Origin: a virus
Lineage: Duplodnaviria > Caudoviricetes
Length of the DNA stretch: 60,589 bases
IMG/VR virus record: IMGVR_UViG_3300014208_000008
Location: 1-60,589 of that record
Reading direction: 5' to 3' (one strand)
Shown here: positions 1-60,589 of the stretch, piece by piece
How the letters are laid out: the number at the start of each line of letters is the position of its first letter
Numbering within the stretch: position 1 is the first letter of the stretch
Translations under genes and position numbers: made by a program
The notes under the pieces: generated by a model
Told to the model about the DNA's origin: nothing
The model's input: the letters and a program-made list of their open reading frames with translations, nothing else
Databases searched by the model: none

Positions 1-123
1 AAAGAACAATTCCGTCAAAGTCTGAAGAAGATATGACAGAAGCAGAATTACGAGCGTCAATAGCTGCAAAGGTATGGGCGACGTAAAAAGATTTACCAAT
101 GGATATTTAAAAGCGCAGGGTAA
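1..123. repeat. Terminal direct repeat, left copy (circular assembly overlap)
   Basis: Bases 1-123 are identical to 60467-60589 and contain the 3' end of the scaffold gene. Confidence 0.95.
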
Positions 124-205
124 CTCCTCCGTAAGATGCCAAATGGCACTAATAAATAGAAATTAGAAATTAAAACATTTAATCTTAATTATTAGGAGCC
201 TTATC

Positions 206-1246
206 ATGGCTATACAAAACTACTCCACCCCCACAGCGTCACGAAATCTCATTAATACTGAGTTTGAGATGCTGAAAAGAGTCGAATCTATCCAGGTTTT
301 GGGTAAGTTTGGCGACCAAAAAACGCAACCACTAAACAAAACTGACACAGCAGTGTTCAGACGTTTAGATCCGTTCAATGTTGATGCTAACGGTCTGCCA
401 CAAATTACGGCAGCAAACTTCGTTGGCGCGGAAGGTACAACTCCAACGTCAAATACCATCAGTTATACAGACGTAACGGCGACTGTTGAGCAATACAATG
501 TCTTATTTAAATTCAGTTCAAAAGCTGAGTTGATGTATGAAGATGACATACCTGCAGATATGCGTACTGTTACAGCTGACACATTGGCAGAAGTAGCGGA
601 ACTTGTAGCTTACGGTCAAATGAAAGCTGGTACAAGTGTCATCTATGCAAATGGAACAACTCGCGCAGGCTTGAATACACGCATTTCACTGGCAAAACTG
701 CAACTAGCAGCACGTTCAATGGAATCTAACCGGGCAACTCATGTAACTAGCATGATTGGGCCAGGGCCAAACTTCAACACCGCGCCTTGTGAACCTGCAT
801 TTATCGTGTTTCACCACACCGATGCAAGTTCAGATGTTAAGGCATTGTCTGGATTTACCAAACGTGTTGAGTACGGTTCAGCAGTAACACCAGTACATCC
901 TCGTGAAATCGGTGCTTGCGACCAGTTCAGATTCGTACCAAGTCCATTGTTCAAACCTTATGTAACGGCTGGATCATCAACTACTAACGGCATGGTGGCA
1001 ACATCAGGCAGCGTAGATGTGTATCCATTCATTATTATTGGTGAATCTGCAATGGGCCACATCAGCTTGAAAGGCAATGGTTATACTGGTATTTCACCAA
1101 CAATCATTTCAAGTAAAGTTAAAAATCATGCTAATCCGTCAGCTAAATTTGGTTACGTCGGCGCAGATTTTTGGTATGCCGCGGTACGATTGAATGAAAA
1201 CTGGATGACCAGACTGGAAGCCGGTGTTACTGACTTAGCACTCTGA
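206..1246 (+). CDS. Major capsid protein, N4-gp56-like family
   Basis: 346 aa with RBS AGGAG; follows the scaffold gene. Motifs 'LGKFGDQKTQPLNKTDTAVFRR', 'EIGACDQFRF' and 'RLNENWMTRLE' are typical of this capsid family. Confidence 0.85.
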   Translation: MAIQNYSTPTASRNLINTEFEMLKRVESIQVLGKFGDQKTQPLNKTDTAVFRRLDPFNVDANGLPQITAANFVGAEGTTPTSNTISYTDVTATVEQYNVLFKFSSKAELMYEDDIPADMRTVTADTLAEVAELVAYGQMKAGTSVIYANGTTRAGLNTRISLAKLQLAARSMESNRATHVTSMIGPGPNFNTAPCEPAFIVFHHTDASSDVKALSGFTKRVEYGSAVTPVHPREIGACDQFRFVPSPLFKPYVTAGSSTTNGMVATSGSVDVYPFIIIGESAMGHISLKGNGYTGISPTIISSKVKNHANPSAKFGYVGADFWYAAVRLNENWMTRLEAGVTDLAL

Positions 1247-1257
1247 GAATGATTAGG

Positions 1258-1286
1258 TTGAGTATGGAATAATAAGCCATACTCAA
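1258..1286 (+). other. Stem-loop after the capsid gene (mRNA stabilising or processing hairpin)
   Basis: TTGAGTATGG (1258-1267) and CCATACTCAA (1277-1286) form a perfect 10-bp stem; there is no U-tract. Confidence 0.55.
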
Positions 1287-1325
1287 ATCTAAAAGGTTGC
1301 AAATATTAAAATATAGGTAAACAAA

Positions 1326-1808
1326 ATGAATTTAAATGATTTAGGTAGACAAGGTGCTACATTCTGCGCGTCAAAGGCAGGGTTGGCCATCGGTGATGGA
1401 GCTAAAACCGGAACTAATTCCTTTGCAGCAAATAATGGTGCAGGTATTGATTTTTGCATTGATGGCATTGGTTATCACAAAGCAGATGCTGCAACTGTAG
1501 CACCGTTTACAGCAGCAGCAGTACAGCCTGTATTGACTAAATGCTTGTATCTTGTGCAGATTGATTCAGCAGGAACAATCACTACAGTAAAAGGCACGGC
1601 GGTACTAACGGCAGACTTAACAGCCGGTAACAAAGTATTGCAATGGCCGCAGCCAGCAGCAGGTAAATGTCCAGTAGGTGCTGTAAAGATTACGCTTGCA
1701 TCAACAGCGACATTCACGGCAGGAACAACTGCGCTTGATGCGACTAATGTTACAGCAACATATTACGACTTCATTGGCGGTATGCCTTCAGCCCCATTAA
1801 CTTCTTAA
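1326..1808 (+). CDS. Probable capsid decoration or virion structural protein
   Basis: Ala/Thr/Gly-rich 160-aa protein directly after the major capsid gene. Confidence 0.55.
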   Translation: MNLNDLGRQGATFCASKAGLAIGDGAKTGTNSFAANNGAGIDFCIDGIGYHKADAATVAPFTAAAVQPVLTKCLYLVQIDSAGTITTVKGTAVLTADLTAGNKVLQWPQPAAGKCPVGAVKITLASTATFTAGTTALDATNVTATYYDFIGGMPSAPLTS

Positions 1809-1817
1809 GGTGAAACT

Positions 1818-2255
1818 ATGAGACGAAATTCAGCAACAGAAGCGGCGGATACAAAAATCAGAGAAACTACGCTAAGTGAATTAACGGCTGGTGGCAATCC
1901 AGAAGTAGAAGTTATCTCGGATATGAGTGCGGCAGAACTGGAAGCTTTTATGAATGAACCGGTGGATATATTTATGCATCCGGCGCGTGAAAACGGCGAT
2001 CTTGATGTCCAGGTAATCAATGTTAATGGTGTTAATCAGCCAATTATCAAAGGTCGGCAAACGCGTATTAAGCGTAAGTATGTCGAAGCAATAGCCAGAG
2101 GCCATAGTATCCGCTATACGCAAACAGTTCCGGATCCTGGGCAGCCAGATCACATTAAGATGATAGAGCGGAAAATACCGTCCTATCCATTCGATGTGAT
2201 TGCGGATACCAGCAAAGGCAAAGCGTGGTTGAAAACAATTTACGAGTCTTTGTGA
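1818..2255 (+). CDS. Hypothetical protein of the head module
   Basis: ORF with RBS AAGGTG, in the head operon. Confidence 0.6.
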   Translation: MRRNSATEAADTKIRETTLSELTAGGNPEVEVISDMSAAELEAFMNEPVDIFMHPARENGDLDVQVINVNGVNQPIIKGRQTRIKRKYVEAIARGHSIRYTQTVPDPGQPDHIKMIERKIPSYPFDVIADTSKGKAWLKTIYESL

Positions 2256-2262
2256 GGTTATT

Positions 2263-2802
2263 ATGAGACTAAAAAACAGGGTAGACAATCTACAGGTTAC
2301 GGGCGAGCTAAGAATGGCTCAAGGCGCAACATTACTGGTCGAAGATGCTGCAAGTGTTACACATATTCAAAACATGAGTAATCGCATTGTAAGTGTCACG
2401 GCTACAACATTAACAGTAACAGCCAAAGATCATGCTCACAGAACTGTTGTATTAGGTTCTACGCATACTCAAACAGTCACTTTGCCAGCAGCATCAGGCA
2501 CAGGTGATAAGTATAAGTTTGCGGTAAGCGTCACTGGAACCGATGGCAGCAAAGTAATCCAGGTTGCTAATACGGCAGATGTAATGACAGGTGTTCATAT
2601 CGTTCATTCAACATCAACGGCAGAAGCATCTAGCTTTTTAACCAGTGCAACATCAGACACGTACACAGCAAATAACACTACAACGGGCGGAATTATGGGT
2701 ACTACTGTTGAAATTGAAGATATTGCTTCAGGTAAGTTTTTGGTACGTGTTGATGCAGTTTCTTCAGGTACGGTGGCTACAGGATTTTCGGCATCTGTGT
2801 AA
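2263..2802 (+). CDS. Probable head fibre or virion structural protein
   Basis: Thr/Ser-rich and beta-type, with 'TVTLPAASGTG'; RBS GAGG. Confidence 0.5.
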   Translation: MRLKNRVDNLQVTGELRMAQGATLLVEDAASVTHIQNMSNRIVSVTATTLTVTAKDHAHRTVVLGSTHTQTVTLPAASGTGDKYKFAVSVTGTDGSKVIQVANTADVMTGVHIVHSTSTAEASSFLTSATSDTYTANNTTTGGIMGTTVEIEDIASGKFLVRVDAVSSGTVATGFSASV

Positions 2803-2814
2803 AAAATCCATCCA

Positions 2815-2823
2815 TGTTATAAT
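2815..2823 (+). promoter_or_regulatory. Extended -10 promoter upstream of the HNH gene
   Basis: TG-T-TATAAT at 2815-2823. Confidence 0.45.
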
Positions 2824-2900
2824 GGCTTTGAGCGTGACGAGGGAAATCACGTGGATAAAAACCCTCATTAATTTAACCTTTTCAAAGAGGATTTATAACA

Positions 2901-3620
2901 ATGATAGGCAAAAGATACGGCTCTTTAACAGTTTTAGGTATTGCACCAGATAGAGAAAATACGCAGAAGCATAAAGGTAAGCGTAAATATCTATTATGTA
3001 AGTGTGATTGTGGTGCTATTAAAGAAGTAAGAAAGGATGGCCTAAGTGAAAAATCAAGTTGCAGGAATTGTGTAAATAAAAGTCATGGATTGTCACATAC
3101 ACAAGTTCATTCTACTTGGTCAGGTATGAAGCAACGATGCACTAACCCTAATACTATAAACTATCATTTATATGGTGGTAGAGGTATTAAAGTTTGTGAT
3201 AGATGGTTTAATTCATTTGATTCATTTTATGAAGATATGGGTGATCCGCCAACGCCTACTCACTCTATTGATAGAATCGACAATAATGGTAACTATGAAC
3301 CTGGAAATTGTAGATGGGCAACCAAAAAGGAACAGCAAAATAATAGGAATGAATTTGTTAATACGCATGTTGTTTTACTGAAAACGGACAAGGAATACAG
3401 GGAAAAATGGTGGCAGTCAAAGCATGGAGACAGGACTGGCATGTATAGTAAGTATAAAGGAGTTACATTCAATAAAAACAGAAATAAATGGACATCAAGT
3501 GTTTTTGTGAATGGTAAATCAATACATGTAGGAACTTTCACGGATGAAATAGAGGCGGCCAAAGCGTATGATGAAGCAGCTAAAATGTATCAAGGCGAAT
3601 TTGCTAATCTTAATTTTTAA
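2901..3620 (+). CDS. HNH endonuclease with C-terminal AP2 DNA-binding domain (free-standing homing endonuclease)
   Basis: '[17 protein letters not shown]', '[20 protein letters not shown]' and the AP2 motif '[21 protein letters not shown]'. Confidence 0.9.
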
Positions 3621-3702
3621 TCTTCCGTCCAATAGCAGATATTGGCTTTTAGCACTGCCGGGAGTGTGGAAGAACCCGGCTTAATCCTACTAAAAGGGGA
3701 GT

Positions 3703-4224
3703 ATGATGAAAAGAAGTTTGTTATTAGGTTGTGGCAACAGCCGTGTTAAGAAGATAGCTACTGTTGATAAGCCTGATTGGATAGGTGAATTAACAACAAT
3801 GGATATGGATAAAAACTGCAATCCTTCTATAGCGTGGGATTTCAACAAAAGCCATTTTATGCCGTTCGATGACAACACTTTTGATGAGCTAGCGGCCTTC
3901 GACAGTTTAGAGCATTGGGGTAATCAAGGAGATTGGAAAGGATATTTTGATGAGTTCTCAGAATACCATAGGATATTAAAGCCGGGCGGTGAGTTTGGAA
4001 TTATCGTACCGATAGGACAAGATGCATTTGCTGATCCAGGGCATGTTCGATTCTTTCATAAGAACCATTTTGGATTCTTGAGCCAGCAGTTCTATGAGGA
4101 TAACTTAAAGGCCGGAAATCCTATTACTGATTATCGGTGGTACTACAAAAAAGACTTCGAGATTATATTCATGGAGCAACACGGCGATCATCACTTAGCC
4201 GTTGTGTTGAGGAAGCCATTATGA
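3703..4224 (+). CDS. Class I SAM-dependent methyltransferase
   Basis: 'LLLGCG' motif I, 'PFDDNTFD', 'LEH' and 'RILKPGG'. Confidence 0.85.
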   Translation: MMKRSLLLGCGNSRVKKIATVDKPDWIGELTTMDMDKNCNPSIAWDFNKSHFMPFDDNTFDELAAFDSLEHWGNQGDWKGYFDEFSEYHRILKPGGEFGIIVPIGQDAFADPGHVRFFHKNHFGFLSQQFYEDNLKAGNPITDYRWYYKKDFEIIFMEQHGDHHLAVVLRKPL

Positions 4225-4895
4225 AATTTGATTTATTAGGATTAAAGTTCATGATAGGCATACCAATAAACCGTGACTTACCTTGGCAAACAGCACGTTC
4301 ATTGCTTGATATGACTATTGAGTTAATGAAACGAGGCATACAGTTTGAAGTCCAGTTCTGCATAGGAAGTTCTATTGTTGAAGTGGCTAGAAGCAAAATA
4401 GCCGATATGTTCATGAAGTCAGATTGCAACAAACTGTTTATGATTGACAGTGATCAGTCGTGGACACCAGACGATGCGATAAGATTAATGGCATTATCAA
4501 CTAAACTGAGTGTTGTTTGTGGCTCTTATCCAGCAAAGAAGGATCCTATAACATTTATGTTAAAGCCGCTAGATGAGGAAGTCGAAATGAATTATTACGG
4601 CTGTATTGAGCTAGGCGGCATAGGATTAGGATTTACGATAGTGGACTGGCATGTTATTAAGGATTTATCAAATAACGCACCAAAGCTATTGTTTCCAGAG
4701 TCAACAGATAAGGTAGCGCATATATTCCGGTGTGATTATGTTGGAGAAGATTTCAGGGGTGAAGATATGGCATTCTTTGACGATATACAGGCACTTGGTT
4801 ATAAAGTATGGCTTGATCCAAGTTTAAACATTGGACATATCGGTGGTAAAGAATACAAAGGCTCAATCATGAGCGCATTAACAAGGGTTGAATAA
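4221..4895 (+). CDS. GT-A fold (GT2-like) glycosyltransferase
   Basis: DxD motif 'LFMIDSD' and 'GEDMAF..GYKVWLDPS..GHIG'. The likely start is ATG 4221, which overlaps the methyltransferase stop (ATGA). Confidence 0.75.
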   Translation: MKFDLLGLKFMIGIPINRDLPWQTARSLLDMTIELMKRGIQFEVQFCIGSSIVEVARSKIADMFMKSDCNKLFMIDSDQSWTPDDAIRLMALSTKLSVVCGSYPAKKDPITFMLKPLDEEVEMNYYGCIELGGIGLGFTIVDWHVIKDLSNNAPKLLFPESTDKVAHIFRCDYVGEDFRGEDMAFFDDIQALGYKVWLDPSLNIGHIGGKEYKGSIMSALTRVE

Positions 4896-4896
4896 A

Positions 4897-5232
4897 ATGA
4901 ACAGTTATAAAGCATCAGTAATAATACAAAATGGTTGCGAAGAATATTGTTATTTAAAACCTAAGCACGAACATCTATCTGTTGCGCCAATTAACTTTAA
5001 TAAGTTAAATCAGTCAATAGAAAAGCTAGTTGATGTAGAAATAGTTGTTAGAGATAATCAACCGCATAAGATGAAGGAAGTTTTATTATATTTTCATCCC
5101 AATAAATACACATTGGCAAAAATACCAAAGAAAATTGTTGTAATGCTGTTCCGTCGTGATTTTAATATAACTTTTATAAATAGGACTATTCTTGATTATA
5201 TTTTCGGCCCACAATGGGCTATTAACAAATAA
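4897..5232 (+). CDS. Hypothetical protein (AT-rich)
   Basis: The ORF fills the gap between operon genes; ATG at 4897. Confidence 0.5.
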   Translation: MNSYKASVIIQNGCEEYCYLKPKHEHLSVAPINFNKLNQSIEKLVDVEIVVRDNQPHKMKEVLLYFHPNKYTLAKIPKKIVVMLFRRDFNITFINRTILDYIFGPQWAINK

Positions 5233-5250
5233 AATAATTAAGGCATTATT

Positions 5251-5913
5251 ATGACAAAGCTAGAGTTGTGCAATCGTTTATTAGCCCGTTCAGGTGTAGC
5301 AGGCACAGCCATGACAACGACTCTATCACAAACCGGAGAGCTTGGGCTTTTGGTTAGTTTGATAGATACCGCTTATGAATCCATCCAGGACAAATATAAC
5401 ACATGGGAATTTTTACGGCATACATTCGCGTTCAACTGCGCTATTGGTGTTACAGAATACGCACCATCGGTATTAGCAAACGTAGCAAACTGGAAAGATA
5501 ACAGTTTTAGATGCTATCTAACGACTACCACAAACGAACAAGAGCTTGCACAGCTAAATTGGGACGTATTTAGAGATACCAGAATCATTGGAACAAGTAG
5601 AGACACGACTGGAAGGCCGTCAGAAATAGCCGAAAATCCTGAGAAGTCACTGGTATTATGGCCTGCACCAGATGATACTTACACCATAACAGGAGAGTAT
5701 TACAGGAAAGCCGATACAATGGACTTAGACACGGACGAACCTGTATTTGGTAGTTTCCACATGAGCATTGTTTATAACGCATTGATGCAATATGCCGGGG
5801 ATAGCGGCTTACCTACACTCTACGCAACAGCACAAAAGGAATATAACAAGCTTATCCGCATGATGCAGCGTGATTACTTGCCAGTTATCTCATTAGGCGA
5901 ACCGCTAGCATGA
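5251..5913 (+). CDS. Head-tail adaptor protein
   Basis: N-terminus 'MTKLELCNRLL' and 'LWPAPD..YTI.GEY'; lies just before the nozzle gene. Confidence 0.7.
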   Translation: MTKLELCNRLLARSGVAGTAMTTTLSQTGELGLLVSLIDTAYESIQDKYNTWEFLRHTFAFNCAIGVTEYAPSVLANVANWKDNSFRCYLTTTTNEQELAQLNWDVFRDTRIIGTSRDTTGRPSEIAENPEKSLVLWPAPDDTYTITGEYYRKADTMDLDTDEPVFGSFHMSIVYNALMQYAGDSGLPTLYATAQKEYNKLIRMMQRDYLPVISLGEPLA

Positions 5914-7943
5914 GCATTAATCCGCCTGCAACTGTTCAAAAAGTTGATTTTATCTTATTTCATGGTGGGCTAGACAGTGAATCCGTCCCGGTAACTATAT
6001 TGCCTGGATTCGCCAGAAGCGCACAAAATTGGGAAGAAGATAATAATGGTGGATACAAGACTTTAACAGGTTATCAAGCATTTGATGGGCAAACAGAACC
6101 ACATCTAGCCACATATACAGTCCTTATAGCGACAATTCCAGGTTCTATAGCAGTAGGTGACACTATAACTGGTGCTACATCAGCAGCAACAGGTAAAGTT
6201 ATTGCAATCACATCAACTACTTTTGTTATCACAAAGTATTCAGGAACATTTGTAGCAGAATCACTAACAACAGGTGGTGCAGCTATCGGCGGCGTATCAA
6301 CGTCAGGTACATCAAGACTTTTAGCAGCACAATATACCAATCTTGCAGCAGACGCATACAGGGCAGATATAGCAGCAGTTCCAGGAAGTGGAAATATACT
6401 AGGGGTTCAGTATTATAAAGGCACCGTTTATGCCTTTAGAAACACTGTGACGACTGGTGTTAAAATGTACAAGTCAACAATAGCAGGTTGGCAAGAGGTT
6501 GTATTTGGCTATGAGGTTTATTTCTCAAGCGCGAGCGGAACACAGCCAGCAGAAGGCGCAACAATAACTCAAGGCGCTGTTTCAGGTACGTTAAAAAGAG
6601 TATGTATTGAAAGCGGAACATTTGCGGCAGGGACAGCAGCAGGAAGGCTAATATTTCTCACTATAACATCAGGGCCATTTACAGCAGCGGCTTTAACAGG
6701 TGGCATGACTGGTACAATCGTATCACAAGCGGCAATAACAATTCCTAATCAAAGCGGACGTTATAAGTTCGTCATAGCTAATTTTACAGGTAGTGTAGAC
6801 ACAATAAGAATGTATGGTTGTGATGGCGCCAACAGAGGATTCGAGTTCGATGGTACCACATTTATTCCAATCAATAATTCAGGAATGGGTGCAGACGATA
6901 AACCAACTAATATTGCCGTTCATAGAAATTATTTATTCTTTAGTTATTTTGGTTCAGTTCAATACAGCGGATTAGGCACACCTTTTAACTGGACGGTTAT
7001 TTCAGGTGCAAACGAAATTGGAGCCAGTGACACAGTAACAGGCTTTGCAGTTCAGCCGGGTTCTAGTACAGTAGCGACTATGGCTATTTATTGCCGGAAC
7101 AGGACATATCTTTTATATGGCAATGATCCAACAACATGGGAATTGATTAACTACAGCGAAACAACAGGCGCCATAGATAACAGTATTCAGGTTATTGGCC
7201 AAACCTATGTAATGGATGACAGGGGCATAGAAAGTTTAACCACAGCTCAGGAATTTGGTAACTTTAGTGATGCAACTATTAGCCAACGGATAACTTCACT
7301 TCTACAAACAAAACGTAATCTAGTTACTGATTCACACATAGCCAGGGACAAACAACAATACCGTGTATTCTTTAGTGATGGTAGCGGTATTTATTGTACG
7401 CTAGGAAAGAAAATACAATCTATGATGCCGGTATTATTTCCTAATCCTGTGCTGTGTTCATGTAGTGCTGAAACATCAGGCGGTGGTGAGGAAGTTATAT
7501 TTTTTGGTTCATCAAATGGCTTTGTGTATCAAATGGAGAGAGGCACAAGTTTTAACGGTACCGAAATTGATGCTTTTCTTTATCTTGTGTTTAATAACTT
7601 AAAGACATATCGAGTCATTAACAGATACAGAAGAATGTCATTTGAGATTGTAACCGATGGCTATTCAGAAATTGATTTAGGTTATGACTTGGGGTATTCA
7701 TCGACGGAAATATCACAACCAGGATTAGAAACAAGGGTTATTGATACAACGCCGCCAAAGTGGGGTGAAGTTAAGGGAGGGGAATTTATCTGGGATGGAA
7801 CACCATTAACCACAATGTCATTAGCAGTTAGAGGCACAGGTGAAAACATTGCACTCAAACTGTTATCAAATTCAGATTATTTTGCGCCGGTTAAATTTAG
7901 CGGTATGTTTTTAGAATATAGTCCAATGAGGCAAAAACGGTGA
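5910..7943 (+). CDS. Tail nozzle / tail tubular protein B-like (P22 gp10-like)
   Basis: 677-aa beta-rich protein with 'HGGLDSE' near the N-terminus; lies directly after the adaptor. Confidence 0.65.
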   Translation: MSINPPATVQKVDFILFHGGLDSESVPVTILPGFARSAQNWEEDNNGGYKTLTGYQAFDGQTEPHLATYTVLIATIPGSIAVGDTITGATSAATGKVIAITSTTFVITKYSGTFVAESLTTGGAAIGGVSTSGTSRLLAAQYTNLAADAYRADIAAVPGSGNILGVQYYKGTVYAFRNTVTTGVKMYKSTIAGWQEVVFGYEVYFSSASGTQPAEGATITQGAVSGTLKRVCIESGTFAAGTAAGRLIFLTITSGPFTAAALTGGMTGTIVSQAAITIPNQSGRYKFVIANFTGSVDTIRMYGCDGANRGFEFDGTTFIPINNSGMGADDKPTNIAVHRNYLFFSYFGSVQYSGLGTPFNWTVISGANEIGASDTVTGFAVQPGSSTVATMAIYCRNRTYLLYGNDPTTWELINYSETTGAIDNSIQVIGQTYVMDDRGIESLTTAQEFGNFSDATISQRITSLLQTKRNLVTDSHIARDKQQYRVFFSDGSGIYCTLGKKIQSMMPVLFPNPVLCSCSAETSGGGEEVIFFGSSNGFVYQMERGTSFNGTEIDAFLYLVFNNLKTYRVINRYRRMSFEIVTDGYSEIDLGYDLGYSSTEISQPGLETRVIDTTPPKWGEVKGGEFIWDGTPLTTMSLAVRGTGENIALKLLSNSDYFAPVKFSGMFLEYSPMRQKR

Positions 7944-8458
7944 CAAATCCATTTTACAACAGAGTATTCAATTTAACAGATCATGTTGACTATCTAACAG
8001 CAGCTATAGTCAAAGCAGAATTTGGCCTAATCGAAACAGGATTTAATAAGTTTCCAGCTTTAACAGGTAACGGTGGAAAGTTAGTAGCAGTCAAAGCCGA
8101 TGAAACAGGACTAGAAGCTATAACAGTAGCAGTGGCAGCATCATCTTTGTCCACGAGTGGATATTATGCACTTGATGCCGGTGCGAATGATTTAATTGTA
8201 CAATGGGGAACGGGCACTTCGGACGCTTCCGGTAACGCAACGATAACACTTGCAACCACATTTCCTAATGCTATTTTACATGCTTTCGTATGTGGTGGCG
8301 ATTCAGGCGGGTGGGCCTCGAATGAACTGTTTACGTGGGGCGTAGACTTTGCATCATGTACAACATCACAAGTTTTTGTTGATGTACGGAAGATAGTTGC
8401 AGGCGTTCCGACAGTAGCATCAGGTAAAGCTTGTCGAGTGTTGGCATTGGGGTACTAA
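7940..8458 (+). CDS. Short tail fibre protein with gp53-like C-terminal domain (paralog 1)
   Basis: 'LIVQWG..ITLATTFPNAILH..RVLALGY'; GTG start overlaps the upstream stop. Confidence 0.7.
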   Translation: MTNPFYNRVFNLTDHVDYLTAAIVKAEFGLIETGFNKFPALTGNGGKLVAVKADETGLEAITVAVAASSLSTSGYYALDAGANDLIVQWGTGTSDASGNATITLATTFPNAILHAFVCGGDSGGWASNELFTWGVDFASCTTSQVFVDVRKIVAGVPTVASGKACRVLALGY

Positions 8459-8991
8459 TGAGCGATTTTTACAGAAAATCAGGCGCGCCAACTGTTCACA
8501 CATCAGGAACGGTATCTCAGTTAAGTTCTGAGTTCAGCAATATTGAGAGCGCATTTAGTAAGTTTCCAGCATTTTTAGGAAATGCGTCCAAGTGGCTACA
8601 AGTAAATGCAGGTGGAACAGGTATTGATGCTGTATCGCAAGTGGTGGCAGATGCTTCATTTGCTTCAAATGGTTATTATATATTTCCAGGTTCAAGCCAA
8701 CTAATAATACAATGGGTAACTGCATTGCATACTGTCTCAGGATTGTTTATGGTTACATTGCCAATGACATTCCCTACAGCTATACTTCACGCAACAATAG
8801 GTGTTAATCAGCCTGATTTTGATGGTGGCGGTGGGCCTGCACCGACAATGATTGTTCCAGGGATCCATTTTGCATCATGCACAACATCACAAGTTGCTGT
8901 AAGGATTAAAGGTGTAACAAGTACATCAGGAAGCCCAGGTGAAGCAGCAGGATTAGGCCATTCATATAGAATACTTGCATTAGGATATTGA
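8458..8991 (+). CDS. Short tail fibre protein with gp53-like C-terminal domain (paralog 2)
   Basis: 'LIIQWV..VTLPMTFPTAILH..RILALGY'; ATG 8458 overlaps the paralog 1 stop (TAATG). Confidence 0.7.
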   Translation: MSDFYRKSGAPTVHTSGTVSQLSSEFSNIESAFSKFPAFLGNASKWLQVNAGGTGIDAVSQVVADASFASNGYYIFPGSSQLIIQWVTALHTVSGLFMVTLPMTFPTAILHATIGVNQPDFDGGGGPAPTMIVPGIHFASCTTSQVAVRIKGVTSTSGSPGEAAGLGHSYRILALGY

Positions 8992-9033
8992 TATGAATAC
9001 ATTTAAAATAATTGAACAAGCTTGGAGCCTAAA

Positions 9034-10176
9034 ATGGCTGGATTAATAGCATCAACTAGACCAAGAGATAAATACCAACCATTGCCTACTAATGGCGGCA
9101 TTGTTGATCCAACAAATACAAAAGCATTGCCGCCTATTGCACCTTTACCGACAACTACGCTTGCAACTAATACGCTGTCAACTAAGAACAAGGTAAAAGA
9201 CAAATCAGGTATCATAGGTAACGTAGTAAGCCAGACAGCACCAGTGCCTAAACTTAATACTCCTAAAGTGGGTGTTGGTACTTATGATCCAGCTTTGTTA
9301 GCAGAAGCCAATAAATGGAACATAACACCAGAACAAACAGTACAAGGACAGCTTGCTAACATAGTTAATGAAGATGGTGTTTTAATGCAGCAGGCCAGAA
9401 CATCAGGATTGCAACAAGCTAATGCCAGAGGATTACTTAATTCAGGTATGGCGATTGATTCAGCACAAGGCGCGTTGTATAAGACAGCCGTACCAATAGC
9501 CACAAGTGATGCTGATGTTAATGCGCGTTCAGCCGGCTACAATGCAGATGAAGTTAATAAATTCATGTTGCAGAACCAGCAATCACAGAACCAAGCGGCA
9601 CAGTTTGGAGCAGGAAGTAAACTAACTCAGTCTGAAAGTGCAGCAGAAAGAGCGCTAAGAGAGAAATTACAGACCAGTCAACAAGGATGGCAAAGTGGCG
9701 AGAACACTGCGGATAGGGCATTACAGGTTCAACAAGATTTATTTCAGGCCAATGTACAAGCGTCAATAGCTGACATTAATAATCAAGCAAGCTTCGATAA
9801 ACAAAGCCAGCTAACCTATGGTAATCTAAGCCAGGAATTAATGAGGCAAATGGCAGCTATTAATGCTGATGTTAATATGAATCAGCAATCTAAGGATTAC
9901 GCCATTAACCAACTGATGCAAACCTACAAGGCTAATGTAAGCATGTTAAGTGCGGTAGGTTCTGTACCGGACGTATCACAATTACTGACATTCGAGCAAC
10001 CACAAACCTATACCACACAAAACGTAAAAGATTGGTTGGCGGCTCATCCGTCAGCATCAGATTCGCAAATTGCAGCAGCCATGAATCAATACAATATAAG
10101 TGCAGCACAGATGGCAGCGGCAACAGGATTAACAGAAGCGCAAGTATTAGAGCGCATGAGAGCGGCAGGATATTGA
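9034..10176 (+). CDS. Probable internal virion or ejection protein
   Basis: Gln/Ala-rich with 'NARGLLNS' and a C-terminal small helical module 'WLAAHPSASDSQIAAAM'; RBS GGAG precedes ATG 9034. Confidence 0.55.
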   Translation: MAGLIASTRPRDKYQPLPTNGGIVDPTNTKALPPIAPLPTTTLATNTLSTKNKVKDKSGIIGNVVSQTAPVPKLNTPKVGVGTYDPALLAEANKWNITPEQTVQGQLANIVNEDGVLMQQARTSGLQQANARGLLNSGMAIDSAQGALYKTAVPIATSDADVNARSAGYNADEVNKFMLQNQQSQNQAAQFGAGSKLTQSESAAERALREKLQTSQQGWQSGENTADRALQVQQDLFQANVQASIADINNQASFDKQSQLTYGNLSQELMRQMAAINADVNMNQQSKDYAINQLMQTYKANVSMLSAVGSVPDVSQLLTFEQPQTYTTQNVKDWLAAHPSASDSQIAAAMNQYNISAAQMAAATGLTEAQVLERMRAAGY

Positions 10177-10177
10177 T

Positions 10178-10837
10178 ATGGTAGACTTTAGCAATCCGGC
10201 AACACAAACACGTATTACATCAACAGGCTTGATAGGAACGGCTAACGCAGCAAAGCCAGTATATACGCCACAACCTATTAACATGAGCTTTATCAATACT
10301 GGTGTTGATAAGCCTGCGCCTGATTGGGTGAATCCAGATAAGGAACTGGCAGAACAAAAGCAAATGCAACAGGATTCCATTGACTTGCAGAAGGCACAGT
10401 TTGCTGCAAGCATGGAACAACAGAATAAGGCACTTGAATTAAGTTACTATCAATATGCTTTAGCAATGAAGAACAGTAACAAGAAGAGCGGGAAGAGGGT
10501 ATGTTGTGCGTTCTATGCTAAAGGATTCATGAAAGAAGATATATTTTTAGGTGATCAACGCTATGGCAATAAAGTGTTTTTAGAACATCCAGATTATCAG
10601 GAATGGTATCAAAGCGTTGCGCCTTGGTATCTTGATAGAATGAACGGTAAGGCATGGAAGAATATTCTGTTTACTAAAATACTTTGGCTATTTGTAAATC
10701 CAATGTCGAAAGAAATGTCTTATAGAATAGGGCATACAGACACACATAGTGTTGTTGGTAGCTTTATGCTTAATAGCATATATTGGTATTATTCAACCTT
10801 CTGTAAAGACAATATTCAAATATGCCACAAGAGTTAG
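10178..10837 (+). CDS. Probable internal virion protein with a Cys-initiated C-terminal domain
   Basis: A Gln-rich coil is followed by 'SGKRVCCAFY..GDQRYG..YQEWY'. Confidence 0.5.
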   Translation: MVDFSNPATQTRITSTGLIGTANAAKPVYTPQPINMSFINTGVDKPAPDWVNPDKELAEQKQMQQDSIDLQKAQFAASMEQQNKALELSYYQYALAMKNSNKKSGKRVCCAFYAKGFMKEDIFLGDQRYGNKVFLEHPDYQEWYQSVAPWYLDRMNGKAWKNILFTKILWLFVNPMSKEMSYRIGHTDTHSVVGSFMLNSIYWYYSTFCKDNIQICHKS

Positions 10838-11325
10838 CCATATTCGATTTTACTTCTCTAACGACTGGAACACCTAATTGCTTGGATATTTCCAAGTATA
10901 GCCAGAGAGAAAAGATAGAAGTAATGGAATGGATAATCCTGAATACAATGGATAATATAGCCGATGACTTACCACTCAGGCATTTTATTCATGGTGGCGT
11001 ATATGCAAGGGAAATGATGATACCAAAGGGCGTAGTTTTAACAGGTAAGATACATTTAGTAGACCATATTTTCACGTTAAGCCAGGGTGATTTATCGGTT
11101 ATGACTGATGATGGCATAAAACGAATACAAGCACCTTATACTTTTGAAGTAAGGGCCGGAATAAAGAAGATAGGCTTTGCTCATAGTGATGTTATTTGCA
11201 CTACTTATCATTCAACAAGCTTAACGAACATTGAAGAAATAGAGAAAGAATTGTTTGATGATGGAAACATTGATTGGGTTGATAACATGGTGAACCAATA
11301 TTTATTGAAGCAGGTGGCGGCATGA
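10822..11325 (+). CDS. Cupin-fold protein of the ejection module
   Basis: 'HFIHGGVYAREMMIPKG..LTGKIH..H' and 'TTYH'. Confidence 0.65.
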   Translation: MPQELAIFDFTSLTTGTPNCLDISKYSQREKIEVMEWIILNTMDNIADDLPLRHFIHGGVYAREMMIPKGVVLTGKIHLVDHIFTLSQGDLSVMTDDGIKRIQAPYTFEVRAGIKKIGFAHSDVICTTYHSTSLTNIEEIEKELFDDGNIDWVDNMVNQYLLKQVAA

Positions 11326-12305
11326 CAGCAGCAATATCAGCAGGTGTAGGAGCAGGTGTAGCATTAGCGTCAGGAAGTGCGGCGGCTGTTGCCGCCGTTG
11401 GCGGAACATTAGCAGCAGTAGCTTCCGTTGTAGCAGGAACCTTAGTAGCTGTATCATTAGTAATGACTGTTGTTGGATTAGCTACAGGTGACTCTAAGTT
11501 AATGAAGATAGGCGGTTATGTGGGGTTAGCGGGAGGGGTGGCAGGCTTGGCGGCTGGCGCTGCCGGTGCAGGAGCAAGCGCAGCCTCAGAGGGAGCAATG
11601 TCAGCAGTCCCTGCAGCGAGCGATGCAGCAACAGCATCAGCAGCAGGCGGTTTAGGAAATGCAGCTACTCAAGCTGGTAAGGCAGCCATAACACCAGCAT
11701 TAAGCAATGTAGCTCAATCAGCCATAACACCAGTAGCTCAAGCGGCTACTACAACTGGCAATCAGGCATTAGTGCAAGCTGGCACTCAGGGACTTGGACA
11801 GGCAGGAACTCAAGCCATAGAATCAGCAGTTACGCCAACTATGGAGGCTGGCTTAGGTTCAAATATTGGCACTAATGTAGGAACAAACTTAGCGAAAACA
11901 GGTGTCGAAAATCAAACTGGATTCTTTAGTTTTATGGACTCACCAGGATTCAAAGGCGGCTTGGAGCTTGCTAAACTAGGTGGTTCGGTTATAGGGAATA
12001 TGGCAAATGGAAGCATGAATGAGGACTTCATGAATGAAAAACTTGATTTACAAGGCAAGGAATTAGGTTTGATTGGTGAAAGAAACGCACAAACAGCCGC
12101 ATTTAATAACGCTCAATTAGCTCAAACACAGCAACAGCAAGACTATAATCAAATGGTTGAAGAAAGAAAGTATCAAAATGCCAATACACAAGGCAGAGGA
12201 ATACTTACAACCAGAGTATTGAGCGCAGAAGAACGATTGGCAGCATCCAGGGCTAAAGCGCAACAGGCAGCATCTAACGCACAAATACTTACAGGTGCAG
12301 CATGA
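11322..12305 (+). CDS. DNA ejection protein with hydrophobic N-terminus
   Basis: Ala/Gly-rich with N-terminal hydrophobic helices and a Gln-rich C-terminus. Confidence 0.6.
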   Translation: MTAAISAGVGAGVALASGSAAAVAAVGGTLAAVASVVAGTLVAVSLVMTVVGLATGDSKLMKIGGYVGLAGGVAGLAAGAAGAGASAASEGAMSAVPAASDAATASAAGGLGNAATQAGKAAITPALSNVAQSAITPVAQAATTTGNQALVQAGTQGLGQAGTQAIESAVTPTMEAGLGSNIGTNVGTNLAKTGVENQTGFFSFMDSPGFKGGLELAKLGGSVIGNMANGSMNEDFMNEKLDLQGKELGLIGERNAQTAAFNNAQLAQTQQQQDYNQMVEERKYQNANTQGRGILTTRVLSAEERLAASRAKAQQAASNAQILTGAA

Positions 12306-12850
12306 ATCCATTATTAGAGAACATTCAGAAGAATACGGCAGCCAAAGTTAATGAGCTGCAAAATGACTTACCTGATTTGGTTAATGAATTTAATCGGGTT
12401 GTTGTCGCCGGCCAAAAGCTAATGACGGATAAGAATGTAAATTCTCATTTAGAAATGGTTAAGGACGCTAAAAACCGTAACGATCCAGTGAATATGATAG
12501 CCAAGGACGTATCAAGGCTAATGTGGATTGTTTACATGAAAAGTAACAAGACCATACGCCATCCTGTTTTAGTGTTCGCTGGCACAATACTTATGTGTGA
12601 AGAATTTGACATAATGGAGCGTGGTTATGGTTTGCAGATAACCAATGACTTAGTAGCCAGGACTCTTGAAAAACTTGCGGAAGTAATGATGACATTGCTC
12701 GGTATTACGCCAGAAATACTGGCTAAAAAGATACAGGAAGGTAAACAAGAGATTGATGATTACAAGTCCGGTAAGTTAAAGCCTGAAGATATTAAATCGC
12801 GGATGCAACAGCAAGAAGAGCCATTGCCTCCACCAACAGGAGCACAATAA
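12302..12850 (+). CDS. Hypothetical protein (ejection module)
   Basis: Translationally coupled ORF. Confidence 0.6.
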   Translation: MNPLLENIQKNTAAKVNELQNDLPDLVNEFNRVVVAGQKLMTDKNVNSHLEMVKDAKNRNDPVNMIAKDVSRLMWIVYMKSNKTIRHPVLVFAGTILMCEEFDIMERGYGLQITNDLVARTLEKLAEVMMTLLGITPEILAKKIQEGKQEIDDYKSGKLKPEDIKSRMQQQEEPLPPPTGAQ

Positions 12851-13878
12851 TGGGCGTTATGGGTGGTTTAGCAGGTGCTTCATTAGCGGTGAGCCAATAT
12901 GCTGATGATAAGCTTGGACAAATCAGGGAAGATGAACTGCTACAAATGAAGCAGCAGATTGAGATTGAAAAAGAGAAACGAGTTGAGGAAGCTCGAAAAA
13001 GCGGTGCGGCTTATGATATGCAATCAGAACTAGAGTTTAAAACTAATCCTGGAAACATAAGCAGGACTATAGCAGCACAACGAGCAACAAAGGAAGCTAC
13101 AGACAAATATAATGACGAACGCTTCCCAACTACTCTTAAACAAAAAAGACAGGAAAAAATAGCGACAACAGTAACTAAAGTTGATCCATTGCAATCTTTT
13201 AAGGAAAAAGAACTCGAAGCAAAAACAGCAGAACATTTAAGTAAAGCCGAAAAAGCCAAAGAGGAAACAAAAAATATCGGCAAGGAAAAGCAAGGATTAA
13301 CACCAGAACAAGAAAAGCTTTACGGAAGAAAGGAAGAACGTAGGGCCTATCTGATAGAAGAACTTAATTCACCAGAAAATAAGGGCAATGAATTATTGCT
13401 AAAGGATATTAAACGAGAAATTACAGACATAGATATATGGAAATCTAGGATAGATAAGATATCTATTGGTGAAAGTAAACAAACAAAACAGCCTCCTTGG
13501 ACTTTTGATTCAGGAATGCCAACAGAAGCAGACGATCAGGCATTATCACAATCACTTGAAGAAAGAAGAGCAAAACAATCTGCGAATGATAAAGAAAATA
13601 CGCAGGAAAAAAGCTCATTCGTTGATTCTGCAATGAGAACAGCTAAAGATGCTTTATCGGCACTTGATGTACCACCAGAACAAAAATCGCAACAAGACAA
13701 GGCTAGACGTAACGCAGTAAACAATAAGGTTAAAGGACTTATAACTTCGGTAATAACTGCACTTGATACACCAGAAAAGAAAGAATGGTTTGCTGGATTA
13801 ACGGAAGATCAACAAAAAGCATTTGATGACCTTCCTAGAAGAGAACAAGAGGCAACATTACGCAAGGCCGGGCTTTAA
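12850..13878 (+). CDS. Probable ejection protein (coiled coil)
   Basis: N-terminus 'MGVMGGLAG' followed by a charged coil. Confidence 0.55.
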   Translation: MGVMGGLAGASLAVSQYADDKLGQIREDELLQMKQQIEIEKEKRVEEARKSGAAYDMQSELEFKTNPGNISRTIAAQRATKEATDKYNDERFPTTLKQKRQEKIATTVTKVDPLQSFKEKELEAKTAEHLSKAEKAKEETKNIGKEKQGLTPEQEKLYGRKEERRAYLIEELNSPENKGNELLLKDIKREITDIDIWKSRIDKISIGESKQTKQPPWTFDSGMPTEADDQALSQSLEERRAKQSANDKENTQEKSSFVDSAMRTAKDALSALDVPPEQKSQQDKARRNAVNNKVKGLITSVITALDTPEKKEWFAGLTEDQQKAFDDLPRREQEATLRKAGL

Positions 13879-14192
13879 TCATTACCGAAAATATTGTTAT
13901 CTAATATAGGATTTACTGTACTAGATTTTTGCTTTATTGGAGCATATTCTATAGGTTCATCCTGCATTATTTCATTAAACCGTTCACGTTGCATTTGTTC
14001 TTTTTGTAACTCTAACTGTTGTGCCTGGATATTGGCTTGTTGCTGTAAACTATAGCCAAGAGTTCCAGGCAAGTTATACTGAGGATAGATAATCTGTTCA
14101 GCGCGAACTACAGTAACAACCATTATTGAAAGCAGCAGGATAACAAACATATATCCAAAGAGTAATCCGAATATTCCAAAGAGTGATTTCAT
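13875..14192 (-). CDS. Exported or membrane-anchored hypothetical protein
   Basis: Long hydrophobic N-terminus ending 'VRA'. Confidence 0.6.
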   Translation of the reverse strand: MKSLFGIFGLLFGYMFVILLLSIMVVTVVRAEQIIYPQYNLPGTLGYSLQQQANIQAQQLELQKEQMQRERFNEIMQDEPIEYAPIKQKSSTVNPILDNNIFGND

Positions 14193-14377
14193 AACATTCT
14201 CCCGTTTATTGAAGTTATTTTGAGTTCCATTGTGATTTTTTTACCATCAATGAAGAACTCGGTTTCTAGGACTCGTGAGTTTTGCTCAACCATAAAGTTA
14301 TACAGAATCTTACAAGCATCAGATTCCACATTGTGATCTTGTTCATCGTACATTCCTGCGTGTATTATTTTGCTCAT
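14189..14377 (-). CDS. Hypothetical protein
   Basis: Coupled ORF in the reverse-strand cluster. Confidence 0.5.
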   Translation of the reverse strand: MSKIIHAGMYDEQDHNVESDACKILYNFMVEQNSRVLETEFFIDGKKITMELKITSINGRML

Positions 14378-14391
14378 TACATTTTCTCGTG

Positions 14392-14850
14392 TTATTTAAG
14401 TGCTTGTGAAATTCTTTCAAGTTTGCCGTTTTTTTCTAAGTCTGCCAATATTGTCATGGCACTAGCAGCTCGTTCTAAAAGCAATACATACCGTTCGAGA
14501 TTATTAAAATCAGCAACCTTTTGGCATTTAACCAAACCTTGTGCAAGTTTTTCGGCAGAGTCACGAACATTGGCCGTTGCATTTTTTATGTTTTTAGATA
14601 ACTCATAAGATTTGTCGCCAAAATCCTTTAAAGCAATTTGATAAAGTGCTTTATTCCTATCCAAAACCTCAGCTGCACGCTCATAATCAATGTTCGTATC
14701 CTTAGCCTTGTCGGTAAACATAGTGCTATTCTGCAATATCATTTTTTCCGCAACAGCATCAATAAGCTCATCTTCCTTATAGACAGGTTCTCTATGACCT
14801 TTAACAGGGGCAACGCCTATCAATGTTGTTTTAATATCTAAATCTTTCAT
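14392..14850 (-). CDS. Hypothetical helical protein
   Basis: 152 aa; RBS GAGG. Confidence 0.6.
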   Translation of the reverse strand: MKDLDIKTTLIGVAPVKGHREPVYKEDELIDAVAEKMILQNSTMFTDKAKDTNIDYERAAEVLDRNKALYQIALKDFGDKSYELSKNIKNATANVRDSAEKLAQGLVKCQKVADFNNLERYVLLLERAASAMTILADLEKNGKLERISQALK

Positions 14851-14869
14851 TTCATTTCCTCAATACATT

Positions 14870-15061
14870 TCAGTATTCGATAATATATTTTTTTTCAAAT
14901 TTATTTCCGCAACCATTACATAGATAATAATTAGTGTTACCAATTATTTTTATGTTACGGCTATTACATTTAGGGCATAAATCTAAATCGACAACATTTT
15001 CTTTTAATGTTTTTGCAATAGAACGTAAAAGTGCTAATGTTATTTTTGGCTTGTCAATCAT
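14870..15061 (-). CDS. Small zinc-ribbon protein
   Basis: CPKC..CNGCG motifs. Confidence 0.6.
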   Translation of the reverse strand: MIDKPKITLALLRSIAKTLKENVVDLDLCPKCNSRNIKIIGNTNYYLCNGCGNKFEKKYIIEY

Positions 15062-15225
15062 TTCATTCCTTCAATACATTTCAGTATTTCTTCAAGTTTC
15101 CAAGCTACTCTACGCTTGCTAATACGTACAGGCTTGGGATAAATTCCGCTATCCACACCACGTAAGAATGTAGACCGGCTTACAGGGATCAGTAAAAGCA
15201 CTTGTTGTAAGTTAATTAATTCCAT
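15058..15225 (-). CDS. alpA: AlpA-family (excisionase-like) DNA-binding protein; not in the ORF track
   Basis: Manual translation: MELINLQQVLLLIPVSRSTFLRGVDSGIYPKPVRISKRRVAWKLEEILKCIEGMK. Confidence 0.85.
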   Translation of the reverse strand: MELINLQQVLLLIPVSRSTFLRGVDSGIYPKPVRISKRRVAWKLEEILKCIEGMK

Positions 15226-15231
15226 GTTCAA

Positions 15232-15261
15232 AGTGTATCAGTAAGTTTCTTTAAATGTCAA
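15232..15261 (-). promoter_or_regulatory. Sigma70-type promoter for alpA (probably a leaderless transcript)
   Basis: The minus strand reads TTGACA-18 nt-TACACT with a TG extension. ATG follows 6 nt later and there is no RBS. Confidence 0.6.
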
Positions 15262-15333
15262 ATAAAAAATATTATAGTTGATTTATTACAACAAGAGTAA
15301 AATTAATTAAGCCTTTTAATCCGAGATAAATCA

Positions 15334-18300
15334 ATGGCAATCACACTAAAACAATACAAAGATTCTGATCCGGCATTTGCCAATATTCCTATTGATGAGT
15401 TCTTTAATTACATGCATCAAGAGTATTATTCGCATGTGCCAGAGGAAGAATTTGCCAAGGCTGTTGACTACGTTCCACCTAAGCCAGTTGTGCCAGAGAA
15501 AGAGGATTTTGTCAGGGGATTTAAAGAACCATTCAAGCAGTTACCACAGCAAGGATATGGATTATTAGCCGGGGCAGGCGCAGCAGCAGAAAACACTTTT
15601 GGTGAAGGTGGTTATAGCACAGGGCTTAAAAAGTATGCTGTTGATAAGTATATTGATGAAACCAACAAATTAGCACTGGATTCAAAAGAATCTGATTCGC
15701 TTACATTCTCATTAGACAAAGCAAAGCAAGGCGATTATGGCTCACTGGTTGATTGGGTTCAGCATGGCTTAGGCTATGGCACAGGACAATTAGTGGAACT
15801 GTTAGCCACTAGAGGCATAGGTAGTGCAGCAGCAAGGCTAGGAACGCCATTAGTAGCCAAAGAATTAACAGAAAAGATGGTGGCAAGCCAAGTTGCAAAG
15901 CTGGCCGCAGAAGAAGCAACAAAGAATCTAGGCCAAGCTGAATTAAGGAAGATGGCCGTTGCCAATGTAGGTGCTAGACTTGCGCAAATTGGCGGTAATG
16001 CAGCTATGGTTGGCAGTTCAATAGGCATGGAAGGCAGTGAGATAATGGGCGGCCTCACGCAAAAAGAGCAGGAAACAGGAAAGCCTTTAACTGGAAGCGA
16101 TATAGCGAAAGGCTTTGCGTGGTCTGTAGCATCCGGTTTAACAGATTTTGTAGGAGACAAGTTTGGCCTGGACGTAGTAACAGGGAAGTCACCATTATTC
16201 AAACTTGCAGGACAAGCGACTGGCGTTAAAGGAATGGTTAGCCGTGGTTTGCTTACAGGTGCGATAGCAGCACCAGCAGAAGGAGGCCAAGAATACGTAC
16301 AAACATTAATGGAAGAACAGGGAAAAGGTAATGATCCATTCAGCGCACAATCATTAAGGCAAGCCTTTGATGCTTCGGGCATGGGTGCTATTGCCGGAGG
16401 TGGCGCAGGTATTATAGGCGGTGTTCTATCTAAACCAGTAACTCCTCCTCAAGCAGTTCTCAATTCAGGCTCAGTAGATGAAGCCATATCAAACGCACAG
16501 GCAACAGTAGCGAGTCCGTCTGTAACTGTGCCAATGCCAGTAACCGATATACAGGAAACACAAGATGCCGCAGGAAATAGAAGCAATGCAGAACGCAATA
16601 TTACAGTTACAAGCCCAAGTGGATTGGCTGAAACAAGTAATACTGGAGCTATCGGATATGATGAAATATTCAACCAAGCCGCAGTAAATCACGCGATACC
16701 AGTAGAGATACTGAAAGCCTTTAACATGGTTGAGGCTGGTGGTAGGCTTACAGACAATGGTAAAACAATAAGGCCATTAGATAAAAACGGCAATAAACTG
16801 AGTAATGCTGTAGGGCCAATGCAGATTATAGGCCATTACTTTCCACAGTTTGACGCTGATAAATTAGCTAATGATCCGCAATACAACGTCAATGCAGCCG
16901 CACAGATATTACAAGGCTATTATGCGAATACGCCGGAGAAATTGAGCGATATACAACGATGGAGACTTGTTGCCAGAAAGTATTTTGGCAGCACTGATAT
17001 GGCTAAAAATACGGAATATGCCAACAAGATTATAGCTGCAATCGGTAAAGATTCAGGTTATAAAGACGTCCTTTATCAAGGGCAAACATTAGAGCAACCA
17101 GAGGTAACATTAAGTGAAACAATCACAACCAATGAAGAAACCAATCAAGAAACCGGGCAAGAGGGGCTGTTAAGTAGTCCTGCAAACTTTGATTACCTAT
17201 CTTCTGAAGGCATACCGCTAAAGAAGATAGGTAATGTTTTCAAAGATTACTTAGGTGATGAAGTTATACCGGATGGTTATGAGAAAAAAGCTAATCAAAG
17301 CGAAGTAGCGCAGGCTATTGATGAATTAATAGCGAGGAATAATGAAGAAAAGCAAGCTGAAACGCAAACTCAAGAAGCTGAAATCGGAAGTGATCTATCT
17401 TCAAGCATTACTGGCAGAGGACTCACAGGAACTAATGACGGAGGAATTAGCACAATTCCTGATAGATTACCTGAAAGCGACAAAAGCACCATTGAACCAA
17501 ACGTATCTAATACCATCAGTGGATTGGATGCATTAGCAGATAAGGAAATCAAACAACCTTGGGAAATGAGACATAACGAATGGAATAAGTCGAACATAAG
17601 GGATTTAACCAATGAGGAAGTGTCTAATCTAACAGATGTGTTTAAATCTGGAACCGCTGATTTAAACTATGGGAAACTTGGTAATAAAACCGTTTATCAA
17701 TCAACAGATGAAAGCGGTAATGCTATCGGACAATGGCAAGAATTATCTAAGACGGGTAGAAAATTACTTAGTACAAATGAGCATAAAGAGCAAGTAAAGC
17801 AAGCATTAGCAAACGGGCTCCCAGTTCCAGCAAACGTACTCTCAGACTATCCAGAATTACAGGCACAATACGCGCCTACACCAACAAGTAAGGAATCCTT
17901 ACAAGTTCAATCAAGCAACGGTCAAGCAACGCCGCCAATTCAAGAAATCGTACCATCGGCTGTTACCAAAGACTTAACCAAAATAACCAAAGTTCACGCC
18001 AAAGTTAATTCAAAAGGCCAAAACAAGCTTGTTGATTCTGGTACTGGTTATGAAGTATTCCCTGATAAGGAATTTAAAAACATAACAGCAGAGCGACTAT
18101 ATTTCAAAGCAGAGAAAGCCAAGCAAGTAGCCGCTTATATACCTGAACAAACATCAGTTAAACCATATCATCCAGCCATTCAGTCACTAGCCGATGACTT
18201 AACGATAGGCGGCGGCATTGCCTATATTTTTGATGCCAACGACAATATTAAAGATAGGACATCATCAGTAAACCCATACTGGTACAAGGACGGCGCTTTT

Positions 18301-21300
18301 GTAGTGCTTAATACTAAAGGCAATCCAGACAATATCAGCGTCAAGATGGTCAAAGATGCCGTTACAGCGCATGTCAATAAATCTAAACTGACAGGAAAGC
18401 AGGAACGTATTCTACGCGCACTTTCTGATACCGCAGAAAGTTTGGAAGAGGCCGGAAAGCGGGGTATTCCTGATGATTTTACACATGAACAAAAACTTGT
18501 AGCCATTGAAGTTGAAAAGAAAATAGAAGATGGTGAAATTGATGTTGAGCAACTTGACGGTTTAGCTTATGAATTATTAGGCGATACTGAGGAATTTACC
18601 GGACAGGAAGCCATTAACGCATTAGATGATTATTTTGGAGTAAGTAATGAACGCGAAACAACTACAAAAGGTGCTGGACTTCTTGAAGAAGAAGCACTCA
18701 GCAGCTACACAGAAGATGAGCTACAAAGAAAGGATGCAGAAGATAAGCGCAGAAAGAAAAGCGAACAAGAAGCAGAATTAAAGGCCAAGCAGAAAGCGAG
18801 TGCAGATAGAGAAATAGACACGCTTGCTGATGAAATGCTTGGAAATTTTGACAGTGGCGATGTGTTCGATGTCAGAAAAGAATCTGATCGCCCAATGGGT
18901 GAAACAGTTGGAATGACGCAAGGAAGCGTTATGTCTACATCTACAATAAAAAAAGGCGAAGAAGGAAATAAACTAACCAAAGAACAACGTAAACAAGTCT
19001 TAAAAACATTGGTTGATGTTTACAAGAGCAAAGGTGCTGACAAGGAAACCCGCATTAACTCAAATGGTGATGAATATACAGCATTCCCACATCAACCTGA
19101 ATTATTTGAGAAATCAGATATTACCGGCGCTATGGTTCGATTTTATGTCACTATGCCGGATGGCAAGATAGCGCACCCTACTGAATTATTCCCTGACGTT
19201 ACTCAATCAAAAATAGATGCAATTTTAGCCGAACAAAAACATGATGAAGAAATCGTTAAGAGTGAAGTCAAGCGCATTACAGACAAACAATTCGACTCTG
19301 TACGTGATGCAGGTATTTATTGGGATGAACAAAGTGATAAACAATTAGCGAAAGATGGCGGTAAGATACGCTCTATACCTTGGAGCCTAGAGCGTACCGC
19401 ATACGAAAAGGACGGTAAAATCATCATGCCTTATGATGGATTGCTCACTGGGAATCCTAAAATAGCAGATGAATTAAAGGCGCAAGGCTGGAATAAATAT
19501 AGCCATCAATCCGAACAACCCAAACCAGTAGACAAACAACCCGCCGCTACGGATAAGCAAAAGAGAGACGACACCTTAAAATTTAGCAAGGCAGTACCGG
19601 ATAATACATTAGCTATAGTTCATAATTTATCGCTGGATAATCTAATTCACGCTGACAAAATGGGAGGCATAGCTGCGCCTAGTTTAGCTGTTACTGATAA
19701 AAGCCATCCGTTAGAAGGATTTGGTGAAATAACTTTAATTGGCAATAAAGATACATTGGGGCCACAAGCAAGCGCAAAGAATCGTTATTTTAATGCTGAT
19801 GTTTATTCACCAAGATACCCTAATGTAAAGTATGTTATTAGTGAAAAGGATTTTCGTAATTTCATAGATTCGCTTTCAGATAATGCAAAAAAACTTAACG
19901 CTCAAGTCAATCGATTATCAAAAAGTGATATTGAAGATCGTGGATTAATAAAAGGACTAGAGTACGATCTTGTCATGCAGTATGAGTTTTTGCAGTCGCA
20001 AGGCAAAGCGCCAGCGTTTAAATACAAACCTAAAACAAAATTACCAACTGCTTTTAATAAGTTTATTGCTAAAGCATCTGATTTTTATTTTAGTCGTGAA
20101 GAAGATTTTAGGAAAGCGGCTGTTGAAGAATACAACAAAACACATATCGAATTTAACAAAAAGTTTGGTAATGATGAAATAACAGATATTAACAGTTCAG
20201 AAGCTTATAACATAGCTAGAAATGCCGGAGAATTGGTAAAGAAAGCCTATAAAGAAAAAACAGAAGGCAGTTCAATAGATACTTATGATCTTGATAAAAA
20301 AGTACGCAGCAAAATAAATAATCAAGCATATAAAAAATGGTTATCAGACAACTATTCAAATCTGATAAGTGATGAAAAAATATTCAACGGATATACCTAT
20401 TCTGGAACACGTAAATATTTGCCTCATAATCTCGATACAGTTGTTCGGCTTTTAACAAAAGAATTACGTGGAGGTGAAGGTTTTAACTATGGCGTTCCTT
20501 CTATACGTGCGCATGTTGCAAAGCAATTTAAAACCATTAAATCTATTCAGGATTCTAGGAACGATCTTGTCACTAAAGAACAAATGGAAAAACTCAAGGA
20601 AGAAGTAAACGCAGAGTTTGAATCCATAAGTGAAGAATTAAGCCAATATCGCAATGAAAATGCTGGATATAGTGATCAATCATCCGAAGCACTGGCCGGT
20701 TTAGCATCAAAAGGTTATCGTGAATTCAAAGAATATTACACGGATGTTCCAACAGAAACGATGCAAAAGGTTGTTGAGTTTTTAGATAAACTAAAACACA
20801 TGCCTTCAGAATACTTTGAAGCAAAAATAGGCCGTGCTGTTGGTATCAATGAGTTTGATGGCGCTTTAGTGCCAATAGGAAAAGAATATGATAGTGCTAT
20901 CGCTATTCTTAAAAAACACGGAATTACAGAAATAAAGCGATATAAAGCGAACGATAATGCAAGTAGAAGTGCAGCATTAAAATCGTTCACTGATTTATTA
21001 TTCAGCAAAGCCACAGCACAGCAACCCGGCATAACCATAGCCGAAGCTAAAGCCAAGCTACCCAAGAACGTCAAGCCCATGCTGACTAATGGTAAGCTTA
21101 AAGTGCTGCACAATATTGGTGAAGTGGCGCAGGACGTATTGAATCGTGGTGAGGTTTTATATCATGCTGCATGGCATGGTAGTCCGCACGAACACAATAA
21201 GTTTGATTCCAGCAAGATAGGCACAGGCGAAGGAGCGCAAGCGTTTGGTTATGGGCATTACTTCACGGATGCTAAGAGTATTGCTGAGTATTATAGGGAT

Positions 21301-24300
21301 CAGTTATCAAGTAAAATAGATTTAAAACTACAAGACGGAACAAATGTCTTAGATACTGCTAGAACTTACTATGGTAAGAATACAGCAAAAAAGATACTTA
21401 ATGTAAAGTCTATAGGAGAGAAAAATTCAGGATGGAAGTTATCAGATATTAAAAAGGAGATAGAAGGGTATAAGGATAGATTACTAGGTAAGCCGGATTT
21501 GGAACATGACGTAGGGTTGCTTTTAGATGCTATAGATAACGGCGAAGTAGAACTACAAAAAGGCAAACTCTACCTGGTAGAACTAGCCCCCACGCAAGAC
21601 GAATACCTTGACTGGGACAAGCCGCTGAGTGAACAGAGTGAGTTGGTTAAAGAAATTGTAGGAAACATAAATAATGATAATGGAATTGTATCTGTAAAAA
21701 TTAACGGTGAAAAAGTAATTTTAGCAGAATATAGCAGTAATGATGGTGCTGATTGGTTTATTAATCGCTTAGAAAAAGGTGATGAAGCTTTTGGCGAGGT
21801 TTTGTACAGAGCAATCTCAAAAACATGGAGTCCAAATGGCGTTGGCGGTCTCGGAGCGTCAATGGGAAAATGGGCAGAACAAAAAGCATCAGAGGAATTA
21901 CATTCACTAGGCATACGCGGCATACGCTACAAAGCCGAACAAGGAAAATCATCAGCCAACAACTATGTAATATTTTCCGACGAAGATATTTCAATTACTA
22001 ACAAATACAGCATTAACGCATGGCATGGCGGCGCGGATTTTAACCAATTCAACCTTGATTTTGTAGGTACAGGGCGAGGTACTTCACACTTCGGTTACGG
22101 CTTTAATTTCTCTGACTTGAAGGAACTGGCAAGGGATTACGTAGGCCGGTTAGGTAAACTCTACAATGTAGACATAGCGCCTAATAAATCAGACCTGCTT
22201 GATTTTGATAAGCCAGTATCGCTTCAAAGCGAGAAAGTACGCACTGTATTAGAGGCCAATGGACTTGCTACCGATAACAGAAACGGTAATCGCATTTACA
22301 AGGACTTGGTTGCTAAGTATGGCTCAGATAAAGAAGCGTCTACATATCTATTAAACTTAGGCATAAAAGGCACAATGCACAAGTTGCCTGGACAGACTGC
22401 TTACAACTATGTAGCTTTCTCTGATAAAGACGTATCAATCCTACAGAAGTTCGCTACTGGAACTATGGGTGCAGAAGGGCTATATGATTCTAAAACAGAT
22501 ACACTTTATTTGTTTGCCGATAACCTGAATAATAACAATTTCAATTCTGTACTATCTCATGAATTATTCCACAGAAGTTTAGCCACAGACAAAAAAACCA
22601 AATCCGCTTATGATAAGTTCTTAGGTGAGTTACAGGCGCGTTTTAACCTTGCAGCCAGAGGATTAGGTTCAAAGATTGAAAACGCAGCATACAAGCGTGT
22701 TATAAAAGCCAAAACTAAACTTGTTAACCAGCAAGAAGAATTTGCGGCTTACATAATATCAGAATGGCAACGCGCACCGAAAACACTTTCAGCAAAGATT
22801 ATAAAAGCCATTAAGAATTTTGTTGGCGCTATCCGTATGGCATTATTGAGAGCAGGTTTAGACTTCGGAACTATAGGTAAATTACACCCAAGTGATTTAT
22901 TGGCAATGGCTGGCTATGGCGCACAGAGTAATGTGAATATTGGAGCTTCATTTAACAGTGAGGCTACAGTAATGGCATCGGCAAAAGATCAGGGTTATGA
23001 AGGAAATAATAAAGGAGAGGCATTTGAATGGCTCAGGGCTAAGGCTAAGGGGTTGGATATGTCTCAAGAAGCAAGGATGGCTAGAGCTAAGATGATGGGG
23101 TTTGATGTAAATAAAAAATGGTTTCATGGAGGAGATTTTGATATTGATGAGTTTAATAACAATACGTATCGAGGCAATTTAGGTTCTGTATATTTAACAG
23201 ACAATGCCGAGGTTGTAGCTAGTTCTTATGCTCTATATGGTGCTGTTGAAACAAGATTTGGATTAAAAGTAACAGATCAAGAAGATATAATTGATCTTGG
23301 TAATGAAGCTCTTGATAAGTTTAACAGAAGCGCTACAGTTTATCCTTTATATGTTAAAGCAAACAATAAGCTAGATGTTGAGCGCATAAGTGGCTCAGAC
23401 ATCATTAAGACATTTGGTAAAGATGCTGTTTATGAAATAGTTAAATATGATTCAGCAATGAGTGAATATGGAGATCCAGATGAACTATCCGCTGATGATT
23501 TTTCAGAAAAAGAATTAGCCAATTTTATAGATGATGAATATATAGATGAAAACGTAAGGGATTTAATTGAATACGATGGCGCTTCGTTAGAAGAAGCATC
23601 AAGCGGATTTAGATTTTTAGTTGTAGCCGATAAATTAAATGAGTATATGGATGCTCATAAATATGATTCTGTTTTAATAAATGATGATCCAGAAAGCGGA
23701 GGTAATACATTAGTTATTAGACAACCCAACCAAATCCGATCAATCCATGCCGCCTTTGACCCAGACTTTGCCGATAGCGGAAATCTGTTAGCAAGCGCAC
23801 CAACAGAACGATTCTACTCAGCCCTGCACCGTGCGATACTTGGCGACAAGATACCCAAACGCGCGTTTGATTCCGCCAAGAGCTTACAGCAATGGCTGAA
23901 TAATACCGATAACGTAGGCAAGATCGGCGTGAAACCGGATGAGATTTTTTGGTCAGGCATTAATGACTTCCTGGACATCAAATCCGATGCCAAAGAGAAA
24001 GTCACCCGCGAAGAACTGGATGCGTTTATGCGCGAATCAGGTACGGTGCGAGTTGTTGATATTGTGTTGGATGATAAAAAATTACCTGATGATTTTTATA
24101 AAATACAACGTATAGCAGACGATAATTATTTTGTTAAAAATAAGCAAGGTAATATTTTTTCGTTTAGAACTGAAACAGAAGCTAATAGATGGATTGATGA
24201 ACAACTAATTAATAGAACAAAATACGCAAACAGCAACTACGTAGTCCCCGGCGGCAAGAACGCCAGAGAGATTGTGGTGACTATTCCCACGGTTGATGCC

Positions 24301-27300
24301 TACAACGCTTCTGATTCTACTCATTATGGCGACATTGGCACACTGGCAGGCAAGCCAGAATTAAACGGCAAACAGACAATGTGGATGCGCCTTGACGATA
24401 GAACCGACGCCGATGGTAATGAAGGGATATTCATGAACGAAGGGCAGTCACAACGCGCTCAACATGGGAAAACTAAGGGGTTTCAAAATAAGTATAAATT
24501 AGAAAATCTTGAAATTAGGAAGGAGTATTTTGACAAAGCAAACCCTAACAATTATGGTTATACGGTATTTGATAAGATGTCTAATAAATCAGTTTCTCAA
24601 TCTTTTTTTAATGAGAAGGATGCAGAGAGTCATTTATCGAGTATCGCTAATAAATACTTAGGGATAGGGCCTGCTCCCGCTCCTTTCATCACTGACAGAA
24701 ATAACAAAGCATCCACAACCTATATCACACTATTGCTCAAGAAAGCCGTTTCGCTTGCGATAGACGAAGGCAAGGGCTTTGTGGCGTGGACTACTGGAAG
24801 TCAGCAAGCTGGATTTTATGATTTAAGCAAGCAGATAAGACGTGTTGAATGGTTGCCACAAACAAACACCTTACGTGCATTTGATTTGAATGGTGCGTCA
24901 GTAATTGACCAAGTTACTGAAGAAAATAAAATTGAAGATTATGTAGGGAAAGAAGTTGCAAAAAAATTGCTTGAGTCTGCCCCTACAATAACAGGCGGCG
25001 GTAAAAAAATTCATAGTGTTGAAGGCGATGGTTTAAAAATAGAAGCTCCTTGGACACAAGCTATGTATGGTTCAGAAAACGGCCTAGACGCACAAGGAAA
25101 GCCATCACTATTCACCCAAGCTGCCAATGACATTGCCAAAAAATTTGGCGGCAAGGTGGGTAGTGTTGAGATTAATACCCGCGACAAGCAACCCATAGAT
25201 TCTAGCACATTAGAGATAACTGAAGAAAATGGTAAGTTTTACGTTACCGATAGCACAACTACAGATAAATTTTCAGATGAATTTAATACCTATGAGGAGG
25301 CCAAACATGCAATGTACAGCACATATGGACTGGGGAATTTAAAACAACCCGCCCTAATCATAACACCCTCTATGGCGGCCAAAATACGCGATGAAGGTTT
25401 CCCCCTTTTTAGTAAAACCAATATGAGCAACACCTCACAATGGTCTGGTGGCGATACCATTACCATTGACGGCAAGGAACGGCCAACACGGAATTCCAAC
25501 GGACAACTGATAGCGCAGACTGAGGAAGGGTTAATGAACTTCTGGAAGTGGTTTGATGATTCAATAGTTGTCGATGAAAAAGGAAGGCCATTGGTTGTTT
25601 ATCATGGAACAGATAAAGATTTCACTGAATTTGATTATGATAAACTTGGAGAGTCAACATTAGGCAATGCGTCCACAGATGGGTTAGCAGCCACATCATT
25701 ATTAGGATACTGGTTTAATAGTGAGCCTATGGTTGGTAAAAAACATTCTCCATACTCAAAAGATATGCCTGTTTATCTGAAAATAAGTGAGCCAATTAAT
25801 GAAGAAAAAGTTAGTTATATTGCTGATACGTTAGAGGGATATTTGCATGATGACTTAGAAGAACATTACGACAATGATTTATATAATTATTTAAAGGATG
25901 CAGTTGATTCATATAAAGAAAGTAATTGGGGTTCTGATGGAATAATAATAAAAAAAGATGAGGAATTTGGAGGTAAGAGTTTTATAGCCTTCGAATCTAA
26001 TCAAATTAAATCTATCGATAATATCGGTGACTTCAACCCCGACAACAACGACATCCGCTACAGCATAGCCAGTGAAGAAGAAAACCTACCTTATGAAACA
26101 GGAGTAGATAAATTCCAAAGGCAATTTCAAGACAAGATGATTCGCTTTAAAGTGATTCAGCAAGCCAAAGAAATAGAATCAGCTAAGGATGAAGGCTATA
26201 CAGGTAATGATATACACGAAGCCAGAGCTTACATGAAAGCGCATGGCATTGTTAATCCTATTCGTGATGATACCGACGTTTATCAAGCTGAATCATTACG
26301 TTCTGGTATAGCAACAGAGTTAATAAAGGATTTTGAAGAAACTGTTTTACAACCATTGGTTAAAGAAACTGTTGATTCTAAATTAAAAATGGATGATATT
26401 TCAGACTTCCTTAAAATGCAGCATGTTGAAGAAGCTAATGCCAGGATACGTAAGATTAAACCTAATCAAGACAATCCTACAGCATACGGCATTACAGATG
26501 AAGAAGCACAAGCATATCTTGATGAAGTAAAAGATAGAGACGACTACCAAGAACTTAAGCGTATTGCCGAAAAATGGCGTGGATTAACAGACGATATTCT
26601 TAATATGAAGGTATCTAACGGTATTATCCCACAAGAACAAGCTGATGCTTACCGAGCTACATTCAATCTTTATGTTCCAGTAAAAGGCGCAGAAGAAACG
26701 CCACAAGGAACAGGTAGAGGTTTATCTGTTTACAACAATAATAAACGTAGGTTAGGACATAGCTTACGTGAGGAGCGCATTGTTGAAAACATTATCAAGG
26801 ATTACGAATCAACTATTAACCTGATTGAAAAGAACAAGGTTGCCATAATTGCTGGTAACTTCATTAAAGAAATAGATGATAACTCAATAGGAACCATAGG
26901 TAAGCCAGTTCGTAGGCAGGTATTTATGCCTGGGGCAGTTCATTACATGGTTGAATATCATGGTTCTGATGTACAGGCTTTTGATAACTTACATGACGCA
27001 CAACAGTTTGTTAATGATGAATCTTTGAAAGTTGGAAGGAATAAGAGAGACTTTTATATTGACCATACTCATGATGATGGCCGTGTTATTCTTCAAGTAA
27101 AGCCTTTATTGGATGACCATGAATTTCAGTATTATGAAGATGGGAAAGCGATACGTGGACAATGGAATGATGAATTATTAGCAAGAGCATTTAAGAATCT
27201 AGGTATTGAACCTATTAATAAATTACTGGAAGGCGCAAGAGAATTTAATACCTTCCTATCTAAAGCTTATACCGGTTGGAGTCCTACATTCTTAATTAAG

Positions 27301-28947
27301 AACCCTATTAGAGATGCAATACAAGGCGCTATAACTTTGACAAGCAAATTAGGCATTAAAGAAACAGGTAAGATATTTGCCGCTTATCCTCATGCCATGA
27401 AAGAGCTTTATAATCACTTCAAGAATCATGGTTCATCAAATGAGGTTAATCTTTATCGTGGTAGTGGTGGCAGCACAGGAGCCGCTTATATTTCAGATAC
27501 GGATAGAATCGGTAATGACATTATGGATTCTTACAATGAATATGCCGGAGCTGTAGACACATATAATAGAACTTATGAACAAGCTATTGCTAATGGTGAC
27601 AGTGAAAATAAGGCCAAATTAAAAGCCGCAATGAAAGCAGGTAAAGCTGGATTCAGAGAAACTCCGGTATTAGGCCATTTCATTAACTTCATGGAGAAGG
27701 CAAATTCTATTACTGAAAATGCACTTAGACTGGCTACATTCAATACTTTGATAGCTGAAAGAGAAAATGGTAAACGAGTTTACACCAATGCTCAAGCAGC
27801 ATTAATGGCTAAAGACTTGATGAACTTTAACCGCAAAGGAGAGCTAACTACTCAGCTTGGCGCATTATATTTATTCTTTAATCCGAACGCACAAGGAACG
27901 CACGTCCTATTATCAGCATTAGGCAACTCGCAGTATAAAAATGAAGCACGTGTACTAACTGGAACCATTGTCCTAGCGGCATATTTAGCTGCAGAAGCAA
28001 TGAGAGGTGGTGATGATGAAGATAAATGGAAACGCATACCAGCTAATCTAAAAGACAGGAACCTTATTTTTGGTGTTGGCGATACTAAGTTCATGCTGCC
28101 TGTGCCTTATGGATATGGTATTTTCCATTCATTGGGTAATGCTATATCTGATGTGGCACATGGACAAAGTGGTTGGAAATCAGGAATAAGATTAGTTGCT
28201 TCAATGTTTGATAACTTTTCACCATTCGGCAATCCTATAGATAGTGAGCATGGAGCATTTCAACTATTGCCTACAATACCTAAAATGGCAATGGCTACCA
28301 GCGTAAATGAAAATAACTTTGGTTCACCAATCATGCCTGATAAATGGAACGCTTCTAAGCCTGATAGCCAGACAATGTGGCGTAATACTAAAGGCACAGT
28401 TTACGATGATGTAACTCAACTTATGAACAATCTAAGCGGTGGTAGCAAGTATAAAGCAGGGATTATTGATGTTAGCCCTGAATCACTAAGGTTCTGGGTA
28501 AGTTCATTGACTGGTGGCACTGGGCAGTTTGCATTAGATTCAATTAATCTTGGCGCAACCACGTTACAAGGAGCGACACCAGACTTAAAAGAAATACCGA
28601 TAGTTAAAGCCTTCACTCATGAAATAGGTGTACAAGATGCAAGACAGGCATTTTGGACAGCAGCAGATGAAGCCAAGACAGCAGCAGACGAGTTTTCAGC
28701 AGCCAAAAAAGCTGGTGATAGATACGCTATGATGGATATTAAAAAGAGTGATGGCACTTTAATAGCGTTGTCGAAGTTTGCAGTTAAACAGCAGAAGATG
28801 ATTAAAACCTTACGTGATGCTCAGGATTTGATTAGAACGAGTAATCTATCATTATCTGCAAAGAAGGCTAAACTTAAAGCTTTAGAGAGAAAAGAAATAG
28901 CAGTTTATGATAAATTTTTACACAGTTTTTATAAGGAAAATTACTAA
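15334..28947 (+). CDS. Large polyvalent virion or ejection protein: SLT-like lysozyme, four ART-like modules, HExxH metallopeptidase, LPD38-like C-terminus
   Basis: SLT-like 'MVEAGG..AVGPMQII' (~16660-17050). HG modules at ~21170 (WHGS), ~22020 (WHGG), ~23120 (FHGG) and ~25600 (YHGT). HELFH at 22558. C-terminal 'NFNRKG..LYLFFN..LPVPYG'. Confidence 0.8.
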   Translation: MAITLKQYKDSDPAFANIPIDEFFNYMHQEYYSHVPEEEFAKAVDYVPPKPVVPEKEDFVRGFKEPFKQLPQQGYGLLAGAGAAAENTFGEGGYSTGLKKYAVDKYIDETNKLALDSKESDSLTFSLDKAKQGDYGSLVDWVQHGLGYGTGQLVELLATRGIGSAAARLGTPLVAKELTEKMVASQVAKLAAEEATKNLGQAELRKMAVANVGARLAQIGGNAAMVGSSIGMEGSEIMGGLTQKEQETGKPLTGSDIAKGFAWSVASGLTDFVGDKFGLDVVTGKSPLFKLAGQATGVKGMVSRGLLTGAIAAPAEGGQEYVQTLMEEQGKGNDPFSAQSLRQAFDASGMGAIAGGGAGIIGGVLSKPVTPPQAVLNSGSVDEAISNAQATVASPSVTVPMPVTDIQETQDAAGNRSNAERNITVTSPSGLAETSNTGAIGYDEIFNQAAVNHAIPVEILKAFNMVEAGGRLTDNGKTIRPLDKNGNKLSNAVGPMQIIGHYFPQFDADKLANDPQYNVNAAAQILQGYYANTPEKLSDIQRWRLVARKYFGSTDMAKNTEYANKIIAAIGKDSGYKDVLYQGQTLEQPEVTLSETITTNEETNQETGQEGLLSSPANFDYLSSEGIPLKKIGNVFKDYLGDEVIPDGYEKKANQSEVAQAIDELIARNNEEKQAETQTQEAEIGSDLSSSITGRGLTGTNDGGISTIPDRLPESDKSTIEPNVSNTISGLDALADKEIKQPWEMRHNEWNKSNIRDLTNEEVSNLTDVFKSGTADLNYGKLGNKTVYQSTDESGNAIGQWQELSKTGRKLLSTNEHKEQVKQALANGLPVPANVLSDYPELQAQYAPTPTSKESLQVQSSNGQATPPIQEIVPSAVTKDLTKITKVHAKVNSKGQNKLVDSGTGYEVFPDKEFKNITAERLYFKAEKAKQVAAYIPEQTSVKPYHPAIQSLADDLTIGGGIAYIFDANDNIKDRTSSVNPYWYKDGAFVVLNTKGNPDNISVKMVKDAVTAHVNKSKLTGKQERILRALSDTAESLEEAGKRGIPDDFTHEQKLVAIEVEKKIEDGEIDVEQLDGLAYELLGDTEEFTGQEAINALDDYFGVSNERETTTKGAGLLEEEALSSYTEDELQRKDAEDKRRKKSEQEAELKAKQKASADREIDTLADEMLGNFDSGDVFDVRKESDRPMGETVGMTQGSVMSTSTIKKGEEGNKLTKEQRKQVLKTLVDVYKSKGADKETRINSNGDEYTAFPHQPELFEKSDITGAMVRFYVTMPDGKIAHPTELFPDVTQSKIDAILAEQKHDEEIVKSEVKRITDKQFDSVRDAGIYWDEQSDKQLAKDGGKIRSIPWSLERTAYEKDGKIIMPYDGLLTGNPKIADELKAQGWNKYSHQSEQPKPVDKQPAATDKQKRDDTLKFSKAVPDNTLAIVHNLSLDNLIHADKMGGIAAPSLAVTDKSHPLEGFGEITLIGNKDTLGPQASAKNRYFNADVYSPRYPNVKYVISEKDFRNFIDSLSDNAKKLNAQVNRLSKSDIEDRGLIKGLEYDLVMQYEFLQSQGKAPAFKYKPKTKLPTAFNKFIAKASDFYFSREEDFRKAAVEEYNKTHIEFNKKFGNDEITDINSSEAYNIARNAGELVKKAYKEKTEGSSIDTYDLDKKVRSKINNQAYKKWLSDNYSNLISDEKIFNGYTYSGTRKYLPHNLDTVVRLLTKELRGGEGFNYGVPSIRAHVAKQFKTIKSIQDSRNDLVTKEQMEKLKEEVNAEFESISEELSQYRNENAGYSDQSSEALAGLASKGYREFKEYYTDVPTETMQKVVEFLDKLKHMPSEYFEAKIGRAVGINEFDGALVPIGKEYDSAIAILKKHGITEIKRYKANDNASRSAALKSFTDLLFSKATAQQPGITIAEAKAKLPKNVKPMLTNGKLKVLHNIGEVAQDVLNRGEVLYHAAWHGSPHEHNKFDSSKIGTGEGAQAFGYGHYFTDAKSIAEYYRDQLSSKIDLKLQDGTNVLDTARTYYGKNTAKKILNVKSIGEKNSGWKLSDIKKEIEGYKDRLLGKPDLEHDVGLLLDAIDNGEVELQKGKLYLVELAPTQDEYLDWDKPLSEQSELVKEIVGNINNDNGIVSVKINGEKVILAEYSSNDGADWFINRLEKGDEAFGEVLYRAISKTWSPNGVGGLGASMGKWAEQKASEELHSLGIRGIRYKAEQGKSSANNYVIFSDEDISITNKYSINAWHGGADFNQFNLDFVGTGRGTSHFGYGFNFSDLKELARDYVGRLGKLYNVDIAPNKSDLLDFDKPVSLQSEKVRTVLEANGLATDNRNGNRIYKDLVAKYGSDKEASTYLLNLGIKGTMHKLPGQTAYNYVAFSDKDVSILQKFATGTMGAEGLYDSKTDTLYLFADNLNNNNFNSVLSHELFHRSLATDKKTKSAYDKFLGELQARFNLAARGLGSKIENAAYKRVIKAKTKLVNQQEEFAAYIISEWQRAPKTLSAKIIKAIKNFVGAIRMALLRAGLDFGTIGKLHPSDLLAMAGYGAQSNVNIGASFNSEATVMASAKDQGYEGNNKGEAFEWLRAKAKGLDMSQEARMARAKMMGFDVNKKWFHGGDFDIDEFNNNTYRGNLGSVYLTDNAEVVASSYALYGAVETRFGLKVTDQEDIIDLGNEALDKFNRSATVYPLYVKANNKLDVERISGSDIIKTFGKDAVYEIVKYDSAMSEYGDPDELSADDFSEKELANFIDDEYIDENVRDLIEYDGASLEEASSGFRFLVVADKLNEYMDAHKYDSVLINDDPESGGNTLVIRQPNQIRSIHAAFDPDFADSGNLLASAPTERFYSALHRAILGDKIPKRAFDSAKSLQQWLNNTDNVGKIGVKPDEIFWSGINDFLDIKSDAKEKVTREELDAFMRESGTVRVVDIVLDDKKLPDDFYKIQRIADDNYFVKNKQGNIFSFRTETEANRWIDEQLINRTKYANSNYVVPGGKNAREIVVTIPTVDAYNASDSTHYGDIGTLAGKPELNGKQTMWMRLDDRTDADGNEGIFMNEGQSQRAQHGKTKGFQNKYKLENLEIRKEYFDKANPNNYGYTVFDKMSNKSVSQSFFNEKDAESHLSSIANKYLGIGPAPAPFITDRNNKASTTYITLLLKKAVSLAIDEGKGFVAWTTGSQQAGFYDLSKQIRRVEWLPQTNTLRAFDLNGASVIDQVTEENKIEDYVGKEVAKKLLESAPTITGGGKKIHSVEGDGLKIEAPWTQAMYGSENGLDAQGKPSLFTQAANDIAKKFGGKVGSVEINTRDKQPIDSSTLEITEENGKFYVTDSTTTDKFSDEFNTYEEAKHAMYSTYGLGNLKQPALIITPSMAAKIRDEGFPLFSKTNMSNTSQWSGGDTITIDGKERPTRNSNGQLIAQTEEGLMNFWKWFDDSIVVDEKGRPLVVYHGTDKDFTEFDYDKLGESTLGNASTDGLAATSLLGYWFNSEPMVGKKHSPYSKDMPVYLKISEPINEEKVSYIADTLEGYLHDDLEEHYDNDLYNYLKDAVDSYKESNWGSDGIIIKKDEEFGGKSFIAFESNQIKSIDNIGDFNPDNNDIRYSIASEEENLPYETGVDKFQRQFQDKMIRFKVIQQAKEIESAKDEGYTGNDIHEARAYMKAHGIVNPIRDDTDVYQAESLRSGIATELIKDFEETVLQPLVKETVDSKLKMDDISDFLKMQHVEEANARIRKIKPNQDNPTAYGITDEEAQAYLDEVKDRDDYQELKRIAEKWRGLTDDILNMKVSNGIIPQEQADAYRATFNLYVPVKGAEETPQGTGRGLSVYNNNKRRLGHSLREERIVENIIKDYESTINLIEKNKVAIIAGNFIKEIDDNSIGTIGKPVRRQVFMPGAVHYMVEYHGSDVQAFDNLHDAQQFVNDESLKVGRNKRDFYIDHTHDDGRVILQVKPLLDDHEFQYYEDGKAIRGQWNDELLARAFKNLGIEPINKLLEGAREFNTFLSKAYTGWSPTFLIKNPIRDAIQGAITLTSKLGIKETGKIFAAYPHAMKELYNHFKNHGSSNEVNLYRGSGGSTGAAYISDTDRIGNDIMDSYNEYAGAVDTYNRTYEQAIANGDSENKAKLKAAMKAGKAGFRETPVLGHFINFMEKANSITENALRLATFNTLIAERENGKRVYTNAQAALMAKDLMNFNRKGELTTQLGALYLFFNPNAQGTHVLLSALGNSQYKNEARVLTGTIVLAAYLAAEAMRGGDDEDKWKRIPANLKDRNLIFGVGDTKFMLPVPYGYGIFHSLGNAISDVAHGQSGWKSGIRLVASMFDNFSPFGNPIDSEHGAFQLLPTIPKMAMATSVNENNFGSPIMPDKWNASKPDSQTMWRNTKGTVYDDVTQLMNNLSGGSKYKAGIIDVSPESLRFWVSSLTGGTGQFALDSINLGATTLQGATPDLKEIPIVKAFTHEIGVQDARQAFWTAADEAKTAADEFSAAKKAGDRYAMMDIKKSDGTLIALSKFAVKQQKMIKTLRDAQDLIRTSNLSLSAKKAKLKALERKEIAVYDKFLHSFYKENY

Positions 28948-30927
28948 TTAATTCATCGACAGAATATCTACAGTGCCATGACCACGAGAAATCATGAATG
29001 GCATTTCATAAACTATTGTAGGTGAATAGAATATTTCTAGTTCTTCCCAAAATGCAGGTTCTAAATTAGTACCTACATGAGTGATAATAGGCGCATAGAA
29101 TATATCATCGAACAATATAAAGGTAGCAGCATGACTTCTATTGCTTTCTGTTAATGTTGGTGCATAAAATAATTCTGTTTCTGTAAAAATGTTAGGTGAT
29201 AGCGTTCCTGTTTCTACTATATTCCCATAAGCTAAAGCAACAGTCATGTTCTGAACTGCGCTGGTACTTGTCGTAAATGTTGCCGCTACATTGTCAGTTG
29301 TGGCAACGGTTTTATCTTCAATCTTAGTAACATTGGAAAATCCTGCATCAAGGTCGGTAAATGCGCCTCTTAATTTAAAGCCTGTTCCTTCTGTTATTGT
29401 TGCTAAACCCTGCGCCAATGTAATACCAATAATTGTTGCAGGTGCACTGGTTGGCGTTACATTTCCAGAAGTTACGGAATCAGTAGATGTAGCAGGTGCA
29501 GATTGAAAATTTCCTGCATAATCTTCTGCCGATCCTGTTATACCCGTATAAACACCGGCACCTATTCCACGCGAAACTTTTGCAGCACCAAGCGTACAAG
29601 TAACAGTGTAAGTTCCTGGAGTTGGATTAACACACTCAAATATATTAACTCGCTGATCATAAGTGGTATCAACCAGTTCTGTGCCAACTTGTGTGTATGT
29701 ATTTGTTCCATCGCTAACCGTTGTTGTTGTTCCCGTACCTAACGCATTATAGGTAGTGAAAATAATACCAGTATCATCTGTTACATAAGTAACGCTACAC
29801 GATATAGCTGTTCCTGAATCATATATTCCATTTGAACTTTGTGATGCTAACTGTGACCCAATATAAGCCATTACAGGCGCATAGAATATTTCTGTTTCCT
29901 GAAAAAATCCTGGTGTTAATGTACCTGAAAGACCTGTAGTGAATGTTTGATCTGATGTTGTTACATTGTTTAAACTGCTATCAGTACCTAATATCCTAAA
30001 ATGATATACCGTGTCAGGCGTTAATCCACTTAATGTTTGACTATGCCAGCTTAAATAGCTTGGTTCTAACGTGCTGAGTGTTCCGTATGCAGTTGTTGTT
30101 CCGTATTCAACACGGCCAGTTGATGCAGGAAATACATCCCATGATATTTGTTCTGATGTTGCGCTGTTTGGTGACGCTGTAATTCCGCTTACGACTGGTG
30201 TGTTTGCATCGGCAGCAGTTGTGAAAGTATATTCGGCTGAAATTATTGTATTATTGAGCGCATCAGTACCAGTGATAATAAAATAATACGGTGTTCCAGG
30301 AAATAATCCGCTTATTACTTGACTATGTGAATATAGAAAGCTTGGTTCTAAAGTGCTAAGTGTTCCGTATGCGTTAGATACACCATATTCAATTTGTCCT
30401 GTAGCAGCTGGGTTAACGTCCCATGATATAGTGGCCCCGGTTTGTGTTATAGCGGATATTGTTACATTGGAAATCTCAAGCGGATTAGCATTCGGCCCTG
30501 TTGTAGTAAATGTTAAATCTGTGCTGTAAGACGTATTTCCACTGGTATCAGTTGATATTACCGTAAAATGGTAAGTTGTACCGGCTTGTAAACCCGTTAG
30601 AGTTTGATCATGATGTGAATAAGAAAAGCTTTCTTCTTTTATTGTATAAGAGCCATAACTTGACGTTACACCATAGGCTACTTGGCCTGTTGCGTTTTCA
30701 GATAAATCCCATGAAATAGTAACACTGGTATTTGAATTTGATGTTGCAACTATATTGCTGATGGTTGCCGATACATCAATATTAGCTGTTGATCCATAAG
30801 CAGTGGTTGTCCCGTACTCAATAACATTGATACCCTCAACATTAGTTGTCCAGGTAATTGTTGCAGTGGTATCAGTTATACCACTTGATGCAATGTTACT
30901 GTTTTCAGGAGAAGTATTAGCAGCCAT
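28948..30927 (-). CDS. Fibronectin type III repeat protein (putative fibre or adhesin)
   Basis: Three complete FN3 repeats ('ISW..EYG.T..YG..H...L.GL...T.Y.F'), an N-terminal half repeat and four 'FY(A/S)P' repeats. Confidence 0.8.
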   Translation of the reverse strand: MAANTSPENSNIASSGITDTTATITWTTNVEGINVIEYGTTTAYGSTANIDVSATISNIVATSNSNTSVTISWDLSENATGQVAYGVTSSYGSYTIKEESFSYSHHDQTLTGLQAGTTYHFTVISTDTSGNTSYSTDLTFTTTGPNANPLEISNVTISAITQTGATISWDVNPAATGQIEYGVSNAYGTLSTLEPSFLYSHSQVISGLFPGTPYYFIITGTDALNNTIISAEYTFTTAADANTPVVSGITASPNSATSEQISWDVFPASTGRVEYGTTTAYGTLSTLEPSYLSWHSQTLSGLTPDTVYHFRILGTDSSLNNVTTSDQTFTTGLSGTLTPGFFQETEIFYAPVMAYIGSQLASQSSNGIYDSGTAISCSVTYVTDDTGIIFTTYNALGTGTTTTVSDGTNTYTQVGTELVDTTYDQRVNIFECVNPTPGTYTVTCTLGAAKVSRGIGAGVYTGITGSAEDYAGNFQSAPATSTDSVTSGNVTPTSAPATIIGITLAQGLATITEGTGFKLRGAFTDLDAGFSNVTKIEDKTVATTDNVAATFTTSTSAVQNMTVALAYGNIVETGTLSPNIFTETELFYAPTLTESNRSHAATFILFDDIFYAPIITHVGTNLEPAFWEELEIFYSPTIVYEMPFMISRGHGTVDILSMN

Positions 30928-30929
30928 AA

Positions 30930-32024
30930 TTATTGAATAATTTGACAGCCAGCCGTACAGCTATTATTGATATACTGTGCAGGATGTATCCGAGGCCCCC
31001 ATCGTGTACCTATAATAATAAAACTTCCGTACCCGGGGTGTGCACCTTGAGCGTTGGCTACGCCAGAGATTGAGTTGTTGCGAACTATGTTAGTAGTGTA
31101 ATCCTGATCGTAGCTTGCACCACCTGTAAGCATTGCACAGGCCGCCATATCCGGCGCACCATAACCATAGATACATGATATAGTATTGTATTCTATGATA
31201 TTATTTCCTGTTAGTTGTGGAGGTGTAACAACGTCATTCTCGACACCAACAGCACAATCAATCACCGTATTATGTCCTATGTATCCATTGGTATGAGCGA
31301 TAAATACTGGCCCATAATAACCGCAGTTTTTAAATGTATTGTAGCTAATTTGATCACCATGCCCCCCATCAACTACACCGTAAGTCTCAAACATTGCTTG
31401 ACCATAGAATCTATCAAACGTGTTATTGATTATAACTACGTTATCGACACGATCTCTAGTCTGTATCGGAATATTCCAATGTTTAACAGGATTATTCCAA
31501 TCCGTTGTTGGTGGAACTGTATTAGTGCCTATGAATATGCAATTAGCGATACTAACTCCAGTTAAACGCTGACCTGAAACAGCTTCTTTTATATCAAAAA
31601 CTATCGGCCCTGTTACATTTTGTTTCAGTATCGTATTAGCGCCACATTGTATATGCCGGTTGTTTGTAGTTACGTTGATTGTTCCATTAATAACACAAGT
31701 TTTGTTAGCAGGAACTAGAACATCACTGGCATTGACGGCGGCTTGAAATGCGGCTGTATCATCAGTAGCGCCATTACATGCAGCGCCATAGCTAACAGGA
31801 CTTACAGGATTAACTAAAGTAGGCCATGTTTGACCTGTTGAGTTGGTTGTGAACTGATAATCGGCTGATGTTTTTGTGGAACCGTTAAGATTGTTTGTTT
31901 TTATCCTATAATGATAGGTTGTGTTAGGTGTTAGCCCGGTTAGAGTTTTAGTGTGCGTAAATGATTCAGCACCAAAAACCAAGCTGGTGAACAATAAAAC
32001 AAATAACCATAATGATTTTTTCAT
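30930..32024 (-). CDS. Signal-peptide protein with half an FN3 domain and a pectin-lyase-like beta-helix
   Basis: Leader 'MKKSLWLFVLLFTSLVFG', 'YGAACNGATDDTAAFQAA' and repeated I..NT beta-helix rungs. Confidence 0.75.
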   Translation of the reverse strand: MKKSLWLFVLLFTSLVFGAESFTHTKTLTGLTPNTTYHYRIKTNNLNGSTKTSADYQFTTNSTGQTWPTLVNPVSPVSYGAACNGATDDTAAFQAAVNASDVLVPANKTCVINGTINVTTNNRHIQCGANTILKQNVTGPIVFDIKEAVSGQRLTGVSIANCIFIGTNTVPPTTDWNNPVKHWNIPIQTRDRVDNVVIINNTFDRFYGQAMFETYGVVDGGHGDQISYNTFKNCGYYGPVFIAHTNGYIGHNTVIDCAVGVENDVVTPPQLTGNNIIEYNTISCIYGYGAPDMAACAMLTGGASYDQDYTTNIVRNNSISGVANAQGAHPGYGSFIIIGTRWGPRIHPAQYINNSCTAGCQIIQ

Positions 32025-32029
32025 GGCGT

Positions 32030-32443
32030 TTACTCGAATATACCGGAAGCATGCCAAGTGATGGTTTCATTACCACCATTAGGTGTGAACGGTAAACCAC
32101 CAACACCAGTATCAAGATAAACAACCAACGGCCATGTAGTGTTAGCTCCAGCATTCTTACGATACAACACAAGAGCTTCAACGGTTGCTCCAGTTACCGA
32201 AGTAAATGTTACGTCAGCACCATCAAACACGCCGCCGGTTGTTGTTTTTGATAGTATCTCTTGATCTGTACCAACAATGCCAGACAAATCAGAATAATAT
32301 TGATGAGCTGCATTGTATGTGTAAGTGCCAGTATCTACCATAGCGACAAATACACCAGTTGCGCCTTCAGCGGAATTTAAAGCAGCATTGGCAACACCAT
32401 CCATTTGCGCCTTTTTCCACAGTGGATATTTTTTGTTAGCCAT
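32030..32443 (-). CDS. Putative virion (fibre-associated) protein
   Basis: 'MANKKY..', 'GGVFDGADVTF' and 'PNGGNETITW..GIF'; likely start at 32443. Confidence 0.55.
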   Translation of the reverse strand: MANKKYPLWKKAQMDGVANAALNSAEGATGVFVAMVDTGTYTYNAAHQYYSDLSGIVGTDQEILSKTTTGGVFDGADVTFTSVTGATVEALVLYRKNAGANTTWPLVVYLDTGVGGLPFTPNGGNETITWHASGIFE

Positions 32444-32497
32444 TAGATTAATTCCAAAAATAATAAATAATAGTATTATACTAATATTATTTCTTTT

Positions 32498-32514
32498 ATT
32501 AAACAATGTTTAAT
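32498..32514. promoter_or_regulatory. 17-bp palindromic operator, copy 1
   Basis: ATTAAACA-A-TGTTTAAT. Confidence 0.6.
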
Positions 32515-32515
32515 T

Positions 32516-32680
32516 ATGATTAAATTTACCTGTGTTTTTTATGATATTCAAGGTTATGAGATAGGCGAAGTCACTGTGCTATCATGCGATACAGATTCAG
32601 CAATGGAGAAAGTAGAGGCCATGATTGACGAACGGTTGCCTTGTGTTCCTGTTGGTGTTGATAGTTTTTTACTGAAATGA
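32516..32680 (+). CDS. Small hypothetical protein (54 aa)
   Basis: Manual translation MIKFTCVFYDIQGYEIG...; coupled to the next ORF by ATGA. Confidence 0.4.
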   Translation: MIKFTCVFYDIQGYEIGEVTVLSCDTDSAMEKVEAMIDERLPCVPVGVDSFLLK

Positions 32681-32766
32681 AAACAGCTATCTACATTATG
32701 GCAGCAGCTATCCTGATACTCTATGCTGGAGTAGTGATTGTTATTTTTAATAATCTGTATGGCTAG
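32677..32766 (+). CDS. 29-aa single-TM peptide
   Basis: MKTAIYIMAAAILILYAGVVIVIFNNLYG. Confidence 0.35.
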   Translation: MKTAIYIMAAAILILYAGVVIVIFNNLYG

Positions 32767-32774
32767 CTAACAGG

Positions 32775-32803
32775 AAAAAAAAACCGGCTGTTTTAAGGCC
32801 GGT
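32775..32803 (-). terminator. Intrinsic terminator (minus strand)
   Basis: ACCGGC-loop-GCCGGT followed by a T-run on the minus strand. Confidence 0.7.
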
Positions 32804-32870
32804 CGGAGGAAGTACACACGAGAAATGAAATACTGGCAGTATTAAATCATGTATTGTGTTTTAGTGCAAA

Positions 32871-33227
32871 TTAAATTTCAACCACTTCAATAGATGAAGT
32901 ACCAACAGGCGGCAATTCAAGCTCTGCTATAGCTAGCATCATCAGCTCTTGTGCTTTCTTTATCTCAGAAATAATCTCTTGGCTAGTAATCTGGTCAACA
33001 CGATTAGGATAGCCATGAGAACTCAATTTTTGCAGTGCTTCAATCACAATAACTATCAGCCGCAATCTCTCAATCGACCATTCCATAGCTTGCAAAGCTT
33101 TATCATGTGAGGCAGTAGATAAAAGAGAAACTGGTAATGATGCTATTTGCTCGAATCCAGTTTTCCTATCTTGCTCATAAGATTGAGCCGCTTTAAGCTC
33201 TTCAAGGAATGTTGTGATAGTGTCCAT
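32871..33227 (-). CDS. Hypothetical helical protein
   Basis: ORF directly after the Ig-like gene. Confidence 0.55.
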   Translation of the reverse strand: MDTITTFLEELKAAQSYEQDRKTGFEQIASLPVSLLSTASHDKALQAMEWSIERLRLIVIVIEALQKLSSHGYPNRVDQITSQEIISEIKKAQELMMLAIAELELPPVGTSSIEVVEI

Positions 33228-33229
33228 GA

Positions 33230-33553
33230 TTAGACAGGAACAACACTAATGCTGGACATGCCGCCTACTGCGCCAAGTGGTGCTTCAAAATCCAACGTAT
33301 CTTGAACAACGATTGGAAACACGCCTGAGCCTAAATCACCATCGGCTGTGAGTTCAACAATAATACCTGCGCCTGTACCAGCCCAAGTAACTTCTGCACT
33401 CATGCCATCAGGAGCCGCTACTAAGGTAGCCACATCAGGATTCGATACGGTAATGACTGGTACACCTTCAACGGAACCAATAGAGCCGTCTGCTTTTGTA
33501 AATGAATATGTAATAACGGCCTTCTGGCCTTGTTTAACTGTTGCTTGTGACAT
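33230..33553 (-). CDS. Small Ig-like (BIG-2-like) beta protein
   Basis: 'ITVSNPDVATLV' and an all-beta pattern. Confidence 0.5.
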   Translation of the reverse strand: MSQATVKQGQKAVITYSFTKADGSIGSVEGVPVITVSNPDVATLVAAPDGMSAEVTWAGTGAGIIVELTADGDLGSGVFPIVVQDTLDFEAPLGAVGGMSSISVVPV

Positions 33554-33752
33554 TGTAATCTCATGGTTTATTTTAGGTTAAATATTGATTATAGGCTTAA
33601 GCTGTAAATTTACAAGCTTTTGTGCAACTATAGATTTGTATATTTGCAGTTTATTTGTTAAGTGAAAATAGATTTAACTATTTCAATAACAATTACAGCC
33701 AACGCAGTAGTAAGCGCGAAGAATATTAAATCTGCAAAGTGATCGTAAATGT

Positions 33753-34028
33753 TCATTTTTTCACCACAAAACAACTTTCATCTACAATACATCCTCTTTG
33801 TCGTTTTATCCACAATTTAGCAAACTCTAATACATATAAAAGATCTAGCATTTTATACTGCATATCATTCGAAGCATCGTAAAATAAATATTCGCGTAAA
33901 TCTCGGACGGAATTTTCTAATCTGTTATTATTTTTACCAAGCTCGTAGGCCAACAATATTAGTTGCTGACTTAATGCGTGTGTAGGCTCAGCATCCAATG
34001 CCATTTCAAGCAATTCTTTTAATTTCAT
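33753..34028 (-). CDS. Hypothetical protein
   Basis: Coupled ORF. Confidence 0.5.
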   Translation of the reverse strand: MKLKELLEMALDAEPTHALSQQLILLAYELGKNNNRLENSVRDLREYLFYDASNDMQYKMLDLLYVLEFAKLWIKRQRGCIVDESCFVVKK

Positions 34029-34276
34029 GGTTTTATCATCACTTTAGCAGCAGTACCAATAGCCTGCCCTAACAGTTTACCGGCAGCTTCCATGCCTTCT
34101 GATTGGTTTTTATCAAGTCCTTTAATCTGTAGCTGAGTAGTTTTAGCATCCTTTTGGTATTGCAAGCCTTCAAGTGCTCGGTTAGTGCCAAAATCAATCC
34201 CGGTTGCCTTAACATTGCCATCAGTATAAGTGGCATAACTACAGCCGGTTAGTAGTAAGCATAATAGTAGTTTCAT
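34025..34276 (-). CDS. Small lipoprotein
   Basis: Lipobox LTGC in MKLLLCLLLTGC. Confidence 0.7.
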   Translation of the reverse strand: MKLLLCLLLTGCSYATYTDGNVKATGIDFGTNRALEGLQYQKDAKTTQLQIKGLDKNQSEGMEAAGKLLGQAIGTAAKVMIKP

Positions 34277-34425
34277 ATCAACTCGCCATGCTTTGCACGT
34301 ATATATGTTTTACCATTCGTTGAGTCCCAAACCATGTGGCCTTTCAAATTCGCTTTATCGATCTTATGTGTAATATTACGACGTTTCTGATATGCAATAA
34401 ATGATTCGTTTTCTTTTCTTTTCAT
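34273..34425 (-). CDS. Small basic hypothetical protein (50 aa)
   Basis: Manual translation MKRKENESFIAYQKRRN...; RBS AGGAG. Confidence 0.45.
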   Translation of the reverse strand: MKRKENESFIAYQKRRNITHKIDKANLKGHMVWDSTNGKTYIRAKHGELI

Positions 34426-34510
34426 CTCATACTCCTAGATTAAAACTTAAGCCGTGCGGTTATGATTGCACACAGAAGCAAAGCAACAACTATCATAATG
34501 ATTATAAGCT

Positions 34511-34783
34511 TCATGACATTCTGTTTAAATCATCAATAATAGCCTGAAATAGCGCGGCACGGCTTGAATTTGATGTGGCTATTACATCGTTCAATAAACT
34601 TATTTTCTCGCCTATGCGCTCAATTTTAAGCTGTTTTTGGCTATTAACAAATTCAGCTAATATTGATAATGCGTTGTTAGCAGTTTCAACAGTGACATCG
34701 ATTAATTTATCGTTGTTCTGTTCGCTCTGGATTATTTCATCAGCTATTCTATCAAATTCATAGCGTGGAAATTGATCATGCAT
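34511..34783 (-). CDS. Hypothetical protein
   Basis: ORF with an upstream GAGGAG. Confidence 0.5.
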   Translation of the reverse strand: MHDQFPRYEFDRIADEIIQSEQNNDKLIDVTVETANNALSILAEFVNSQKQLKIERIGEKISLLNDVIATSNSSRAALFQAIIDDLNRMS

Positions 34784-34943
34784 CTTTTATTCTCCTCTCA
34801 ACAAGTTCGGCTTTTGGATGATCCAGGTAATATGATTCTTCCTGTTCGCAACATTCTTTGTATGTATTGCCTTCGTATGTTTCTTTATGTGGCTTATGAT
34901 CAACAAGCCATGTATCTATTATTTTCATTTCATTCCTCCATTT

Positions 34944-35059
34944 AACAAAGATAATGATTGATAAATAAAGATTAGAGTATATTCGCTGCTCTTTCTTTAG
35001 ACTTATCGCGTGATCTCAATCATTATCTTTGTTGCGACTACTCTTACCCGGTAATCGCA
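34944..35059 (-). ncRNA. Stem-closed ncRNA candidate, unit 2
   Basis: Perfect 18-bp inverted repeat (34944-34961 / 35016-35033) plus an abutting hairpin at 35033-35059. Confidence 0.5.
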
Positions 35060-35121
35060 TTAGGTTTGATTCTTCCGGCTTTACCTAAAATAACGGCTGG
35101 TCACCAAAACCCCCTCGCCTT

Positions 35122-35171
35122 GCAAAATCGAATTTGCCCACCGTACTCATCAAATCAGGAATCGAACCTGA
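35122..35171 (-). other. Two isolated T-arm-like hairpins
   Basis: TCAGG-TTCGATT-CCTGA and GCAAA-TTCGAT-TTTGC on the minus strand. Confidence 0.45.
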
Positions 35172-35172
35172 C

Positions 35173-35326
35173 ACAAAGATAAGTTCTTAGAATCGAACTA
35201 AGAATTTATGTCATTCCTTACTTGAGATAGTCATCGTGGCCGTCGAAGTAGTTGCTCTTTCTATACTCGGCATAGTTTTACCATTAAACTAACTTATCTT
35301 TGTTGCGCCTGGATTACGCCAAGCGC
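35173..35326 (-). ncRNA. tRNA-like ncRNA with a 60-nt insert in place of the anticodon loop, unit 1
   Basis: Acceptor GATAAGT/ACTTATC, then TA, D-arm GTTT-AATGGTA-AAAC, TATG/CATA stem and T-arm CTTAG-TTCGATT-CTAAG. No CCA is encoded. Confidence 0.6.
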
Positions 35327-35332
35327 GGCGCT

Positions 35333-35548
35333 TTACTTGCAATACTTCCTGTATTCTTTGTCCAGCCGTTTAAACTCACGCCTATCAAATTTCTTTGCAT
35401 AGGCGCGTTCAGAGTTAATCTCATTACATGAATATTGACTGCCATCATGCCTATCGTATGCAGCATATACAGTAAAAGGCATCCATAATAAAAATATAAC
35501 CATAATTGTTATAATTAGTGAAGCGAAAAACATAAACCATTTAAACAT
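35333..35548 (-). CDS. Small membrane-anchored or exported protein
   Basis: Hydrophobic N-terminus. Confidence 0.5.
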   Translation of the reverse strand: MFKWFMFFASLIITIMVIFLLWMPFTVYAAYDRHDGSQYSCNEINSERAYAKKFDRREFKRLDKEYRKYCK

Positions 35549-35918
35549 AATAACCTTCCTTACCCTCTTTCATACGTAATAAATCACAACCGGCACGATA
35601 CCAGCCGCATATAATAACAAGCCTTGCAACAGTGTTATCCAATGTTGAATAATCTCTATCAAGTGGCTCAACAATAGTTTGATACGGTTTTATACTCTTA
35701 ATATCGTGTTCTTTAAACCACTTATCAACATCTTGTTTCCTGTAGTAGCTAACCTTGTTTACTTTTTGAATAACTTTTGGAAAGCTTTTATAGCGTGAAG
35801 CAGCATAAACTCTGTCCTTGTATTTAACGCCAAACATCTCAATAATCTGAACACGGCTTATTAATGATTTACTGCTTAAATCTTCTGCTTTTTGCGCTTG
35901 GTGTTTAAATTTACTCAT
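35541..35918 (-). CDS. AlpA/excisionase-like winged HTH protein
   Basis: 'LISRVQIIEMFG..FPK..YYRKQDVDKWF'. Confidence 0.5.
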   Translation of the reverse strand: MSKFKHQAQKAEDLSSKSLISRVQIIEMFGVKYKDRVYAASRYKSFPKVIQKVNKVSYYRKQDVDKWFKEHDIKSIKPYQTIVEPLDRDYSTLDNTVARLVIICGWYRAGCDLLRMKEGKEGYYV

Positions 35919-35930
35919 TTTTGCACTCCA

Positions 35931-36197
35931 TCACAAAGCTAGATTAGTTTTTCTAAGTTGATATTTTTTAAATCCAATCGCCTCAGCGCCGGCTTTAGTT
36001 GCAAAATAAAAAACCCTATCTTCTATTCTGTTCCCTGATTTAACCAAGCCGTTCTTTTCCATTTCTGATAGTTCAATATCATCAGGTGTCCCAAATGTTG
36101 CACAATAATGGTTTCTGAATCCCCATTGGTTTTTTTTGTATCTATCATCTGCACCAAGCATGTGCTGTAGTTTTTGTTTTTGACTGTCTGTTAGCAT
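35931..36197 (-). CDS. Hypothetical phage protein
   Basis: 'HMLG..GFRNHYC..EMEKNGLV..FYFATKAG'; likely start at 36197. Confidence 0.55.
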   Translation of the reverse strand: MLTDSQKQKLQHMLGADDRYKKNQWGFRNHYCATFGTPDDIELSEMEKNGLVKSGNRIEDRVFYFATKAGAEAIGFKKYQLRKTNLAL

Positions 36198-36317
36198 TTT
36201 ACAGCACCGATAAAATAATAATAACAAAAGCACCAGCCATACATGCCGCTAATATATAACTATGCTCACCATCTCTTTCTTCATGCCAGTGGTGATCATA
36301 TTCATCTATCGGGTGCT

Positions 36318-36584
36318 TCATGATTTATGTTCCAGTGCCAATAATTCTTCTTTCCGCCGGTTAATATTGTTCAATCCTTCTGTGGCCTTGGCGCGTATCT
36401 CATCAGCCATGTTATCAAGTAGATTTACTTCTTCCTTGATACATTCAGCTTGTTCGCGATCAGGAAATTCAACTTCTATGTATTCACTGATACGCACATA
36501 GCTACTAAATCCTTCTGCCCATTCACCTAAAAATGATATTGAACCACAATCAATAGATTTAAATTTTGCTATTTTCTCTTTCAT
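36318..36584 (-). CDS. Hypothetical protein
   Basis: RBS AAGGTG before the ATG. Confidence 0.55.
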   Translation of the reverse strand: MKEKIAKFKSIDCGSISFLGEWAEGFSSYVRISEYIEVEFPDREQAECIKEEVNLLDNMADEIRAKATEGLNNINRRKEELLALEHKS

Positions 36585-36929
36585 TTCTCGCACCTTCTAG
36601 TATGGCTTTAAATAATATTTTGTATTCTTATTTTTATTACGCAGGTTTATAACTAAATTAATAGCTGTTTTTGGTGTGTATAAATAAGCAGATATAATCT
36701 TTTCATCTGATTCTATCGCAACTATTTCATAAATTGATTTACTCATTCCTCACACCTTTAGTTAAATATAGTCCAAACAAACTAGCCTGGACTATCACAT
36801 TATAATGATTTAAATACCTTGCTTTTATATCCATATCCTTAACCACACTGTGGTATTGCTTTACGCTTCATCGACCGTTCGTTGCTGCCCAATCCTATCC
36901 CCAGCTCGAACCCGGTAGCCTATCCATGT

Positions 36930-37325
36930 TTATTTATAGGTATTTCTGTAATACCGTAAAAGATCACTCAATTTTACATCATTGCCATACGGATTAGATG
37001 TACCACCAAAAACATTAAACAAATTATTATGTTTTATAAGAATTATTTTGTAGTATGGTTTATCGCTACATTGCCAATGCGGTATTGAAAATCCTGTATC
37101 TTTAGTTATTTTTAATAAGATAACTTTATCTTCTATGTTTAAGCATGAATCCCAAGTAGCACACCATTGATTAGCTCTAATTAAAGAATCAAGTAGATTA
37201 GCGCCATTTTTAAACATTTCATTTGCAGCAGCTACATTATTACAATCATCCTCGTAATCACTGCAACTCTTTTCATTAAAAAACTCAATGCCATCATTCG
37301 CTTGGTATTTAGTTATTATTTTCAT
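36930..37325 (-). CDS. Hypothetical protein
   Basis: 'YQANDG..F..EKSC..YE' is a typical phage N-terminal pattern. Confidence 0.55.
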   Translation of the reverse strand: MKIITKYQANDGIEFFNEKSCSDYEDDCNNVAAANEMFKNGANLLDSLIRANQWCATWDSCLNIEDKVILLKITKDTGFSIPHWQCSDKPYYKIILIKHNNLFNVFGGTSNPYGNDVKLSDLLRYYRNTYK

Positions 37326-37361
37326 TTCTCTCTCACTATTATTTCAGTAGATTATCTATGT

Positions 37362-37790
37362 TTATAACTTTGTAACTTTTCCATACTCATCTTGTACAAA
37401 TGTTTCCGTGAAGCCTTCATCATCTTGCGAAAAAACATGTTGTATAAATATTTTAGATGATTTTTCTCTAAGTGCCTTAGGTACATATTTAGCATAACTA
37501 TAGCTCATTGGATCAATCATAAAACGGCTACTACCGATTGATTTAATTAATCCAGCCTTTTGTAATGATTGTATATATTGAGAAGCTAGTGATAAAGGAT
37601 TGTTTGATTTTGCACCTATAGCTTTCAGAATATCGCGCTTAACCATTGGCGATAAATCAACATACATAATCTTAATGGTTTCATCAAATTCCATTCTTGA
37701 GAGCAAATGCGCTAAGAACAATGTTTTTTTGTTCGCTACAAATGCCAGTTTTGATAAATGTTCAAAATATGTCATAAATGGTTGTTTCAT
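37362..37790 (-). CDS. RepL-like winged-helix protein
   Basis: 'FLAHLL..M', 'SQYIQSLQKAGLIK' and 'RFMIDP'. Confidence 0.5.
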   Translation of the reverse strand: MKQPFMTYFEHLSKLAFVANKKTLFLAHLLSRMEFDETIKIMYVDLSPMVKRDILKAIGAKSNNPLSLASQYIQSLQKAGLIKSIGSSRFMIDPMSYSYAKYVPKALREKSSKIFIQHVFSQDDEGFTETFVQDEYGKVTKL

Positions 37791-38056
37791 TTTATTCGGC
37801 AGTTAGTATCGTTAATATGTTGCTAGTATAACATTACTTTATTACTACCGCTAGTAATTTAGTTACGATTAATTAATTATTATTTAGCTATTCTTTTACA
37901 CTCACTTCCGCTTTGCTACAGCTCAAACAAAGGTGTGTATTATTTTAAATTGCCAATTTATGCTATGTTATTGAATATAAAAATAATTTTCTTAGTGTTT
38001 ATTAGCATACTTCGTAGTAGAACAGTTAAACTTTCATGTAGCTATGCTTATCAATT

Positions 38057-38497
38057 CTAGTAAAAATATAAGCGGCATTTTTCACGCACTATACAACAAA
38101 ATACAGGTATCGACATTGCCATTGTTAGGCCAATATCATTAGATACGCCAAAATCAGGCCGTACGTAGTGCAGTGGAGCTATAACAGTCCAATCTCGTCT
38201 ATCAGCACGGTAAATCAATATCGGCTCTAATTGTGCCATTTCTGCCTGAAATACAGTTTGCTTCCACCATCCTTTAATATCACCAGGATCAGCCTGCCGG
38301 TAACGCTTACTTTCAATAGCCAATCGCCTAAAATTATCTGATACCGGGCCAACTTCATCAGGATGTACAATCAAATCATAGCCACCGCTTCTTGTTTGCT
38401 CAAGGTTACGAATGAGCTTTATGCCGGTGTAGTCAAATATTAGTTTAGCCACATCACGCTCAGCCGACGAACCTTTGTTTTTTGAATTAATCTTCAT
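38057..38497 (-). CDS. PD-(D/E)XK Holliday-junction-resolvase-like nuclease
   Basis: 'SKNKG..AER', 'GGYDL', 'IESKR' and 'WWKQ'. Confidence 0.75.
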   Translation of the reverse strand: MKINSKNKGSSAERDVAKLIFDYTGIKLIRNLEQTRSGGYDLIVHPDEVGPVSDNFRRLAIESKRYRQADPGDIKGWWKQTVFQAEMAQLEPILIYRADRRDWTVIAPLHYVRPDFGVSNDIGLTMAMSIPVFCCIVREKCRLYFY

Positions 38498-38667
38498 TTA
38501 TGTCAACAATATCAGTCCATTTGCTATCATAATATTCTTTTGGTTTGCTTGAATTAGATATATCAATCAGTGTTAAATAACCTTCATCACATGCGGCAAT
38601 ATCATCCTCTTCATAACTATCATGTTTACAAATATGTCCATCTTCAAAAATAAATAAATACATTTCA

Positions 38668-39354
38668 TCATTCCAAAAAATTCATCAGTTTGTAAAGCTT
38701 GCGTGTTTTCTCAACATCAGCCTTATTATATAAAGCAATCTCTTCAATGCGGCCTTCTAGCCAGTAATCAAAAACACGAGAGCCGTCTAAATCACCTTTG
38801 CCATCCATGCCGAACTCTTGAGCTAATGCGTCTAATTTACCAACGCCAGAATATTGTCCAAGTCCAGTCCAGGCAACCTTAGTGTCGAATATAATATCAT
38901 CCCAAGGTTTAGCATCGTAAGGTATGCGTAAAGGTGGTTTAATGCCAAGAACAACGCAACGCTGCCATAAGAATCTCAGATCGAAATTTAAAATCCAATG
39001 TCCAATCCATTTAGTGATAAATTCACGATTGCCATTTTTATCAAGCAAACTTGTTATTGCATCAAAAAACTCTCTGATAATTCTAGTCTCGTCTTTACCG
39101 CTATATCGATAAACAACATCAATTTGCTCATCATCAATAGCCCAAGCTATGCTTATTATCTCACCATAAAGGCCGTCAAAGGATTGTTTGCGGTACAGTT
39201 CCATAGCTGCAATATCTGCGTTCTCAGCATACCATTTAGCAACAGTTTCAGGCTTTGATATGTTTCCTGGGTGCTTGATTGTTTCTCTTATTTTTTCATA
39301 AGCTCCAGGTTTTTGTGAAGGGATGGTTTCAATGTCAAACGTAATCTCAGCCAT
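38668..39354 (-). CDS. 3'-5' exonuclease (DnaQ/PolB-exo-like)
   Basis: ExoI 'FDIET', ExoII 'GHWILNFD' and ExoIII 'YNKADV'; RBS AGGAG before ATG 39354. Confidence 0.85.
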   Translation of the reverse strand: MAEITFDIETIPSQKPGAYEKIRETIKHPGNISKPETVAKWYAENADIAAMELYRKQSFDGLYGEIISIAWAIDDEQIDVVYRYSGKDETRIIREFFDAITSLLDKNGNREFITKWIGHWILNFDLRFLWQRCVVLGIKPPLRIPYDAKPWDDIIFDTKVAWTGLGQYSGVGKLDALAQEFGMDGKGDLDGSRVFDYWLEGRIEEIALYNKADVEKTRKLYKLMNFLE

Positions 39355-39364
39355 TTTAGTACTC

Positions 39365-40015
39365 CTATTTATTATCTTCGTTATGATCCCACCTAAATGG
39401 TACATCATCGTCATAATTTTCCATGTCTCCATTGGTGTCAGCACTATCGCATTCCTGCATAAGCAATGTTTTATCGGCGGTGCTTAAAGAATACCGTTGT
39501 AAAATAGAATCAAAATTACCGTCACGTTTATAAGCAGCCTTGGCATTTGTCCAGGCTTTAATCATATTAGGCAGCAAAGGCGGTTTATTAGGTTCTATTT
39601 CTGCTTTTGGCTCTGTTTTTGGAGGAACTTGTAAGCTTTCCTTACCAGTTGATGCGTCGATTGCATCGTGTTCAACAATCTCCATTGCAGATTGCCACAG
39701 ATACCTTCGCAGATAGGTTTGCACTGCACCAAGGTTTTGTATCGGATGTGATCCTTTTAGCAGAGCTGTTGACATTGGGCTTGTAATTATAATCTTACCT
39801 TCACCGTCAAATTCGTGGATAGTTAAATAGGCCATTTCACTATCAAATGTAACAATTCCACACAAGCCAACTTCATTAAAGATAACCTGAATTGCTGGTA
39901 GGTAATCTCCTAACTCGAAATATTTGTAACCGGCGAACTTGTTATTTCCGGTTTTTTTAAGTTCCATTTTTTGTAGTAAAATACGAGCTTCCTGTAATTT
40001 CTGGTAAATGTTCAT
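39365..40015 (-). CDS. erf: ERF-family single-strand annealing protein
   Basis: 'KKTGNNKFAGYKYFEL' and 'IQNLGAVQTYLRRY..EIVEHD'. Confidence 0.85.
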   Translation of the reverse strand: MNIYQKLQEARILLQKMELKKTGNNKFAGYKYFELGDYLPAIQVIFNEVGLCGIVTFDSEMAYLTIHEFDGEGKIIITSPMSTALLKGSHPIQNLGAVQTYLRRYLWQSAMEIVEHDAIDASTGKESLQVPPKTEPKAEIEPNKPPLLPNMIKAWTNAKAAYKRDGNFDSILQRYSLSTADKTLLMQECDSADTNGDMENYDDDVPFRWDHNEDNK

Positions 40016-40331
40016 TTTATCCCCCAGTTGTACATCCTAGCTGTTTCTTTTGCCGTTTCCTTTTCAGCTTGTTCATATAGCCGGCCATATTCAGCCAAGT
40101 AATGCCGGTTTGCACTTCTTACACGGCCACGTTTGAAATCGTAGCGAGCCAGTAATTTCATTATTGTTTTCATTTCTCGCACCGTTTATTTATTTGATGT
40201 TGATTTACTGCTTCTATTTTTTTTTGTACGCCTGTTTCTTGCGTCAAGCAACAAATCAAAATTATCTGCAAGAGTATCGCCATAAGCTCTAATTAGTCTT
40301 GCAAGTTTTCTTGCTGGGAAATTTCGTGGTT

Positions 40332-40499
40332 TCATTTCTTTATCCTCATGTATCTTCTCAATGCCGCCTCAATTATGGCCTTCTTAGTTGGGTGGCTGCC
40401 TTTTTTATTAAACACAGTTTCTCTAAATGAGGTTAGAGCGTTCGCTAATTCCTCACTTATCCAAACAGCTTTAAGTTTTTTGTACTCTTTCATATTCAT
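40332..40499 (-). CDS. Ribbon-helix-helix-like small regulator; not in the ORF track
   Basis: Manual translation (MN)MKEYKKLKAVWISEELANALTSFRETVFNKKGSHPTKKAIIEAALRRYMRIKK. It is the first gene of the left early arm. Confidence 0.55.
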   Translation of the reverse strand: MNMKEYKKLKAVWISEELANALTSFRETVFNKKGSHPTKKAIIEAALRRYMRIKK

Positions 40500-40524
40500 T
40501 TCAGTAAAATTAAAATACAGCTAT

Positions 40525-40605
40525 AGAATAATCTTTTTATAGCAAATGTCAACATTTTTTTATATAAAATATAGATTGATTTTGCTATAGATCTGTGTAT
40601 GATAT
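40525..40605. promoter_or_regulatory. Divergent early promoters
   Basis: Leftward TTGACA (40552-40547)..TATTCT; rightward TTGATT (40576)..TATGAT. Confidence 0.6.
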
Positions 40606-40644
40606 TAATTTTATGAAATACCAAAATAATGCTAAACTATAACT

Positions 40645-40744
40645 GAGAGTGAAGTCTCAAATAAGAAACTAAACAAAGCTGTATTTTTAGCCGGTGGCCC
40701 AGTTTCTTAGCCAACTTCACCCGGTTTTGAATGCAGCTTTTTTT
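40645..40744 (+). promoter_or_regulatory. Structured leader or attenuator of the right early operon
   Basis: Terminator-like AAAGCTGTATT/AATGCAGCTTT plus a T-run, with GTGAAG/CTTCAC and TAAGAAACT/AGTTTCTTA complementarities. Confidence 0.55.
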
Positions 40745-40759
40745 ATACCTGGAGTTTAT

Positions 40760-41779
40760 ATGAGTAATCAAGAAATAATCGAATATGAAAATGATGGCGT
40801 TATTATTCAGTTAAATATGGCAGGACAAGCGCTAGAAAGAGCAACAACTATAATAGATAACAAAATAGTGCTTGATGTTGCTCATGCTGCAAAAATATTC
40901 TGCATACGTCAAAAATTATCAAAAGAGCGCATTGCACAGGCAACCTACATTGAAGTAAGCGCATTAAAAAACATTGGCGAATTGCTAAAGAATACAGAGA
41001 GAGCGAAAGGTACAGCGGGCGGAGGTAATGCTAATGTTACCGGCGGTAACAAAGTGGAACCGCCGGTAAATGATGCACCAACATTAACAGAACTTGGCTT
41101 AACAAAAAAAGAATCAAGTATTGCTCAAACGATAGCTTCGCTTGATGATGAGTCACTGGAAACATTAAAAAGCGGTAACAAAACTGTTAATCAAGTTGTG
41201 AAGGAAAAGAAAACAGAGCAAAGGAATAGCGATATTGCAGAACAAAGGCAAGCAATAGCTGAAGGTAAAGCAATGCTTCCAAGTGGTGTTTTTGAGGTAA
41301 TCGTTATTGATCCGCCTTGGAATTATGGCAGAAAATACGATCCAGATTCTAGCCGGGTGGCTAATCCATATCCTGAAATGGCACAGAGTGAACTATTAAA
41401 ACTTGAAATTCCATTTGCTGATGATGCTGTATGTTTTTTATGGACAACACATAAGTTTATTTGGGATGCAAAAGAACTGCTAGATAAATGGAGATTTGAA
41501 TACAAAGCTAATTTGGTTTGGGATAAAGAAAGTATGGGTATAGGATCATGGTTGCGTATGCAGTGCGAATTCTGCTTAATTGGTATAAAAGGAAAGCCAA
41601 CATGGATAAATACAGAATACAGGGATATTATCCGAGAAAAGCGCAGGGAACACAGCAGGAAGCCAGAATCATTTTATAACTTTGTTGAAGCGGTAACAGT
41701 TGGCAGAAAATTAGATTATTTCTCAAGAGAACAAAGAGCAGGATGGGCAACATTTGGTAATGATGCAAGTAAGTTTTGA
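40760..41779 (+). CDS. MT-A70-family adenine methyltransferase with an N-terminal helical domain
   Basis: 'IDPPW', 'FLWTT' and 'REHSRKP'; RBS GGAG before ATG 40760. Confidence 0.9.
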   Translation: MSNQEIIEYENDGVIIQLNMAGQALERATTIIDNKIVLDVAHAAKIFCIRQKLSKERIAQATYIEVSALKNIGELLKNTERAKGTAGGGNANVTGGNKVEPPVNDAPTLTELGLTKKESSIAQTIASLDDESLETLKSGNKTVNQVVKEKKTEQRNSDIAEQRQAIAEGKAMLPSGVFEVIVIDPPWNYGRKYDPDSSRVANPYPEMAQSELLKLEIPFADDAVCFLWTTHKFIWDAKELLDKWRFEYKANLVWDKESMGIGSWLRMQCEFCLIGIKGKPTWINTEYRDIIREKRREHSRKPESFYNFVEAVTVGRKLDYFSREQRAGWATFGNDASKF

Positions 41780-42257
41780 AACTGCGCTTAAAAAGGGATA
41801 TTTAGGCGAGGAAATAATAAAACGGTATCTTGAAAATAAAGGTTGGGTTATATATCAACCTACAACTAAAGGCGCTCATGCGTTCGATATGTTGAGCATT
41901 AAAGATAAAAGAACAGCTATAGCAATCGATGTTAAAGCAAAATCAAAATTAACTTTTATTGATGCGACAGGTATTGATCAAAGGCATTTTGAAACTTACT
42001 TAAAGTTTAGCCTTAAACATAATATGCCGTTTTGGATAATATTTGTTGATGAGTTTTTGATGGAAATATACGGAAATTGTTTATCTGAACTCGAAAAACC
42101 TTATGTTAAAGATGGCAAAAAATATCCTAATCATATTAGTAATGGAAAGATAAGGATATGGCACTTAGATACAATGAAAAGGATAAGCACTATTACCAAA
42201 GATGAAGCAAAGCAACTAAAAAACTATAATCAGAGAAATGAGAAATACAATTTATGA
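41763..42257 (+). CDS. PD-(D/E)XK-like endonuclease
   Basis: 'KGYLGEEII..YL..KGW', 'AFDML' and 'IDVKAK'; start uncertain (41760 or 41763). Confidence 0.6.
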   Translation: MQVSFETALKKGYLGEEIIKRYLENKGWVIYQPTTKGAHAFDMLSIKDKRTAIAIDVKAKSKLTFIDATGIDQRHFETYLKFSLKHNMPFWIIFVDEFLMEIYGNCLSELEKPYVKDGKKYPNHISNGKIRIWHLDTMKRISTITKDEAKQLKNYNQRNEKYNL

Positions 42258-43723
42258 TACTGCGAGATTATCAAGAAAAGCTCATACATGATGTACGAGA
42301 ATCAATAAGGAAAGGACATAAACGAATTTTAATGCAGCTCTGGGTTGGTGGTGGTAAAACTGTTATAAGCGCAGAAATAATGAAACTAGCTTATGCAAAA
42401 TATAAACGCTCTTTATTTATCGCACCACGTAGACAACTGGTATATCAGGCAAGTGAAACTTTTACTAATTATGGTATTAACAACGCTTTAATTATGGCAG
42501 GTGAATTGCAATTTAATCAGCCGTTGGTACAAGTGGCTTCTATTGATACTTTGGTAACTAGAATAAAAAATGGAAGAATGAGCTATCCTGATGCAGCTAT
42601 TGTTATCCAGGACGAAGCTCATGCGGCAATGAGCGAGGAAAGATTGAAGATATTAGGCCATTATCCTTTAGTTATTGGAATCACAAGCACACCGGCATTA
42701 GCCAATGGTAGAGGCATGGGAAGTTTTTACACGGATATTGTAGAAGGGCCAACTATGAAGGAAATGGTTGATAATGGTTTTCTTGTGCCAATGCGTTATT
42801 TTGGCGCGGAATCGCCTGATTTAGCTAATGTAAAATTAAACTCAGATGGTGATTACCAAGAGAAAGGATTGGCAGAGGCAAGCGATAAACCAGAATTGAT
42901 AGGCGCTATTTATGATAATTACAAACGCATTGCAGGTGACAGGACGACTCTTATTTTTGCTGTTAATTGTAAACATGCACAGCATATACACAATGAATTT
43001 CTATCGCACGGCGTTAATTCTGATTATATCGACGCACACACCGACACAGACGAAAGAGCGGCTATTAAGAGGCGTGTTGAAAGTGGACAAACTAAAGTTA
43101 TTGTGAATATTGGCGTTATGGCCTTTGGTGTTGATTGGCCGATAATTTCATGTGTAATAATAGCGAGAGTAACTAGAAATATATCAACATGGATTCAATA
43201 TCTTGGCCGTGGAACTCGGTTATATCCTGGAAAATCTGAGTGCATTTGCATATATCATGGTGATAACTTTTTAGAATTAGGAATGATTGATGAACCTATC
43301 GAATGGAACCTGGAAGATAAAACAACGATAAAAGAGCGTAAAGAAAAGGCCGCTAAAGAAGCTAAAGAGCCGAAAGAAATAACATGCAAGCAGTGTGGCT
43401 ATATATTTAAATCAAGGCGTGATTGTCCAAAATGCGGCTGTAAAATGATTCCATTTGGTGAAGCTATACCATTTCACAAAGCTGATTTGATAGAATTAAC
43501 TAAGCCGGAAAAATTTAGCAGTGAATACAAAGAAACATTTTACAGATGTTTGCTAGGCTATGCCAGACAACATAGATATAAAGAAGGATGGGCATATTGG
43601 CAATATAAGGAGAAGTTCGGTGTTGGCCCTGCTTGGAAAAAAGAAATGCGTGAACCAAGCGCAGACGTAATAAACTGGATTAAATATCAAAACATTAAAA
43701 AAGCAAAAGCGAGGATGAAATGA
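42254..43723 (+). CDS. SF2 DEAH-box helicase with zinc finger
   Basis: 'LRDYQ', 'GGGKT', 'DEAH', 'QYLGRGTR' and CxxC..CxxC. Confidence 0.9.
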   Translation: MILRDYQEKLIHDVRESIRKGHKRILMQLWVGGGKTVISAEIMKLAYAKYKRSLFIAPRRQLVYQASETFTNYGINNALIMAGELQFNQPLVQVASIDTLVTRIKNGRMSYPDAAIVIQDEAHAAMSEERLKILGHYPLVIGITSTPALANGRGMGSFYTDIVEGPTMKEMVDNGFLVPMRYFGAESPDLANVKLNSDGDYQEKGLAEASDKPELIGAIYDNYKRIAGDRTTLIFAVNCKHAQHIHNEFLSHGVNSDYIDAHTDTDERAAIKRRVESGQTKVIVNIGVMAFGVDWPIISCVIIARVTRNISTWIQYLGRGTRLYPGKSECICIYHGDNFLELGMIDEPIEWNLEDKTTIKERKEKAAKEAKEPKEITCKQCGYIFKSRRDCPKCGCKMIPFGEAIPFHKADLIELTKPEKFSSEYKETFYRCLLGYARQHRYKEGWAYWQYKEKFGVGPAWKKEMREPSADVINWIKYQNIKKAKARMK

Positions 43724-43950
43724 AAGCGTTATACAATCCAACAGATATGAGTTTTCCAGGACCATTATCTTTTGAATATGAAAAACCAAAAGATAATCGG
43801 CTCACAAAAAAAGAATTGCAGGTTCTTACAAAACTGCTTAACGGAATTAGAAAAGGAATGTATTTTGAGACCATGATGCAGATAGTAAGAAATAGCGATG
43901 ATGTAACACTTTATACGATTACCGATAAACTTAACGAGATAGCGAAATGA
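43720..43950 (+). CDS. Hypothetical protein
   Basis: Coupled ORF. Confidence 0.5.
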   Translation: MKALYNPTDMSFPGPLSFEYEKPKDNRLTKKELQVLTKLLNGIRKGMYFETMMQIVRNSDDVTLYTITDKLNEIAK

Positions 43951-44052
43951 ATCATGAAATTGAATTAAATGCTTATGAAATTATAAAAAATTCTTGGAAT
44001 TGGGATGATAAAACAATTCTATGGGCAGAAAAGAAAATAGAAGGTGAAAGCA

Positions 44053-44820
44053 ATGATAAAAATAGTAGTTCCAATATCAGGCGGGAAAGACAGCCAAGCT
44101 TGTTTAAAATTGGCTTTGCAAAGTTATGATAAAGATGAGGTTATTGGATTGTTTTGTGATACACAATTCGAGCATCCATTAACATATGCGCATATTGATA
44201 AGATGCGTGATTTATATGGTGTAAAAATAGAGCGTGTTTGTGCTGGTTCGGTTTCTGAAAAAATACTAGGATTAACAAATCCAAGATTCCCAAGTGGTAC
44301 AGCTAGATTTTGTACAGATCAATTAAAGATAATACCGAGTAAAGTATTTTATAAAGAATTGGCAATTAAACAGGGTGGTTTTGAAGTTTGGTATGGTATG
44401 CGTTCTGATGAATCAAAAGAAAGAGAATTACGATATAAAAATAAAGTAAATACTGAAATTTATGATCCGCATGATATACAGAAACATTACCCTAAATATC
44501 TTTTTAAACTTGGCGTAACTTTTAGACTGCCAGTCCTTGATTTTTCAAAGAATGAAATTTTTGAATTATTAGGTAATGAATACAATCCGCTTTATGACGC
44601 TGGATTTGAAAGAGTTGGGTGCTTTCCATGTTTAGCAAGCGGAGACAAGTGGAAAAGAAAAGCATTTCAACATGATAATTTTGGAAGGCAGCAAAGAGTA
44701 ATTGTTACTGAACTTGAAAAGAAGATAGGACATTCTATTTATACAAGCAAAGGCGAGGCAATTAGAAACAATAAAAACCAAGATGACCTTTTTACGGGTT
44801 GCTCATTTTGTGCAATTTAA
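44053..44820 (+). CDS. PAPS-reductase-family (PP-loop, Fe-S) protein
   Basis: 'ISGGKDS', 'RFCT..LK', 'GMRSDES..R' and 'RVGCFPC'. Confidence 0.85.
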   Translation: MIKIVVPISGGKDSQACLKLALQSYDKDEVIGLFCDTQFEHPLTYAHIDKMRDLYGVKIERVCAGSVSEKILGLTNPRFPSGTARFCTDQLKIIPSKVFYKELAIKQGGFEVWYGMRSDESKERELRYKNKVNTEIYDPHDIQKHYPKYLFKLGVTFRLPVLDFSKNEIFELLGNEYNPLYDAGFERVGCFPCLASGDKWKRKAFQHDNFGRQQRVIVTELEKKIGHSIYTSKGEAIRNNKNQDDLFTGCSFCAI

Positions 44821-44838
44821 CGAGTTAGCGAAAGGACG

Positions 44839-45117
44839 ATGATGGCCCAAGTAACAGAAGACTTCGCACGGCAAATGCTTGTGCATGCAGCACGCGGAGA
44901 ACATGCACCACTGACCAGATGGGAAGAAGAACAACTGGCGCGAGCATGGCTGTGCTTGAACGATGCCAGGAAACTTGCAGCGCAACAAGCTGAAGATGAT
45001 GGCCTGTGGTTCGACGCGGTGCATGTGACCGAGGACTATCTCCAACGCGCTTTGAGGACGCTGACGGCGGTTGTTGAAGGGTCTAACGCAATATATACGA
45101 CAACGAGGTTAAAATGA
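44839..45117 (+). CDS. Hypothetical protein, GC-rich insert
   Basis: One 60-nt line counted by hand is 57% GC, well above its neighbours. Confidence 0.55.
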   Translation: MMAQVTEDFARQMLVHAARGEHAPLTRWEEEQLARAWLCLNDARKLAAQQAEDDGLWFDAVHVTEDYLQRALRTLTAVVEGSNAIYTTTRLK

Positions 45118-45299
45118 TAAAACATAACCACATACTAGAAAACTTCCACGATTCAGCGCCACCAAATCAGCCTACACAAGCGCAAGTTGACGCACTTAAG
45201 GCAGAGCGAGATAGACGAAACAAAGAGCTAGGTGCAGAGCTTGCGCTAAGAAATTTCAAAGAATGGCAACGTTTATTAAAATAGCATGCAGGTATAATT

Positions 45300-45524
45300 A
45301 TGCGTATCACTTATAATATTGCACGCGCAGATTTTGAAAAACTTGAAGAATTACTTGAATTAAACGATCAAGTTGATATTGATTCAGACCGAGAATATTT
45401 AATGCAGAATCCGACAAAGACAACGGCTATGAGAATGTACATAAGCTGTATAAAACTTTGGTTTTCAGAGCATGGAGTAATCAATGGAACTGAGGATATA
45501 GCTAAACGCTATGGATGTTTATAA
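45300..45524 (+). CDS. Hypothetical protein
   Basis: ORF with an AGGT RBS. Confidence 0.5.
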   Translation: MRITYNIARADFEKLEELLELNDQVDIDSDREYLMQNPTKTTAMRMYISCIKLWFSEHGVINGTEDIAKRYGCL

Positions 45525-45554
45525 GTTATACGACAAATAGCAACGAGGTTTAAA

Positions 45555-45770
45555 ATGAAAGTAGAATTAAGCAAAGATGAAATAGAAAGAATATTATTCC
45601 ATATCGACTGCGCTCTTGAATATGCAGACGATGAAATAGCCAAAGATGAGCGAATTGCATTAACCAGGCTTTACGTTAAGTTTGAGCAATTAGCAAAATC
45701 ACAGGAAAGCAGGCAATATGAACTAAAGCTAAACTTCCTACAAACGCTATGGAATATAACAGGAATATGA
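45555..45770 (+). CDS. Hypothetical protein (paralog A)
   Basis: MKVELSKDEIE..KDERIALT; paralogous to 46443-46601. Confidence 0.65.
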   Translation: MKVELSKDEIERILFHIDCALEYADDEIAKDERIALTRLYVKFEQLAKSQESRQYELKLNFLQTLWNITGI

Positions 45771-45793
45771 TAATGGCAATGTGGATTTAAATT

Positions 45794-46021
45794 ATGAGCT
45801 TATACCAATGCGAAGAATGCGGAGCGAAAGAGAACACGGCGCTTGGTGCGTATTATGGACGCGATAGGAAGATATGTTCCGAATGCGACACAGGAAAATG
45901 GCATGGAGTTTTCCTAAAAATAGTTCTTCCTAAAGGAATGTTTGTCACAAACTCCGAAGGAAATTTGGCGCACAAAGAAACTGGCGATACTGACGTTAAA
46001 AAGTACGCTATTGATGTATAA
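45794..46021 (+). CDS. Small zinc-binding protein
   Basis: 'MSLYQCEECGAKENTA..CSEC..GKWHG'. Confidence 0.65.
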   Translation: MSLYQCEECGAKENTALGAYYGRDRKICSECDTGKWHGVFLKIVLPKGMFVTNSEGNLAHKETGDTDVKKYAIDV

Positions 46022-46074
46022 TGCAATTTTTCGCTAACGAAAACCTTTATAATTTTAACTAAATAGGAATTATC

Positions 46075-46260
46075 ATGACAACTACAGTAACGATAGACGC
46101 ACATTTAATGACAACAAAAGAGGTTGTTATTAAATTAACTGACAATGGCGAAACAATAGAAGAGTTTGTTTTGCAAGATGGTGAATCGGCGAATAGAGCT
46201 GTTTTCGATGGTCGCGAAATATCTGTAAAAGAAATATTAAAAAAAGTTGACAAAGTTTGA
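46075..46260 (+). CDS. Hypothetical small beta protein
   Basis: 'MTTTVTIDAH'; RBS AGGA. Confidence 0.55.
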   Translation: MTTTVTIDAHLMTTKEVVIKLTDNGETIEEFVLQDGESANRAVFDGREISVKEILKKVDKV

Positions 46261-46428
46261 AAATGATTTAATATGTAACCTTACGGGGTGGTTCCCTATA
46301 TTGCCGCTGGTGAAGCTAGTTTAAGTTCTAGCAATTTTGATTTTCCAGCGACGATCAAAATTAACCGGTCACCTGGCAATATACAAAATACTAAAAGGCT
46401 TGGTGGCTAACGCTATCAGGCCTTTTTT
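46247..46428 (+). ncRNA. Small structured RNA with its own promoter and terminator (c4-like architecture)
   Basis: TTGACA..TAATAT promoter. TATATTGCC/GGCAATATA closes a multi-stem junction. Terminator at 46393-46428. Confidence 0.55.
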
Positions 46429-46442
46429 ATTGGTTAAAATTT

Positions 46443-46601
46443 ATGAAAGTAGAATTATCACATGATGAAATAGAAACAATATTCTTTCATTTAGACTGTG
46501 CGCTAGATGACATAGATTGTGAGATAGAAAAAGACGAAAGGATTGCACTAACAAAACTTTACATAAAATTTGAACAGTTAGCAAAAGAATCAGAAGAATG
46601 A
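46443..46601 (+). CDS. Hypothetical protein (paralog B, 52 aa); not in the ORF track
   Basis: MKVELSHDEIETIFFHLDCALDDIDCEIEKDERIALTKLYIKFEQLAKESEE. Confidence 0.65.
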   Translation: MKVELSHDEIETIFFHLDCALDDIDCEIEKDERIALTKLYIKFEQLAKESEE

Positions 46602-46641
46602 AAAAGCCATGACATTATTAAATTAGTGTCATGGCTTTTTT
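46601..46641. terminator. Bidirectional intrinsic terminator
   Basis: AAAAAGCCATGACA...TGTCATGGCTTTTTT. Confidence 0.85.
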
Positions 46642-46659
46642 GTTTTTACCGGCTTCAAA

Positions 46660-46960
46660 TTAAAGGTTTGGAACGGCGCAACTTGTGGCGTTACATAATG
46701 GCATATTCCGGCCAGATGCAAGAGAGTAGGAATAGACCGATAACTACCTAGGGAAATAGGCTATCCCCACGCTAGCAGGCGTGACAAACATATTTAGTGA
46801 TAGTGCATGGATGCGGTAGGTTTAGCTAATACCGATGAGAACTCACCTGGCTCAAAATTGGCATATGATAATTTAGGTAGTTATGAACAATCCGATTTGC
46901 AACCGGCTACAAATGAACCAGACTAGAGGACTATATTATATATCCATCACCTTTAGTCTA
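46660..46960 (+). ncRNA. Large structured non-coding element (RNA or ssDNA; strand uncertain)
   Basis: Nested complementary segments, including the 11-bp ATAACTACCTA/TAGGTAGTTAT; no ORF in the track. Confidence 0.45.
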
Positions 46961-46984
46961 AATGATTTCTATGGAGTTTGAAAA

Positions 46985-47215
46985 ATGACTAAAATTAACT
47001 ATGAAAAAGCTCATAAAAATGACCAAGGAAGGAATGGATTAATAATTAAAAGAAATGAATTTAATGTTAAACGTAAAATATTTATCGATTGTTTATATTC
47101 TCAAAAAGAATTTGCTAAATCGATAGGTGCTAGATGGTGCGCTGATAGTAAAAAATGGTATGTGGTAACTAAAGAACAACACAAAAAATGGAAAGATGCG
47201 AATATAGTACGTTGA
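46985..47215 (+). CDS. DUF5710-like protein
   Basis: 'YSQKEFAKSIGARW..SKKWYV'. Confidence 0.65.
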   Translation: MTKINYEKAHKNDQGRNGLIIKRNEFNVKRKIFIDCLYSQKEFAKSIGARWCADSKKWYVVTKEQHKKWKDANIVR

Positions 47216-47295
47216 AAATAGGATGCTGAAACATACAAGCGGTTAATTAATGAGTGGTACGAATTAACCAGTTACTTACAACATGAGAGATTGAA

Positions 47296-47475
47296 ATGAA
47301 CACAAATAGTGAAAGTTATAAAAAAGGAATGAAAGCATTTGAATTTAATAAATCATTAAATGATAATCCTTATTACGAATTAGATGTCGAATATGATGAA
47401 TGGGAGAAAGGTTTTTTATTCCAACAAAAGAAACATAATTTTTTAACAAGCACAACCAAGATGCCAGAAAAATAA
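47296..47475 (+). CDS. Rmf/CrpP-like small protein (59 aa); not in the ORF track
   Basis: 'SYKKGMKAF..NDNPY..EWEKGF'. Confidence 0.5.
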   Translation: MNTNSESYKKGMKAFEFNKSLNDNPYYELDVEYDEWEKGFLFQQKKHNFLTSTTKMPEK

Positions 47476-47502
47476 TTTTTGGTATATTGAAAGGAATAAG
47501 AA

Positions 47503-47652
47503 ATGAAATTCGAGGATTTTTGGAATGAGAACTTCGAGGAAGATTATTGTTATAGTGTGTGTTATGAGGTAATTAAAAGAGTTGCTGAAAAAACATGGCA
47601 CTCAGCAATAGAATCAACTTATACAACATATATCAATATAAATGAGGAATAA
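47503..47652 (+). CDS. Hypothetical protein (49 aa)
   Basis: MKFEDFWNE...; flanked by a 17-bp direct repeat. Confidence 0.5.
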   Translation: MKFEDFWNENFEEDYCYSVCYEVIKRVAEKTWHSAIESTYTTYININEE

Positions 47653-47655
47653 GAA

Positions 47656-47970
47656 ATGAAAGATAGAACATATTTAGGATATGAAATGCCTCATCCTGAT
47701 TGTGATGAATCGTGCATGTATCATTGCACAGAGGCAGGTAAGCATTCACCTAGTTGCACAAAAGAACCAGCATTTGAAATGAACCTAGAATTTCACGAAG
47801 GCATACCGGATGAAGAAGGGTGGTATTTTGTGAAACTAATACCTGGCAATGTTGATAACAAAGAATACGATGTTGATTACTGCCGGGAGAAATCAAAAAG
47901 TGATGGTGGTGGCCGTGAATGGTGTAAATGGTATGCGCATAATGTATCGCACTATGCAAAGATTGAGTAA
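47656..47970 (+). CDS. Hypothetical protein
   Basis: RBS GAGG; 'PDEEGWYFV'. Confidence 0.55.
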   Translation: MKDRTYLGYEMPHPDCDESCMYHCTEAGKHSPSCTKEPAFEMNLEFHEGIPDEEGWYFVKLIPGNVDNKEYDVDYCREKSKSDGGGREWCKWYAHNVSHYAKIE

Positions 47971-48023
47971 CTGGTTAATTCGTACCTATTAATATTAACC
48001 GCTTTAATAATTCGGAGTGAGAA

Positions 48024-48476
48024 ATGAATGAACAACAAGAAAAAGCATACATGGAAGGACAAAGAGCAATATGGTTAAAGCTATTAAGAACATGCTTATA
48101 TGAGTTAGGTATGGAAGAAATAAGCAAGGAATCGCTTATACTTGAACGTGAAGAAGCAATATCAATATTAAGAACTGTATGCTCTGAGTTTGGTGATAAT
48201 GATTGGCCTGATAATTTGCATTTAGCAGATATTATTGATAAGCATTTTTATTGGCATTTAAATAATTTAGAAGAAGAAAACGAAAGGCTGATAGAAGCAT
48301 TGCACAAAATAAAATCATGGACAGAAGCATATCCGGTTGAGGTTTTTCCTGAGCCTGATTTTGAATTAGCGCGTAAATTACTAAGTTCAGGTGGCATAAC
48401 ATTGGATGCTATAAGTGCATCAAATATGCGGCATGTTTTGGATGGCGTTAAAAACATAATCGGTGATGTATTATGA
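48024..48476 (+). CDS. Hypothetical protein
   Basis: RBS GGAG; 'AYPVEVFPEP'. Confidence 0.6.
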   Translation: MNEQQEKAYMEGQRAIWLKLLRTCLYELGMEEISKESLILEREEAISILRTVCSEFGDNDWPDNLHLADIIDKHFYWHLNNLEEENERLIEALHKIKSWTEAYPVEVFPEPDFELARKLLSSGGITLDAISASNMRHVLDGVKNIIGDVL

Positions 48477-48700
48477 AAGCCTGGATTATCGAAAAAGAAC
48501 TGCGTGGTATAAGAGAAGTTGACGGTTATGTAAAACATCTACAAACATCAGATACAAAATTGTTTGTTACTGAAAGTTGTTATTATGAACACTTTTTTGA
48601 AACAAAGGAAGAAGCCAGAAACGAAGCCATAAAAATCAAACTGGCATTGATATTCGAGCTTCAGGATGAAATTAAACGATTAGAACGGTTGGTGTTCTGA
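48473..48700 (+). CDS. Hypothetical protein
   Basis: Coupled ORF. Confidence 0.5.
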   Translation: MKAWIIEKELRGIREVDGYVKHLQTSDTKLFVTESCYYEHFFETKEEARNEAIKIKLALIFELQDEIKRLERLVF

Positions 48701-48975
48701 TGAAAAAGCCAACAGTAAAACAATCTGAATGGTTTGATAAATTACGTGAACATGGATGTATAGTATGTGGACGTAAGCCGGTATCAATACATCATTGTTT
48801 TACTGGCGGTGGTGGACGTAAGGATCATGATAACGTAATTCCGTTGTGTTGGTATCATCATCAGAATGGCAGCGAACTAGAGCCATCTATACATCCTTGG
48901 CGAGCAAGGTTTGAAGAGTTACACGGTACAGAGCAAGAACTTATTGATAAATGCAAAGAGTTGATAAAGTTATGA
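48700..48975 (+). CDS. Ref-like (recombination enhancement) HNH-type nuclease
   Basis: 'GCIVC..IHH..VIPLC..HHQ..SIH..FE..HGTE.EL'. Confidence 0.75.
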   Translation: MKKPTVKQSEWFDKLREHGCIVCGRKPVSIHHCFTGGGGRKDHDNVIPLCWYHHQNGSELEPSIHPWRARFEELHGTEQELIDKCKELIKL

Positions 48976-49193
48976 GTGAGTGGATTAGAACACAAGATAA
49001 AAAGCCATCCTACGGTGTACCAGTTATCGCTTATTGCAGGATATACGGCAGATTTATTGCTATTTATGATCGTATAAATGATAGTGATTATGGCGAATGG
49101 ATAAGAGGCGAAGAACGAGGCATATTACCGCCTACTCACTGGGCTTATTTGGCTAAAATACCTGATGATAATTCAAGATTTATAAAGTTATGA
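48972..49193 (+). CDS. DUF551-like protein
   Basis: 'MSEWI...DKKP' and 'PTHW'. Confidence 0.7.
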   Translation: MSEWIRTQDKKPSYGVPVIAYCRIYGRFIAIYDRINDSDYGEWIRGEERGILPPTHWAYLAKIPDDNSRFIKL

Positions 49194-49338
49194 ATGAGTA
49201 TTGTGAAAAAGAATACAGTTACATGAAAGATGTATGCCATCATTTAGCATGGATGATGCTGTACTCATTGAAGAAACGTATTTGTTATGATTGTGGAAAA
49301 ATTGAGCTAATAACTAACGATATGCCGGTACATCAGAG

Positions 49339-49779
49339 ATGATAATAAAAATAGATAGTGATAGAGCTGCCAGTTATGCGATAAAAACTATCAACGGATT
49401 GAGCTATGATCCACCAATGCAGGTTACTATTGAGAAGTTCAAAAGGAAACGAACACAATTACAAAATCAAAGCTTATGGGCAGGTATAATAAGTGATTTT
49501 GTTGAGCAAGGATTTGTTGGTGGTAGGTTATATAATGCTGAAATATGGCATTTTTTTCTTAAGAAGGAGTTTTTGCCAGAACTTCCTAATCCAGAAGAAA
49601 CATTGCCTGGTTATCAAAAATGGACGGAAATGCCGGATGGCAGTTTGAAATTAACAGGTAGCACAACAAAGCTAACAACGATTGGATTTATGAATTACAA
49701 AGAAAAATGTTATGCGTATGGTTGTGAGTTAGGAATAAGATTTTCTACAAAAGAGCGAGAATTAAATGAAATAACGTAA
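49339..49779 (+). CDS. ninB: NinB/YbcN-family recombination protein
   Basis: 'KRTQLQN..LW', 'WH.FLK' and 'STTKLT..F..Y'. Confidence 0.75.
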   Translation: MIIKIDSDRAASYAIKTINGLSYDPPMQVTIEKFKRKRTQLQNQSLWAGIISDFVEQGFVGGRLYNAEIWHFFLKKEFLPELPNPEETLPGYQKWTEMPDGSLKLTGSTTKLTTIGFMNYKEKCYAYGCELGIRFSTKERELNEIT

Positions 49780-49785
49780 AAAATA

Positions 49786-49827
49786 TATAGCAAAACTGTT
49801 TACATTTACTATATTTTATGATTTAAT
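49786..49827 (+). promoter_or_regulatory. Promoter with inverted operator half-sites
   Basis: TTTACA-17 nt-TTTAAT, with TATAGCAAA and TTTACTATA flanking the -35 box. Confidence 0.5.
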
Positions 49828-49899
49828 ATACTCAACGATTTAGGAAACGCCGCAACTGCTACCGGTGATTAATAGTAGCAAAAACTGGAGATAGCAATC

Positions 49900-50571
49900 A
49901 TGTTAGAATTAAAAAGAAGTTCATACGGAGAAATACTCAACGCACCTGAATTTGTAAACGTATTATTGAGAGATGCAGAAAAAGCCGGATGTTGGGAAAC
50001 TGGCATTGCAAGTGATAAAAAACACCGAGGTACATCAATAAATACCGCAGTTTACGGTTTTGATGAAAAGCAAGAATTGGCAATAGTACAGGTTAGGGAG
50101 TGCCAATTTAGGCCTGGCCGTTTTAGTAAAGTGCGTAAAGATTATTATTTACTAGGCCGTGTGGAAAACGGTAGTATTTTTGCTCATGCAATTGATTCAC
50201 CAATCCGCTCAAAACTCGCTATGAGCGATCCACAGTATTGCGTTGATTACGCACTATCAAAAATTTGGAACTGCAAAATAGATGATTTGCAGGACATTAT
50301 CAGGCAGGGTGATGTTGCCCTAATACCAATAGTGCATTTGCCTGATAGCGCAGAGTTTTTGAATGGTGAGGCACAGGTTATTAGAGATACACACAAAATA
50401 ACTGGTGATATTTGGCGTGATAGAAACGGCACATTGTACTGCAAACGTGGCGCAAAAATCGTACACACAAAACACGAGCATAAAACAATCAAGGCGCGGT
50501 CTGGATTTTACAGAGTGCAGCCAGGTTACAGAGCTGAGGTTTGGGGATTTAGCGCACCAACTGCCGATTAA
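49900..50571 (+). CDS. Hypothetical protein
   Basis: RBS GGAG; C-terminal 'IRQGDV..H..H..H..Y' module. Confidence 0.65.
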   Translation: MLELKRSSYGEILNAPEFVNVLLRDAEKAGCWETGIASDKKHRGTSINTAVYGFDEKQELAIVQVRECQFRPGRFSKVRKDYYLLGRVENGSIFAHAIDSPIRSKLAMSDPQYCVDYALSKIWNCKIDDLQDIIRQGDVALIPIVHLPDSAEFLNGEAQVIRDTHKITGDIWRDRNGTLYCKRGAKIVHTKHEHKTIKARSGFYRVQPGYRAEVWGFSAPTAD

Positions 50572-50610
50572 CAACACACAAGCCGCAAGGACGCGGCATA
50601 ATTTAACATT

Positions 50611-50796
50611 ATGAAAAAACAACCACGCGATAAACAAGGCCGATTCATTAATTACAATCCTAAAGCAAAGCGGTTCACTAACGCACAGTTAAAAGCAGCT
50701 TTCCAGGCTGGCATGAATGGCGCATATAGCACAGTTACAATGTCACCATCACGGCGATTTGAGATATGGTGCAAACAGAATGGGATAGAGTTATGA
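50611..50796 (+). CDS. Hypothetical protein
   Basis: 'QPRDKQGRF' motif. Confidence 0.5.
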   Translation: MKKQPRDKQGRFINYNPKAKRFTNAQLKAAFQAGMNGAYSTVTMSPSRRFEIWCKQNGIEL

Positions 50797-50987
50797 ACGT
50801 AGTTTGGATTCTAGTATTCACATCGATAAACTTTATTGATGCAGAGCAAACAACAGTTGATATAAGCAAATATCCGGTAAATTTCAAGTATCGTGGTGAG
50901 TGCATGGACGTACGTAATGCGATTATGGAACAGAATGAAACAACTAAGAACTTGTGGGCAGATTGCCGGGACGTAATTAAACATTGA
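50793..50987 (+). CDS. Small exported protein
   Basis: 'MNVVWILV..F..RGEC..A.C'. Confidence 0.5.
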   Translation: MNVVWILVFTSINFIDAEQTTVDISKYPVNFKYRGECMDVRNAIMEQNETTKNLWADCRDVIKH

Positions 50988-51029
50988 TTTTTTAGTAAAA
51001 GAATACTATGCTTTTTTTATTTCGAAACA

Positions 51030-51362
51030 ATGCACAAGTTTATATTTGGTGAATGGCTTGAGAGCTTTATAAATGATTTAAGTTATGCTCTATTCGGAGC
51101 TTGTGCAGGTTCGGTAGCCTATTTAACTGGTGTAGCAGATGGTACTTATTCGTTTATGTGGTACAAATTCTCAATAGGCTTATTTGCTAACGGTTTTTCA
51201 TCAGTTCTTGCAGCTAAGATTTGTGATGCACTAGATGTGCCTGAGCCGTGGAAGATTGTAGCAGTAGGTATGGCTGGTGCTCTTGGCTATAATTCTACGA
51301 TAATGATTGCCAGGAAATACCTTTTTAAAAAGTTTGGCTTAGACAGAAGGATGGAAAAGTAA
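51030..51362 (+). CDS. Probable holin
   Basis: 110 aa with about three hydrophobic segments and a basic C-terminal tail. Confidence 0.6.
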   Translation: MHKFIFGEWLESFINDLSYALFGACAGSVAYLTGVADGTYSFMWYKFSIGLFANGFSSVLAAKICDALDVPEPWKIVAVGMAGALGYNSTIMIARKYLFKKFGLDRRMEK

Positions 51363-51907
51363 TGTTAGTTAAAGTAGGTAATAACTTAGTTGATGCTGTA
51401 GTCATTATGAATGATAGTGGTATTGTAAACGGGGGCAGTGGTAACGGTCATGTTAATACTATCCTAAGACCTACTAACACAACTCCTGCATATGATGCTG
51501 GTGATGTTATAGGTGATACAAACGGAAGTGCAATATTTGAGATAACTAATGTTGGTGTAGCTGGAACAGTAGTGCGATTACTAACGGCTAATCTGATTTT
51601 AGCAGTTTCCTCGTTACCGGCAGGCATGACAACATTACAAATGTGGCTATTTAATGCCAGCCCTACAGCTCACGCAGATAAAGATGCTTTGGCACTACAA
51701 GTGGCTGATACAACAAAATACATTGATGATTTTACATTAACAACACCAGTTGATAAGGGGCCATTTTTAGCGAGCATTAATCGTGGTGTTGATATTGATA
51801 TACAGTTAGTATCAACAAGTTTATATTTTATGCTGCAAACAGCGGCAGGATTTACACCATCTAGTGCGGCTGTAAAATATATGTACACTGATTTTATTGC
51901 ATTATGA
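51362..51907 (+). CDS. Putative virion structural protein
   Basis: 'RPTNTT.AY.AGDVIG'; beta-rich. Confidence 0.5.
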   Translation: MLVKVGNNLVDAVVIMNDSGIVNGGSGNGHVNTILRPTNTTPAYDAGDVIGDTNGSAIFEITNVGVAGTVVRLLTANLILAVSSLPAGMTTLQMWLFNASPTAHADKDALALQVADTTKYIDDFTLTTPVDKGPFLASINRGVDIDIQLVSTSLYFMLQTAAGFTPSSAAVKYMYTDFIAL

Positions 51908-53448
51908 GATCAAGTAAACGTCAAGTCTTGCTTAAGAATGATAAGCTTTCGTTTGATTTACCTTTAACAACTTCGTTAGTTCCAAGACTTGCAAAGGGTT
52001 CTAATGTTCCTACGTTTACAAGGGCGACAACTGCCACTGTTACAGATTTTGAAGGATTATTAAAGACTGTTAAATCTGGAGAATCTCGGTTTGAAGGGGC
52101 TAGAAGGGTTGAGAATCTATTTGCTTTTAGCGAAAAATTTGATGACGCAAGCTGGGTTGTGACTACTTCTGGAGGAGGTACTGCAACTATTAGTACAGAC
52201 AAAAAATCAATAACATTTGATGTACCTATAGGTGGAAGAGCATTTATTAATAGAACTCAATCTGGCCAAAGTAGTAATTCACATATACTATCGTTTAATC
52301 AAGTAATAAATAGTGGAACGCCATCATTAGGCACAATAACATTAGGAGGAACTGAGGCTCCAAGTATATCAACTAATGGAAGAATTTCTAAAATAACTGA
52401 TGCTAGTGGGACTTTAGTAAGATTCGGATTAGGATGTGCTGGGGCAACTACAAGTGCCTGTAATGCAACATTTACAAAACCACAATTAGAATTAGTGTTG
52501 GGGCAGTCTAATATTAATCCTTCCGAATATGTCTCCAATGGAGTTCTATCAGCACCTTATCATGGTGCAGGAGTTGACGGTGTTAAATACTTCCCTTATG
52601 AAAATGGCAACACAGTCGTTGATAATGTAGTCACAGAAGTTCAAGGTGCGCCTATTCCAGATGCTACATTGAAAGGGTATCTTGCTGAAGGTGCAAGAAC
52701 AAACTTATTATTGCAAAGCGCAGTTCCAGCAACTCAGAATGTAACTGTAACAGCAGTAGCACATACTATCAGCATGTGGGGTACAGGTACTTGTACACTG
52801 TCTGGCGCAGGTTCTGGTGTATTAACAGGAACGGGTGTTAACGATAGAGTGCAACTTACTTTTACTCCTACGGCGGGAATACTAACGCTAACATTTGATG
52901 GAACAAATACTAAAGGACAACTCGAAGCAGGCGCTTTCGCATCATCATATATTCCTACAACCACAGCGGCAGTTACTAGAAATGCTGATGTGTTGACGTA
53001 TCCATCTGCTGGGAATATATCAATGGCTAATGGTAGTGCATACTGCGAATCATCTACCTATGCCACAGCAGGACTTAAGGCATTGATTGATACTATGAAT
53101 AACACCTTCTCAGGCGGCCTTTCTTTCTTACTTTCGACAACTATTGGTGCGCAATTAAAAATCAATGGAGATAATAATGCAGCAGAAGTTGATATAAATA
53201 TTGGTTCTGGAACAATTAACACAGTTGTTAAGAGTGCAGGAAGGTGGGCAACTAATTCAGCACAAGTCTATTTTACTGGTACAAAAGGAATAGAGGATAA
53301 TGTGGCAACTATGCCAAGCACTATGCGTAATGTTATTACAATAGGTGAAAGGCAGGTAATATCAGCCCCACTATATGGCACTATCCGCAACGTCAAAATC
53401 TGGAAGAAAGCACTTAAAGATACAAAGCTTATATCAATGACATCATGA
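51904..53448 (+). CDS. Head spike or fibre protein with LamG-like C-terminal domain
   Basis: 'TFTRATTAT', 'LAEGARTNLL', 'QLEAGAFASSYIPTT.AAVTR.AD' and 'GTIRNVKIW..AL'. Confidence 0.7.
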   Translation: MRSSKRQVLLKNDKLSFDLPLTTSLVPRLAKGSNVPTFTRATTATVTDFEGLLKTVKSGESRFEGARRVENLFAFSEKFDDASWVVTTSGGGTATISTDKKSITFDVPIGGRAFINRTQSGQSSNSHILSFNQVINSGTPSLGTITLGGTEAPSISTNGRISKITDASGTLVRFGLGCAGATTSACNATFTKPQLELVLGQSNINPSEYVSNGVLSAPYHGAGVDGVKYFPYENGNTVVDNVVTEVQGAPIPDATLKGYLAEGARTNLLLQSAVPATQNVTVTAVAHTISMWGTGTCTLSGAGSGVLTGTGVNDRVQLTFTPTAGILTLTFDGTNTKGQLEAGAFASSYIPTTTAAVTRNADVLTYPSAGNISMANGSAYCESSTYATAGLKALIDTMNNTFSGGLSFLLSTTIGAQLKINGDNNAAEVDINIGSGTINTVVKSAGRWATNSAQVYFTGTKGIEDNVATMPSTMRNVITIGERQVISAPLYGTIRNVKIWKKALKDTKLISMTS

Positions 53449-53484
53449 AAGTATTTGCAGTACGAGAGATAAAAGTAAAATAAT

Positions 53485-53847
53485 ATGTATATTCAGGTAT
53501 GGCTATCCGAAAACATCAATGATACTCATGAATCTGAGTTACTATCGGTTATGGGTGGTCATTATAGTAAATTAGGCAATGTAGTTGGTGGACGTAGACT
53601 ACGACGTTTCATCTGTACAAAAGCTGAGTTTGAAACTTTGTTGCAAAGACTTAATATGTATGGGAAAAACATTGAAGTAATTGGTGTACAAAATCCAGAC
53701 GGTAGCGATTATGATGAAATAAAATATCCAAAAAATGTAGAACTGTATCAACAATTTATGCAACCTGTTAATAGTTTCAATAATGGGTTGCATACAACAA
53801 GTCCAGCACCCGTTACTGGAGCTGGATGGGTTAATTTTAATGAATAG
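53485..53847 (+). CDS. Hypothetical protein
   Basis: ORF downstream of the fibre gene. Confidence 0.5.
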   Translation: MYIQVWLSENINDTHESELLSVMGGHYSKLGNVVGGRRLRRFICTKAEFETLLQRLNMYGKNIEVIGVQNPDGSDYDEIKYPKNVELYQQFMQPVNSFNNGLHTTSPAPVTGAGWVNFNE

Positions 53848-53855
53848 GAACTAAA

Positions 53856-54236
53856 ATGAGCGCAACGAAACAAACACAAGCAGTATCAATGGCAAATGAA
53901 TTATTATCATTAGCTGGTCAATTACAAAGTATTTTATTTACAGCACAGGGGCTTTCTCAACGGTACGGGAATCAGGGAATACAGGCTGTATTAAACGCAT
54001 TGCCAACAAGAGCGCAAAATGCAGACGGGTCATTAGGGACACCGGATGTTTCTCCTGTCGCCGGTAATCCTATTAATACGGATGCTGTAACAGGGTTAAA
54101 TCGTGCGTGTAAAGCGTCAGAACTCATAGCGGTAAAGAATATCATGAATGATTATATTACCTTTATGACTAATGCAACGGTAGCAGCAGCAGCTCAAGAT
54201 CGCACAGTGTCAGTGGATAAAGTCGTTGGTGGATAA
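53856..54236 (+). CDS. Hypothetical protein
   Basis: RBS AGGA. Confidence 0.55.
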   Translation: MSATKQTQAVSMANELLSLAGQLQSILFTAQGLSQRYGNQGIQAVLNALPTRAQNADGSLGTPDVSPVAGNPINTDAVTGLNRACKASELIAVKNIMNDYITFMTNATVAAAAQDRTVSVDKVVGG

Positions 54237-54240
54237 GTAA

Positions 54241-55122
54241 GTGAAAATATTATTATTTTTACTGATACTAAGTTTTAATGTATCTGCGAGAGCGGTATCG
54301 TACCTACCAGGATATTGTGGAGCCTATGCTAGCGTTATCCGTAATGGCGCAAGCTTTGATGTTTACAGTAATGCGTCTAATAAATCTACTGCAAAATGCC
54401 CAGGCTCAGGTTGTCCAGGTATTGTTAAATATTCTGGGCCTCTTAACAGTTTGGTATATAAAGGTGTAGTGATACCTAATTCAGTTATTAATGACGTTTA
54501 CCTAGCTGACGGAGTTACACTAGATCCAGGTAGGATATTCTCGCGTCCTGTTATCGCTAGAGACGGACTAGGTTACATTTTAGTATCTATGGTTGGAAAC
54601 TATAACGGTGGAACTTTAATACCTGCTATGGCAACATCTAGCGATGGCATTAATTGGAATTACCTTGGCAAGTTTAAAGGCGAACCAGAGCATATAAACA
54701 CTTTTGGCTCAGGGATGGCGCTCATAGTTAGTAACACTTCACCAAGATACAGATTTTATACTGATGGTTATGGGCCTAAAGTAGCACAGTTATACTCAGA
54801 CGGTTATAATCAGTGGAAATTCGTTAGAAATACTAATGGAACTATCAGAGAATTAAAGCCAGCACAATGGACAGGCGCAATTTTCCATTCAGTAGCAGAA
54901 TTAAACGGTGTTTATTACATGGTTGCATCTAATAAATGGCCGGTAACACAATGGGAGTTTGCTCATTCAACTAATGGTATTGACTGGGTGCATGAGTCTT
55001 TTGTTAATGTAGGCTCGTACCATAAAAATGTAAGTTTGTTTACAGACAACGGAACAGTGAATAATTTAGCGACTACTTATTTGTCTGGATCAAATTGTTA
55101 CCGGAAAACTTTAAACCCATAA
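54241..55122 (+). CDS. Secreted beta-propeller glycoside-hydrolase-like protein
   Basis: Signal peptide MKILLFLLILSFNVSA and Asp-box-like repeats SSDGINW, SDGYNQW and STNGIDW. Confidence 0.65.
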   Translation: MKILLFLLILSFNVSARAVSYLPGYCGAYASVIRNGASFDVYSNASNKSTAKCPGSGCPGIVKYSGPLNSLVYKGVVIPNSVINDVYLADGVTLDPGRIFSRPVIARDGLGYILVSMVGNYNGGTLIPAMATSSDGINWNYLGKFKGEPEHINTFGSGMALIVSNTSPRYRFYTDGYGPKVAQLYSDGYNQWKFVRNTNGTIRELKPAQWTGAIFHSVAELNGVYYMVASNKWPVTQWEFAHSTNGIDWVHESFVNVGSYHKNVSLFTDNGTVNNLATTYLSGSNCYRKTLNP

Positions 55123-55134
55123 TAGGATATACAA

Positions 55135-55416
55135 ATGTTAAGCGTAACTATAAACGTAGATGATGAAGGCAAGTTCAGCGTAGGCGTAGAACCACAAGGA
55201 GAAGCTGAAACAGAACAAGGTGAAGGTGGGCCAATGGACATGATGAAAGGTGGACAGCCTGAGTACGCACCGGCAAAGAACATTGATGATGCACTCGCTC
55301 AAGCAAGGCAACTACTCATGCAGAATATGCCGCAAGCTGAACAGATTATGCGAAATGAAGAAGCGGCTAAGGTATGGCCTGGACAAAAACAAGGTATGAT
55401 GCCAAGGTCATATTGA
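55135..55416 (+). CDS. Small acidic hypothetical protein
   Basis: RBS AGGA. Confidence 0.55.
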   Translation: MLSVTINVDDEGKFSVGVEPQGEAETEQGEGGPMDMMKGGQPEYAPAKNIDDALAQARQLLMQNMPQAEQIMRNEEAAKVWPGQKQGMMPRSY

Positions 55417-55432
55417 TTTTTTTTGCACATTT

Positions 55433-55449
55433 ATTAAACAGTGTTTAAT
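55433..55449. promoter_or_regulatory. 17-bp palindromic operator, copy 2
   Basis: ATTAAACA-G-TGTTTAAT upstream of terS. Confidence 0.6.
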
Positions 55450-55471
55450 TGTACTTTACGATATATATACA

Positions 55472-55837
55472 ATGGCAGGTAATGGATCACCAAAGGGTGT
55501 AAAACAAAGACTAGGATGTCCTAACAAAGTTAAAATGGATGTAGAAGCAAAGTTATCGGCTATGGATTGTAACCCTATAGAGGGAATGGCAAGAATAGCT
55601 AGGATGGCTGAAACTGCATTTGCAGATAACCTAAAGGAATTGAATGATGGTGTTGAAGTACAGATACCAGGACTATATAAAGATTTAGCACTTGCAGGTA
55701 GCATGTATAAAGAACTAGCTCAGTATGTAGCACCTAAGCGTAAAGCGATAGAGCATACCGGGCCTGATGGTGGGCCTATCCAGCAATCCATATCAAAAAT
55801 AGAACTGGTTGCACCTAATGTCAACATTCCAAGTTGA
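55472..55837 (+). CDS. terS: Terminase small subunit (probable)
   Basis: Directly upstream of terL; 'G.PNK', 'ELAQYVAPKRKAIE' and 'HTGPDGGPI'. Confidence 0.7.
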   Translation: MAGNGSPKGVKQRLGCPNKVKMDVEAKLSAMDCNPIEGMARIARMAETAFADNLKELNDGVEVQIPGLYKDLALAGSMYKELAQYVAPKRKAIEHTGPDGGPIQQSISKIELVAPNVNIPS

Positions 55838-57134
55838 GTTACCTCCCAAGCTAATACCTGTGTTCATTGGTGAAGCAATGTATAGGGGAGCATGGGGTGG
55901 TCGTGGTTCTGCTAAGTCTAGGTCATTCGCAAAGATGGCAGCCGTAAAAGGTATTATGTATGCAGAGGCTAATGAACCAGGCGTTATAGTTTGCGGTCGT
56001 GAATTTCAGAACTCATTGGAAGAATCAAGTTTAGCCGAAGTAAAGGCAGCGATTGAATCAGAAGATTGGTTACGTGATAGATACGAAGTAGGTGATAAGT
56101 ACATTCGTACAAAAGATAAAAGGATTGAATTTGCATTTATTGGCTTAAGGCATAACCTGGATAGCATAAAGTCAAAGTCACGTATTCGATTATTGTATGT
56201 AGATGAAGCCGAGCCAGTAAGTGAAATAGCATGGACAAAAGTTATACCAACAGTACGGGAAGAAGGTGCAGAGATTTGGCTAACATGGAATAGAGAGCGC
56301 AAGAATTCAGCAACAAACAAGCGTTTTATTGTGGATCCACCAAAAGATGCAAAGATTGTTGAATTAAACTGGCGTGATAATCCTTGGTTTCCTTCGATAC
56401 TGAACAAAACACGATTAGAAGATTTAGAAAAGCGGCCAGAACAATATCAGCATGTTTGGGAAGGCGATTATATATCAGCACAATCAGGTGCCTACTTTGC
56501 AAAGCATTTAAATGATGCACGGAATGAGGGTAGAGTTAGCCGGTTGAACAGTGATCCGCTTATGACTATAAGAGCATTCTTTGATATTGGCGGTACAGGA
56601 GCAAGAGCTGATGCGGTGGCAATATGGATAAGCCAGTTTATTGGTAAAGAGATTCGACACCTAGATTACTATGAAGCCATAGGCCAGCCATTAGCAACTC
56701 ATGTTAACTGGCTGAGAGATAACGGTTATGGAAAGGCCAGTGTTTACCTTCCTCATGATGGTGTTAAGCATGACTCTGTATATAATGTAACCTATGAATC
56801 AGAACTTAAACGTGCTGGATTTCAGGTAACAGTGATAGAGAATCAGGGCGCAGGTGCAGCAACACAAAGGATAGAAGCTGTACGTAGAGCGTTTCCGTTT
56901 ATGTGGTTTGATTCGGTTAAGTGCGAGTATGGCTTGGATGCGTTAGGTTGGTATCATGAAAAGAAAGATGATACACGTAATATAGGACTAGGGCCAGAAC
57001 ACGACTGGTCAAGTCACTGTGCTGATGCATGTGGATTAGAGGCAATAGTGTACGAAAAAGAAACAAGAGAACGAGTTAAAAAGCATCGTGGACAATCAAG
57101 ATATGAAGTATTAGATCAGGCTATGGGCTATTAA
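55818..57134 (+). CDS. terL: Terminase large subunit
   Basis: Walker A 'GGRGSAKS', Walker B 'YVDEAE', and nuclease motifs 'FDIG', 'LPHDG' and 'HDWSSHCADA'. Confidence 0.95.
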   Translation: MSTFQVELPPKLIPVFIGEAMYRGAWGGRGSAKSRSFAKMAAVKGIMYAEANEPGVIVCGREFQNSLEESSLAEVKAAIESEDWLRDRYEVGDKYIRTKDKRIEFAFIGLRHNLDSIKSKSRIRLLYVDEAEPVSEIAWTKVIPTVREEGAEIWLTWNRERKNSATNKRFIVDPPKDAKIVELNWRDNPWFPSILNKTRLEDLEKRPEQYQHVWEGDYISAQSGAYFAKHLNDARNEGRVSRLNSDPLMTIRAFFDIGGTGARADAVAIWISQFIGKEIRHLDYYEAIGQPLATHVNWLRDNGYGKASVYLPHDGVKHDSVYNVTYESELKRAGFQVTVIENQGAGAATQRIEAVRRAFPFMWFDSVKCEYGLDALGWYHEKKDDTRNIGLGPEHDWSSHCADACGLEAIVYEKETRERVKKHRGQSRYEVLDQAMGY

Positions 57135-59375
57135 ATGGATAATATAGAAGAATCACTTGATGATAAATTTGAAAGGTATCATCACATAAAGCGAATAGCC
57201 GATAAGATACTGGAATCGCGTGATGAAGCTATTGAGTATCGTTCTGCCTCCGGTGTAGAAAGGCGTTGGCGTGAAGATGCAAGGGCGTTTGATGGCATAG
57301 ATGGCAATGACACAAGGATTGGCGTTGTTGATGCCGCAATAGGTGAGTTCGTTCCTAAGCAAATGGACACAAAGCCTCAGTCACGAGTAGTAGTTAATAT
57401 CATACGTTCAAAGTGCGAAACAGCAGAAAGCGAGTTTTGCGAGATATTACTTCCGGTTGATGACAAGAACTGGGGGCTAAAGCCTACACCTATTCCAGAA
57501 GCTAGTCAATCCGATATGCCAGCAGGAATATTAGGATTACAACAGCAAGCACAGCCAGGAATGCCACAACCGGCAGAACAGCCAGCGCAACCTTCACCAG
57601 AAGAAGATTTAAAGAAGCGTGTTAGCGCAATGGAGGAGGAAGTTGACGATCAGCTTAACGAGTGTGAGTTTAACGGTGAATGTAGGAAAGTAATCAGGCA
57701 AGCTATCAAGCTAGGTACAGGTGTTCTTAAAGGGCCAAATATTGTAAAAAGCATCAAGAAAACATGGAATGAGTTAAAAGATAACCAAGGTGAATCTGTC
57801 CATGTCCTGAAAGTAATAGAAGAATCCAAGCCAGCGTCAAAGATGGTTGATGTGTGGAACGCTTATCCTTCACCACATTGGGACGGAACACCGGGTAAAA
57901 TGTCCTGCATGTGGGAAAGAGAACTTATTAATCCACGAGAACTAAGGGAATTAATAGGTGTTGACGGTTATGATAGCGATCAAATAAGAAGCATCCTGGA
58001 CGAAGAGCCTATGCGTAAAGTCGTAGAGCTTGATAAGAATGGCCGGCAACGTTTATACAATTCCAGTTTAAAGCGTGGCGCACCTTACGAAAAATGGGAA
58101 TATCACGGTGATTGTGATAAACAGCTACTTGAGTTAATGGGATGCGAATGTCCGGCTGATTCAGGTAAAACACTGTCAGTATGCGCATTATTCGTAAATG
58201 ATAGGCCAATCAAGATTCATCTTAACACCTTAGATACTGGTGATATTATTTATGATTTCTTCCAATGGGTTGAAGTTGATGATTCACCTTGGGGAATAGG
58301 TGAGCCAAGAAAGATGTTATGGCAGTATAAAGTCATTAACGCAGCATGGCGCATGATGATGAACAATAGCGGTGATAGTGCTGGCGCTCAGATAGTCATG
58401 AATGAAGATGTAGAGCCAGAGGACGATAACTGGGATTTCAGAGGCAGAAAGTTTTGGATATACACTGGTGATGGTAGAGTTCAGGATGCGTTCGGCCTAT
58501 TCCAGATTAACAACAATCAAACTGAATACCAGCGCATTATTGAGCTCGCCTTAAAGTTCACGGATTTGGAAACTGGTACGCCAATGATGGCGCAGGGTGA
58601 AAAGTACGCAGCACCAGAAACCTTTAGAGGAATGGAAATGCTACTACAGAACTCTAAAGGGCCAAAGCGAAGAAAGGTTAAGCAATGGGACGACAGAATA
58701 ACACGGCCACACCTTAAGCGTTATTATGATTGGAACATGCAGTATAACAAGAAGAGCGAAATCAAAGGTGACATGCAGGTTGACGCTAGAGGTACATCAG
58801 TTCTTTTAGTTAAAGATCAGAATGTTCAACAACTTATGCAACTACTACAGTTACGCAACGATCCAGAAGTTAATATACAAACGGATTGGGCAAAGGTAAT
58901 CAAGCAGCTATTCCAGGCTTCACATTTGGATGTAATGAAGTCAGATGACGAAATAGAACAAGCAAGAGTACAAGCACAGCAGAATCCGCCTATTGATCCT
59001 GCATTACAAATTGCACAGCTTAAAACACAAGGAGAACTGGAAAAAACCAAACTTGTGCAGGATTCAGATATGATAGAACTGGATAAAAAGGCAGAGGCAA
59101 TGAAAGCAGAGTTTGCGCTTAAGTTGCACATGCAGGAACTTGAGCAAGAACATCAGCAACGAATGAAGGAAATGGAACTTAATATAAAGATGCTTGAGCT
59201 AAGCCAAGCACAGCAGATAAGCCTTGAAAGTATAAAGGCAGCACTTGCCAGCGATACAATGAAATTAGGCGTTCAGAAGGAGTTGTCAGCAATGAATCAT
59301 ATTGCAAAGCAAACGTCAATGCCAGAGACGGAACCAACCGGGAAAGCTGCACCAGGACACGCATACGAACAATAA
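57135..59375 (+). CDS. Portal protein (P22-like, long C-terminal barrel)
   Basis: Follows terL; 'VVVNIIRSKC', 'KLGTGVLKGP' and 'PWGIG', with a long coiled C-terminus. Confidence 0.85.
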   Translation: MDNIEESLDDKFERYHHIKRIADKILESRDEAIEYRSASGVERRWREDARAFDGIDGNDTRIGVVDAAIGEFVPKQMDTKPQSRVVVNIIRSKCETAESEFCEILLPVDDKNWGLKPTPIPEASQSDMPAGILGLQQQAQPGMPQPAEQPAQPSPEEDLKKRVSAMEEEVDDQLNECEFNGECRKVIRQAIKLGTGVLKGPNIVKSIKKTWNELKDNQGESVHVLKVIEESKPASKMVDVWNAYPSPHWDGTPGKMSCMWERELINPRELRELIGVDGYDSDQIRSILDEEPMRKVVELDKNGRQRLYNSSLKRGAPYEKWEYHGDCDKQLLELMGCECPADSGKTLSVCALFVNDRPIKIHLNTLDTGDIIYDFFQWVEVDDSPWGIGEPRKMLWQYKVINAAWRMMMNNSGDSAGAQIVMNEDVEPEDDNWDFRGRKFWIYTGDGRVQDAFGLFQINNNQTEYQRIIELALKFTDLETGTPMMAQGEKYAAPETFRGMEMLLQNSKGPKRRKVKQWDDRITRPHLKRYYDWNMQYNKKSEIKGDMQVDARGTSVLLVKDQNVQQLMQLLQLRNDPEVNIQTDWAKVIKQLFQASHLDVMKSDDEIEQARVQAQQNPPIDPALQIAQLKTQGELEKTKLVQDSDMIELDKKAEAMKAEFALKLHMQELEQEHQQRMKEMELNIKMLELSQAQQISLESIKAALASDTMKLGVQKELSAMNHIAKQTSMPETEPTGKAAPGHAYEQ

Positions 59376-59379
59376 GTCA

Positions 59380-59429
59380 TTGACAATGCAAAAAAGAATA
59401 TTATCATTAATTAAACAATGTTCAATTAA
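59380..59429 (+). promoter_or_regulatory. Promoter with palindromic operator copy 3
   Basis: TTGACA-16 nt-TATCAT, then ATTAAACA-A-TGTTCAAT (59410-59426). Confidence 0.6.
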
Positions 59430-59431
59430 GT

Positions 59432-59719
59432 ATGTGGTTTAAAAAGAAGCAGCAAAAGATTGAATCGTATGAGGCACCGATAGTATTTCCGGCTGGCAAT
59501 CTATCGCTGGATAAGCATTCAAGAACTTGGCAATTCATAGAGAAGCATCTTAAAGAAGAGTTACAGAAAGCAAGGGAGGAAAATGATTCGCACAATAAAG
59601 ATTTGCAGCAAACGGCAGCATTGAGAGGAAAGATAAGGTTCATCAAAGAACTGTTAGATTTACCTAATGCTAAAGATAAGCCAGAAAAGAAAGCTGGCAC
59701 AACTGAATACGATTACTAA
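59432..59719 (+). CDS. Small conserved protein between portal and scaffold
   Basis: 'TWQFIE..L..EL..AR..ND' and 'TAALRGKI'. Confidence 0.65.
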   Translation: MWFKKKQQKIESYEAPIVFPAGNLSLDKHSRTWQFIEKHLKEELQKAREENDSHNKDLQQTAALRGKIRFIKELLDLPNAKDKPEKKAGTTEYDY

Positions 59720-59754
59720 TGCCGGGTATCCGCCATCAAAACAGGTAATGTAAA

Positions 59755-60552
59755 ATGAATGAAGAACAAACAGAAGAAGAACTGCGCGAACAAGCCATAA
59801 AAGATGTATATGGTGATGAGTTCGTTCAAGATGAAGATGAAGCAAGTGAACAGGATCCCTGGGAAGGATTGCCTAAAGTTGTTAAGGATGAAATAGAAGG
59901 GCTAAGGGCCAAAGTATCAACGATTGATCAAATGGATTATCGTTTGAAACAGGCAGAAAGCCGGGTAGGTGGTTTAACTAATGAGTTACATGCTGCAAAG
60001 AAAGCCGCTAAAGAAGTGGCGGACGCACCAAGTCAACGTCAGATAAGTGAAGCTGCAACCAATAATGCCAAGTGGGACGAACTGAAAGACGACTTCCCGG
60101 AATGGGCAGAAGCTACAGAAGCAAGATTGAACGCACAACGCGAGGATATTCTTAAACAGATACCGAATGTTGAAAGCTTGATGGAAAAGGTGAATGAGTC
60201 CTCAGCATCAAACTTACATGCGCTAAAGCAGGAAATATTTGAAAGTATTATAGCCACAAAGCATCCAAAGTGGACAACAACAGTACAAACACCAGAGTTT
60301 GTAGACTGGTGGGAAAAGAACGGAAAGCGGGACAGTGAAAATCCAGTGGACACCATAGCCATATTAGATGACTATGCTGATTACAGGTCATCACAACGCA
60401 GCCCGAAAGACATAATGGAAGAAAGAAATAACCGCCTAAAAGTTGCTCAAACGATAACGACGAGGCAAAGAACAATTCCGTCAAAGTCTGAAGAAGATAT
60501 GACAGAAGCAGAATTACGAGCGTCAATAGCTGCAAAGGTATGGGCGACGTAA
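59755..60552 (+). CDS. Capsid scaffolding protein (probable)
   Basis: Acidic coiled coil directly upstream of the major capsid gene across the circular junction. Confidence 0.7.
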   Translation: MNEEQTEEELREQAIKDVYGDEFVQDEDEASEQDPWEGLPKVVKDEIEGLRAKVSTIDQMDYRLKQAESRVGGLTNELHAAKKAAKEVADAPSQRQISEAATNNAKWDELKDDFPEWAEATEARLNAQREDILKQIPNVESLMEKVNESSASNLHALKQEIFESIIATKHPKWTTTVQTPEFVDWWEKNGKRDSENPVDTIAILDDYADYRSSQRSPKDIMEERNNRLKVAQTITTRQRTIPSKSEEDMTEAELRASIAAKVWAT

Positions 60553-60589
60553 AAAGATTTACCAATGGATATTTAAAAGCGCAGGGTAA
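60467..60589. repeat. Terminal direct repeat, right copy
   Basis: Identical to 1-123. Confidence 0.95.

Follow-up and report, generated by a model that had tools for sequence, protein, structure and literature searches.

Repeated fragments that contain tRNA 3′ portions, the rtT elements, lie downstream of tRNA genes in E. coli tRNA operons. Among prokaryotic tRNA genes, partial and non-canonical ones form a recognised class (PMC9897764). Y RNAs of the YrlA type carry a domain that mimics the D and T arms of tRNA, and phage examples are reported (PMC4201824). Phage T4 makes two small stable RNAs, RNAC and RNAD, from its tRNA gene region, and their role is given as uncharacterised (PMC3014915). 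In T4-type phages, short conserved intergenic stem-loop motifs called PeSLs (promoter-early stem-loops) are found where genomes vary, and through them modules are inserted, deleted or replaced between close relatives (PMC2839356). Here we analyze a phage locus in which a tRNA-derived body is held in a short frame of hairpin, leader and trailer, and in which this frame is repeated around a second, different body. The anatomy of the locus is clean and unusual, and it is confined to one lineage.

The window, by which we mean the whole stretch of DNA analyzed, is a complete virus record from IMG/VR (60,589 bp) that has direct terminal repeats. Its structural genes encode a major head protein, a terminase, a head-tail adaptor (portal-type) protein and tail proteins. 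A 4537-aa polyvalent protein combines PBECR5 nuclease, ADP-ribosyltransferase and LPD38 domains, and this phage protein carries an RNase-type domain. Megablast followed by blastn at 1e-5 gave no match against known phages; at E-values up to 10, 14 known-phage records match over short stretches only. The closest helicase among deposited phages is 35.4% identical, and the phage is without a near deposited relative. Minus-strand genes form a leftward block between about 40015 and 28948. Its first genes encode an ERF-family annealing protein, an exonuclease and a PDDEXK nuclease, and downstream of the PDDEXK nuclease the remainder consists of many small orphan ORFs. The locus described here is a non-coding block between two such ORFs (Table 1). 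The gene for an HTH-like 125-aa protein lies about 200 bp upstream of it, the assignment being weak (PHROG E-values of 1e-4 to 9e-3).

Table 1. Features of the non-coding block and its borders in the window. Unit 1 positions follow a register set by alignment with a phage tRNA-Asp, position 1 being window position 35304.
Feature	Positions	Strand	Details
Non-coding block, 414 nt	34926..35339	-	between a 71-aa ORF (35333-35548, -) and a 50-aa ORF (34776-34928, -)
GC hairpin 1	35305..35326	-	8-bp stem, one U·G pair, loop CGUAAU, -12.7 kcal/mol
5′ frame copy 1, CGCAACAAAGATAA	35294..35307	-	leader plus first acceptor bases
Unit 1 body, tRNA-derived	35177..35298	-	ARAGORN with introns allowed; alignment with phage tRNA-Asp
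Acceptor stem	unit 1 positions 7-13 / 121-127		GAUAAGU/ACUUAUC, one further pair possible (14 / 120)
U8, A9	unit 1 positions 14, 15		
D arm	35275-35289	-	D stem at unit 1 positions 16-19 / 27-30, GUUU / AAAC
D loop	unit 1 positions 20-26		AAUGGUA: A14, A15, G18, G19, A21
Anticodon-stem-like helix	35269-35273 / 35208-35212	-	unit 1 positions 32-36 / 93-97, AUGCC / GACAU, one C·A mismatch
Insert replacing the 7-nt anticodon loop, about 56 nt	35213..35268	-	unit 1 positions 37-92; holds AGAAAGAGCA
Variable loop	unit 1 positions 98-102		5 nt, the last being U48
T arm	35186-35202	-	unit 1 positions 103-119, CUUAG-UUCGAUU-CUAAG, G53-C61
Unit 1 closing stem, 3′ arm, including TTATCTTTGT	35173..35185	-	pairs with 35291-35303, 13 bp perfect, 105 nt between
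T-arm hairpin T2, isolated, canonical	35155..35171	-	TCAGG-TTCGATT-CCTGA, directly after unit 1
T-arm-like hairpin T3, degenerate	35122..35137	-	GCAAA / TTTGC, 6-nt loop TTCGAT; fails the strict T-arm test
GC hairpin 2, paralogue of hairpin 1	35034..35058	-	three of eight stem pairs changed on both sides, U·G kept, -10.1 kcal/mol
5′ frame copy 2, CGCAACAAAGATAA	35023..35036	-	
Unit 2	34944..35033	-	perfect 18-bp closing stem, 54-nt body without tRNA features, AGAAAGAGCA at 34987-34996
Unit 2 closing stem	34944-34961 / 35016-35033	-	18 bp perfect, 54 nt between
Shine-Dalgarno GGAGG and ATG of the 50-aa ORF	34926..34938	-	starts 5 nt past the unit 2 closing stem

No promoter-like or terminator-like site is listed within 34930-35335, which fits co-transcription of the block with the operon. 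A Bacteroidota-type promoter was considered and rejected: TTATCTTTGT fits the consensus of that promoter type, TAnnTTTG, but the motif is unenriched (75 found, 77.9 expected), and local genes use GGAGG-type ribosome-binding sites. Small peptides were rejected as well, since the two minus-strand ORFs in the block, of 29 and 20 aa, both lack a ribosome-binding site.

A sequence-only reading of this DNA had described two minus-strand units with a common layout (GC hairpin, CGCAACAAAGATAA, body, TTATCTTTGT), and every element that it listed was found in place. The 14-mer CGCAACAAAGATAA occurs exactly twice in the window, 271 nt apart and both times on the minus strand; as a direct repeat (family D1) it extends to 17 nt at 94% identity, with the same spacing. 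The closing stems, said to be perfect, are so over their full 13 nt in unit 1 and 18 nt in unit 2 in an inverted-repeat search. In the window as a whole there are five perfect inverted repeats with arms of 12 nt or more and a gap no longer than 150 nt, and the four of them that reach at least 13 nt include both closing stems; Markov-simulated windows (n=30) had a mean of 0.13 perfect inverted repeats of at least 13 nt. A core 10-mer, ACAAAGATAA, is present in exactly four copies in the 60,589 bases, all of them here within 360 bp and two in each orientation, so that alternative pairings are possible (inverted repeats I3 and I5). Both bodies also contain AGAAAGAGCA on the minus strand, at 35253-35262 in unit 1, and the stretch common to the two units extends to 13 nt, 12 of them identical (family D4). 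A third exact copy of AGAAAGAGCA lies at 40834 on the plus strand, within a gene.

The repeat families D6, D4, D1 and D2 are collinear between unit 1 and unit 2. For the comparison of whole units we used global alignment, MAFFT having misaligned the two; the score was 70.5, against 50.4 ± 6.6 for shuffles (maximum 68.5, n=200). The two units are paralogous, stem-closed modules on the minus strand. Their frame, a 14-nt leader and a 10-nt trailer, is 100% identical, and their hairpins and bodies have strongly diverged. The inner 7 bp of the unit 2 stem (UGAUUGA/UCAAUCA) have no counterpart in unit 1. An identical leader and trailer amid this divergence, together with a non-homologous inner stem in unit 2, constitute the best argument that the sequence of the frame and its pairing are both maintained.

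Both GC hairpins fold as the same reading had described them, with GUAA in the loop. Between the two, the compensatory changes are C-G to A-U, G-C to A-U and G-C to C-G, leaving 16 of 16 cells paired. This covariation comes from two paralogues, and its shuffle control is weak, the observed value being reached in 68 of 500 shuffles. The strand can be read from the hairpins, since the U·G pair at the same place in each would become an unpaired C·A in a plus-strand transcript. Likewise, the motifs of the D loop and the T loop read on the minus strand only, which is the sense strand of the flanking genes. Hairpin 1 starts a few bases past the 71-aa ORF and its stop codon. Downstream of the hairpins stands AACAAAG and no U tract. 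In the window, 8-bp stems with at least five G-C pairs number only two (hairpin 1 and one inside a gene), so the GC hairpins are not a general terminator type of this phage.

It had also been proposed that selection acts on the pairing. In agreement with this, bases have changed without loss of pairing in the closing-stem extensions and at three of the eight hairpin pairs; perfect closing stems could, however, merely be young. Purifying selection is not measurable, because the block is conserved only in near-identical relatives. A 406-nt region folds better than 100 of 100 shuffles (z -3.24), mainly owing to the closing stems. The stability of unit 2 is exceeded or equalled by none of 200 shuffles (z -4.66), and that of the unit 1 interior (z +0.9) and of the spacer (z -0.6) is unremarkable. 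The 10-mer AGAAAGAGCA is predicted to be no more exposed than the rest of its unit, with unpaired probabilities of 0.49 vs 0.42 in unit 1 and 0.30 vs 0.33 in unit 2.

A tRNA-like body had been claimed for one unit only. When introns are allowed, ARAGORN makes a single call in the whole window, 35177-35298 on the minus strand, and at its default threshold this mode makes no call in 20 simulated windows. The parse itself (Glu-CUC with a 41-nt intron) places the intron unusually, gives a weak anticodon stem and makes the variable region 13 nt long; we distrust it. Extra, overlapping low-quality 'tRNAs' at thresholds of 60-80% (e.g. an Ile at 178-248 of the test stretch) were discarded. Instead, we set the register by an annotated tRNA-Asp of a Bacillus phage, which matches unit 1 positions 13-35 at 22 of 23 bases, a stretch that runs from U8 to the 5′ half of the anticodon stem. 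In this register the conserved nucleotides and elbow contacts of a tRNA are present: U8, A14, A15-U48, G18G19, A21, G53-C61 and T54-A58. The acceptor helix is prolonged by 5-6 leader-trailer pairs, and no CCA is encoded. Given the missing CCA and the roughly 56 nt in place of the anticodon loop, unit 1 would be unable to decode. Judged by these features, unit 1 derives from a tRNA of which the class I top half and the elbow contacts are intact and the decoding end is gone. At neither end does the insert leave a canonical anticodon loop, and an insert of this length is too short for a group I intron.

Several results count against reading the locus as a tRNA-derived cassette. Default ARAGORN finds no tRNA gene in the window, and the Rfam tRNA model, which scored seven candidates, reported none of them and gave no match at E-values up to 10. 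In a nearest-neighbour model the cloverleaf of unit 1 reaches -16.6 to -20.3 kcal/mol, above the minimum free energy of -27.8, and the interior of the unit is no stabler than shuffles; the cloverleaf deficit is only neutral to mildly negative, because tRNA folds lean on tertiary contacts. Pairing of leader and trailer is moreover expected to hinder RNase P.

Further pieces of tRNA lie in the spacer. The window contains two strict T-arm hairpins, both in this block and 31 nt apart, compared with 8 across 200 simulated windows. With spacings of 31-34 nt, whole tRNAs are excluded, so the T arms of the spacer are fragments. Unit 2 appears to be a paralogue that keeps the hairpin, leader, trailer and 13-mer and has lost the tRNA arms. 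The sequence-only reading had inferred a possible phage cassette system for small RNAs; a tRNA-like body with tRNA fragments beside it points to an origin from tRNA genes rather than to a purpose-built system of that kind.

Close relatives of the phage exist, as indicated by three metagenomic homologues of the 125-aa protein at 85-94% identity, a comparison that covers fragments. A metagenome scan with an alignment of this protein yielded 15 loci; only L120 and L121 are close, the other 13 being at 34% identity, and neither of the close loci extends far into the block. L120 is collinear with the window from 39235 to 35337 at a DNA identity of 84-91%. Its divergence begins within the 71-aa ORF, three bases short of the stop codon, where an overlapping ORF takes over, and a gene stands there instead of the block; its last 110 nt contain no hairpin or frame.

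Contigs of four coded metagenome runs (X1-X4; groundwater, freshwater and landfill, from four studies) were aligned at 80% likeness. Pieces of the units that are nearly identical, with 0 to 7 differences each, occur in every one of the four runs. An X1 contig from a variant that is about 85% identical has the 414 nt of 34926-35339 swapped for 8 letters (joint 34925->35340), and the flanking genes abut. A joint 34956->35173 in a relative's contig fits a deletion between two direct copies of TTATCTTTGT, with only unit 1 left. Another joint, 34955->35294, unites the outermost leader and trailer, provided that no letters intervene; in two of the joints other letters may do so. Two X3 contigs match outward from 35294 and have at least 97 unlike letters inside, and an X4 contig matches up to 34954-34956, followed by 214 unlike letters. 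Homology breaks at 10-mer edges (34954-34956, 35173 and 35294) in four separate contigs, where the joints and loose ends belong to short de Bruijn contigs with 30-35-letter sides, a class that often stems from other organisms or repeats. To judge from these comparisons the block is strain-specific, being absent or different in close relatives. The bodies had been thought interchangeable, and this stands in part: likeness ends at the 10-mer edges and the frame stays, but the same pattern is expected from plain recombination at short repeats, and the alternative bodies in the relatives' contigs are readable for 30 letters only.

A search for the frame in related phages had been suggested as a check; in IMG/VR and the species genomes the frame was not found beyond near-identical relatives. 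With a gap of 45-75 nt the frame pattern hit 20 IMG/VR stretches, none of the 20 with the hairpin or the CGCA prefix; most are coding-like and five are one identical sequence. With a gap of 0-30 nt it hit 185,579 species genomes only four times, in every case an unrelated hairpin. The collections may in both searches miss near kin. On its own the 14-mer CGCAACAAAGATAA matches at least 117 IMG/VR stretches, once in each, which we judged to be chance level, and one alternative-body 30-mer has no match in IMG/VR. Searches of IMG/VR found no homologue of the neighbouring 125-aa or 90-aa proteins and, for the helicase, one locus at 28% identity; a search of the species genomes by protein found no relatives.

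The explanation that we prefer, tentatively, is a tRNA-derived non-coding cassette that is co-transcribed with the early leftward operon and whose short frame doubles as a recombination junction. The block would be a strain-specific non-coding insertion in that operon, built of tRNA-gene material and consisting of a module in two diverged tandem copies, each with a GC hairpin, the leader CGCAACAAA, a body and a trailer. It would be read through as part of the early leftward transcript, and in the RNA unit 1 would fold as an L-shaped tRNA top half on a long stem. Such a putative tRNA mimic might mark the transcript for processing or punctuation by tRNA-maturing nucleases, or it might be a decoy, and the GC hairpin upstream of it may shield the 3′ terminus newly created on the preceding message. 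Unit 2 would be a reduced copy, possibly serving as a 5′ UTR structure of the 50-aa gene. The identical 10-17-mers would be sites at which annealing-type recombination swaps or deletes bodies, in the manner of PeSLs (PMC2839356).

The same facts can be read as an inert relic, nearly as likely as the tRNA-derived cassette although we would still call it somewhat doubtful. The block would then be a decaying phage tRNA array without RNA function, in which one gene was inactivated when its anticodon loop took up an insertion, two 3′ fragments persist and one of the copies is more deeply eroded; the 10-17-mer repeats would be remnants of tandem duplication that serve as microhomologies for ERF-type recombination. 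A phage with an ERF-family annealing protein and an exonuclease could accommodate this, and decay would be in keeping with the absence or difference of the block in close relatives, T-arm fragments too close together (31-34 nt) for whole tRNAs, a missing anticodon loop, a unit 1 interior no stabler than shuffles and a AGAAAGAGCA 10-mer that is not preferentially unpaired. It is harder to reconcile with decay that nearly all nucleotides of the tRNA-elbow tertiary contacts are intact, that the perfect 18-bp stem of unit 2 includes an inner 7 bp non-homologous to unit 1, that three of eight hairpin pairs changed in a compensatory way and that the frame (14 + 10 nt) stayed 100% identical as hairpin and bodies strongly diverged. 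MITE-like DNA elements, whose terminal inverted repeats would begin AACAAAGATAA and whose varying bodies would be different members of one family at the locus, seem to us improbable. Such elements would explain perfect terminal inverted repeats with a common outer 10-11 nt and different interiors, a break of likeness at the inner repeat edges in relatives, and closing stems that contain no G·U pairs and are therefore symmetric on both strands. Against them, neither unit is flanked by a target-site duplication, the 10-mer occurs nowhere else in the genome, the frame forms no family in IMG/VR (0 of 20 with the prefix) or the species genomes, no integrase or resolvase was found, and the duplicated module takes in the asymmetric upstream hairpin, which lies outside the terminal inverted repeat.

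Protein-binding DNA sites offer a third kind of account, in which the four 10-mers are half-operators, e.g. for the neighbouring 125-aa HTH protein, and the RNA-like features are incidental. Four exact copies in inverted pairs within 360 bp, with an HTH-like gene (weak PHROG match) about 200 bp upstream, would suit operators, as would the joint 34955->35294, which would unite two half-sites if nothing lies between. Half-sites 54 and 105 bp apart are unsuited to a dimeric operator, though, the block has no listed promoter-like site, and the tRNA arms, the hairpin covariation and the unit-specific stem extensions are left unexplained; we consider this account very improbable. Quite improbable, too, is the more ambitious proposal that the frame is a genuine expression or processing scaffold in a phage lineage for small-RNA bodies, with or without a tRNA shape, swapped by recombination at the frame, a non-coding counterpart of gene cassettes with AGAAAGAGCA as the effector part. 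Target prediction for AGAAAGAGCA, which had been suggested, found nothing complementary to it in the phage even with one mismatch allowed, and an antisense seed against phage genes was rejected. The complement of AGAAAGAGCA is UGCUCUUU, which we take to be the core of the bacterial rRNA antitermination boxA, so base pairing between the unit RNAs and host transcripts that contain boxA would be conceivable.

An expressed unit 1 would amount to a natural phage 'tRNA scaffold' RNA, a complete top half with a foreign 56-nt arm at the place of the anticodon, which might interact with enzymes that recognise tRNA, or with defences that target it, and yet take no part in decoding. The locus is also a compact example of conserved frames of 10-17 nt that coincide with non-coding differences among related phages. 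Should it be only a decayed tRNA array, it would show how phage tRNA genes erode. It would carry a warning as well: tRNA finders at default settings overlook relics of this kind, and permissive finders list them as tRNAs with introns.

Among known systems, Rfam gave no match at the gathering score, and the four matches at E-values up to 10 are to unrelated families; Rfam has an rtT family, and the block did not match it. A retron would bring a reverse transcriptase (PF00078), and an integron attC site or invertible segment a tyrosine (PF00589) or serine (PF00239) recombinase; each of these models had 0 matches. A tmRNA search with ARAGORN, its threshold relaxed, was negative. Of the hallmarks of MITEs, terminal inverted repeats are present (perfect, 13 and 18 nt, with the outer 10-11 nt common), and neither a flanking direct repeat that would be a target-site duplication nor dispersed copies were seen, the 10-mer being found nowhere else in the genome. 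For a tRNA top half with an arm of about 56 nt in a repeated hairpin-leader/trailer frame, a narrow literature search found no description.

The units are best set beside four described kinds of element. With phage tRNA genes and their fragments, unit 1 shares AT-rich phage tRNA arms, an acceptor stem, a variable loop and the bases of the tertiary contacts, and tRNA 3′ fragments adjoin it; unlike phage tRNA genes, it has a paired leader and trailer, no CCA, a loop replacement of about 56 nt and a repeated hairpin frame. Y RNAs of the YrlA type (PMC4201824) are similar in being stem-closed RNAs of about 80-130 nt with a domain that mimics the D and T arms of tRNA, but the closing stem of unit 1 continues the acceptor stem and does not stand at the anticodon position. 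Ro60/TROVE (PF05731) has 0 matches in the complete virus record, the control being positive in 2 of 14 genomes. RNAC and RNAD of T4 are comparable in kind, as small stable RNAs transcribed from a phage tRNA gene region (PMC3014915), and any structural likeness of theirs to the units is putative. A likeness to PeSLs may lie in the differences between close relatives, whose putative breakpoints here fall at a short conserved intergenic stem-loop frame. A PeSL, however, comprises a strong sigma-70-like promoter and a terminator (PMC2839356), whereas no promoter-like site is listed here and the hairpins have no U tract; and PeSLs flank protein genes, whereas the frame described here flanks a tRNA-like body.

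The small-ORF block of this phage is mosaic gene by gene. Short contigs of relatives from three metagenome runs skip the 100-aa ORF (window 35919-36205), bringing together window positions 35918->36201 or 35918->36206. The 50-aa ORF at 34273-34425 (window 34272-34510) is likewise skipped in relatives' contigs, with joints at 34271->34510 and 34273->34511. Additionally, the metagenomic locus of a close relative is without the ORFs of about 37316-38076.

Two weak extra repeats involve the non-coding block that holds the two hairpin-framed units. In the spacer between the units, the 3' end of the 71-aa ORF recurs in degenerate form (35078-35092 versus 35330-35344, 80% identity). The insert of unit 1, the tRNA-derived unit, repeats the stretch in which the 50-aa ORF just downstream of the block (34776-34928) has its ribosome-binding site and start, AGGAATGA.AT.AA (34924-34937 versus 35205-35218, 86%). 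These sequence copies hint that the block grew through local duplications.

The T-arm hairpin of unit 1 can be extended to 12 bp with one mismatch (ATAAATTCTTAG / CTAAGAACTTAT; 35179-35209, minus strand), which is as long as an acceptor-T minihelix. In this extended form it competes with the 13-bp closing stem of unit 1 for the bases CTTAT. The motif common to both units reads TGCTCTTTCT as its plus-strand complement (34987-34999 and 35253-35265), and bases 1-8 are identical to the boxA core of rRNA antitermination. The match may be a coincidence.

Other features of the window
Feature	Position	Strand	Basis or domains
Perfect 14-nt inverted repeat, gap 12 nt	46601-46640	+	inverted-repeat scan
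Perfect 14-nt inverted repeat, gap 16 nt	17192-17235	+	inverted-repeat scan
Single 4537-aa ORF	15334-28947	+	PBECR5, ART-PolyVal, LPD38

Elsewhere in the window, the inverted repeat with the 12-nt gap lies within a rightward gene block and looks like a terminator-type hairpin. The 4537-aa product is a giant polyvalent protein carried by a 60.6-kb phage, and its PBECR5 domain is a nuclease of the barnase/EndoU/colicin-like kind. The best identity of the phage's helicase to any deposited phage is 35%.
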